Position numbers and translations under genes: made by a program | The notes under the pieces: model-generated | The model's database searches: none | What the model saw: only the letters and a program-made list of their open reading frames with translations | What the model was told of the DNA's origin: nothing | NCBI GenBank assembly: GCA_976226885.1 | Contig: OZ320320.1 | Location: 83,514,001 to 83,578,000, forward strand | Direction of reading: 5' to 3' | DNA: 64,000 nucleotides | DNA from: Iphione sp. A-MEVVRFRX5 | Lineage: Eukaryota | Shown here: in pieces, positions 1 through 64,000 of the stretch | Numbering within the stretch: the first letter of the stretch is position 1 | Layout: every line of letters begins with the position of its first letter

Positions 1-12065: not shown

Positions 12066-14891
12066 ATAAACAAACAAACTATAAATTTCGATCTAATACT
12101 GGATCAATCCCGTAGTAACCCTAGTTGTAACGTCAACACATATACTGGTCACAGCTACACACGTTGTCTCATTCAGTCATTTGTCCCCTCCTTGTAGGCC
12201 TATACCTTATAAACAGTTTCATTCTCCTTTAACATACCTCATATAGACAGAGAAAGGTTAAAATGCAGTGTATTCCCACGTCATTTGCCAAACTAGTTTG
12301 TCAAAATTAGGTGTCAAATGCTGGTAAAGGGTATTTGATCGTTTTAAGACGTGTATACAAGGACAAAATTCACAGATCGCTTTTACCGATGTAACAGTGG
12401 CCGGCCAGTCTGCAGCTTGCCAGTAAGGCCGGAATGTTAACCTCAAACAAACAAAGAAGTCTAGCATTGAAGTCAATGGTAAGCCATATTCTTTTTGGTT
12501 TAATTACAAATAGAATTGAATGCTTCTGGGTCCATTAACAACGATGTACTGCAACCTTGGAACTTTGGTGTCAAGTAGTTGACCGTCTGAATGGTAAAAC
12601 TATGACACAGTCCAGGGGCTTTCACATGTTATATAATTACACTACTTATATAAAAAGGCATCGTGTCGGAAATCCGGTTTGGTTAAGTGAATTCTGGGAG
12701 AAAAAGGCAATTCAAAATGGCGGAATCGTATCGATTCGATTTTTCCTCATTCAAATTTGGAGAGATTTGACCATTTTACAGCAAACCAAGATAGAATTAA
12801 CTTTAAAAAATCATAAATGCATCTTTTTGAAGTGGTTCCATTAATTTTTGTCTATAAATTTCGATTCGACAACACTCTGCGTAACATTCCGAACTCATCC
12901 TGGTACCCCTCCCTTGATTTCGAGCGAACATAAGGTATGGGAACCAGGACAATTGTAATTCCCGCTTGGCGGCGAACTTTTCGTGAATATAATCGGATTT
13001 TAGCAAAAACTCAGGTGAATTTCACCGAAATACCATCAAAACTCAGGTGAATTCGTCTAAAAGTCGTCAAAACTTAGGCATAATCATCCGAAAATCCGGA
13101 AAACTCAGGTGAATTCATCAGAAAAGCGTCAAATCTAAGGTAATTTTGTCCGAAAATCCGTATGAAAAATAAAAAATCTTGCGAAGCACACTGGTACATA
13201 TATAACAAAGCATCTCCTGTATTATACCTTGCAGCTGTACATGATATGTTAAACTAAAGTCATCTATTCCAAAGACGTCAGTTTTTTGTCGGTCAGCAAA
13301 GCCTTGAACAACAGCTTGTCAGTGACAGATCGAACACACGTCAAAGACGTTTCTCATTGGTTGGGGGGGAGAGGGGAATAGGTCCAGACGGGATTGATAA
13401 ACCTGCATGTGACTTGGAGTGATATGCTCTCTTGTGTGAGATATTATAGATAGGTAAAGGTGTGAGATATTATAGATAGGTAAAGGGATAAAAATGTGTT
13501 AGTTTAAAGCCAGAATTCTTAAATTTGTTTTGATGCAGCCCATATTACGGGCCTCGCCCTTGCCTGGCGACCCTTACCTAAGTTGTTCATTAATATAAGT
13601 ATCATGCTGCAGAGGTGCACCTCTAACTGAACATATTTCCCACCTGCCTAAAGTTGCATGCTCCTATATAGGAATCCCTAATTGAGAGAATCTAGAGCTC
13701 GCGGAGAGGCAGATCAGCAGGGTGCAACGAGCACGTGTGAAATGCGCAGTAGGAGATCAACCTCTATCTACGTATACACATAGATATACATAAATTGGGG
13801 GGTTTTCTTTTGCATGTATGTGCATTTATCTTGAAGGGAACATTTGCAATGTAGTGAAATAAACCAGAAAGGCTATGCTACATACTGTACCACTTTCTAA
13901 ACCTTTTACTAAATCTGTCTGTGACCTTTATTTTTGTATCTTTCTGACAGTCATTCTCTTCAGCCCTACACACGTAAGCATCTACGTAAATAATATCTGT
14001 GCAAAAATGTCAACCGGGGGGGTGGGAAGGCAGAATGGAAAAATAACATCAGAAGCTGTCTGTACTGGGAGCTCGACGTAAACCAAGGGTCTAATATTCT
14101 AGTAAGGACAATGCGACGCCCACAAAGCACAAAGCAGGTCTGGTTATTTTCGTCTGAGATATTAATAGCACAGACTCCAGACTGTTTACATATGGGAATG
14201 GCGTATTTATATCAGGTTTGAGCGCTGAATATGCATTACTTAGAAACAAAACAGGCTTTCTACGGTGTCTGCATGTTCGGTATTATCTCTTCAAGTACAT
14301 GCGCTCAGGTGCTGATGGTCTGTGGCACTTGCAGCAGTCACTCTAAAGTTTGTTTCTATTTTCTATGTACATTTATAGCTTACGGGTTTTTTTTTTTTTT
14401 TGGGGGGGGGTCAAGAAAGGGGATATTTTTATATCTCTCTGCTTGGGTTTTTGTTATATGGTCACCTGGCCTCCTACTTAACCCTTTGCTAACGCATCCA
14501 TGAAATTACCGTTTTCCTTCGGAAACAGGTCACATGATCGAATGGCATTTCAGACAGCATTTTGAAATCAAATTCAGCTAGGGAATCACGTCATAACTAA
14601 TTTGCTCTTCGGTAAGATCCTGAACATTTAACCCATTTACATTCATTGGAGTCTGTTACATTGTATATCCTTATGGAGTACGACAGCTTGTGGTTTTGTA
14701 CAAGAATGTAGGTACTCCTAATATTGATAGTTTACATATTTATTGCATTATTTGCCATAATCAAGCTCTCCTAGAAACCACTTTCGATGGGAACAGACCA
14801 GCTGGGTTCCCCTAATTAGCTGTGACTTTTTTTTAAGTGTATGAGATATGTCGACCTTACAGAAAAGTTCATAAGTAAAGGAAATCAAATA

Positions 14892-15070
14892 CAGTGGAGT
14901 CTTAATTTGCGACCACATCAATTTCAGACCAATCTTGCTATTATGACCAGTACAGCTTGGCACAAAAGTTTGGTTTCCTACACATAGTAGTAATCTATTT
15001 ATGACCAAATTTGCTATTACGACCAGTTCACCTTGGTCCCAAGGGGTGGCTGTAAATTAAGACTCCACTG
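14892..15070. mobile_element. Tc1/mariner-pogo type MITE
   Basis: TIR CAGTGGAGTCTTAATTT with TA on both flanks. Similar CAGTGGAA MITEs at ~23403-23570, 32834-33010 and ~45205-45384. Confidence 0.8.
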
Positions 15071-16080
15071 TACATGTCTTTTCAATTACAGATTTGAACT
15101 TTCTTATAAATTTATACAACACATTTGATTAGTGCTAACAAGTATTCACATAGTTATTAGTGGGGAGGCTTTGCATATTGTGTACTGACATGGGATGCAT
15201 GACATCACAGACAGTGATAAAATATGGCCAAATTTATTTTTCAAAAAAACAAATCTGGACACGAAAACACCCACAAAATCACTCCCTGAACACTTTGGTG
15301 ATTGGAATTCCTCTATAAATTTGATAATTATTTTGGTTTTATTAGAAATTCTGTAAATTTATGTAAACATTATAGAACCTTAGTCGACCACACTAGATAT
15401 TGAGAATGAGAATGAGAATTTTTTTTATTCATTTCTCGATGTAACGCGGTAAAGGAGGTCTTCCGGTGAAAGTCATACAGGTTAGCTGAGTACGAGGGGC
15501 AAATTACACAAACATAAATAGACGTTTTGTTACACAGAGATTTCTCCATCGTCTTCACCGGTGACAAAGGGTTTTTTTGTCTGTACAGATAACAGAGTGT
15601 TCCCTTATGTCACACCTGCAAACCCGGAATGATGTGCAACACATCGAAGTAAATGGTAGTTTGGACCCTAGCGTAGTGTTATTGCTCAGCCTGTTGAAAC
15701 CTCGCTGGCTAATGCAGGGCGATAGAGACTGTGGCGCGCCCCCACGTCCACAATGCCAGCGGTCTGGCGCTATTTCCGGGTGTTGCCAGACCGATGGTAC
15801 AATAAGGGTCACTCGTCAATAGGCCGCACTGAATATATAATGTTGAAGGGGTCACTGGTACCCCCGTAGGCACTTAATATAGTGCATTTATTGTATAACT
15901 GTTCGGCGAAATTCACCAGCCACGCCAAACGTCCGCACTATGTACGGAAATATATACAGCAGGTATGCAACAAGGCAACGGTTGCAGGGACCCAGATGTC
16001 CCTCTTAGGAAGGGGGGAGGGGTTCTCTTTCTCTGGTACCATAAACCCACGGCACGCTCTCTATTCTGTCTGACCCTGTG

Positions 16081-16310
16081 CCATTCACAGTGGATGGCAC
16101 CCCCTCCTCCCTCCCTTCTAGTAAGGCCGCCTCTCTGAACCTGTTTCTGTTTCTGTTTCTGTTTCACAGTGGATGGCACCCCCCTCCCCCCTCCCTCTAG
16201 TAAGGCTGCCTCTCTGAACCTGTTTCTGTTTCTGTTTCACAGTGGATGGCACCCTCCACCCCTCCTCCTCCAGTAAGGCTGCCTCTCTGAATCTGTTTCT
16301 TCCTGGACAG
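16081..16310 (+). repeat. ~70-80-bp tandem triplication immediately upstream of the first coding exon
   Basis: Unit TTCACAG-TGGATGGCACCCC...CTA-GTAAGGCTGCCTCTCTGAACCTGTTTCTG, three copies. Confidence 0.9.
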
Positions 16311-16323
16311 GGCGCCGTGTAGC

Positions 16324-19300
16324 ATGGCTCTAGCGGTGGCTTTATGGCTTCTAGCCGTGGTTCATTGGGCTCCTCAGGGCGCTCATGGGGAAGTCACAGG
16401 TGAGGGAATATGATGGCATCCTACAGTTCATTGTTAGTGTACCCATAATGTAAACAGAGATTTATCGAGCCAAATAGGCCTCTTCATTTTATTCTGGTAA
16501 CAACAAATTTAACATATATTACTACATTATGTGTATTACTTAGATCATATTAGATATAGCAGCTTTATTCTATGTTTTCTTCGTGCAGCTGTTAACTGTG
16601 GAGCCGTTCGGAGTGATCCTCATGCAATTCAAGTAAGCCTCAATATCACAGAAGGTGTGGCAATGTTCAAGTGTCTCGATGGCTTTACAAGCAAGGATTT
16701 AACAACAGAATACAACATATCTTGTACCAATGGAACGTGGGAGCTGACAGACATTTTCTGTGAAAGTGAGATATTCCTCAAAACACTGTATCCATGTTTT
16801 AGTCAGAACATTATTGCTTACAAATCTTCCTGTCATTGACCATTAACCAATTTTCACATATTATGAAACATGTTGTTGGTGGCTTTATTATGAGAATATT
16901 CGTTCAGTTTCATACTAAATGAATATATATATACTATTGTTGTATTTAAATTATCATTTATTGTACATGAAAAGCTCCATGCCACATGGAGATGTTAATT
17001 AAAATCATCAACACAGATAATCTCATGCTTCCAGTTGACATTGATGAATGCAAGGAAAACCTGCATGCATGTAACATTAGTGGACATGAAATGTGTCTGA
17101 ATACTTATGGATCCTACACATGCATGTGCCACCCAGGTTTCTTTCGGGAAAGTCAGATGAATAGATGTGAGGGTAAGTTGATCCACATCTCACCAAAGTG
17201 GCCACCCAAAAATACAGGTAACCTTATGGAAATGGTATCTTTGCTAGGTTGCATTCACATAGAAGCTCTCACAAATATTACTCTTGAAGAAAAGCAAACT
17301 TTACAATAGGGTCCAGAAATGCCAGTCAGTCAAACACTCAGTATATTATTTTTCTCAATGTCCGAAGTAATTCTTATGGAACCATTAACCCTTTAACGAC
17401 CAACAATGGTAAAATGCACATGATTATGCATAATTTTTGGTGATGGATGCAAAATTGCAGATCATAATACAATGTTATTAATCTATAGACCAAAACAAAT
17501 GAGGTATCAAAAGATTGCAAATCACTTAAGATGTGCTCAATAGTAAGTTTTTCTCTAAAACCAATATTAATAACTCTTTCTTGCCATATGTTGCCAGTAA
17601 GTGGAAATTTCTCATTAATTTTAGATAAAATGGCCCCTACTCAGGACTATCCTCTTACCATGGCAACTGAAATGTAGGAACAAAATTAATGCTAAATCAA
17701 AGTACAATTCTTATGGTTTACAGTGATGCATGGTATGATGTCAATTTTATCTATATACACCTGTTAGGTGGAGAGCTAATCTTTTATCTCTGGTCCCACA
17801 GGCAAAAACATGATTTTTCCTGGTCGTTAAAGGGTTAAAATGTCACCGAATTTTTCTGATGTTATTTCAAGGGCAATTGCCAGACATAGACCTTGTTCAT
17901 TAAAAGCCTGTAATTCAGTTTGCAGTTACATTGCTCAGAGGACAAAATTACATACAGTTACTTAAAATCACAGGAAATATATTCTATTTTTCTCCCTGCA
18001 GCTATAAACTGTGGATCTGTAAGGAGTGACCCTCATGCAGTTCAAGTAGGCCTGGATGGCAGGGATGATGTTGCCACATTCAAGTGTTTGGATGGTTTCA
18101 CAAGCAAGGATTTAAGAACAGAATACAACATATCTTGTGCCAATGGAACATGGGAACTGCAAGATGTTTTCTGTGAAAGTAAGATACTCCTCAAGACGCC
18201 CTTCACATTATTATATCAGAAATTTATTGCTTACACATCTTCCTGTCTGCAACAACAAATAATTGTTTCTATCACATGAAGCATTTTGTTGGAGGCTTTA
18301 TTGTCTGAATATGCATTTAGTTTTATACAGTTGATTTCATTATTTCTAGTGGACATTGATGAATGCGAGGAAAATTTGCATGTTTGTAATGTTAGTGAAC
18401 AAGAAATATGTCTCAATACTTATGGATCCTATACATGCATATGTCATCATGGCTACATTCGGAACAGTCAGATGAACAAATGTGAAGGTAAGTTGATCCA
18501 GAAGACTGACCAAAGTGGCCACTCAAAAATAAAGTTAACTGCCGAGAGAGGGCATCTTTGCTACATGGTATTCACATAGAAGCTGTTAGAAATATAACTC
18601 TGTATAACACAAAGTGAACACCACACCAGTAGGTTTGATTTCCTCAGCCTTTATTCTGAATCAGCATACAGCACTTGGTGGGTGTGACGAGAGCATCATA
18701 ACACTTTCCTTATGTATACTAACTTGAGTCTGAACACTGCACACAAGGTTGCACATCTCAAAAACAACCATTAATTACAACAACTTGAACAACGGGTAAT
18801 CAATTGGTTTTACACCTGGTGACATAATACAGAGGTTACTCGAAAACTGAACACTCAAAAACCGAATTTTCCCAAATCCGAATGATATTTTGGGGAACCA
18901 AACATGTCTCTATTTAGACACTCATATATATCCGAACACTTGTATTCACAATCCGAATGATTTTAGGACAAATTTGGACCATTTTTGGATGAATTTGGAC
19001 CATTTTTTGATGAATTTGGCTGAATTTTGCAGATTTTCGGACTAATAAGGACCATTTTTGCCAATTTTTGGAAGAATTTGCCAATTTTCAGATGATTTTT
19101 GCTACTGTTTGCTGGTATTAAAAGTGTTGAGGTAGGGCTGGGGCCCCCCTAACTGAGTGAAATTGACAGTGGCCTCAGGCCACTATTCAAAATCTGAATT
19201 ATCCCAAAACCAAACGATTTTGGTGGAAACAGCGATCATTCGGTTTTGGAATATCCTCTGTAGTGCCAACTGTCCAGGGACATTGGTAGATATAGGCAAT

Positions 19301-22300
19301 AAGAGAACATTGTCGAACATTCTACAAACAAGCCTTTTATTGTAAGAACAAAGTGTTTACCACAGTGGAAGTCATATAGAAACTGTTTTACCAGAACACA
19401 AGTATGTGCAAAAATTTTGTTGCTGGCTTTAGTTACAAGTATATACTTCATACACAGCTTTAAGTAATTGTACCTGTACCCTTTACATTACATAGTGCTG
19501 TGAGAACAATATTACTAACAATACAATGTTCCATCCAACTGAGCACTGTGATATACTGGGAAGAAGAGAAACTCTACATTAAGGTCAAGAAAGGCTAGGC
19601 ATTTAAACAATCAGCATACTAATTTTCCCTATATCCCAAAACACATTGTTAAGGAACCATTCAAACTTTGTTAATATATAAATCAGATTTCATTTTAGAT
19701 ATATTTGCCAGACATGGACCTTAATCAATAAGCAAATGCATAATTCAGTTTGCACTTACATAAGCATTTGATATGTAACAGACTAACCTTTTGTTATATT
19801 GTATTCCTATTGCTATGAATGCAGAACTCATAGTGATAACATACTTGATTTTTTTTTAATGAAACTTACATTACTAGTACTGTACACACATGGTTTTCCA
19901 AGTTGATATTATACATAGTAACTTAAATCATGTTACACACAGAAAATTTATCCTATGTTTTCTCCCTGCAGCATTTACATGTGGAGCTGTAAGGAGTGAC
20001 CCTCATGCAGTTCAAGTAGGCCTGGATAGCAGGGATGATGTTGCCACATTCAAGTGTCTGGATGGCTTTACAATCAAGGATTTAAGAACAGAATATAACA
20101 TATCTTGTGCCAATGGAATGTGGGAAGTGACAGATGTTTTCTGTGAAAGTGAGATACTCCTCAAGATGCTCTAAACATCATTATATCAGAACTTTTATTG
20201 CTTACAAAACTTCCTCTCATTGATGATAAAATGTTATTTTTTGGATAGCATGAAACATTTTTGGCCAAGCTGTACTGTCTGAGTATGCATTCAGTTTTAT
20301 AGTGCTAATCTTATATTTCCAGCTGATATTGATGAATGCAAAGAAAACCTACATGCTTGCAACACAAGTGGACATGAAATGTGTCTGAATACTTATGGAT
20401 CCTACACATGCACATGCCATCCAGGTTTCATTTGGAAAAGTCAGATGAATAGATGCGAGGGTAGGTTCATCAGGAACACATTCATCAATGTGACAACTTG
20501 ATAATAAGGACAAACCTGTAGAGAGGGCATCTTTACCAGGTTGTATTCACACACATGCTATCATAAATATATTATTTTCTACATCTAAAAACATATTGTT
20601 AAGGAACCCTTTCATCTTTACCAATATATATTTCCACTCTCATTTCAAAGACTTTTGCCAGATATAGACACTGTACAATAAAACTGTGTAATTATATTTG
20701 CAGTTATATTGCTCAGAATAAATACACTTTATATTTAAATGACTAAATTTTTGTTCAATTGTGTTCTCACCATTATAAATGCAGAACAGATATTGATCAC
20801 ATAGTGGATTATTTTGGATAAGAATCAAGTTATTTGTATTGTAGATAAGCCTGCAATAGTAATGTTTTACAAACCAATATTAAATCATGTTACACACAGG
20901 AGATTTTTTTTATGTTTTATACCTGCAGCTTTTGACTGTGGAGCCGTAAGGAGTGATCCTAATGCAGTTCAAGTAGGCATCAATACAATGGATGGTGTTG
21001 CCATGTTCAAGTGTCTGAATGGCTTTACAAACATGGATTTAAGAACAGAATACAACATATCTTGCACCAATGGAATGTGGGAAGTGACAAATGTTTACTG
21101 CGAAAGTGAGATATTCCTCTAAAAGTTGTTCGGATCAATATATTTGATAAATCTTCTTGTCATTTATAAAATTTCTGGCATGGCATGAAATATTTCATGG
21201 GTCCCTTTATTGTCTGAATATGCATTCAATTTTATAGTTAATATCATGCTTCCAGGTGACATTGATGAATGCAAGGAAAACTTGCATGCTTGTAATATGA
21301 AAGGACATGAAATATGTCTCAACACTTACGGATCCTATACATGTATGTGCCAACAAGGCTACATTTGGAATAGTCAGATGAATAAATGTGAAGGTAAGTT
21401 GATCAAGAAGACTCTGACCAATGTGGCTACTCAATATTAAGTTTAACTGCCTAGAGAGGACATCTTCGCTAGGTTGTATTCACATAGAAGCTGTCAGAAA
21501 TATAACTCTCGAAGAAGAGAAGCTCTACATTAGGGTCAAGAAAGGTCAGTCAGTCATACTTTTTTCCATGTCCAAACAAATTATTAAGGAACAATCCCAG
21601 CCAACATAGCAGTCATAAAAAGTTGTTTGTATAAAACATTTTAAATGAAAGTTTTCATAGTGTTTTCCTAACCAGTTTAGAAATCGTTTTTAGAACATTT
21701 TCATTAAAGCACCTGTAAAAAATTTTTGAAAAAAAGAGTGACACCAATGTCTGTGCAGGGTTTGAAGCCGAGTCCTCAGCATGAGCAGTGTCCATACATA
21801 GCACATGATGACTCTGGCACTCCTATCCAATGTGCCATAGGGGCTTGATTAGCATGATTCTTTTATTCCTTGCAGGGTTAACCATTGTACAACAGTTAGA
21901 GCTTTCATTATTAACTTCGCAATTAATGTAGGAGGAGACCACTACAACCCCCCCCTTTTATTATCATATTTTCAGGAATTAAATGTTTTTTAGCATGATC
22001 TCCGAAAATATTTACCTCTTTTTCATAAATTCAATACATTTTAAGCCATATCTCACTTTCATAAATCAAATCACATTTTTAGTACCATCTCCAGAAATGT
22101 TTTCCACTTTTTCATTAAGTAAATGCATCTTCAGTATAACCTCCAGAAATATTTCCTGTTTTCTTTCATTGATATGGAGGGAGACGTATTCCCACCACCC
22201 ATACACACATAGCCTCCCTTTGTCCTATTTTTTAAATCACCTCACCATGCAACACCTATTGTCTGGCCGTCCTCCTGTAGGTATTGAAGTTCCCACACCA

Positions 22301-25300
22301 CCTCAATTGTTACCCCCATCCTCTGCCGTGCTCCTGTCACTCTAGAAGTCTTCACACCTCCTCAGGTGCTACTCCGGTCCTTAGCCATACTCCTGTCACT
22401 CTCAGAAGGTCCCACACTGCTCTAGGTGCTAGCCCCATGCTTAGCTCTTCTCCTATGGTTGTTAGAAGGTCCCATACCTCCTTATGTGGAAGAAATGTTA
22501 GGAGAAAACATTTTTAGAATTTTCTAAGATGGTTGCAAGTGTTATAACCAATTAAAAATGTTACAAAATGCTTTTAAAACGTTGTGGACTGCCTGGGACT
22601 TAAACGTTACCAATATATTTCCACTCTCATTTCAAGCACAGTTCAAGCATATCTTATATTCTCTCCGTTGTAAATACAGAATTTATAGTGATCACATATT
22701 AATTTGATTGATTTTGGATGTAAATCACATTATTTTGTATTGTACACACAAATCAACGCAAACACAGATAATCCTACAATGGGTATGGCTTACAAGTCAA
22801 GCAAGTAGAGGCATGTACAGGCCCCAGATATGTAATTTGTACTTTTAATTAAACTTACAAGATGATAGAATGCGATAATTTTGGAATTATAGATATCCTT
22901 CCCTATTATCATGTCACAACCCACTTAACTAATGTCCCTTTGTTCCTAGCTTCTTAAAATTATAACAATATTCAGATAGTTGTTGTGGAACCTTAGTCAC
23001 AAAGTAAGGTTTTGCAATTTCGTTTTTGATTCACCTTTCTCTTTGTTTCTCTGCAGTTTCCATGCCTAATTGTGACTTTTATAATATGCTGGATCTCTGC
23101 GTCCATGGGGAATGCTTTATGAATGCATCAATGTATCCAACATGCCGGTATGATACCATTTATAATATGGATGTATAGCCCCTAAGGCTGCCCAAAACGT
23201 ATCTGTGTTTCCGGTAACCTGACCGACCCTTCATAGAAGCCATTTGTAACCTTTTTATTTATTATTTTGTGATTATCTTCAGATTGAACCGTGTATTAAA
23301 CTCGCACCATACACTATAGTGTTCCTTAGGGTACTAGCTTCCATTTGTTATAAGTGTCATTAAAATCTAAGAAGCAGAAATGGTATTACCCTCTATACAT
23401 GTACAGTGGAAAGCCTCTAATCAGGGCACCCTTTGTTCTGTCCCTATTTGAGACGTGTCCCCATTAGAGACTTCTTTTCATATAAGACAAATAGGACCTG
23501 TTCTTTCTAGAAGTGTCCCTATTAGGGACATGTCCCTATTGGAGACGTGTCCCTAAGGTGGCTTTCTACTATATATACCTTTCAGTATCCATTAACATTG
23601 AGGAAGAAAAAGAGGAAGGAAAACAAACACCTACTAAGTGACCCTCTATTTTGTCAGGATGTTACCCCAAACATAGATATTTTTAGGCCTTGTCAACTGA
23701 TAGGCATAAAAGTATCCCATTTCATTGTGGGAAACTTAAATGGCAGTGCAAATGTTTACATAATTCTTTCTTAAAGTAATTTGCACCTTCAGTTGATTCT
23801 TTTTTATAATGGTTTCATAGTAAGAGGCCTCAGGCCTCACGCCACAATAACCCACGAAATTGAAGCCTGTATCTAGAAAAATATGTTGTTACTGTCTTAA
23901 ATTAAAATGTGTTTTGTTAATGAATTATCTTGATGAAAAAAAACAGCTTCAGCCTCAGTATAGCTTTCTCTAGTGGATCTGGCCTGTAATTTGTACATTC
24001 ATCAGATTTCATCCATTGATATATTTTACTCGGCACTCTCCCTTCACTGAAAAAGAAATTTACCTTCATTACCAACCCCCCCTCAACAGCTGCGAGCTGG
24101 GATACCATGGTCGGTTCTGTCAGCGAGAACCCTGCGATGGCCTGGTGTGTGTCTATGGTACATGCAGCCTCGATGACTCGGGACACAGTTTCTGTCAGTA
24201 AGTATTTCCCCTGCTGTCTATGATGTATTCTTATCAGCTGTGCAAGTATTGTTGAGATCAGGGTTACCATGGGAAAATATTTAGCACAAACCCTGTGATG
24301 GCCTGGTGTGTATAAGGTACATGCACCATCGATAACTTTGGAGAAAGTTTCTGCCAGTATGTTGTTCCCCTGCTGCCCAAACCCTGTGATGGCCTGGTGT
24401 GTGTCTATGGTATATGCAGCATCATTGGCTCGGGTCAAAGTTTCTGTCAGTAAGTGTGTCCCCGACTGTTTATGATATAATCATATCAGCCATGCAAGTA
24501 TAGTTGAGAGCAAGGTTGCCATGAGGAGTGCACTTTCAGTGTGAACCCTGCGATGGCCTGATATGTGTCAATGGTACATGTGGCATTAATGACTTGGGAG
24601 AATGTTCATTTCAGTAAGTATGTCCCCTGCTGTCTATGACATAATCATACCAGCTGTGCAAGTATGGTGGAGATCTGGGTAGCTATGAGAAATACATTTA
24701 GTTTGAAAAATAGTAGTTGAGCCGACTGGGGAGAGGGGGAGGATGCTTGTTTGTGAGGACTTCCTTCTTCTACAGCTCCTATGTCTACCTTCACTTACAT
24801 CCAAAACCAGCGAAGGTAAAGGTTTCAACCCTGAAAATTATACTTGACATTTTTTGTAATGATACAATCATTAAAATGCTTATTATGCTTATTGTAATTC
24901 CTTGTATTAATTTGGCATTATGGACAAATTATGTCTATGATTTTGTTTACGTAATTGTTTATATTAAGTGACTATGGAGATGATAATTATCTGAATTTTG
25001 TTTTACTTTAAATCCCTTTTATATAACAGTGGGAGCAATTTTATCTCCAGGCCTGGAATCCATTAAAAAGTGTCTGTTGTTAAACGTATTCTGAAAGTTA
25101 CGTAAAATCCACTACTAATCTGCATGTAAATTAATCAGTCTGGTTTAAGTGCTTGTATTTTGGACAATCAAGAAAGTATAGCACTGTTTGGTAATAATTC
25201 TTCCACCTAACCTGTATGCCCATTTACCAGACCACTCTCCAACACACAGTTACATCCACCTATGTTGTCATCCTCTTAATAGTCCCATCAAGTATTACTG

Positions 25301-25862
25301 ATTTTGGTTTATTTTAGTAGGAAAGTAAAAACTATGCCATTCCTTCTTAATTCTTTCAAAAAGATTTCTGGCTCTTTGACAATTCAGCTGCATTCACTTG
25401 ATCATGAGAAAAAATCGTTTGAGTAGATCAAAGCGGAGGTTTCAATGGTGAATCTCACGCTTGTGTGATGTTATAGTTTTGCTGATTCAGTCAGAAATCG
25501 ATTCCACTGAGGCACTACTCATGGTACCTAATATAACACAAAGTGGCACACAAGTTACATAATGTGACATGGTGACCATTTATAAAAGGGAGCTGAGAGA
25601 GTAACAACATGGTAAACAAATTCACTAAAGTCACACAAACCTGTGCAGACAGCCAGATTGACTACTAAGTCAAAAAAGTATCATATGATTTTTATTGTCT
25701 TCTTGTTTTTATCATAGATGTCTGACGGGCCATTATGGTGCATTTTGTGAGGATGGGCTATCGCTTGAATTCATCGCAGCAATTTTGGCCTCATCAGTTG
25801 GGATTTTTGTACTTATTTTTGGCATTGGTTTGGTGATAGCTTCCTGTAGAAGAAGTGAATAG
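16324..25862 (+). CDS. Type I membrane protein: signal peptide-(Sushi/CCP + calcium-binding EGF)x4-EGF-EGF-TM-short tail, 559 aa, 12 exons
   Basis: GT-AG exons in compatible phase: 16324-16399 (MALAVALWLLAVVHWAPQGAHG), 16589-16765, 17035-17172, 18002-18178, 18350-18487, 19972-20148, 20323-20460, 20929-21105, 21256-21393, 23057-23147, 24090-24197, 25718-25862; total 1680 nt. Sushi: C...ATFKCLDGF...ISCxNGxW...FC. cbEGF: DIDEC...CLNTYGSYTCxC. TM: FIAAILASSVGIFVLIFGIGLVIASC. Confidence 0.9.
17389..17834. mobile_element. piggyBac-type MITE in an intron
   Basis: TIR CCCTTTAACGACC with TTAA TSD at 17385-17388 and 17835-17838. Confidence 0.9.
18830..19260. mobile_element. Tc1/mariner-type MITE; second copy in the opposite orientation at 50878-51258
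   Basis: TIR CAGAGG(T/A)TA(C/T)TC with TA flanks. The internal sequence matches the reverse complement of the 50878-51258 copy. Confidence 0.85.
21596..22597. mobile_element. Non-autonomous DNA transposon with CCCAG termini (CMC/EnSpm-like), containing a tRNA-SINE-like fragment (~21745-21850, minus strand)
   Basis: Termini CCCAGCCAAC / GACTGCCTGGG. The element is absent from the paralogous introns of repeats 2 and 3, which fixes its boundaries. Confidence 0.65.
24198..24620 (+). repeat. Three degenerate tandem copies of the 3' half of EGF exon 11 plus its donor site
   Basis: AACCCTG(C/T)GATGGCCTG...TTTCTG(T/C)CA|GTA(A/T)GT recurs, with donor GTs at 24357, 24450 and 24614. Confidence 0.85.
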
Positions 25863-27049
25863 TAATTTAGATCTATTTCCTAGAAACTAGACACAATAAA
25901 GGGGACCAGGGACGGGGCCAGCCATGCAGTGATATCTGCATGGATACCTTGGAATGTAGCTAGGGACATACCACTGCTGATTACCATTATTAAACATCTC
26001 TGCAGTCACACCTGAGCTCAGATTTCGACGCCAAGCTGAAAAAACATGATACAATGTATAGTTTGTTTTCCAAGTATAGCTCTTAAAATGGACATGACAA
26101 TATTCAAGTACAGAAAAGATTCTATACCATTGCTCAACCTTCAGTAGATGTAAAAGCCTTTTGGAAAAATTGTAATTTTAACCTGGGTGGCCAAGATATG
26201 TCTTTATTCAAAGAATCCTTGTGAGTTCATGCAAAGTGGAAGGGCTGGTCAACTTTTTGCAAAGTTGACTTGATGTAATTATTTAGAAAGCAGCATTACC
26301 AAAATCACATATATTATATCAGACAGGTGGTATTAGGGCCTATTGTCAGGTAGAATTATATAGAGGTAGTGTAATTAATGTACATGTACATACATTGGCA
26401 GAATCATTCATCAAAGTGCAGGGAGAGAGTTATTCACAAAAACATTAGCCTTCATCCATACAGTCAGACCTCATTACCGGGAGGGCTGCCGTTCCCAACA
26501 ATGATCCAGATACGGGATAATCCCCTTGGTAAATCGGCACTTCTTCTAATGGGGAAAACTTGCATAATAGTAAAGTATTCATGATTTATTGGATTGAACA
26601 TTACATATTTCTATGTGAGATCAATTTCTAAGTGCTACAGAGGCATCTCCTGGTGGTGAACACTTGCATGATAATAAAATATGGATGAATTATCAGAATT
26701 CAGTTATTGAATTGGATTGTTGTTCATTAGCTGTCTTCATTGGTACATACACAGATTTTCAGAATATTGATAACAAATAGAATACAGGAGTGGTTGAAAT
26801 GAATCACACACATATCAGATGAAAACCGACACCAAATGGGAATGGGAATAACAGAGCTGTTGAACAAAATGACACACTATACCTCTCTTCAGGTGTAACC
26901 TGATCTCGGTTCCTGGGTGGACCATGTATATGAAATAATGATTCAAATAAATACATTTCCCTGAGATCCCTTATTATTATATCCTCGAAAAGTATCTTGA
27001 TCAAGCAATGTATAATTATGTGCTACAGATTTGTTCTGGTGCTAGTTCC

Positions 27050-29690
27050 AGTTCATTAGTGACAAACTGCCAGTATTCAGTCCTTAGTTACATTAGTTCA
27101 GTGGCACGCATCATTACAATGCTCTTAATGAGATCTGCAGCTGGCATAAATATTAATCATTTTAGCCATTCTTCAGGCAGGGCTGGCGGACCTTATTGCA
27201 TCAACTGATGTATCACAGAAAGGGCCCTGTGTAAGACCAGATCCTCAATCCTCTCGATCCTGAGACGCTTGTTGATAACTCTTGCAGGCAGGTGTTGTTT
27301 GGACAGCACACAGACGCTGACACATCAGTTCAAATGAAGACCAAATGCATCAACTGATGTGTCACAGAAAGGACCCTGTGTAAGACCAGATCTTCTATCC
27401 TCTCGATCCCGAGATGCGTGTTGATAACTCTTGCAGGCAGGTGTTGTTTGGACAGCACACAGACGCTGACACATCAGTTCAAATGAAGACCAAATGCATC
27501 AACTGATGTGTCACAGAAAGGACCCTGTGTAAGACCAGATCTTCAATCCTCTCGATCCCGAGATGCGTGTTGATAACTCTTGCAGGCAGGTGTTGTTTGG
27601 ACAGCACACAGACGCTGACACATCAGTTCAAATGAAGACCAAATGCATCAACTGATGTGTCACAGAAAGGACCCTGTGTAAGACCAGATCTTCTATCCTC
27701 TCGATCCCAAGACGCATGTTGATAACTCTTGCAGGCAGGTGTTGTTTGGACAGCACACAGACGCTGACACATCAGTTCAAATGAAGACCAAATGCATCAG
27801 CTGATGTTTCACAGAAAGGACCCTGTGTAAGACCAGATCTTCAATCCTCTCGATCCCAAGACACATGTTGATAACTCTTGCAGAAAGGTGTTGTTTTGAC
27901 TGTACAAAGGGCACTAATGGATCTGTCACAGAAAGAGCCCTGTGTAGGACAAGGTCCTCAATCCTCTCGATCCGGAGACACATGTTGAGAGCTCTTGCAG
28001 ACAGGTGTTGTTTGGACTCCACACAGATACGGACACATCGGTTCAGATGAATTTGGAGATTACAAGTCGTTGCACTCGAACATCTGAAAAACAGCCCAGC
28101 TCCGCAATGTAGGTAGGGCAGCACTAAGGCTTTGAAGAGCTCTAGGCGAATCCCCATCGGTAGCAGCTGTTTGGCCCTGCCTATCTTCAGCGACGCCATC
28201 CACATCCTAATTGCAATGGCACTGAGGGCACACTGAGCTGTCTCTTGAAGGTGAAGGACGTCAAGCGCGCTAACAAGTATTAACAAGATCATCATCGTAC
28301 ACTACAGCTGAACAGTCCGGGCAAAGGTGCTCCGTGATGTTGTCTATGATAATACTTAATGCTTTGGGGCCAAACACGAAGCCTTGAAGAACTCCGTGGA
28401 GAATCAGCTGCCTGGCCAAGTCCCACCCCAGGCATCTCGCATACTGAGTGCACCCTGTGAAATAACTCCCCACTAATTTGCACACCTGGGCTTGCACCTG
28501 CCTGATGCAGACAATTCAGCACACCTGAGGAAGGCACCAGATCAAATGCCTTCCTCAAGTCGAATGCCAGTAGCATAGGCCATCATTCACTAACTCAGTG
28601 GTGCGCCAAAGGAGAGTCACAACTGCAGCTTCAGTATGGCGGCTGGGCCTGAAACCATGCTGGTGGTTTCTTAGGAACCTGCGTGTTTCCAGCTGTCGCA
28701 TCAGATCTCCTACAAACCAGACCTCGAAAACTTTCCCCAGGAGAGACAAAATGGATACAGGCCTGTAATTTCAGAGGAGGTTTTTTGTCTCTCGTTCTTA
28801 TGGAGAGACATTACTCAGGCAAGCTTCCATGCATTTGAATAGGTGCCCTGTTACTATTATCCGAGCGACCACCCAGGGGACGAAGTGAAGCGACAGGGGA
28901 AGTTCAAACATCATCGATTCATCCCGATGCTTTCGGTAGGCACCTCTCGAGCGGTTGAATTGTCGTTGGACACTCGTGGCTAAAACTTTGGATGTAGGTG
29001 GATGACGTTGGTAGCTGGAGGAGTATGTGCTGACTTGGCCAGTTTGGCTATCTCATCGATAAAATAGTTGTTGAAACTGTCACCTACATGACCAGTCAAA
29101 GCATCTGCACACAGCATTATTAGTTGACGCTGTCCCCTACCTAGTGCTTCATTCATGATGCCCCCCGTAGCTTTGAAGCATCACTACAGGCTTGTCTCTC
29201 ACCTGAAATAGCCAGTGTTGCTTCTGGTTCTTCTGTGTTGCTTTTTTTGACAACAGAGCTTAAATGTTTGAAGATCAACAGAGCCACCCCTCTTCCAAAC
29301 ACGGAACAAGTACGCCTTATCAGTGGTGAGTTCCAATACACTCTCGTCTAGCTGGAAACTGCCATCTTGTTCTGATCTTGAATGCCACCCTTTCAGGGCA
29401 CGTCCCTTGATATGGGGGATAATATGGTTCCAGACCTCCTCCGGGTCTTCTCGCTGATTGATGACGTCCTCCAGAAGTGCCTGATGGAGCACAAATTACC
29501 AGCCTTCTCTTATACTGGGCCTTGAAGGAGGAGACAATGATCCTATAGCAGCCAGAGGCTGGCCGTGGGAAGTGGTGCTTTGAGGTAGCTACTTGTTGAT
29601 GGTGTGATTTTGGAGAAGGTCTTGGAGGTCCTGTGGCTCCCAGCATTATCACAGAGGAGGAGGAGGAGGTAACGGCTCCCTAGGACTTGG
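27050..29690 (-). mobile_element. Decayed L2/CR1-group LINE (RT region with frameshifts)
   Basis: Minus-strand fragments NHQHGFRPSRHTEAAV, AFDLRKAFDLV, GVLQGFVFGP, YDDD and LELFKALVLPYLHC, similar to the LINE at 36.8-38.0 kb. Confidence 0.85.
27195..27990. repeat. 149-bp tandem array (~5 copies) derived from the LINE ORF2 C-terminal coding region
   Basis: AAGACCAGAT recurs at 27233, 27382, 27531, 27680 and 27829. The unit is collinear with LINE coding sequence (RIERIEDLVLHRAL). Confidence 0.9.
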
Positions 29691-29699
29691 CTCTATTAT

Positions 29700-30600
29700 C
29701 CATCACCTCCAGGAAATCTTCTCCCAGAGGAGAGATGTTATCCAGGCCTTGGCGTTATGGCTGCAATGGACATACAATGTACATGCCAGGATCTGGACAT
29801 ACGTGCCAGGATCAAAGTCTTTCCAAAACACCTGGGCTTCGCTGCCTTTCCCATCAAGAAAGGCCTTACCTTGTCAGTGCTTGTAGAATTACAGCACAGG
29901 GCTACTATAATTCTGTCCTTTAATTTTTTCTCTCTCTTCACTGGTCCAGTTGAGAGGGTACATGTTGGTTTGACTTTATAGAAAAGCCTAGTCTCATCCA
30001 CATGATATTATATCCTGTGGATTGGACCCTTCCAGGTGCAGCTGCAGTTTGGAGCATCCAACACATACAATGGTGGTCAATCAGAGCTAGGCACCCAAGA
30101 GAAATTGTCGCATATTTTAACCTCCCTGTTGCAAAAATACAATCAGTTTACGGCTGAACCAGTGATCACTGAGAGAGGGTTGTCGCATTCTTTGCAGTCT
30201 GTGTCACATGTTTTTTCGCGAAGTGCGAGAGGTTGCCCAGCCCTGTCAATGCCGGTGGTCTCACCATGTTGTCTGTGCACTCTTATGTGATATTGTCACT
30301 TGGAATGACTGATCCAGATGTATACAAATTCTTGAATATTCAGATCATGATTGAGCTGCCTGGCTTTCTCAATCAGCATTTTGTTGCTGACCATTGCCCG
30401 TCTCCCTTTGATGTCCTGAAACCATATAAGCAATGCCTGCTCCGTCTTGGACTGGCATCGTTCCCAGGAACGGCACAGCTAGCTGTCTTCAGAGCTCATT
30501 GATACCAAATGATTGGAATGCTTGAGAAAACCACATGTGGTTGGTCTGGGAATAGCAAATCCCTGTTTCAAAGAAAACATCTGAGTCCAGGCAATCTGTG
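29700..30600 (-). mobile_element. Tigger/pogo transposase remnant (CENP-B-type HTH + DDE)
   Basis: MDETRLFYK...KDRIIVALCCNSTSTDKVRPFLMGKAAKPRCF (DDE N-terminal part) and EQALLIWFQD...VSNKMLIEKARQL (HTH), both disrupted. Confidence 0.85.
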
Positions 30601-33174
30601 AGCATGTTGGGTGCGCCACCTAATGCTCACCCAACTCCTCCTTCTGGGCATTTGTTATGCAAATCCTATGTCTTTCCGGGATTGGCTGAGACAGGATGAA
30701 TGGTAAGGGATGCCTGGGGGGTTCAGCCCCCTGACATTCCAGTGACCCCACGCTCTTTGACGTTTTGACATATACAACATTTACTCCAAGTTCTCTGCTA
30801 CATTCTCTCCTACTCCAAGAGGGAAGCCAATTTGTCATGATGAATATAACCGGAAATATACCTATTTTCAATGATTTGATTTTAGTTGATTTATCATTTC
30901 AGAAGTTGTACTTCTCCCAAAGATTCCTGGACTGTTCAAAGTCTTTAAATCAACATTTTTCTTTTAAGAAAATGTCTGGAAAAGATGCAAAGTGGAAGCA
31001 TTCATCTGGAACTAGCCAAGAGAGATATTTATTCTGTTTCATTAAGGGAGTTAATCATCTGTTTTTTTTAGAAAAGAGCACAGTTCCTCCAGCAAGGTTC
31101 AAACAAAACATATACATGATAATACAGTGCAATACAAGAAAATAAAAGTTGTATCTTTAACAATCAGCGAACTGCTTCTTATTGATACAGTTCTGGCACA
31201 ATATATAATTATGTGATTCAAAATAATATCTGTCATTTAACTGTAGAGAATATGGAATATTTTGTAACTGAAAGAGGCTGCTTCAAAAAGTTTGTGGAGA
31301 GATATATTACATTGGAAGATTCAAATCTGTGTCTTAAAACCATATGGCCAGTTTTAGTACACTTAACCCAGACTTAATTCTGGATGAGTTAGTTCCATAA
31401 GATTGAATAGGAAATCGTCTTGCAGGAGTGAAAGATTGATGTTATTCTGATGGGGTTAATTAATCATACTAACTTGCAGGATTAATTCTAATCCAAGCAG
31501 TTAAATGAAACATGTAGATAGTGGCTAAGCTCATACTATCACTTCTAAAGGTCAGATTCTAACAAAGCAGATTCTAACAAAGATTCTAACATATCAAATT
31601 AAAGCTAAGGGCCTAAAGAAGAAAATGAGCCATAGTGTGTCTTTCTAGGATATATAGTAAGGAAACTATAGCGGTTTGAAAAGGTCACCACTAATCACAA
31701 CCATAGCATCAGCAGAACCGTGATGAAATGACATCATTTTTACTGTGATTAGTGCTGATTCTTCACACTTCCATAGTTTCCTTCCTAATGATCCTAGAAA
31801 GTTATAGGTCATTCTCTTCCTGAGGTCCTTAGCTTTCATATAAACTTTGTTGCATTCACATCGGAGCAGTAGAAGTGGAGCAGCAGCCTTTAGAGAGCAC
31901 TGACAGTCTGGACTTGTCCCACAGATAAATGAAATGTCACCAAAAATGGAGCAAAATGATGCTGTTTACATTTGTTCAGAGATGAGTGTGTAGCAAAACT
32001 GTACGACCATAGAATCCTAGAGAGCCCTACGGTGGCTAATTGGCCCTACTATGGCTGATTGCCTTCCTTGGGTCATGAGCTTTCATTTGAGATATATTTC
32101 ATTAAAATCAAACTATTGGAAGGCTCAGGCCTTTTATAGCATTGACTACAGGAATGTGGTAAATCTTTGCACCATTTAACCAATCCGTCACTAACCCTGT
32201 CAGAGGGACTAACTATTCCTGGCTTAACCCAGAAATAAATTAATCCTGGGACTAACTTTAACCCCATGCCCCAACAAGCGGCCATAGAGTCCATATCCTT
32301 AGCAGGGCATGTACCCGCACATGCATGTTCCAAGTACATTTACAAAGTAGTTCATCTTCAAAGTGTTCCGTTACAAGTATCAATTTTCAACATGCTACAT
32401 ATAAATTCCGTTATCAAAAACATATCAAACCTTACAAATATAAATGTATAGAGGTGAGATTAACCCCACTAAAACTTTAGATGAGCATGTATATGACTTA
32501 TGAAAAACACAAATACTTTAAAATTGCTTCCGTTACTTTGATAAAGGAGAATTTACACAACTTCATAGATCCTCTAGGTCAAGAAAAGAGTGTTCCAGGA
32601 TAACGTGTGAGATCATAATTTTGTAAGATATTCCAAGCTAGGGACAGAAAAAAACTCTACTGCAGTTCATCCGAAAGATGTTCTATGATGAAGATATTAC
32701 TGAAAATATATTCCAATATCAGAAACCTTTAAAGATGCACTACATGCCCACACCACCGCACTGCATGAATGTACTACTCACCCCTACTGTGCTAGCTGTG
32801 TGCCAACTGGCTCATTACCGCCCACTTCGAAAACAGTGGAAACTCTCTACTACGGACAGCAAAGGGACTGCCCAAAAACTGTCCATAAAGAGGGGTGCCC
32901 TTTATAGCAGGGGTATTTAAACATGACTATATAGAGTTGGTTCCTCTCCAGTCCGTCCATAATGAGGGGTGTCCTTTATAGTGGGTGTCCTTTGTAGAGG
33001 GGTTCCACTGTACACTTAATTACCTCCCCTCCCTGCTGTCCATTTACAAAAGGGAGCCAAGAGGTTAACATCACACACAAATTAACTGAGGTGATGCAAG
33101 CCTGTGCAAACAGCTAGGTTGACTAGTAGAGAAACACTCAAATAATTGTACATGTCTTCTTGTTCTCATCATAG

Positions 33175-33322
33175 GTGTCTGGATGGCCATCATGGTGAAT
33201 TTTGTGAAGATGGGCTAGCAGTTGAATTCATCGCAGCAATTTTAGCCTCATCATTTGGGATTTTTGCACTTATTTTTGGAATTGGTTTGATTGTAACTGC
33301 CTGTAGAAAGGCTAAATCATAA
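33175..33322 (+). CDS. Second, intact copy of the terminal EGF-end/TM/stop exon of the Sushi-EGF gene (candidate alternative last exon)
   Basis: Same phase-2 acceptor (tcatag|) as 25718. ORF QCLDGHHGEFCEDGLAVEFIAAILASSFGIFALIFGIGLIVTACRKAKS*. The flanking intron and 3'UTR are also homologous to 25570-26460. Confidence 0.7.
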
Positions 33323-34394
33323 TTTAGATCTATCATCAAGGAAATAGATGGAATGCATGTGGCTAGGGACAGGGCCAGCAATGTAGTGATACTGTGGTGT
33401 GTGACCATTAAATGTCTCTGCAGTCGAGCATGAAGTCAGATTCCTGCTCCCAGCAAAAAAATATAGTATGATGTATGGTTTGTTTTTAACATACAGCTCC
33501 CACAGTGTGCAAAACAACACACCAGTACAGAAAATGTCATATACCATTGGTGCAACTCTTTTGCAACCAAATGTAATTTTGACCCAGGTGACCACCATAT
33601 TTCTCTATTCAAATAAACTGTGTGAGTTAATCAGAAGTGGGAGGGTAGGAAAACAAAGTTAATTTCTCTGTGATGTAAGGATTTAGAAAGCAGCATGGCT
33701 CATTAGCCCACTTCCTTTCCAGTAGAAATAGATATATTAATACAACTTAAATTATCAAAATCACATCAATTATCTGAGACAGATGGTATTCGGGCCTACA
33801 CCAGGGCAGCACTTTACATAAGTAGTGTAATCATGTACAGACATTTAACAGAATCATTCATCAAGGTACATGGTACTAAAACAGCAATACTAAAACCGAA
33901 ACAGACTGAAGAGACAAACATGTAGATGATTGTCTTTCAGCAAAAGAAGTGTTTCTTACAAGTTGGCCAAAATATTTGAGCATTTGGATTTAGGATACAC
34001 TTAAATTTGAAACAACAACACCCGTCGTTGAGAAGCAACAAGGCATAAGAAAAGGAAAAAGCCAATTACATATCACATGAATATATTATTCAATTATTTA
34101 TTAGCACAAAAAAGTTGTAAAGTCCTATAAAGTAACAAGTCTGGATAGTCGAGTTGATTTACCTGCTATCGCATACCCCAGTATCTTGGCACTCACAGAT
34201 AGGGGCGAGCTTGCGTGGCCCAATTCGTGGTCTTCATTCGGAGTTGCTGCTCGAAATGTGGAAATGGGTTTTCACAAACGTGAAGGCCCTGCATCTGTGC
34301 TTATGTAGCCTACAAATATGATACCAAACTCCTACTTTAATACAGAGTTTATGTTGCTTCTGAAACTCAATTTTTAGACATTGTGATGGTTGCA

Positions 34395-34700
34395 AGCCAT
34401 GATCATACAAGAGCACTCTTAGATGGATGATGGTTCTCTCTAAAATAAATATCTTATTTTGTGTTTTATCTGGAGCATTTAATTATTAAGATGATAACAA
34501 GTCATGATCATACTACAGCATTCTTAGATGGGTGTTGGCTCCCTCTGACATGGTTCTTATCAGTATTCTCTCATGGTTCTTATCAGTATTCTATCTAGAG
34601 CATTTAATCATTGTTATGATAACAAGTCATGATCATACTTGAGCACTCTAAGATGGCTGATTGCTGCATGTGAATTGGTTCTTGTCTTATTTTGTGTTCT
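34395..34700. repeat. Degenerate ~115-bp tandem repeat (about 3 copies)
   Basis: CATGATCATAC...CTTAGATGG...GAGCATTTAA...GATAACAAGT recurs. Confidence 0.7.
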
Positions 34701-36427
34701 GGAGAAACATAGATGGGTATTCCATATTCTGTTAAGGAATAATTATATGATTATGAATTAATTTAACATTGCATCTATCTGAAACCTGGTTGAATTATTT
34801 ATTGTACTGCCTTTAGTTGTTCTGTGAAGATAGCAGGAACTTTTTAATAAATAACTAAAATTGGATCTGTGTGGACCTTTCTATGTATTAAAATATAAGC
34901 CAGATGGCAAACTGCTTTTGATGATATTAAAAAAGAATGCTATAACAAATATTTTAGAACTTAAGGCATCAACGTATTCAGAATATATTTAGAAGTATTA
35001 AATGTTTTACTGATTATAATTCTGTAACTAATCGAGATAAAGAGATGGTGGGATCATCAAAACAAAGCCAGAAATATTTCTATCTAAACCTTTCAAAATC
35101 TAAGAACTGTCATTCTTCGTGCTTGTGATTGGTTTTTATGGAGCAAGTTACGCTTTCTGCTGCCTATATCTGAAAAAATTAAAGGAACAATTCTAAGCAC
35201 ATCAATGATATCATTTGTCCAACTACGCACTATTTAATTTGATCCACCAGCCATATATTTCACTTACAGCGAAAGGAATAGAAGGAATTTTCACATGTAC
35301 GCTGAATCTTCTGTTTTGCAGCACCTCACTCTTCCAGCACCCTCACTCTTACGATCAAAATTACTCAGTACAGAATGAAACCACGTTACATAAGCAATAT
35401 TTGATGCATATGAACTTTCACTTCAATTATCACATCTTGGTAAGGACGTGGCCTAAAGATCAATATTAAATGATAATGTCTGCTGGAAAGGACTTGGTTC
35501 CTGCATTCAGTCATCATAGACATGAATGAACAGTCTGGCAAGGACTTTGTTCCTGCAGTACGGCATCGTAAACATAAGCTTATATTTTGGGAAGGATTTT
35601 GTCCTTAAATTACTGGGTTAATAACTGGGCTAGAAATGGACTTTGTCTGCCCTCCTGTTATATGAAAGACTTATTACGTGAGAAGAAATTTACAACCCGA
35701 CAACAACGAACGTTTATTACGGCGGCATTTTACTAACACAAACTTATTTATTGTTCGATTTTTAGGTAAAATGTTATGTTACTCTATCTGGCTGCAAATA
35801 CCTTTATGTATGAATTTTGCCAGTTAAAATAGAGACTTAATAATAATAAGAAGAAGAACAAGAACAAGAAGAAGAAGAAGAAGAAGAAGAAGAAAAAGAA
35901 CTCCTCTCTATTCTCGTACTCTCACTATATCCGACATAACCCTTTGGTAGCAAGCAGTGTTTGCAATAGCGAGGTTCCTTTCTAATGTTACCGACGATGT
36001 TTTCTGTTCATCAACACACATGTACTTAATTTGGATAGAAATCTCATTTTCATCGTGTTGAGTAATTTTTGTCTGTTCACTATAAAAAAAAGATTATAAA
36101 AATTGATTTTTCTGCTGATTAGGCATATTTCCCACACCAGCAAATGAAATTTGAATATTTATTACAAGGCCTCTGGCCTGACATGCTTGACCTCTGGCCT
36201 GAACTTGCATGTCAACAGGGCAGGCTGGCATTGCTGGCCTAAGACTATAAATGTATCCCCTCACATACAAAGTACAGTGTATATAATAATAAAATAATGA
36301 TATTATGAAGATATTCGTGTACCATCTGAGCTTTATTCGTCTTTGCCATGAAACAGAGCACATATGTGCACGTACAGTACTCCTGCAGGGCAGAGACCTT
36401 GTTGCTGGCCTGCTATGCTAATTATGT

Positions 36428-36525
36428 GAAGAAGAAGAAGAAGAAGAAGAAGAAGAAGAAGAACAAGAACAAGAACAACAACAACAAGAAGAACAAGAAC
36501 AACAACAAGAACAAGAAGAAGATTA
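36428..36525. repeat. (AAG/AAC)n microsatellite; a similar tract lies at 35840-35900
   Basis: Direct reading. Confidence 0.95.
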
Positions 36526-36754
36526 TAAGGAGCATATGTGTACCTAAACAATGCGCCTGAGGGACAATAACGTTGTGCTCTTGAGGAGACATTCTACCAT
36601 TTACGAGACATAAAAGTCATAACATGATTACAGCGTCGAATGATAATACACAATGAAAACTTTTATAGTAAATTACATTTTTAGGGGGTGAGGTGGGTTG
36701 GGTTGAAACATCGTGACGGTTAAATACAATTAGGGTTGGGACAAGGAACTTCTA

Positions 36755-38110
36755 AAAAACTACAGACCAGTGTCTATCATTCCAACACCTGGGAAACTGT
36801 GCGAAGATTGGTTTGTCAATGACATCAATCGGTTCTTGGAGAGCTCAAACAAACTTCCTGATGCGCAGCACGGTTTCAGAAGACACCGGAGTACTGAAAC
36901 TGCGATAGTGAGGATACTAAACGTGGTCCAAGAGAGGATGAATGCAAAAAAGCTGGTCTGCCTTTTGATATATGATCTGAAAAAGGCGTTCGATTTGGCC
37001 CCACCTGCTGAAGTGATCAATAGGTTGAGGGTCTTTGGCCTGGGAGAAAAAACAGTGTCAATGGTAACAGGTTACTTCGAAGACCGCTCCCAGTATGTTC
37101 GTTGCCAGGGACATGATTCAACCTGCAAGAACCTTGAACGTGGCGTTCCGCAAGGATCAATTTTTGGTCCGCATGCATTTGGGATGATTATGAGTAGCTT
37201 GGAATCAGCTCTACCGGCAGATACAACCCTGGTTATGTATGCAGATGATATCACAGTTATTGTTGAAGCAGAGGACGTTGAAGGGCTGTGCAAGACTGCG
37301 AATGGGGTGAGTGAGATACTACTGGAATGGCCTGGTAGGAATGGGCTTCTGATCAGTAAGGAGAAGTGCTCTTACTTGCCCATGGGCAATTTAGCGGGAC
37401 GTGATCTGGACCTCCACATAGACGGTGAGTCACTGGGAATGACTCAGTGTGCCAATCTACTTGGTTTCTGGATTGATGGGAAGCTAAAGATGGTTGAGGA
37501 ATTGAAAAGGCTGAAACGGAAGATGTGGCCATGTGCGTTGAGGATTGGCAGATTGAAAGGGGTATTGCCAAAGGAAGCCAGGGGCCTCCTTTTCAAGTCC
37601 TTAGTAATGTCGCATTTGCAGTACCATGCTGTCACCATTTTCTCGATAACATCTACCTTGAGACATGACCTACAGTTGTTCCTAAACAAGTGCGTTCGTG
37701 TAGCACTGAGGCTGAAAAAGCAGACTTCAGTCACGGCTGTGTATAGGAGTCATGGGATTGGACGAGTCGAGGACATACTGGACCATGCCGCTAGGAGAGC
37801 AATCCATCAACAAGTACAGTTGGGCCTAATACAGTTGGCTGAGCCCACAAGAACTCGGGAGGGGATGTCAAAAAGGGTTATGTTGCCACATCCGAGAAGT
37901 GCTCGCTTTGCTAGCTCTCTGAGGTATCAAGGTGCAAAAATGTGGAACTCCCTTCCAGAAGAGATGAAACTCAGGAGGAAGATCAAATTACAGGCCTGAT
38001 GAAGTCTAAGGGCTTGCTCATGGTGGCTGAATCTTGTGACACCTATTCTACTATTTCATTTCTCTCGGCTATGGGCGCTGTAGGCCTCTAATAATGGCAA
38101 TAGCAATAAG
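36755..38110 (+). mobile_element. 5'-truncated L2/CR1-group LINE with an uninterrupted RT ORF (36770-37999, 409 aa)
   Basis: NYRPVSII, QHGFRRHRST, YDLKKAFDL, GVPQGSIFGP, YADD motifs. Short 3'UTR with an AAT-like tail. No endonuclease domain. Confidence 0.92.
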
Positions 38111-39041
38111 GCTAATATGTCAATATTTCAACTTTAATATCCACTAAAATAGCTAGGACACGCACACCATATTATAAGGCAGTATTCCTCCTACGTAACG
38201 ATGTACTGCTATTTCTAATTCTTTATTATTTCTCTACTTTTCACTCTTAGATTCTTAAGGCAGTACTGCCATCACTTTCAACAGTGAGTTATCATAGGTC
38301 ATAATATGTTTCCCAATTACACAGCTAACCTGCAATAGCACTTGTCTGTGGTATACCTGTGTCGAGTGGATTGTTATATTGTACATCACAATGCTCATAT
38401 CTATCTGATACACAATATTTCACCATGTAAAGGTTAATCTTCATCTGATTGAACATAAATTTCTTTTTTATGTAAACCAGACAGTTTCACACATGCATGT
38501 ATAAAGTCGTAATTTATATTGCTCCAATACTACTTTTGCAGTCATGTGAGCTGAGTACACAAAAAAACTTGGCTCCTATGTATATATGTTCTGTTTCCAA
38601 TGTTATTTCTTTCTTATTATTCAATTTGGTCACATCAACATTGATTATCTCAATTTTCATTGTCCAATATTGTTCCGAAGATCTTTGTAATTGTATACGA
38701 AGATGTCCAATAAAAATTATTGTATTGTATTGTATTGTAAATCGAGTTAAATCCGTCTAGCCGTTGGGGCGACTGCAGCGACCTCTTTGTTGAGTTTGGG
38801 GATACACAGTCACTGCGAACACAGTAACATACAACCCACCACACACCGTTACTACACATGATTGTGTGATGTCATCATAGGAGATCCACACAGCAGTTTA
38901 ATTGTTGTATTTCAAGACGTTGTCTTGTTAACATAAGAGAAGTGACGGTGTTTTAATTCACCCCAGAGATCCCCTCACTGAAATACGAGAAATGATCTTA
39001 CAATGTGCCAAGGTTTTACACGATACCGTACTGACGTGTAC

Positions 39042-39700
39042 TGTAATAAGTCATGGGAGCATTGGCCAGCTCTGTGAATAATGAAATAGGAACAAACAAT
39101 TTTAATAAAGAAAATACACACGAGAAAACGTGGTGCTGGCGGGGGGGGGGGGGTGATGGGCCGATCTGCCTGACAACCCGAGGCAGACTGTCTGTAGCTA
39201 TGTGAGCGTGCATTGGTGTCGCCCCCTGATGTGAGATGTTCGAAATACGAAGCCACCTGTCGACAGGTACCAGACCATTCACATCGCCCTCATACCGTAC
39301 GTATCAGCTCACACTCACTGGGGATTCCTACCATCAAGGCGTACCGCCACTCGGTCTGACCAGTCCGACAACTAGGCCTCTGAAATACCGGGTGGGAATT
39401 CGTTTGTGATATATTACTGAACTCTTTGGTATATAAAGCCTATCTTGAGAGGCGTGTGTTGTCACGAGAGGCGTACTAGAGGCGACATCTGGGGAGGACT
39501 TGTTGTAACATTCACGTTTTGGGCGCTACGGTGGCGACACCTGGAACTCTCATTCTGATGACAAACTGTGGTGACCACAGGTCAAGAAAGACCATATATA
39601 TGTGTGTGTGTGTTTGCATCATGTTACTGGAAACACAGACTCGTGTACGACACTGATAACGATTGAAAATGTTTTATTTTGGAATACCAATGGTGTTACA
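39042..39700 (+). mobile_element. Possible solo LTR
   Basis: TGTAA...TTACA termini and an internal TATATAAA. No TSD confirmed. Confidence 0.35.
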
Positions 39701-41860
39701 TACATCCATTGTGAGCGTATAGGTACACTGCCTGCCACCTATATGACGTGTTTCTTCTACTGAGAGTTACATATGAGGGGTTTATGCATCCAGCAGTCAA
39801 CACTTCTGCAGGCTGACGGTCAATAGGGCTTGAGCTCCCAGTCCGTAGCCAAGGGGACATCGATGGTATCGGCCGACCCCCCCCCCCACACACACAGGCC
39901 AGGAGCTCCACTCAGAGAAAAAATACTTCAGAAAAATGGAAGAAAAGTGAAGAAATTTGAGGAAATGTCCCCGATATCCCCCCCCCCCTACAAAGGCCAG
40001 GAGGTCCACCCAGAGAATAAACAGTAAGGAAATCTGAGGAAATATGTTGATTGCTTGCCGTCACAAAAATTCCTGGCTACGTGCCTGAGCTCAGTGCGTC
40101 TTACCTATAAATAACCCTGGTCCACTGTTATAAGCTAGGTTAGTTCAATGTCTTCCTTTTATATTATCTTTTACATTATAACATTAATCTTTATATATCA
40201 TAGTGGTAGAGTTACCTAATTGGTACATGGACCTTTGTTCCAGATACGGCACTTGCAAATTAATCATAATATTGTTGCAGAGGGATGGGGTACTAGAGGG
40301 CAGAGGATATATCATAAGCAGAGGGCTCATGGAGGGGTTCGTGGAGGGGCAGAGGGATTTATTTTTTGTGTATAGGTTATGTTTGGCGGAGCAGTTCCTC
40401 AATTGCTTTGTTACCATTATGCAATAAACTTCAACTCAACTCATCAGTCGACCTCGTCTGGAGTCTATTTATTATAACAGAGGCCAACAATATCAATAGA
40501 TATTTGTTATAGAATCTGTGTATGATCAAGAAACTTTTATTTTGAAATAATAGTAAATTTATTGCTTCCTATTATTATACGGTTTTTATAATAATTATGG
40601 AAGATTTTACAGGACTATGAGTGATAGGTTTGTATGAGCCACCAAGGGCAGCGGATGTGTTGAGTAAACTATATAGGAGTTTTATGAGTATAATATGTAA
40701 CTATTGCAGCACAATTAAATAAGGCGATCTCATAAGGGAGAAGTTAAATTAGGTTCAGTGTCAGAGGTGGAATGAAGGTTCATTCAGACAAATAAGTCCC
40801 TTTATAAACTTGTCTAATTATGTAACATGACATAGAAAAAAAACAATGTCGTTAATATTGTTACCAGCAAGAGCTTGTGCAACTGTGAACAAGAACGTAT
40901 TCAAAATGATCAACCCGGTGATATTATCAGTATTTATTGTGATATCATATGCTGCTCTGTTGGCATGGTACAGCTAGGACAGTAACCTCAATGGTAACCT
41001 CAAAACAGTAGATTTAGTAAAAACAAATCAAAATAATTCCTGACAGTTTGGACCTGAGGAGTCACTCCAGGGAACATTTATCTAGGTTTAGTTTATCCCT
41101 GAAATGCTAGGGGTTTTCGATTGATATTAACACTGCTGGTCTCACATCTCCAATGTGCCAATATGTCCTTTACGGCCCCTTTCACTCTGTCATCGGTTCA
41201 AAGTGTTATTGCAGTACGAATCACTGCAACCAAACATCTTAGGGCAGTACTTAACACATTTTTTCATAATACAGGATCTATCTTGTGCACTAAGTATGGG
41301 CAGGTATGATATAATACAGTAACCAGGCCTAGTGAAAAATTGTCTGTGTTTCTACATTTTGACCTGCTCGAGTTTTATAAATTTTGCCTTTGTCTCTAGA
41401 CTGAATAGAGCTACAGGCTCATACAATACACCAAATTGTTCCTTATATATCATTAGCATTCACATGACACTAATATCATAAATCCATCTATGTATTAGCA
41501 GTAATACTGTCATATACATTAGTTAGTTTCAATATCAGTTAACATTGACAAAAAACTACTAGCCCTATATTTTTGTCAACATGTTACTGGAAACATACCT
41601 ATCTTTTTTAGGCCTTATAAAAATCAGACTTGAAACACTGCTTATATTGCAGGATTACAGATCCTTCTAAGCATTTTTTATAAAGTCCATCGACATCTGT
41701 TAACATTAGGGATATAAGAATGATGATCTAATCATCTCAACATTACATCCTTGCTTCTGAGTGCCCCTGTTTCATGGTAGAGTATTGACAGTGATACAGA
41801 TGAATCTTATTCCCCACTGCACTCATCCTACTATCTTCTTCATGAGTGTAAAACCTGCTA

Positions 41861-42197
41861 GGCCAAAACAAGGTGTGTTTCTGGTAACGACCACCCAAAA
41901 ACCTAGGTAGGGAGGGGGGTATCTTTTTTTTTTTTAATTTTTTTTCCACTTTCTCCCTCTGGTTTTTAATAAAAATAAAGATAATATAAAGAATTTTGAC
42001 TAATTAACAGTTTTTTGCTGAATTTCCATGGATTTTAGTGTTTTTCTACTGAATTGACCAAAAACATATGCTGTGAAAACACGTATCTAAGAAAATTCAG
42101 CCTTGGAAACTCTTTAAGGCCAAAAAACTTTTAAGGTAGGCTGAGGTTTTGCTAGGTGGGGGTGGGTCACCAGAAACACACCTATTTTTTTTTTACC
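41861..42197. mobile_element. MITE with GGCCAAAA...GGTGTGTTTCTGGTAAC TIRs (PIF/Harbinger-like); second copy 61997-62333
   Basis: Two ~335-bp copies that are highly similar internally, with long imperfect TIRs. Confidence 0.75.
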
Positions 42198-43754
42198 CTA
42201 TGTACACACGGTTTTGATCAAAGAGTTTCATCAACATTCATGCCAGATCTTCAGCGATATTATCTCCTCCATGGCAATGGACCCTTTGCCAGCAGTTGAA
42301 GTAATTTATAGTGCCAACATCATATTCACGAATTCTGACGTCGTAATGAGAATCGACCAATCAAACCACGTAAAATTGTGACAATGTCACGATTTTGTAA
42401 AAATGATTTCAACACTACCAGTTACTTCTACTGCTGGGGATCAGCTCATTTGGCATTGATATAATATACTTGAGATCCCCCCCCCAAACAAAAAGAAAAT
42501 AGGGAAAAATAAATTCTTGTTCTACATTTTACTCCTACTTTATCCTATAAAATACCTTTACATCAACACGGCTTTTCTCTATGTCAAGAGAAGTAAATAT
42601 GTAAACCACTCTTGCAGTACAGAGTAAGTAGTACTAACTGTGAAGCACTCTTGCAGTACATTATAAGGACCCACTTAACCTTACTGGTGGTGCAGGGAAT
42701 AAATTAGATAATATTGTGAATGGTAGCCCACAGTATTGGTAGCCAGTCCCTGATGTCACAAGGTGAACTATATAAGTGTTTATTCTTGGCTCGCCATAGT
42801 TCAGTGGGCGACCAATGGAATATGCCTATAAGAATAGCACACCTCGTTGGCAGTTGATTGGCCTGTGGCAGACCAGTTAAGGCACCGTCTTTGTAAGAGC
42901 TTGTCTACATGTCTTTTTATTTGTTGTCACTAGATGGCTGTAATGTTGTGATATAGTAACCCCTTAGAGATGGAAACTACATCATAGAAAGTTCGGGATT
43001 CAAATTGCAGGATCACACTCCGACAATCCAAACCCCAGCTTCTGGGAAGATGCTACATGGTTACTAAGTTGAATATGTAACAGGTTACTATTATTGTCTA
43101 AAATGCTAATTCTGTACACTAGCCCATTAAAGCTCTGGTATAAAAAAATGCTTCCTTGAATAGAAAAAGACACTCTCTCCCTGCATCCCATGAGAGAGCA
43201 CATCGATGCACATAGAATAAGTGCACTTTGGGTGAACCAGATATCTCTGTGTTGAGACTTTATACGTTATTCTACAAAGGATGCTGGAGTGAAATACCTT
43301 GTTGTACAACATCCAGGGTAAATAAACAAAATTTCAAAAAAAACTACAGTGGACATGGCTTCACATCTTAGGGTACAATGTATATGCTTGATCCCCTAGT
43401 AGTTATTTCATGTAACTACTATAGCCAGCAAGAGCAACCATGACAAGTGGAGGTACATCCATCCTTGGGAGCAGCCATTCTTCTTGACAGGTAGGTACGT
43501 TATCCCCGACTAAAAATCATATTATACTAATATATTATACTAAAATGAAATGTTCTGGAGTAGTTTGGGGTATTTAGTACATCATGTATTTATGGTAAGG
43601 CAGGTTTTGTTGGCTACATGTCTAAAATTTTTGTATTAGACTGCATGAGCAATATGTTTACAGAGAAGAAATAATTGGCTGTTCTCAGGAATGGCCTGCT
43701 CATGTGAATAGAGATCCCTAGAGCTGGTCACCAGCTTTTCAGCACTGGATAAAT

Positions 43755-43911
43755 CAGGCCCGTAGCTAGGAAGTTTCTGGGGGGTATCGGACGATACCTC
43801 CAATACCCCACAGGTGGAACTAACTTTTTACCTCTCTACGAAAGCCTGTTGGCATTAATGTTTTAGGGGGTATCAGACGATACCCCTGATACCCCCTTGG
43901 CTATGGGCCTG
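43755..43911. mobile_element. CAGGCCCGTAGC-TIR MITE with 5-bp TSD (hAT5-like); further copies 53588-53994 and 55380-55736
   Basis: TSDs TAAAT/TAAAT, GCTAG/GCTAG and AGTAT/AGTAT read directly at the three copies. Confidence 0.85.
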
Positions 43912-44274
43912 TAAATCTTATATTAAACAGATTATATGCAAAGTCGACAGAATGAGCATATCGCCAAACTGACAGTCACACCATTACTATGCTTATGTTT
44001 ACCGTTTCTTTGACAATGTCACAAAATACAACAATCTGATTGGTCCATGCTCTATTATGATGTCACAAAAGTGAAAAAATGTATTTACATTACCAGTTTC
44101 TTTGCCGTCCGTCAATTATACGTCCTGGTCAACAGATCCCCAATTGTCAAAACGACTGTCATTTTAGCCTCCCATAAGGCTGCAAAAGTAGGTTTCCTCT
44201 CTCATTCTCTCTTGCTTCTCTCTCCTTATCCTTCTGTTTCTCTCTCATTCTCTCACCCTGTCTGTCTGTGAACA

Positions 44275-45030
44275 TTTCCTTACCTGCCCTCTGATGTGTC
44301 CCTACCTGTCCTCTGAGGTGTCCCTACCTGTCCCCTGATGTGTCCCTACCTGCCCTGTGATATGTCCCTACCTGTTCTCTGAGGTATCCCTACCTGATCT
44401 CTGATGTGTCCCTACCTGCCCCTGATGTGTCTCTACCTGCCCCTGCGGTATCCCTACCTACCCTCTGACATGTCTCTACCTGTTCCCTGAGATGTCCCTA
44501 CCTGCCCCCCAAGGTGTCCTTACCTGTCCTCTGAAGTATCCCTACCTGTCCTCGGACGTGTCCCTAACTGCCCACTGAGGGGCATCCCTACCTGTCCCCT
44601 GATGTGTCCCTACCTGTCCTCTGGTGTTTCTCTATGTGCTGCCTGATATGTCCCTAACTGTCCCCTGATATGTCTCTACCTGCCCTCTGACATGTACCTA
44701 CCTGATTTCTGAGTTGTCCCTACTTGCCTCTAATGTGTCTCTACCCGCCCCTGATATGTCTCTACCTGTCCCCTGATGTGTCCCTAACTGCCCTCTGACT
44801 TATCCCTACCTGTCCTCTGACATGACCCACTGAGGGGCGTCCCTAGCTGTCCCCTGAAGTGTCCCTACCTGTCCTCTGAGGTGTCCCTACCTGCCCCCTG
44901 ATGTGTCCTTACATGCCCCCTGATGTGTCCCCCCTACCTGTCCTCTGAAGTGTCCCTACCTGCCCCCTGATGTGTCCTTACCTGCCCCCTGATCTGTCCC
45001 TACCTGTCCTCTGAGGTGTCCCTACCTGCT
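44275..45030. repeat. ~22-bp minisatellite, ~34 copies
   Basis: Unit CCTACCTGTCCTCTGAGGTGTC with variants. Confidence 0.95.
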
Positions 45031-46594
45031 GTCCGAGGAAGCTCCTGGACTGCTTCATGGGATGTTGGAAAGAAATATCTTTCAAATGTTTTCAAACCAA
45101 CGTTTGCTTCCACCTCTAACTGGATAAGGTGGGGCTACGTGGTCCGAGAAATTTTAATCTATCGCATTCGGAGCTAGGTGCAAGATGTTTGTTTATTTAT
45201 GTATACAGATGAGCCCCTCATTCCAGGCAACCCTCTAATCAGGACATCCCACATTAAAGACCGACTGTATACAGAAACAAGTGTCGATAGGCATGTTTGA
45301 ATGCTCCTACTATAATGGACACCTCACTTTATTTTACAATTTATGGTCCGTCCCTTTGCTGTCTATATTGGAGAGGTTCCACTGTATATACGTCAACAAT
45401 ATATCTCAACCGTGTGTATGGTTGAGATGGGTTAATTACAGACACAGAAAGTAGTAAGTCTTCTACCACTGCAGTTACGACTCTGTGGGAAGGACACATT
45501 TCTTCTCACACGTGATGCTTTACTGGAATTACATCAGCATATCATTCAGTACAATAGCCCCACCCCCACCTTATCCGATGACTATAACTGATATTACTAC
45601 TTAACTGACACACTCTGCGAAGGACCACATGTGAAAAATGGATTGAAAAAATCTCCGTAACAGACAACTCCCGACAAAATCCTAAGGAACCAAAAGTGCC
45701 AGTTATTGAGGGACCACTGTACAAGAATAAGAACTGACTGCTATGAATGAACACTCCATGGTAGACCATTAGAATCGTCATTCAACATTAGCTCAGTTAG
45801 TCTATCCACATACCTGTGACGGGGCGGGGGGCTGGTACAGAGATGGTGTACCGATGTTGTCGGAGGCACCGTAAATTCACAACTTTTTGTCCAAGTCATG
45901 GCAATTTGTGAAGAAGAAAAAATTGTTGTCATATACATATATTTTCTTTTCCTGAAAGAATGATCTAGCCACGTCCCCTTCTGCGCAGGAGAGCCACAAA
46001 GGTGGTAGGTAGGACACCACTCAGTATGCAGGGAGCTGGCTCAGGCAGGGTGTCTCAAGGACCCAGAGGAAACACAGGTGGGGGCCAAGGCCCCGAGCAA
46101 GGTTGATTGGTTTTTCTCTTGTAATGAAAGGGAGGTAACTATCTCTGGTCATGACTTGCACCAAACGTCGATTATTGCAGTGTTGTTGTCTGTGTTAGTT
46201 ATAACAGGGGGGGTCAGGGGGTACCCAATAATGCATCACCTAGAATTCAGACCATCTGTAACACTTAAAGAAATGACAAATAACGCTTCACATGAAATTA
46301 ATTCTTTGATAACGCTTCACCAGGATATGCCTAATAACGCTTCACGTGGATCTAGAAGGGTGAATAACGTTTCACGCGGAATTAAAATCTTCAACGATGC
46401 TTCACCAAAATAGTTGACCCCCCATGTGTTATATAACCTAAGAGCACTACGCAATACTGGACAGTCACCACCAGAGTTAGTTTACCTAATAACATGAACG
46501 GTTCTGACATTTCCGATGCCATTTGTTTCTTGGCATAGATCCATTGTATGGAATATATACATATATATAGGGCTGAGTTAGAAACGTGGCATAT

Positions 46595-49500
46595 TTAAAC
46601 AACTTGGTCCTGCCGTGTTTTCTTGAGAAGTTGTTCTTCAACAGTTTCCTTCTGCTGTTTGAGGGTGTTCAGCCACCGTACTGAGGGAGAACACAGGAGT
46701 CGCACTCTCTGAAATAAGACAGGAAGGGCATAACTAACACAGGCATCACACTCTCTCAAACAGGACTGGAAGGGCATGACTAACACCGGAGTCATACTCT
46801 CTAAAACAGGACTGGAAGGGCATGACTAACACTGGAATCATACTCTCTCAAACAGGACTGGAAGGGCATGACTAACACCAGAGTCATACTGTCTGAAACA
46901 GGACTGGAAGGGCATGACTAACACTGGAGTCACACTGTCTGAAATAGGACTAGATAGAGATGACTAACACGGGAGTCATACTCTCTGAATGAGGACAGAA
47001 AGAGCATGACTAACACGGTAGTCACACTCTCTGAAACAGGACTAGAAGGGCATGACTAATACAGTAGTCACACTCTCTGAAATAAGACAGGAAGGGTATA
47101 TCTAACACAGGAGTTGCACTCTCTCAAACAGGACTGGAAGGGCATAACTAACACTGGAGTCACACTGTCTGAAATAGGACTAGATAGAGATGACTAACAC
47201 GGGAGTCATACTCTCTGAAAGAGGACAGAAAGAGCATGACTAACACGGTAGTCACACTCTCTGAAACAGGACTAGAAGGGCATGACTAATACAGTAGTCA
47301 CACTCTCTGAAAGAGGACTGGAAGGGCATGACTAACACCGGGGCCATACTCTCTGAAACAGGACTGGAAGGGCATGACTAACACCGGAGTCACACTCTCT
47401 GAAACAGGAAGGGAAGGGCATGACTAACACCGGAGTCATACTCTCTGAAACAGGACTGGAAGGGCATGACTAACACTGGAGTCACACTCTCTGAATGAGG
47501 ACAGGAAGAGCATGACTAACATGGATGTCACACTCTTTGAAATATGACTGGAAGGGCATGACTAACACCAGAGTCACACCGTGTGAAACAGGACTAGAAG
47601 GACATGTCTAACTTATGTGGGCTTGGCTGGACAACTTTCTATGGATATAAATATGGAATAGAACTTAATGTTATCAGGTGACTTCACAAGAGTAAAGCCT
47701 CATCTCAGGACTGTGTACACAGTAGTACCTGTAGTAACGACAAGTACTTACAAACCCCTATGAACATGTGATAAACTGCTGTGTATGCTGAATAAACAGC
47801 ATAAGTTAGAACACAAGTCTTCACTCCACCTCACCTACATAAACAGTACAGAGTCCCTTCTGATCTCAGAGATATGGCAACCCTAGACAAGGCCTTCCCT
47901 ACCTTTCTCCAGGGTATGCTCTGGTCCATGGTGAACAGCCTCCAGAGGGCGGTGAGGGGGATGGCAGACATGAGGAGAAACGTGATCACCCAGCCAACCA
48001 CATCGGCCCACACGGGGAAGGTGTACGCACCATATGTGAGGCGCTTGTAGTCAACGAAGTTCAACACTAGCACCACCTAATGGGACAAAACAGAACCATA
48101 TGTGAGGCGCTTGTAGTCAACGAAGTTTTGACATCAGCACCACCTAATGGGACAAAACAGAACCATATGTGAGGCATTTGTAGTCAACGAAGTTTTGACA
48201 TCAGCGCCACCTAATGGGACAAAACAGAATCATATGTGAGGCATTTGTAGTCAACAAAGTTCAACATCAGCTCCACCTAATGGGAAAAAACAGAACCATA
48301 TGTGAGGCATTTGTAGTCAATGAAGTTTTGACATCAGCACCACCTAATGGGACAAAACAGAACCATATGTGAGGCATTTGTAGTCAACGAAGTTTTGACA
48401 TCAGCGCCACCTAATGGGACAAAACAGAACCATATGTGAGGCATTTGTAGTCAACAAAGTTCAACATCAGCTCCACCTAATGGGAAAAAACAGAACCATA
48501 TGTGAGGCATTTGTAGTCAACGAAGTTCAACATCAGCACCACCTAACGGAACAAAACAGAAGATATTGTACGCTGTTCACAACAACCTGTTGAAAACGGC
48601 ATAGTTCTCTATCTGTGGAAATCACAGGAGAATTCTTAGAGCATACATATGCGCTTTTAAACTGTAAGTCAAAAAAGATTATCTGTGTTTGTAGTAACAT
48701 GCTGAAAAAATATTGGTTGATAACTAGGTTGGTCGTTTTTTTACCGCACAAATATTTCAGTAAAAAGAAACTAGATAGTACTTCCAATCCTGGTTCAATC
48801 CCTTCTATTGCTTGGGTATTAATGACAATATCATGTGAAAACTAGTGACATGGCAAACAAAATGGTGTATTATTTGGATCTGTAGTGTTATTCATTTAAA
48901 GATATGGGCAAAACAATTATTCTTATAAAGTCAGAACAGGCCAACCAGAAACACAGATATCTTTTAGATAGCCCAATCTACATATGTATATGTAAACAGC
49001 AATATGGTGAAGGTTGTATTGAAAGAGGACTTAGACTTCTATCTATCTATTAAAGCAATGTTACACTGACTTTCTTACAGGACTGCTGCATCATGTGCAC
49101 GGCATGGTATCCATGGACAACAGCGGCCATGGATACAGAGCCTGAAGTCAATTTAGTAATTGATCAATAAAGAGGAGCTGTGCTAATCCAAATTAATATG
49201 GTCAGGTCAACATAACTGGTGTTTTTTTAAATGTATTTCTTTAACTTCGTTTACACCCATTACATCAGTTAACACCACCAAGGAACCTCAAAGCTAAGTG
49301 GACGCTAAATTGTGATTTCCAAATTCAGAGTGAAATGTTAAAGACTTGATGACACTTTATTTCTCAGAAGGTGATTCTCACATTGAGGTAACTACATGGG
49401 AATATGCCTTATACAGCTTACATCAGTATTAGATATCATACAGTGAAAAGTCACATTGGAGACCAAGCCTGGGACCCTGCCCCGGGTTGGTCTCCCCTAC

Positions 49501-52500
49501 AGGTTGATATCTAGTGTAGAAATGGAGTTTGGTACTGTACAATTTTGATCTCTCCTCTGAGTTGGTGTCACCTGTGGGTTGGTCTTTAGGTAAGTTTCCA
49601 CTCTATGAAGAACTGACTCAAAGCAGTTTTTAGAAATGAGTTCAGCCTATACAATACATGATTGGAAGAGAAGGACATACCACAATCGCCAGGGAAGCCG
49701 TCACCGTGCAGGTCACCAACCACAGCCCACCTGTGCAGACACCGATGATGCCTCCCAGATCCTTTATGAACCATTGCAAACCTAGCAGATAAAGTACAGA
49801 GAAGGACGTACCGCAATCGCCAGGGGAGCCGTCACCGTGCAGGTCACCAACCACAGCCCACCTGTGCAGACACTGATGATGCCTCCCAGATCCTTTATGA
49901 ACCATTGCAAACCTAGCAGATAAAGTACAGAGAAGGACGTACCGCAATCGCCAGGGGAGCTGTCACCGTGCAGGTCACCAACCACAGCCCACCTGTGCAG
50001 ACACCGATGATGCCTCCCAGATCCTTTATGAACCGTCGCAAACCTAGCAGATAAAGTACATTATCAGCTGTGGCTGGAACTGATAAGGGCCCCAACAGAA
50101 AAAAAAGTTTAACGTACTGAAAAATAAAAGGGTTGGTAGATCAATGGTGTCTTACTTGTTTCTATATGCAAATGCCACAGGAAAAAGCTAGTGAGAATTT
50201 GTCAAGCCTGGTACTGTAATTCCTCATTTTTTAATCGTACTCAAGCTAATATTATACAAATGCTAATGACCAAAGGAATACAATGTGATTTTGTATAAGT
50301 CTCTATCGTTATTCATTCCAAAGATATGAACAAAACAAGAAAAAATTATTATTCCATTGGGAGATTTTTAAAAGGGGGGCAGTCAGGTTACCAGAAACGT
50401 GGATATTGTTTCACAAGCCTACAAGTGATGTCATATATATATATATATATCATCTAGGAACTTGTAGATTCAATAATTAAACAATGTTTTCACTACTTGT
50501 CCGTGCTTTACTCATTGCTTTGTTTATTCATTGGTGCACAACTTGACATGGTACAGCAGACATACAGAGGGCTATGCATTTGACCTGTTGCACAGAGGAA
50601 GCTTTGGCGGGGTCCCTGAGAGGCTAGATCTTTGGTAGTATTTTTCTTGCTTTTTTTCATTTTGATTAGTGTGCTCATTTGGTTACTCTGTCTTGATTGT
50701 AATCATTCCAGGGACGTATCTAACCAATAAATACATAATAATATGTTATTAGTCAGTCATCTGCTAATTATACTGTCACGCGACACCTATTAACATAGGT
50801 CCCCGTACCACTTGATACATTGGCCTAATAAAAGGCTAGGACGGTCTGACACAATCAAGACTAGCAAAATCAGTATACAGAGGATATTCAAAATCTGAAC
50901 GATCGCTGTTTCCACTGAAATCATTCGGATTTCGGAAAATTCCGATTTTGAATAGTAGTGTGAGGCCACTGCCACTTTCAATCAGTTAAGTGGGGCCCTA
51001 GGCCCTACCTCGACACTTTCCATACCTACAAAAATGAAATAAATCATGTAATTAATGTGAACTATTCATCTGAAAATCAGCAAAACGAAGCCAAATTTGT
51101 CCGAAATTTGGGAAATTCAGCCAAAAATCATTTGGATTTTGGACAGAAATGTTCAGTTATATTGGTATTTTAAGAGAGAAAAATGATTCGTAACAGCCAA
51201 TTCTGTTTAGATTTGGGATAATTTTGTTTTTGAGTGTTCAGTTTTGGAGTATCCTCTGCATATGTCAATTATACCAGTGGGATTATCAAAGGCCACAAGG
51301 AGGGGGGCGGGGGGGCAGATGTTTGAAAGTTTAAGGACCCTTTTACATGTGCCCATTTTACTTCACAGTGAATGCTGCTTGACTTGATTTCTATCTGAAC
51401 TATTTACATGTATCTGATCACAATGCATATGGGCACATTTAAATTTCACCAATCTGTCCAGGACTGATTGTATTGCAAACAGATATGTAACCAATAGATT
51501 TCTATAGCACATTCCTCCACCTACACATCTGGTGACCCATTATGCCATGCAGACTTGTCAGAAAGTGATTTTGTGGGGAAATGTGTGCCATTTTGGACAA
51601 TGTGTGCATATATATAAGTGGCCTAAGCAGTCAGAGAAAACAAGACTGGCCATAATCTGCACTCCAGCATTCTCCTTGCTAAGGCAGGGTTTACGTGTGC
51701 CATTCTCCTTGCTAAGGCAGGGTTTACATGTGCCATTCCCTTTGCTAAGGCAGGGTTTACATGTGCCATTCTCCTTGCTAAGGCAGGGTTTACATGTGCC
51801 ATTCCCCTTGCTAAGGCAGGGTTTACATGTGCCATTCTCCTTGCTAAGGCAGGGTTTACATGTGTCTGTTGTTCATGCAAACAGATGTGTTTCTGTGATT
51901 GTATAACAACTCATACCATGTGTTCATGCAAACACATGCGTTTCTGATTGTATAAGAACTCATATCACATGTTCATGCAAACACATGCATTTCTGTGATT
52001 ATATAACAACTCATATGACATGTTCATGCAAACACATGCATTTCTGTGATTGCACAAAATAATCATACCATATCATATCTACTAGCTTTGCACATGTGCC
52101 TATTTAGTAATGCAATGTGATGTGTTTGCATTCCTGCTCTCCATCCAGGATGGGTTAGCCAGCAAACGGGCGTGTTTCTCGATAGGTATGCATTGTGGGA
52201 ATCATATCTTGACCATGTGATATTAAATCATCATACACATCTACCGGGGGTTTATACACAATGCGCCGTTGTTTGTTAAAATCAAAATAGATACACGAGA
52301 AAGACCCCCTAGCTTTGAAACAGGCCAGCCCTCATGAAATGGGGTTTGAGATTGGAAAAATAAATGCAAGAGGCAGTGTGACATCAGCTGCATGGATGTA
52401 ACGATGTAAGAGGCAATCAAGTATGGCCGCCATCTTGATTTCTCCTCGTATCTGTATGTGAACCGTAGTGACCACACCCTATAAAGGAGCCTATAGTTTA

Positions 52501-55500
52501 GAGGGAAAACACAGCCAAATGGGTCCCTCTTCGTAGCACGTCACTATGAAATGACATGATGTATATTTCTTCTTGACACGATCTGCAGCAATAACTATTT
52601 ACCTAATTAACCCATTTACAAGTCTTGAGAAAGTTATCATTTAGTGAAACCCCTCCCGGTTTTTAACTGTGAAGTAGGGGACCTCTCAAACTATGGACAA
52701 GTTAACCTTCTGGAATATGTGAGGTGATCCAAAGGAAACCAAGAGCTCTCGAGTCCCTGGCTTATCAATGGATATCATCTGGAGTCCCCTGGCTTATCTA
52801 TAGATATCATCTGGTGTCCCCTTGCTTATCTATAGATATCATCTGGTGTCCCCTGGCTTATCTATAGATATCATCTGAGTCCCCTGGCTTATCAATGGAG
52901 ATCATCTGGAGTCCCCTGGCTTATCTATAGATATCATCTGGAGTCCCCTGGCTTATCTATAGATATCATCTGGTGTCCCCTGGCTTATCTATAGATATCA
53001 TCTGGAGTCCCCTGGCTTATTGATAGATATCATCTGGAGTCCCCTGGCTTATCTATAGATATGATCTGGAGTCCCCTGGCTTATCTATAGATATCATCTG
53101 GTGTCCCCTTGCTTATTGATAGATATCATCTGGAGTCCCCTGGCTTATTGATAGATATCATCTGGTGTCCCCTGGCTTATCTATAGATATCATCTGGTGT
53201 CCCCTGGCTTATCTATAGATATCATCTGGAGTCCCCTGGCTTATCTATAGATATCATCTGGATTCCCCTGGCTTATCTATAGATATCATCTGGAGTCCCC
53301 TGGCTTATCTAGAAATATCATCTGGAGTCCCCTGGCTTATCTATAGATATCATCTGGAGTCCCCTGTCTTATCTATAGATATCATCTGGAGTCCCCTGGC
53401 TTAGCCGTCTAAAGAATATCACTCTAGTTCCTGTGATACTAGCTAAAACAGCCATCTTCATCTGCCGCTCTCTTACTGGGTTATCCTCGGCCTAGTTACT
53501 ATTCTGTGACACGTGATGTGATAAAATATCCTGCCAACAGCGATGTTGTCGCACAGCTCGTCGTCTGGCGAGTTGACGTATTGCTAGAGGGACCCATAGG
53601 CAGGGATTTGTGTGTGTGTGCGGGGGGGGGGGTTGAGTATCTGAAAGTATAAAAGTTGAACTCCTGGCGAGCTTTCTGCAGCAGAGAATTATAAAGGTAG
53701 GTCTCTGGGTGGGATTTGTAGGTCCCCTGATACCCCTTAGCTACACACAGGTGGGGGGGGGGGTGTCAGGGTCCACCCAATAACACTTCACCAACAATTC
53801 AAAGCAGTCGCTTAAAAATACGCTAATAACGTTTCACCAAGAATTGATTTGGCAATAACTGTTCACCAAAAATTGCCTTATAAAGTTTCGCGCCTGTTTG
53901 GAAGGCCAAAATAGCGTTTTGCACTGAATCAAAGTCCTCAATAACATATCACCAGAATAGTTGAACCCCCCCCCCCCCTGTAGCTACGGGCCTGGCTAGT
54001 GTGTACTTCTGAGCTGGAATTGGTGGCTTACCGTAAACCCAGGCCACAGCGATCGTCTTGCAGAGTCCGGTAAAGACAAGCACGTACGGGGCACTGGTGT
54101 CCAGCATCTGCAGGATGTACATGCCCGCCTTGAACGAAAAACATTTCACAATCATACTCCAAAGATGGTCGACTTCCTGATCTAGACTGGTGATATTATC
54201 AATAAAAAAAAGGACCAGGAAATTTCAAACTACCGTTCTTTTTCCCAACTGTAAGTTAACATCCCCGGAATACTCATATTGATAACAGGCTCAATTAGCT
54301 GTAGGACCAAAGGTTTGTTCCCCGTGTTGAATTTCCAAAGGATATATATAAAGTGATATTTTATTGCAAATGTCGGTTGGCATTGTCTCTGAGATGCTAT
54401 TTTATAACTGATTGATGGTAAGGCATTGTTCATGTGCTGCCCAATCTGGACGGGACTTATATATTGTCTACTACTTGACTCTTTGTGCTGATTGGCGAAG
54501 GACACAACTGAATGAAATTAACTACTGAACGTTTGAAAACATCTCAGAATCAACAGTCCCAGTATGCAAAATTAAAAAGATTCAAGCCGTTGCCCCAGGT
54601 TAGACCCACAGATTGATTAGAAGCTGCTGCCTTTCACCTACCTGTGACGTCAAAATCACGCCGGCGAGAGTCCACGTGACAATGAGACCAACCAATAGGA
54701 ATAGAGGACGCCTACCACGTGAAAAAAGGCCGGGAAAACGCTCCACGAGGATGGTCTGCACGTTGGCGGCGATAGGCATCTATAAGATGGAGACTAATGG
54801 AGTTTCAGCCGGTGAGATGCACAAATCCAACGTGAGCAGGAAAGCGTGCAGAATGCCCGCCGCCTGAATATGAGAGGGGCATATACACACAGGGTGCCAC
54901 ATATTCTGATGAAGCATTACTACTATTACTGGGTATTTTAATTTATAGTGAAGCATTATTTGCCTCTTCAAATAGGGGTGAAGTGCTACCAATGAATCAA
55001 TTCTTGGTGAAGCGCTATCAGCGATTGTTAAAGTGTTATGGTGGTTTTGAATTCTTGGTGAAGCGTTATTGGGTACCCCCTGATCCCCCTCCCCCCCCCT
55101 GTGCATATGGTCTTTCGATAACCCCAATCCACCCTTGACGGAGTGTTGCAGCTCACTGAAGCATCTCCAAGATCAACATCAAGGGAGTTCGAGTTGGTAA
55201 GATACACAAATCCAAGGAAAAAGGAGAGCTTGCGTAGAATGCTACCCAAGGAGGATATGGAAGAACTGCTGAAATGATAGCGGACTATCTTGTTCCTGGT
55301 TAAAGATACAGTGAAAATGAAATGATAAGATTAAGTCTGTTGATCCTGGAGCTAGGCATCAGCCATCTGCTGTAAGTATCAGGCCCATAGCCAGGAACTG
55401 TTGTGGGGGGTATCTGAAATTAGAGAGGTTGAACTCCTGGTTAGGAAGATGAAACTCCTGATTACATTACATCTGTCTCTCTTTCACTCTCTCTCTCTCT

Positions 55501-58500
55501 CTTGCTCTCTCTCTCTCTCTCTCACTCTCTCTCTCTTTGTCCCTCTGTCTCTCTATTCCTCTCTCTCCTTTGCCCTTCTCTCTTTGTTCCTCTCTCTCTT
55601 TGTCCCTCTGTCTCTCTATTCCTCTCTCTCTTTGCCCCCTCCCTCTCTCCCATATGGACTTGGAGAGGTGTAACCCCTGGTTTTGTGGAGGGGTATTGGA
55701 CGATATCCCCCCGATACCCCCTTGGCTACGGGCCTGAGTATCACTCTGCTGAGGGTTCTCCATACTCACACAGCTGCCGAGGCCGAGGTTGAACACCATG
55801 AACATGAACAGGGCGGACCACAGGGGCGCCACAGGCATCCGTGCCAGCATCTCAGGATAGGCGACGAAGGCTAGACCGGGCCCTGAAGAGGAACACACAG
55901 TGAGCCCATCAGTCCCAGCATCATTCTACGAGGAGTGTTAGTCAGGGTAAAATAACTATCAGTCTTTTAAATACCAAGTATATGATAAAAGAAAACAATC
56001 ACTTCCATAGGAGGATAGGGTCAAAGTGCCGTTTGTATTTTGTATTTTGTGGAAAACTGAAATGAGAATATGGGTTGCTAATTCTGTATAGAATACAACC
56101 GATGTTAAGAAAGATAAGCATACCTTGACCAATGACCTCTGGGATGGCCACCTGCAATGCGTCTTGTCTGATGTTTTCTTACTTCAGATAAGAAAGATAA
56201 GCATACCCTGACCAAAGTCCTTTTTGGATGCCTACCTGTAATGTCTGTTTTCTGATGTTTTCTTACTTTAGATAAGAAAGTTAAGCATACCTTGACTGAT
56301 GACCTCCGGGATGGCCACCCGTAATACGTGTTGTCTGATGTTTTCTTACTTAAGATAAGAAAGATAAGCATACCTTGACCAATGACCTCCGGGATGGCCA
56401 CCTGCAATGCGTGTGCTAGGTGACCCAAGATAGCAAACACAACAATGCCGCAAAGCATGCTGGTCAAGAAGTCTGAGATGGTAACAATGATGCCATCACT
56501 AGAAAAAACAGTATAATCACTATATCATGTCAGTGTATGAAGTGAAAATGTTCAGCAACACATGAGGCCTAAACAAAAATATCTATGTTTCCAGAAACCC
56601 GACCCACCCTGATATTGGTATGCCAATGGAATACTTAAATTGTTTTTCTTGTTTTGTCAATATCGTTGGCATGGATACTGATAGAGGCTTGTGCAATAGA
56701 TCAATTTATTCCTTAGACCATTATGTTTCTAATGATGCATGTTTCATTACATTCCTTGTGATAGAAGTGACAGTATCAGGCTTGAAAATAACTGAATAAC
56801 AATTTCATAAGAACATTTGAGTGGTCAAAAAAATATAAGATCAACTGACCGACCTTGTGTTTTTCTACATAATAATGGAAACAAGCATATTTTTGTTTTA
56901 GCCTAATGTGATAGTAGGATTAAATCAGTACTATGCTATGGTACCAAACTATGCCACAATACATGAAATAGCAATGTATGAGGTACTAGTTTCCAATAAA
57001 GCTTTATTCTTCAACTGGGATGGTTGGGTAATTTATAGCACTTATATTACACATTGTGGTACACAGGGCAAGTGTGAGATGTGTGTGGGGATTATTTGAG
57101 ATATGTGCCAGGAGTAAGAGGAGGGCACTGTGTGAGGTGTGTGCCAGGAATGTGTGGAGGGCACTGTGTGAGGTATGTGTCAGGAGTGTGAGGAGGGGAT
57201 TGTGTGAGGTATGTGCCAGGAATGTGTGGAGGGCATTGTGTGAGGTATGTGCCAGGAATGTGTGGAGGGCATTGTGTGAGGTATGTGCCAGGAATGTGTG
57301 GAGGGCATTGTGTGAGGTGTGTGCCAGGAATGTGTGGAGGGCACTGTGTGAGGTGTGTGCCAGGAATGTGTGGAGGGCACTGTGTGAGGTGTGTGCCAGG
57401 AGTGTGAGGAGGGGATTGTGTGAGGTATGTGCTAGGAATGTGTGGAGGGCATTGTGTGAGGTGTGTGCCAGGAATGTGTGGAGGGCACTGTGTGAGGTGT
57501 GTGCCAGGAATGTGTGGAGGGCACTGTGTGAGGTATGTGCCAGGAGTGTGAGGAGGGGATTGTGTGAGGTATGTGCTAGGAATGTGTGGAGGGCATTGTG
57601 TGAGGTATGTGCTAGGAATGTGTGGAGGGCATTGTGTGAGGTATGTGCCAGGAATGTGTGGAGGGCATTGTGTGAGGTATGTGTCAGGAGTGTGAGGAGA
57701 GCATTGTGTAAGATATGTGTCAGACATATAAGGAAGGGATTGTGTGAGGTGTGTGTCAGGAGTGTGAGGAGGGCACTGTGTGAGGTGTGTGCCAGGAGTG
57801 TGAGGAGGGCATTGTGTGAGGTATGTGTCAGACATATAAGGAAGGGATTGTGTGAGGTGTGTGCCCAGAGTGTGAGGAGAGCATTGCGTAAGGTATGTGT
57901 CAGACATATAAGGAAGGGATTGTGTGAGGTGTGTGCCCAGAGTGTGAGGAGGGGATTGTGTGAGGTGTGTGCCAGGAGTGTGAGGAGGGCATTGTGTGAG
58001 GTATGTGTCAGACGTGTAAGGAAGGGATTGTGTGAGGTATATATCAGGTGTGTAAGGAAGGCATTGTGTGAGGTGTGTGCCAGGAGTGTGAGGAGGGCAT
58101 TGTGTGAGGTATGTGTCAGACATATAAGGAAGGGATTGTGTGAGGTGTGTGCCCAGAGTGTGAGGAGAGCATTGTGTAAGGTATGTGTCAGACATATAAG
58201 GAAGGGATTGTGTGAGGTGTGTGCCCGGAGTGTGAGCAGGGGATTGTGTGAGGTGTGTGCCAGGAGTGAGAGGAGGGCATTGTGTGAGGTATGTGTCAGA
58301 CATGTAAGGAAGGGATTGTGTGAGATGTATGTCAGGAGTGTGAGGAGGGGATTGTGTGAGGTGTGTACCAGGAATGTGAGGAGGGGATTGTGTGAGGTGT
58401 GTGCCAGGAGTGCGAGGAGGGGATTGTGTGAGGTGTGTACCAGGAATGTAAGGAAGGCATTGTGTGAGGTGTGTACCAGGAATGTGAGGAGGGGATTGTG

Positions 58501-61500
58501 TGAGGTGTGTACTAGGAGTGTGAGGATGTGATGTGAGGGGAATGTCTGGGGTGAGTTTGGGGACGAGAGGTCGAGTGTATGACTTAGGTGCATAAAACCA
58601 GAAATATGGTCAGCCCATCGTTTCATCCGGTTACTAATTGAATGTGGAGAGGGATGTCAGCATAAATTTATTCTTGAAAATTTTAAAAACTACACATCGC
58701 AAAAGAGTACTTAGATTGTTAGGATTCAAAGTACAGTCTGCTTTTAAGTCAAAGCAATTAGTCAATTTCTATCAGTCACGATCAGGTAGACATCAGGAAG
58801 AGGCATCTTCATTTGAGTGGACATTAGGCCTAGTGAAAATGATTGTGTTTCCAGTGACCGGACTGATCCTACATAAGAGCCAGTTATAACATTTTTTCTT
58901 GTCTTGTGAATATCTTCAAAATGAATAAGGATAAACACATGTGTTATATACCAAAGTATTCCATAGGACACTAGTTTTCATCTGATATAAGTTTAGGTTA
59001 AGGTCTCAGCGGTAAAAGTGACATGAACATAATACATTGGTACCTACTAGTATATATTAACACTGCAAAAAGAAAAGAAATGTCACCTACCAACCGACAT
59101 TCTATTTGTTCAGCCTGTTACCAGAAACACAGAACATTCTTTACGCTTATTTAGATGTACACACAGAGTAAAAAATATATACATTTACAACGAACAATTT
59201 TACCCGTTTGCCACCACGGAGTACTACAGAAACCGGTCCCGCCCTCTGGTATTCTGTAAAATGCCTGATATCCTAGTTCTGGCTTATTTCTCAACTACTG
59301 GAGACCTACTTCAGGCGTGTATAGTCTTTATTTCCAGGCACCCGTCTGTCTGTCTGTCTCCAGGCAGAGCGTCAGTGTGTCAGTCTATCTCCTTTTTCTT
59401 TATTAGGAATTATCTCTATTTTCTTAGATGTTTATCACACTGCAGACAGTGACACAACGTTCTCCCTCTCTCTCTGTCTTTCTCTCTCTCTCCCTCTCTG
59501 CCTTCTATCTCTCTGTATCTTTCTTTCTCTCTCCCTCTCTTTCTCCCCCCCCCTCTCTCTCTCTGTCTTTCTTTCTCTCTCCCTCTCTCTCTGTCTGTCT
59601 CTCTCTGATCCCTCTGTCTCTCTCTATCTGGCTGTCTCTCTGTCTGTCTTTGATTCCTGTTTCTCTGTGTCTCTCCCCCTGTCCCTCCCTCTCTCTCATC
59701 TCTCTCGCTCTCTCAATATACACATCTATACATGTATAATTAGATGTATAGATATATATATATCCCAGAGGCTAAATTAGACAGACAAGTATTCCCCGGG
59801 GGTAATAATTGTCATCATTCTTTGGCGCGCTAAACCTATACTTACCATCATTAACGATTTGGAATTTTTGGCAGCCGATTGCCCTTATATGGGAACATAA
59901 TGAAAGGTGAGAGGGTGTATTCGGAAACCAAGCAGACACAGACTTTTAGTCATAAAAGGTGAAAGGGTAAATTTAGAAACCAAATCATGAAAGGAGAGAG
60001 GTTGCATTCAGAAACCAAACCATGAAGGACTCAGGGTGCATTCGGAAACCAAGCCAACACATACTTAAGTCGTAAACTGCTTGTGAAGTGCAAGCAACCT
60101 AATCTAGGGTGAGGTAATGAAAGAATAGCAACTCAAGCTTTCTTTAGGGCCACAAAGTAGGCCGGGCGCTGTGTCAGTCGAGTCATAGGTCAAAGGTGAA
60201 AATGTGTAACGAACTTGTCAGTGTAATAATTTTTTGTCAGAGGACATCAAGATATCATCAGGACTTCGTTCAGATGTATGCCACATCACATTTAATTTAA
60301 CCCTGCAGAACTGTCATATGTTGATATCTCGATGGTGTAAGATAATGTATTTCGATGAGCCTGAATTACCCGCAGTAGTAAGGAGTTGTTTATCATGGTT
60401 TTTGCATGAGGTACGTTGTGTGCGGGTAGTTAGCACCAGCATGTATACCAAGTTACCTTGGAGCTAGGGCTGGTCTCCACACCTGCTCTGGTATCTGTGC
60501 ATTTTCTATTTTCTGTGCGTGTCAGTCAGTTTTTATTGATCATGTTGATTTCAATGAAGGGTGCCATACATGTCCGTGTGGCTTGAGATCCGTTTGAGGT
60601 ATGTTGGCCATTAAGGGGCACTGGCCAAAAATTAAACGCACACACAGAAATCAACAGATAGCAGTATACAGGTGAAACTATGCACATTTATGAATATTTT
60701 TGAATATTTTTTATGCACATTTATGAATATTTTTGAATATTCTTTATATTTATGAATATTTTTGCACTTTTCCCCTCATTTCTGCACGTATGTGCACATG
60801 GTCGCACATTTCTTCACAATTTTCATACTTTTTTCCAGTGACTTTCACCAGTTTTTACACTTTTCTGCAGTGATATTCCTACTTTTTTCAGTGAAATTCG
60901 CCAGTTTCTATTTTTCCCAGCGACATTCATGTTTTTCATTCCGCCTCATGCAACATGAATACACGGTCAATAGCTACCCCTATCCGCGAGCCTGCATGAT
61001 GGCGGAACACGCGTATGATGCATGTTAACACCCACAGGTGGCAAGCGCAAGGGGGCACACACCTCAACGCACGCGGGTGTGTAAACCGCAGCCATTACGT
61101 GACTTATTTTGGAGTGTCGTGTTTGAGCTGGGAATGCGATGCATGTGGTCATAATATATATAAATTCGTGGTGCCTGTGTGTGTATGTATGTGTGTGTCT
61201 GATAAGGTACAATTAGGATATTAGGATATCGTAGTGAAAGTTTAGGACATCAGGGGATCGGACTGAAAAATGAATGTGTTTTTTTCCCACAGATACGGAT
61301 AAAGACGTCAAGCAAGTGGCAGAGAATTGGTTGAACAATTGCAGAGTGACAAATACGAGACGGAACAAGACAACAATTAATATTACAGAATAGGCAAGAC
61401 ACACGAACAATATAACAGGAGTACAAATAGACAAAAGTAGCAATTTCAAAATAGGCAAGGAATGTGTTAATGTGGTAGACAACGAACAGGGAATGTTCAG

Positions 61501-63762
61501 AAGCAGTGAACAAATGTCCAGTTAGAAGTAGAGTAGGAGACCAAGCTTGCAACTGAACAATTTTGGTCTCTACCCTGAGTTGGTCTCCCCTGTGAGTTCA
61601 TTAGCAGTGTAGAAATAGAGTTTTGGACTTGGAACGGTTTTTGTCTCTCCCCTGCATTGGTCTCCCGTGTGGGTTGGTCTTTGAGTTTTGACTGTATAGG
61701 CAGACACCCAGCAAGACTCACATGAAGCAGTTGTTGTTGACCTTGTTATGGCTCCCGATGGTGATGAGGACACCTCCACCACAGTTCAGGGAGAAGAACG
61801 CCTGGACCGCCGCATCAGCCCAGACCTGGAATAACCAGAGATACACACACTCAGCAAACATGCTTTATTCGTCTGCTTCGTAAGGCCTAAAACTCTATCT
61901 GTATTTCTGGTGACATGCTGAAAAAATGTAGGGTCAGCAGATCGGGGATATTTTAATATTTTTATTTCAGTGTTAACTAATATTGAAACAAAATAAGGCC
62001 AAAAAAATAGGTGTGTCTCAGTAAAGACCACCAAAAAAACTAGGTAGGGAGCAGGGTATCTTTATTTTTTTTTAAATTTTCTTTCCACTTTCTTCCTCTG
62101 GTTTTCAATAATAATAAAGATAATATGAAGAATTTAGGCTAATTTGCAGTTTTTTGCTGAATTTCCATGGATTTTACTGTTTTTCTACTGAATTTTCCAA
62201 AAACATGTGCTTTGAAAACACATATCTAAGAAAATTTAGCCTTGGAAACTCTTTGAGACCAAAAATTTTTTAGGTAGGGTGAGGTTTTACTAGGTAGGGG
62301 TGGGTTACCAGAAACACACCTATTTTTTTGGCCGAATGTATATAGCAATTTCACTTCGATCACCTAGATAACTGGTCTCACACAAAAGCTAGTGATATAA
62401 GAGACAATGTGGTGTATTGGATGAGTCTGAAGCTCTATTCATTCCAGAGATAGGGGCAAAATAATTATAAGATTTAAAAAAACTCCGACATACCCAACTG
62501 TAGGGTCCGTCAGGTTACCAGAAACAAAGATATTTTTTACAACGCCTAAGCCTGCATGGACTTGGGAAGGAAATACGGTAACTTTTTTTATACGACTTGT
62601 TTCAAAATATAAAGCTGCATGTAGAATTCTCTAGTTCCTACCTTACCGCGACTTGAATTCACATTTAACAGGGGTGGAAAATAAAAGATATACTGACATG
62701 TGTTTTAGATCAGTGGTTATGTCAGCTGTAAATTGGTAGATCAATAAAAAGGTCTCAACACAAGAATATCTAGTTCACTCCAAAGTGCACTGAATCTGTG
62801 TGCATGGATATGCTCTCTCATGAAGTGCAGGGAGAGAGTGTTTGTTAATTCTTTTAAGCATCCTTTCTCATACATGTTTATGGTCAGAGCCCTAATTGGC
62901 TTGGATACAAATAATTCTTGTACAGAAATAAGCATCATACTACACGATCAACTCAGTTGCAATACCCTCCAGAAACCCCGTCTGATTACCAAATCTCATA
63001 TTGTGAAGTATCTGTGCTGGAAAGGCATGGGTACTGCGTCAACCACAATACCAGTGGAAGTACATATGGCAGCCCTTCATCGCCAGCCTAAGATCCCACA
63101 CCTACATGTGGCCTCATTGATCCCAACCTTTACCCTTCGGTCATTCTATTCGGTTTTCCCAATCCGTATATCCTTCCTGTGCTCTTTGCTGTCCTCCATT
63201 TCTACTGAACTGTCCCTCATCTTTTCTATCCTATTGTCTGTCTCTATCCCCAGCCTATCGGTGTACCATGTAATCCTTAGAGTTTCTAACTGCTGCCAAA
63301 CATCTAGACTACATTGACATCCTACACAAAAGCCGATTGTTACACCATACCTACCCCATGAGAAACTGAAACATGATGGGATTCCATGCAGTAGACTGAC
63401 TTACGGCAGGTGTTCCAGGGGTTGTCACAGGAAACCCAGGGCACCTTAGCAACCATTGGTCCACCACTGGTCTTTGGTTGGACTCTCGTTCCCTCTGTGC
63501 TCTAACCCTGATCCCTCCTTCTCCACGAGTCATCATCTCGCGGGACCTTCCCTATCGGCTCCTCCCAGATCCCCTCCACCCCCCGCCTCTCTACACTCCC
63601 ATGTACTTCCCCATCGTTGGTACTTACCTTGGCTGACTGCAGGCGGACCCAGTCTGGCTTGAGGAAGAAGACGAGCCCGTCGGCCGATCCGGGTGACAGC
63701 AGGGTCTGTATCAGCAGGGACACCAGGATGACGTACGGCAGCAAGGTCGTGACGTAACTAAT
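46595..63762 (-). CDS. SLC6 (sodium:neurotransmitter symporter family) transporter, 3' half TM5-TM12 (366 aa), probably an amino-acid transporter; 5' exons outside the window
   Basis: GT-AG exons in phase: 63628-63762 ([11 protein letters not shown]...KPDW), 61722-61825 ([13 protein letters not shown]...NNNCF), 56374-56498 ([13 protein letters not shown]), 55770-55882 ([11 protein letters not shown]...LGLGSC), 54642-54779, 54032-54128 (GMYILQMLD...WVYG), one of 49943-50043/49812-49912/49681-49781, 47903-48076 ([12 protein letters not shown]), 46595-46708 (stop); total 1101 nt. Confidence 0.93.
46690..47610. repeat. 46-bp minisatellite (~20 copies) spanning the acceptor of the last SLC6 exon
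   Basis: Minus-strand unit ...CCCTTCCAGTCCTGTTTCAG|AGAGTGTGACTCCGGTGTT, i.e. intron end plus exon start. Confidence 0.95.
48030..48560. repeat. 66/67-bp tandem array spanning the acceptor of the SLC6 TM12 exon (8 acceptors)
   Basis: Acceptor AGs (CT on + strand) at 48077, 48144, 48211, 48277, 48344, 48411, 48477 and 48543. Confidence 0.95.
49681..50043 (-). repeat. 131-bp x3 tandem triplication of the entire 101-nt SLC6 TM11 exon with its splice sites
   Basis: Each copy reads ctgctAG|GTTTG...ATTG(C/T)G|GTA(C/T)GT. The spacers 49782-49811 and 49913-49942 are 30 nt. Confidence 0.95.
51665..52050. repeat. 33-bp array (~6 copies) followed by a ~47-bp array (~4 copies)
   Basis: Units CCATTCTCCTTGCTAAGGCAGGGTTTACATGTG and TGTTCATGCAAACACATGC... 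Confidence 0.9.
52755..53405. repeat. 32-bp minisatellite, ~20 copies, with a palindromic core
   Basis: Unit GTCCCCTGGCTTATCTATAGATATCATCTGGA; the core TATCTATAGATA is a perfect palindrome. Confidence 0.95.
56105..56410. repeat. 83/84-bp tandem array spanning the donor of the SLC6 TM7 exon (3 extra donors)
   Basis: Donor GTs (AC on + strand) at 56372, 56289, 56205 and 56122. Confidence 0.92.
57075..58530. repeat. 36-bp intronic minisatellite, ~40 copies
   Basis: Unit TGTGTGAGGTATGTGCCAGGAATGTGTGGAGGGCAT with sub-variants. Confidence 0.95.
59460..59715. repeat. CT-rich low-complexity tract; a similar tract lies at 55470-55650
   Basis: Direct reading. Confidence 0.9.
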
Positions 63763-64000
63763 CTGTGACGTCACGGTTAGGACAACGCCAGCCACACGTG
63801 GGGAAACGAATAGAAGAAAGGCAAGCATACAGGCACAGACAGTATGTCATGGCATCGTTCTAGTCAGCGCATCTCGGTTTAGTTAGAGGAGGCAAATTCT
63901 CCTTGTCTGGTTGACTAGGGCACGGTAGGTTCGGCAAAGGCAGGAGGGTGGTGCCTCAAATAGGTATCCCAGCCTTTCCCAAATCTAACGTGGTAAAACA

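What the first reader, a model, noticed from the sequence alone, without database searches (positions are those of the whole stretch)
46595..56500. Systematic tandem amplification centred on splice junctions (junction echo arrays)
Seen: four of the nine SLC6 exons in the window have a tandem array built from their own junction: 83/84-bp donor x4, 131-bp whole exon x3, 66/67-bp acceptor x8, and 46-bp acceptor x~20. The Sushi-EGF gene has two more. Junctions occupy a tiny fraction of the locus, so this looks non-random. In every case one frame-preserving site survives at the exon-proximal edge and the decoys are out of frame or stop-containing. Units carry individual substitutions, arguing against assembly stutter. 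Inference: either a mutational process targeted to junctions (e.g. co-transcriptional or R-loop-linked slippage) or a selective filter, since duplications spanning a junction leave a working exon. The result is intron growth and a reservoir of unproductive or alternative splice sites. I know of no named system with this pattern.
Basis: partly seen in the sequence, partly recalled or inferred. Interest (0 to 1): 0.75.

Follow-up and report, generated by a model that had tools for sequence, protein, structure and literature searches.

The report
Tandem repeats copying splice junctions
Four short tandem repeats in one transporter gene each began as a copy of an exon edge with its splice site; this is a known oddity ("mirage" minisatellites), and it is somewhat more frequent at exon borders than random placement predicts.

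Summary
A minus-strand SLC6 transporter gene has nine exons in the window. Four carry a tandem array built from their own junction: 46 bp x20 (acceptor of the last exon), 67 bp x8 (acceptor), 131 bp x3 (whole 101-nt exon plus 30-nt spacers) and 83 bp x3.7 (donor). The units occur nowhere else in the 1.18-Gb genome, differ by substitutions, and show higher-order repeats, so they are local, real arrays.

[quoted passage not shown] That one working site sits next to the exon is a geometric necessity, not a finding.

Enrichment is real but modest. Under a founding-unit null, this gene has 4 junction arrays against 0.5-0.9 expected. An independent sample of 30 SLC6 paralog exon loci has 4 of 10 against 1.05-1.5 expected (P = 0.01-0.03). 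The cause is open; I found no R-loop signature.

Whether the decoy sites are used, and whether array length varies, could not be tested: no sequencing run was listed. This scan has already reported the same pattern in many other windows of this genome. Verdict: new members of a known kind.

The parts
46595..46708 (-). SLC6 last coding exon E9 (37 codons plus stop); acceptor AG at 46710-46709
   Evidence: Open frame in phase with E8. The acceptor is inferred; no homology support.
46690..47612 (-). 46-bp x20 acceptor array: 27 nt of intron end plus the first 19 nt of E9. It has 19 decoy units, 17 of them keeping AG.
   Evidence: All units are exactly 46 nt, with a partial 5-unit higher-order repeat. 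Decoys read RV then a stop.
47903..48076 (-). SLC6 exon E8 (TM12, 58 codons)
   Evidence: Pfam SNF positions 475-522; aligns to solved dopamine transporters.
48029..48561 (-). 67-bp x8 acceptor array: 19 nt of intron end plus the first 48 nt of E8. It has 7 decoy acceptors with the same pyrimidine tract.
   Evidence: A 200-bp three-unit higher-order repeat is present. Decoys stop after 8-21 codons.
49667..50060 (-). 131-bp x3 array: the whole 101-nt exon E7 (copies at 50043-49943, 49912-49812, 49781-49681) with 30-nt spacers
   Evidence: All three copies have intact AG and GT. Any single copy is in frame; two or three copies give a stop.
56374..56498 (-). SLC6 exon E3 (TM7, 125 nt)
   Evidence: Pfam SNF positions 295-336; borders read.
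56106..56414 (-). 83-bp x3.7 donor array: the last 41 nt of E3 plus 42 nt of intron. It has 3 decoy donors with the same 9-mer as the real one.
   Evidence: The decoys add 83, 167 or 250 nt, all frameshifts. No other copy in the genome.
51668..52052 (.). Two purely intronic arrays (33 bp x6 and 51 bp x3.6), used as controls. The 51-bp array borders a dispersed repeat.
52747..53403 (.). Purely intronic 32-bp x20.6 array, local to this locus (control)
57097..58526 (.). Purely intronic 36-bp x40 array (control)
54032..55882 (-). SLC6 exons E6 (54128-54032), E5 (54779-54642) and E4 (55882-55770), none with a junction array
61722..63762 (-). SLC6 exons E2 (61825-61722) and E1 (63762-63628), neither with a junction array
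24120..24520 (+). Sushi-EGF gene: the 3' part of an EGF exon plus its donor, with two decayed copies downstream (a donor-side junction duplication)

Best explanation
These are 'mirage' minisatellites. Each array began as a local tandem duplication, by slippage or unequal exchange, of a 46-131-nt segment that happened to straddle an exon-intron border of an SLC6 transporter gene. It then grew by unequal crossing-over. Shown here: the anatomy, the local origin and the higher-order repeats. The arrays are tolerated because only the copy contiguous with the rest of the exon gives an intact reading frame. All other copies lie inside the intron and are removed with it. Inferred: the exon-proximal site is chosen by position, through exon definition or 5'-to-3' scanning as shown for human F7, and any use of a decoy gives a frameshift or early stop. 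The net effect is intron growth and about 31 look-alike splice sites, not a dedicated system. The whole-exon triplication is the same process with a unit that contained the entire exon. Its 30-nt spacers are too short to be spliced, so at most one copy can be used productively. Junction-spanning arrays are about 3-8 times more frequent than uniform seeding predicts. The cause of that excess is unresolved.
For: Arrays and periods. Units in register with the junction, with individual substitutions and higher-order repeats of 5x46 and 3x67 bp. Exon identity. The units have no other copy in the 1.18-Gb genome. Decoy frames and stops. The same kind of array occurs at other junctions of four other SLC6 paralog exons on other chromosomes: L009 62 bp x7.3 (acceptor), L015 69 bp x7.4 (acceptor), L011/L016 142 bp x2.9 (donor), L033 49 bp x14 (donor). 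Named precedents: PMC3087553, PMC3902484 and PMC1557585. Junction and intronic arrays have the same range of unit identity (83-96% against 84-95% in the window), so the two groups are of similar age and homogeneity.
Against: A purely neutral, uniform seeding model under-predicts junction arrays. It expects 0.5-0.86 in the window gene and 1.05-1.5 in the paralog sample, against 4 observed in each. No RNA or read data could be obtained, so the silence of the decoys and the array lengths are not shown. The E9 acceptor is inferred.
Confidence: 0.8

Rival explanations
1. A mutational process aimed at exon-intron borders seeds tandem duplications there preferentially. Candidates are transcription- or splicing-coupled damage, strongly positioned exon nucleosomes, or replication stalling. 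The arrays would then mark a junction-linked mutagenic mechanism.
For: Junction-spanning arrays exceed the founding-unit null 4.7-8x in this gene and 2.7-3.8x in an independent paralog sample. The excess survives GC matching. Three of the six non-spanning arrays in the paralog sample lie within 100 nt of an exon.
Against: The unbiased sample is small: 10 arrays, P = 0.011-0.032. The junction sits anywhere from 0.2 to 0.9 of the unit length, and unit sizes range from 46 to 142 bp. There is no sense-strand G richness as expected for R-loop-prone DNA. Microhomology at the array ends is only 1-3 nt. Half of the arrays in the same genes are deep in introns.
Confidence: 0.2
2. The arrays are functional. 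Decoy sites would tune expression through unproductive splicing, decoy acceptors of the last intron would make a tail-less transporter, and the three E7 copies would be regulated mutually exclusive exons.
For: Decoy sites are as strong as the real ones: the E8 pyrimidine tract and the E3 donor 9-mer are identical. A decoy acceptor of the last intron would place its stop in the last exon, so by the usual rule the transcript would escape nonsense-mediated decay. The E7 copies keep intact sites, equal length and phase, and 30-nt spacers, which fits the steric criterion for exclusivity in PMC5740500.
Against: Differences among the E7 copies are 5 non-synonymous to 1 synonymous, and copy 3 loses a proline kept in paralogs, which looks like decay. 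Decoy exon parts carry stops and a CpG-decay TGA. In amphioxus and human F7 such decoys are silent (PMC3087553, PMC1557585). No expression data exist here.
Confidence: 0.07
3. Assembly artefact: the arrays are stutter or mis-joined haplotypes.
For: No read-level check was possible.
Against: Units carry many private substitutions and an ordered higher-order structure. The arrays are 0.3-0.9 kb, which I take to be short for a long-read assembly. The genome is in 89 contigs for 1.18 Gb. The same kind of array recurs at unrelated loci.
Confidence: 0.03

Closest known systems
'Mirage' minisatellites of amphioxus (Adh3, globins BflGb6/BflGb9, troponin C, PGBD5)
   Same: Tandem repeats whose unit spans an exon-intron boundary, at either the donor or the acceptor side. 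Units are tens to about 160 bp with 81-100% identity between them. They carry copied AG/GT signals. The authentic site lies at the edge of the array (PMC3087553, PMC3902484).
   Different: A different genome: 1.18 Gb with contigs over 100 Mb, apparently not a lancelet. Earlier scan notes call it an annelid-type worm, which I did not check. Four arrays occur in one gene, including a whole-exon unit. Splicing and length instability, both shown in amphioxus, are untested here.
Human F7 intron 7 37-bp VNTR (5' pseudo-site array)
   Same: The first unit spans the exon-donor boundary, so the real donor is followed by identical pseudo-donors. This matches the 83-bp array after E3 and the paralog arrays in L033 and L011/L016.
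   Different: In F7, 50 constructs showed that only the most upstream donor is used, through 5'-to-3' scanning (PMC1557585). Here that is only inferred.
Tandem exon duplication giving mutually exclusive exons
   Same: The three E7 copies have equal length (101 nt, not divisible by 3), equal phase and intact sites, with spacers below the roughly 50-nt steric limit (PMC5740500).
   Different: The copies are 96% identical and differ mostly by non-synonymous changes. There is no sign of divergence under selection and no transcript evidence.
Intron creation by internal tandem duplication (Rogers model; Zhuo 2007 and Gao & Lynch 2009, as cited in PMC3087553)
   Same: A tandem duplication copies splice signals inside a gene.
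   Different: No new intron was made here. The arrays sit in existing introns, and the E2 and E4 acceptor positions (profile positions 246 and 324) are shared with many paralogs.

Membership tests
mirage minisatellite | Head-to-tail array with a unit of tens to about 160 bp | tested here: met
   TRF periods 46, 67, 83 and 131 with 3-20 copies.
mirage minisatellite | The unit contains an exon edge, the splice dinucleotide and adjoining intron | tested here: met
   with exon borders. For the 46-bp array this depends on the inferred E9 acceptor.
mirage minisatellite | The authentic exon is the terminal unit and the other units lie in the intron | tested here: met
   Only the exon-contiguous copy keeps the frame.
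mirage minisatellite | Locus-specific origin, not a transposon-borne satellite | tested here: met
   The units match only themselves in the own genome.
mirage minisatellite | Normal splicing is undisturbed and the decoys stay silent | not testable with these tools
   No sequencing run was listed.
mirage minisatellite | Length instability or polymorphism | tested here: inconclusive
   Higher-order repeats (5x46 bp, 3x67 bp) show past unequal exchange. No second haplotype or reads were available.
F7-type donor pseudo-site VNTR | The first unit spans the exon-donor border and identical donors follow | tested here: met
   Four donors with the same 9-mer at 56374, 56291, 56207 and 56124.
F7-type donor pseudo-site VNTR | Only the most upstream donor is used | not testable with these tools
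   No RNA data.
mutually exclusive tandem exons | Adjacent homologous exons of equal length and phase with intact splice sites | tested here: met
   Three 101-nt copies, each with AG and GT.
mutually exclusive tandem exons | Joint inclusion is prevented by frame or by steric hindrance | tested here: met
   Spacers are 30 nt. Copies 1+3 or all three give a stop at codon 39. Criteria from PMC5740500.
mutually exclusive tandem exons | Each copy is kept by selection and used in mRNA | tested here: inconclusive
   5 non-synonymous to 1 synonymous differences suggest decay, but there are too few sites and no RNA.
intron gain by tandem duplication | A new intron is bounded by duplicated segments at a position absent from relatives | tested here: not met
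   The E2 and E4 acceptor positions are shared with many paralogs, and the arrays lie within existing introns. E8 and E9 were not decided.

The most novel reading that the evidence does not exclude
In this genome the birth of tandem repeats may be truly biased toward exon-intron borders, by threefold or more beyond uniform and GC-matched expectation. That would imply a mutational or retention mechanism linked to junctions or to exon chromatin. Such a mechanism would lengthen introns systematically and seed thousands of look-alike splice sites: about 3% of junctions in my unbiased sample carry one.
Probability: 0.25. Interest if true: 0.6.

Novelty: new member of a known kind. Interest (0 to 1): 0.3.

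Why it matters
If only the ordinary reading holds, this is neutral clutter. It is still useful to annotators, because gene predictors can pick decoy sites or count exon copies twice. It also gives natural test constructs for how a spliceosome chooses among identical sites. If the junction excess holds genome-wide, it would be the first quantified case outside amphioxus. It would bear on how introns grow and how new splice sites and exons arise.

Tried and rejected

- RNA and long-read checks: the look-up of sequencing runs listed none.
I did not try to obtain more letters another way.
- The original mirage paper (PMC117041) is not held; I relied on two papers that cite it.
- Exons were searched one by one by reference.

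**Checks that came back blank**
- Homology support for the E9 acceptor: the PDB search was blank.
- A motif scan of paralog flanks was also blank.

**Explanations tested and rejected**
- Transposon origin of the arrays: the units are unique in the genome.
- Array coverage as the null (26% of the gene is array, so about 5 of 17 junctions would be 'expected'): an array can contain a junction only if its founding unit did, so the unit-length null is the right one.
- GC richness of exons as the cause of the excess: GC matching raises the expectation only from 0.5 to 0.86 and from 1.05 to 1.5.
- An R-loop signature: there is no sense-strand G skew.
- Intronic arrays as hidden exon copies: only chance 11-13-nt matches were found.
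- Unit lengths not divisible by 3: four of four has a chance probability of about 0.2, so it is not notable.
Full report
**What is there**

The window lies on a chromosome-scale contig (C17:83514001-83578000) of a 1.18-Gb assembly in 89 contigs. On the minus strand, from 63762 down to 46595, lie nine exons of an SLC6 (sodium:neurotransmitter symporter) gene. Six of the nine exon frames match Pfam PF00209 in collinear order, profile positions 200 to 522. The TM12 exon aligns to solved dopamine, noradrenaline and glycine transporters from its second residue. I read the borders from the sequence:
- E1 63762-63628
- E2 61825-61722
- E3 56498-56374
- E4 55882-55770
- E5 54779-54642
- E6 54128-54032
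- E7 50043-49943
- E8 48076-47903
- E9 46708-46595

Phases are consistent throughout.

TRF reports 46 bp x20.1 at 46690-47612, 67 bp x8 at 48029-48561, 131 bp x3.0 at 49667-50060 and 83 bp x3.7 at 56106-56414. Cutting each array in register with the junction shows what each unit holds:
- The 46-bp unit is 27 nt of intron end plus the first 19 nt of E9.
- The 67-bp unit is 19 nt of intron end plus the first 48 nt of E8. That exon part is conserved coding sequence.
- The 83-bp unit is the last 41 nt of E3 plus 42 nt of intron.
- The 131-bp unit is the whole 101-nt E7 with 17 nt of upstream and 13-14 nt of downstream intron. This leaves 30-nt spacers between three exon copies.

- There are 19 decoy units before E9, 17 still with AG. 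All stop within 2-6 codons, mostly reading RV then TGA where the real exon has CGA.
- There are 7 decoy acceptors before E8 with the same pyrimidine tract. They stop after 8-21 codons.
- There are 3 decoy donors after E3 with the same 9-mer as the real donor. They add 83, 167 or 250 nt, all frameshifts.
- Any single E7 copy is in frame. Copies 1+3, or all three, run into a stop.

One caveat concerns the E9 acceptor. It is inferred from the 37-codon open frame, while the rival AG 27 nt downstream gives three codons and a stop. Homology gave no support. From memory, an Arg-hydrophobic pair followed by a Pro seven residues later is usual just after TM12 in this family, and E9 begins that way.

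**They are real and local**

- Units carry private substitutions. Both long arrays have higher-order structure: a 200-bp three-unit repeat in the 67-bp array and a partial five-unit repeat with identical units at lag 5 in the 46-bp array. That is the trace of unequal exchange, not of assembly stutter.
- A search of the own genome with 46500-50300 and with 56000-58600 finds the arrays only at home. The other matches belong to dispersed repeats elsewhere in the introns.
- Read-level confirmation was not possible, because no sequencing run was listed.

**Is it more than chance?**

The gene also has six purely intronic arrays with a period of at least 20 bp and at least 2.5 copies: 33 bp x6, 51 bp x3.6, 32 bp x20.6, 36 bp x40 and two small ones. 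Arrays cover about a quarter of the gene, so a coverage null would 'expect' about 5 of 17 junctions inside arrays. That null is wrong. An array contains a junction only if its founding unit did.

I therefore collapsed every array to one unit. I then asked how often a segment of that unit's length spans a junction with at least 10 nt on each side, with exon-internal placements excluded.

| Sample | Expected, uniform null | Expected, GC-matched null | Observed | P |
|---|---|---|---|---|
| Window gene (10 arrays) | 0.50 | 0.86 | 4 | 7e-4 to 1.4e-3 |
| Independent paralog sample (10 arrays) | 1.05 | 1.50 | 4 | 0.011 to 0.032 |

The window was picked for this pattern, so I needed the independent sample:
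- A PF00209 search of the own genome gave at least 35 SLC6 loci, and the 30 best exon matches came with 1.5-kb flanks. These merge to 25 stretches totalling 91.5 kb, with 72 exon segments found by tblastn.
- TRF finds 10 distinct arrays there, and 4 of them are junction arrays. These are L009 62 bp x7.3 (acceptor), L015 69 bp x7.4 (acceptor), L011/L016 142 bp x2.9 (donor, with CA-rich intron parts) and L033 49 bp x14 (donor).
- The excess is therefore real but modest, about threefold, on a small sample. About 3% of junctions (4 of 144) carry such an array in the unbiased sample.
- I could not enlarge the sample.

**What it is**

[quoted passage not shown] They were described in amphioxus Adh3 and later in globin, troponin C and PGBD5 genes. 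Units run from 10 to about 160 bp, the arrays occur at both donors and acceptors, they show length instability, and they do not disturb splicing (PMC3087553; PMC3902484). The original paper is not held.

Humans have a tested example. The first unit of the 37-bp VNTR in F7 intron 7 spans the exon 7 donor. The identical pseudo-donors are functional but silent, because the most upstream site is chosen by 5'-to-3' scanning (PMC1557585).

The four arrays meet every sequence-level criterion of this kind. Splicing and polymorphism remain untested here.

The E7 triplication is the whole-exon version. It also meets the formal criteria for mutually exclusive exons (length not divisible by 3, spacers under 50 nt; PMC5740500). 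But the copies differ by 5 non-synonymous and 1 synonymous changes. Copy 3 has also lost a proline that paralogs keep. Decay is therefore more likely than a regulated choice.

**How it most likely works**

- Shown: local tandem duplication of a segment that straddled a border, followed by growth through unequal exchange.
- A geometric necessity, not a finding: only the copy contiguous with the rest of the exon can give the right mRNA. The working acceptor is always the last copy and the working donor always the first.
- Inferred: the exon-proximal site is chosen by position, and decoy use gives transcripts with early stops. For the last intron, a decoy acceptor would put the stop in the last exon. 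This could yield a transporter lacking its 37-residue tail instead of a transcript degraded by nonsense-mediated decay.
- Effect on intron size: the arrays make up 76%, 30% and 55% of the three introns concerned.

**Why the excess at junctions?**

A selective filter alone predicts no excess over intronic arrays per available position. I tested four possible causes:
- GC richness of exon-derived units: matching for GC does not remove the excess.
- An R-loop signature: sense-strand GC skew of the units is only -0.05 to +0.17.
- Better homogeneity or detectability of junction arrays: the ranges of unit identity are the same.
- A fixed position of the junction in the unit: it ranges from 0.2 to 0.9 of the unit length.

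None of these explains the excess. A regional bias toward exons, or better retention near exons, remains possible. In the paralog sample, three of the six non-spanning arrays lie within 100 nt of an exon.

**Earlier notes**

This scan has already reported the same pattern in many other windows of this genome. Twenty-five notes fit 'mirage minisatellite', and those notes gave me the name. I checked the name in the papers and tested the enrichment on my own sample. I did not verify their statement that the animal is an annelid-type worm. The contig sizes only suggest that it is not a lancelet.

**Verdict**

These arrays are new members of a known kind, of moderate to low interest unless the junction excess is confirmed genome-wide.

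Noticed in passing
window 49438-49612 and 48672-48944: Two dispersed repeat families sit inside the E7-E8 intron. The first has at least 40 copies at 72-85% identity on many chromosomes and is probably a SINE- or MITE-like element.
   Followed up: partly
window 56552-56911: Another dispersed repeat, with at least 38 copies at 68-78% identity, lies in the E2-E3 intron just upstream of E3.
   Followed up: no
L015:3095-3267 and L023:1-621 (C10:116993992-116994836): An array of about 850 bp is built of GTGAGT-like motifs, which resemble the donor consensus. It starts about 90 nt downstream of a real donor in an SLC6 paralog. It does not copy the junction itself.
   Followed up: partly
L015:577-1511: One paralog intron consists almost wholly of two adjacent arrays (94 bp x3.7 and 69 bp x7.4). 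The second is an acceptor mirage. The original intron was probably about 200 nt.
   Followed up: partly
window 54776-54830 and 55161-55215: A 55-nt stretch ending 4 nt inside E5 (its acceptor region) has a 75%-identical copy 385 nt upstream. It may be the remnant of an older duplication.
   Followed up: no
window 57004-58626: The 36-bp x40 array produces open frames of 400-540 codons on both strands. These are repeat artefacts, not genes.
   Followed up: no
window 27197-27900: A 149-bp x4.7 array lies at the end of a reverse-transcriptase-like frame on the minus strand. It is the tail of a retroelement, not a splice junction.
   Followed up: partly
window 46754-47582: Nearly all decoy units of the 46-bp array read TGA where the real exon has CGA, a CpG-to-TpG change spread through the array. 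Three of the four decoys nearest the exon have G or T rather than C at acceptor position -3.
   Followed up: partly
own genome: The SLC6 family is large here, with matches at 35 or more separate loci on 11 of the contigs. Several loci have long intron-poor exons.
   Followed up: no
window 51844-51917: The border between the 33-bp and 51-bp intronic arrays matches three other genomic places at about 85% identity. At least the 51-bp array may therefore belong to a mobile element.
   Followed up: no

What the first reader, a model, noticed from the sequence alone, without database searches (positions are those of the whole stretch)
49681..50043. Whole-exon triplication with 30-nt spacers: sterically forced mutually exclusive exons?
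Seen: three intact 101-nt copies of the TM11 exon, each with AG/GT, encoding [15 protein letters not shown]...[22 protein letters not shown]...TAPLAIA and [15 protein letters not shown]...TASLAIV. The exon is phase 1 to phase 0, so including two copies, or mixing acceptor and donor from different copies (+131 nt), breaks the frame. Known: introns of ~30 nt are generally too short to splice, and steric hindrance is an established way to enforce mutually exclusive splicing. Inference: a newly born three-way cassette, including an RR versus QW change in the cytoplasmic loop before TM11.
Basis: partly seen in the sequence, partly recalled or inferred. Interest (0 to 1): 0.75.

Follow-up and report, generated by a model that had tools for sequence, protein, structure and literature searches.

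The report
Young triplicated SLC6 transporter exon
One 101-base exon of an invertebrate SLC6 transporter gene really is present three times in a row, but only the first copy keeps the residues this protein family never changes. It therefore looks like a recent by-product of this genome's habit of repeating exon edges, not a working three-way exon switch.

Summary
On the minus strand, 49668-50060 is a 3.0 x 131-nt tandem array. It holds three 101-nt exon copies, each with AG and GT, separated by 30-nt spacers. Only inclusion of exactly one copy keeps the frame.

The exon encodes the loop before TM11 plus TM11 of an SLC6/SNF transporter. It has the same 101 nt and the same phases, in single copy, in three homologous loci.

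The "new three-way cassette" reading is only partly supported:
- Six of the seven differences between units are CpG transitions.
- All five amino-acid changes lie in copies 2 and 3.
- Three of them hit conserved positions: R/K to W (0 of 130 relatives have W), invariant G to S in copy 2, and invariant P to S in copy 3.
- Copy 1 fits a family profile 8-9 bits better and alone keeps a CTGAT branch-point candidate.

The same gene has two other tandem arrays across splice junctions, and two related contigs show the same habit. Scan notes, unchecked, report such arrays in many other windows of this genome.

No RNA or DNA runs were listed, so exon usage is untested.

Most likely this is a young junction-spanning minisatellite in which copy 1 is the working exon.

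The parts
49668..50060 (-). Tandem array, 3.0 units of 131 nt (17 nt intron end + 101-nt exon + 13 nt intron start)
   Evidence: TRF period 131, 96% matches, score 739. Units differ pairwise at 4-6 sites.
49943..50043 (-). Exon copy 1 (LRRF..IIG..TAPLAIA). It keeps all family-conserved residues and 7 of 8 CpGs, and is the presumed working exon.
   Evidence: (81.5 bits).
49812..49912 (-). Exon copy 2 (LQWF..IIS..TAPLAIA). R to W, and the invariant G is replaced by S.
   Evidence: (73.3 bits).
49681..49781 (-). Exon copy 3 (LQWF..IIG..TASLAIV). R to W, the invariant P is replaced by S, and donor position +4 is C to T.
   Evidence: (72.1 bits).
49913..49942 (-). 30-nt spacer between copies 1 and 2 (donor GTACGT...ctgctAG acceptor)
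49782..49811 (-). 30-nt spacer between copies 2 and 3
50063..50067 (-). CTGAT, candidate branch point 21 nt upstream of copy 1. It lies just outside the repeat, so copies 2 and 3 lack it (inference from sequence).
   Evidence: Several other candidate acceptors of this gene also have CTGAC/CTGAT motifs upstream; several of those exon limits are approximate.
54032..54128 (-). Upstream exon (TM10 region, ...AVAWVY + G), ends in phase 1 with donor G|GTAAGC
   Evidence: (SNF 404-442).
47903..48076 (-). Downstream exon (end of TM11, loop, TM12). Starts in phase 0. The donor at about 47903 is inferred.
   Evidence: (SNF 475-522, 30.2 bits).
48029..48561 (-). Companion array, 8 x 67 nt = 19 nt intron end + AG + first 48 nt of the downstream exon. 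It creates seven decoy acceptors, and the consensus unit ends in an in-frame TAG (some decoy units also carry indels).
56106..56414 (-). Companion array, 3.7 x 83 nt = last 39 nt of an upstream exon + GT donor + 44 nt of intron

Best explanation
This is a young tandem triplication of the minisatellite type. The 131-nt unit happens to span a whole short exon with 17 and 13 nt of its flanking introns, in an SLC6 transporter gene. Tandem arrays that straddle exon-intron junctions recur in this gene and in two related contigs, and unchecked scan notes report them across this genome. Copy 1, the 5'-most in the transcript, is the working exon. It keeps the native branch-point region and every family-conserved residue. 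Copies 2 and 3 are unconstrained pseudo-exons that are decaying by methyl-CpG deamination. Because the spacers are only 30 nt and the exon is 101 nt long, neighbouring copies cannot be spliced to each other, and any joint inclusion shifts the frame. The layout therefore looks like a mutually exclusive cassette, but that is a by-product of its geometry and not an evolved switch. Shown here: the repeat, the phases, the pattern of substitutions, conservation in relatives, single copy in relatives, and the companion arrays. Inferred: which copy is actually spliced, and the role of the branch point.
For: The array and the intact splice dinucleotides are confirmed. The exon is ancient and single-copy elsewhere: it is 101 nt, phase 1 to 0, in the Haliotis homologue L003 and in two homologous invertebrate contigs, L001 and L002. 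A profile built from 121 full-length SLC6 proteins scores the spliced peptide at 81.5 bits with copy 1, 73.3 with copy 2 and 72.1 with copy 3. Column counts over 130 SLC6 domains give G 130/130 (copy 2 has S), P 130/130 (copy 3 has S), and R 106 / K 16 / W 0 (copies 2 and 3 have W). The other two changes fall in variable columns. Six of the seven variable sites lie in CpG, which makes up 12% of the unit (binomial P = 2e-5). Copy 1 keeps 7 of 8 CpGs, copy 2 keeps 5 and copy 3 keeps 4. Regional CpG o/e is 0.40, against 0.72 in the exons. Polarised by CpG direction and family consensus, copy 1 has 0 amino-acid changes and 1 silent change, while the copy 2/3 lineages have 5 amino-acid changes and 0 silent ones. 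The CTGAT branch-point candidate at -21 lies just outside the repeat. In the same gene, 8 x 67 nt covers the next acceptor and 3.7 x 83 nt covers an upstream donor. In L002 the donor end of the same exon is repeated about 26 times, and L001 has four junction-spanning arrays. The Haliotis locus has none.
Against: There is no RNA evidence either way. The counts are small: seven substitutions in all. If the polarisation of the shared sites is accepted, the chance that all five amino-acid changes fall on the copy 2/3 side under equal rates is about 0.03-0.13 (my own estimate from the branch-length fractions). The gene is itself a divergent SLC6 member, with I for the near-invariant M and C for a near-invariant W in this exon, so family invariance may bind it less tightly. 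The comparison set leans towards GlyT-like proteins. Copies 2 and 3 still have open frames, AG/GT and a possible GGTGAC branch point 50 nt upstream inside the preceding copy, so they may be spliced to some extent.
Confidence: 0.6

Rival explanations
1. This is a genuine new mutually exclusive cassette. Two or three copies are each spliced, one at a time, into mRNAs and give transporter variants that differ in the cytoplasmic loop before TM11 and in TM11. Exclusivity is enforced by the 30-nt spacers and by the frame.
For: The copies have equal length and phase, intact AG/GT and open frames. Only single-copy products are in frame. The spacers are below the roughly 50-nt steric limit (PMC5740500). 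Tandem exon duplication is the accepted origin of such clusters (PMC9013439 and PMC9741552). Other scan follow-ups describe old exon pairs in this genome (unchecked).
Against: Copies 2 and 3 have lost an invariant G, an invariant P and a conserved R/K and score 8-9 bits lower. The changes are CpG decay, with no silent excess. Three homologous loci have a single copy. Copies 2 and 3 lack the CTGAT branch-point candidate upstream of copy 1. Copies 1 and 3 are not sterically exclusive, being 161 nt apart. Sister arrays in the same gene make only dead decoys.
Confidence: 0.22
2. The whole gene is decaying or is poorly spliced. With decoy donors and acceptors at three junction sets, most transcripts are unproductive, no copy is under selection, and copy 1 is intact merely by chance.
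For: There are seven decoy acceptors, and the consensus 67-nt unit ends in an in-frame TAG. There are also extra donors at 56106-56414. Using acceptor 1 with donor 2 or 3 gives premature stops.
Against: All eight exons found in the window are open, sit in the conserved order and have plausible splice sites, and four pass Pfam's cut-off on their own. Exon CpG o/e is 0.72 against 0.40 for the region, which suggests constraint. Copy 1 shows no amino-acid change.
Confidence: 0.12
3. This is an assembly artefact or a mis-stated copy number, and the real genome has one or two copies.
For: No independent reads or assemblies could be examined.
Against: The array is only 394 bp, well within a single long read. 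The three units differ from each other at 4-6 fixed positions in a tree-like pattern. Comparable arrays occur throughout the gene and in independent long-read contigs of relatives.
Confidence: 0.05

Closest known systems
Tandem exon duplication giving mutually exclusive exons (Kondrashov & Koonin 2001 and Letunic et al. 2002, as cited in PMC5740500 and PMC9013439; human survey in PMC9741552)
   Same: Head-to-tail copies of one exon with the same length, phase and splice dinucleotides. Joint inclusion breaks the frame. The short spacing between a donor and the next acceptor gives steric exclusion.
   Different: Known working clusters are mostly ancient (PMC9741552 abstract). In the ones I know, the copies have diverged while keeping structural residues and are separated by ordinary introns (my own knowledge). 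Here the copies are 95-97% identical, the spacers are 30 nt, two copies have lost invariant residues, relatives have one copy, and use is unproven.
Steric-hindrance exclusivity, as in alpha-tropomyosin exons 2/3 (Smith & Nadal-Ginard 1989, from my own knowledge; criterion of <50 bp donor-to-branch-point in PMC5740500)
   Same: The donor of one copy lies too close to the acceptor and branch region of the next for the spacer to be removed as an intron.
   Different: In tropomyosin the short distance is a conserved, functional design between two diverged exons. Here it follows simply from where the duplication breakpoints fell, and it does not cover the copy 1 + copy 3 pair.
Minisatellite arrays spanning splice junctions in the same gene, in related contigs and, per scan notes, across this genome
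   Same: Unit size is similar (53-147 nt). The units have a short intron part (12-44 nt) and a longer exon part, high identity, and sit in the same gene family and even on the same exon (L002).
   Different: The other arrays carry only one splice site per unit and create decoy donors or acceptors. This unit is long enough, and the exon short enough, to hold both sites and so a complete exon.

Membership tests
SLC6 / SNF sodium:neurotransmitter symporter gene (PF00209) | Significant match to the Pfam SNF profile | tested here: met
   Four exon ORFs score above the 27-bit cut-off on their own (30.2, 31.3, 42.9 and 45.1 bits). Their profile positions run in order from 181 to 522. PDB hits are to creatine, glycine, GABA and serotonin transporters.
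SLC6 / SNF sodium:neurotransmitter symporter gene (PF00209) | Conserved motif YG-x-[RK]-F..D..M-x-G in the loop, and the TM11 proline | tested here: met
   Copy 1 has YG-LRRF-KD..IIG and TAP. Copy 2 lacks the G, copy 3 lacks the P, and both lack the R/K.
SLC6 / SNF sodium:neurotransmitter symporter gene (PF00209) | Shared exon structure with relatives | tested here: met
   The same 101-nt exon, phase 1 to 0, is found in Haliotis L003, L001 and L002. L001 and L002 also show the same order of the other exon boundaries.
Mutually exclusive exon cluster | Adjacent homologous exons of equal length and phase with intact splice sites and open frame | tested here: met
Mutually exclusive exon cluster | A mechanism that prevents joint inclusion | tested here: met
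   Frame: every joint product has a premature stop. Steric: the 30-nt spacers cover neighbouring copies only, and copies 1 and 3 are 161 nt apart (criterion from PMC5740500).
Mutually exclusive exon cluster | mRNAs contain exactly one copy, and at least two copies are used | not testable with these tools
   No sequencing run was listed for this DNA. No transcript-derived protein was found.
Mutually exclusive exon cluster | Each copy is kept by selection (conserved residues retained, cluster shared with relatives) | tested here: not met
   The invariant G and P and the conserved R/K are lost in copies 2 and 3. The substitutions are CpG decay. Three homologous loci have a single copy.
Junction-spanning tandem (minisatellite) arrays of this lineage | Head-to-tail units of tens to about 150 nt that include a splice site plus a short intron tail, recurring within one gene | tested here: met
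   Three such arrays lie in this gene and six or more in L001 and L002. Scan notes report many more in this genome (unchecked).

The most novel reading that the evidence does not exclude
A lineage-specific mutational process preferentially duplicates exon ends together with their splice sites. It is seen at three junction sets in this gene and in two related contigs, is absent from the Haliotis homologue, and is noted across this genome by the scan. Occasionally it captures a whole short exon and so produces, in one step, a cassette that is mutually exclusive by both spacing and frame. On this reading the locus is such a birth event, caught before selection has either adopted or erased the extra copies.
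Probability: 0.3. Interest if true: 0.65.

Novelty: new member of a known kind. Interest (0 to 1): 0.3.

Why it matters
Tandem exon duplication is the textbook source of mutually exclusive exons, but nearly all known cases are old, so the starting state is rarely seen. This locus shows what a fresh duplicate looks like: near-identical copies with spacers too short to splice. One copy keeps the native branch-point region and the conserved residues, while the others drift by CpG decay. Even if the extra copies are never used, the case shows that cassette-like geometry alone is weak evidence of function. It also ties exon duplication to a genome-wide tendency to repeat splice junctions, which may deserve study in its own right.

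Tried and rejected
1. Reads. The look-up of sequencing runs was run on 47800-50200 (kind any) and on the downstream exon (kind rna). Neither listed a run, so read laying could not be used, and RNA usage and genomic copy number stay untested.

2. Word search with the 81-aa downstream-exon ORF found no candidate.

3. An exact-pattern scan of JGI metagenome contigs with the 29-nt exon core gave 0 hits.

4. The 33-aa exon alone is too short for database searches. Pfam returned nothing. PDB returned only chance hits to a GPCR, at E 0.3-0.9.

5. The representative search with the longest exon found no close relative (best 47% identity). It did supply full-length homologues, which I used to build my own profile.

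6. Alignment A1 (P0024 plus exon pieces) was built for a profile word search but not submitted. The pieces aligned poorly, and the profile would have been dominated by insect GlyT proteins.

7. I considered reading the whole 363-nt array, or acceptor 1 joined to donor 2, as one exon. Both give premature stops.

8. I considered whether the overlap of arrays with junctions is just chance, using my own arithmetic on the TRF and exon coordinates. By raw coverage it looks like chance: arrays cover about 27% of the gene span and hold 4 of 16 junctions. With the arrays collapsed to one unit each, about 0.65 junction-spanning arrays are expected against 3 seen (Poisson P about 0.03). This suggests enrichment within this window but does not prove it; L001 and L002 add support.

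Full report
**What is there.** The minus strand of 49668-50060 carries a perfect-register tandem array of 3.0 units of 131 nt. TRF reports 96% matches, no indels and a score of 739. A 29-nt core occurs three times, against none in 100 shuffles.

Each unit holds 17 nt of intron end (tgtactttatctgctAG), a 101-nt exon and 13 nt of intron start. The exon copies are 50043-49943, 49912-49812 and 49781-49681, and the spacers are 30 nt. The donors read GTACGT in copies 1 and 2 and GTATGT in copy 3.

The upstream exon ends at 54032 with the first base of a Gly codon. The downstream exon starts at 48076 in phase 0. I enumerated every acceptor/donor combination. Only the three single-copy inclusions stay open. 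Mixed sites, double or triple inclusion, and skipping all copies each meet a stop soon after.

**The gene.** The exon ORFs on the minus strand match Pfam SNF (PF00209) in order, from profile position 181 to 522. The gap at positions 443-474 is filled by exactly one copy of the repeated exon. PDB matches are to SLC6 transporters.

Using a profile built from 121 full-length relatives, I found eight open exons in conserved order between about 63834 and 47903. Relatives are distant. The best representative is 47% identical over one exon. The named ones are from a centipede, an ostracod and several molluscs. Scan follow-ups call this genome annelid-like (unchecked).

The exon encodes the motif YG-x-R-F..D..x-x-G followed by W...P. 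From general knowledge of SLC6 topology, that is the cytoplasmic loop between TM10 and TM11, plus TM11.

**Relatives have one copy.** The homologous exon is 101 nt long, phase 1 to 0, and single-copy in three loci:
- the Haliotis homologue (L003);
- an unnamed eukaryotic contig from an ENA assembly (L001);
- a second such contig (L002).

The exon is therefore old, and the triplication is private to this lineage or species.

**Do all three copies look functional?** No. The units differ at seven sites, all of them transitions. Six lie in CpG dinucleotides, which make up 12% of the unit (P = 2e-5). Six of the eight inferred ancestral CpGs have decayed in at least one copy. Regional CpG o/e is 0.40, typical of methylated DNA, against 0.72 in the exons.

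I polarised the changes by CpG direction and by family consensus:

| Lineage | Amino-acid changes | Silent changes | Other |
|---|---|---|---|
| Copy 1 | none | 1 | – |
| Stem shared by copies 2 and 3 | R to Q, R to W | 0 | – |
| Copy 2 | G to S | 0 | – |
| Copy 3 | P to S, A to V | 0 | donor +4, C to T |

Across 130 SLC6 domains the affected columns read as follows:

| Position | Residues in 130 relatives | This locus |
|---|---|---|
| Loop G (x-x-G) | G 130/130 | copy 2 has S |
| TM11 P | P 130/130 | copy 3 has S |
| R of x-R-F | R 106, K 16, W 0 | copies 2 and 3 have W |
| First R of LRRF | variable column | copies 2 and 3 have Q |
| Final A of LAIA | variable column | copy 3 has V |

The spliced peptide scores 81.5 bits with copy 1, 73.3 with copy 2 and 72.1 with copy 3. 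Three of five amino-acid changes hitting the few conserved columns is what unconstrained drift would give, and not what selection on working exons would allow.

The numbers are small. The gene is also unusual elsewhere in this exon, with I for a near-invariant M and C for a near-invariant W. This makes the case strong but not proven.

**Splicing signals.** Copy 1 alone sits behind the native intron. A CTGAT lies at 50067-50063, 21 nt upstream of copy 1 and three bases outside the repeat. It resembles the CTGAC/CTGAT motifs upstream of several other candidate acceptors in this gene, though several of those exon limits are approximate.

Copies 2 and 3 have only the 30-nt spacer. Their best branch-point-like sequences are a TTTAT 9 nt from the AG and a GGTGAC 50 nt upstream, inside the preceding copy. 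U2 binding at the GGTGAC would clash with U1 on that copy's donor, 20 nt away.

My inference is that U1 on donors 1 and 2 tends to mask acceptors 2 and 3. Acceptor 1 and donor 1 would then form the default exon. Donor 2 or 3 could still pair with acceptor 1, giving frameshifted, probably NMD-targeted products.

The steric argument holds for neighbouring copies. PMC5740500 uses less than 50 bp between donor and branch point as its criterion. It does not hold for copies 1 and 3, which are 161 nt apart.

**Context.** The triplication is not alone:
- The next exon's acceptor and first 48 nt are repeated 8 times (67-nt period, 48029-48561). The consensus unit ends in an in-frame TAG, and some decoy units also carry indels.
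- An upstream exon's last 39 nt and donor are repeated 3.7 times (83-nt period, 56106-56414).
- In L002, the last 39 nt and donor of the very same exon are repeated about 26 times (60-nt period).
- L001 and L002 together hold at least five more arrays that carry a splice site with a short intron tail.
- The 18-kb Haliotis locus has no tandem array at all.

Within this window the enrichment is only suggestive: about 0.65 junction-spanning arrays are expected after collapsing each array to one unit, against 3 seen (P about 0.03, my own arithmetic). First-stage notes list the same pattern in many other windows of this genome (unchecked).

The simplest reading is that one mutational process is at work. 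This instance differs from the others only because the exon is short enough to fit whole inside one unit.

**What could not be done.** No sequencing run, RNA or DNA, was listed for this DNA. Neither exon usage nor the assembled copy number could be checked against reads. No protein or contig from the same species turned up.

An assembly artefact is unlikely for three reasons. The array is only 394 bp. Its units carry fixed differences in a tree-like pattern. Similar arrays occur in independent contigs.

**Verdict.** The functional part, a working three-way cassette, is not supported by the evolutionary evidence and remains untested in RNA.

- Best explanation (about 0.6): a young junction-spanning minisatellite in which copy 1 is the exon and copies 2 and 3 are drifting pseudo-exons.
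- Genuine alternate use: about 0.2.
- A generally failing gene: about 0.1.
- Assembly artefact: about 0.05.

It is a new example of a known kind, tandem exon duplication, of modest interest in itself. It is more interesting as a snapshot of how such cassettes begin, and as part of the genome-wide junction-array phenomenon.

Noticed in passing
window 48029-48561 (-): Eight 67-nt units, each holding 19 nt of intron end, an AG and the first 48 nt of the exon that starts at 48076. That makes seven decoy acceptors. The consensus unit ends in an in-frame TAG, and some decoys also carry indels. Most decoys also show CpG decay (AAGCGC in the real copy, AAATGC in six of the seven decoys).
   Followed up: partly
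window 56106-56414 (-): 3.7 units of 83 nt, each holding the last 39 nt of an SLC6 exon, its GT donor and 44 nt of intron. These form a ladder of decoy donors.
   Followed up: partly
L002 14098-15663 and 9418-11124; L001 5638-7597, 9656-12349, 14455-15391, 17171-17452: Two unnamed eukaryotic contigs from ENA assemblies carry homologous SLC6 genes with the same exon structure and large tandem arrays. Their units hold an exon end plus a splice site plus 12-33 nt of intron. One array, about 26 units of 60 nt, sits on the donor of the very exon that is triplicated here. Gene callers read two of these arrays through as the 'proteins' P0002 and P0011.
   Followed up: partly
L003 (Haliotis homologue locus, 18 kb): It has the same 101-nt exon, but TRF finds no tandem array at score 80 or above anywhere in the locus. 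The junction arrays are therefore lineage-specific and not a property of the gene family.
   Followed up: partly
window 47800-64000: By my arithmetic on the TRF table, tandem arrays cover about 27% of the gene span, including 57097-58526 (40 x 36 nt) and 52747-53403 (21 x 32 nt). CpG o/e is 0.40 for the region against 0.72 in the exons.
   Followed up: partly
window 27197-27900: 4.7 units of 149 nt at 96% identity. The unit contains cttgcag|GCAGGTG and may be another junction-bearing array.
   Followed up: no
window 16513-18576 (+): Two similar pairs of ORFs with Sushi-like (..CLDGFTSKDL..NISC.NGTWEL..) and EGF-like (DIDEC.ENLH.CN..) sequences, suggesting duplicated exon pairs of a plus-strand gene.
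   Followed up: no
window 2-511 (+): An open frame running off the window start (..KYDQRTPGLFKIEWEG..). I did not identify it.
   Followed up: no
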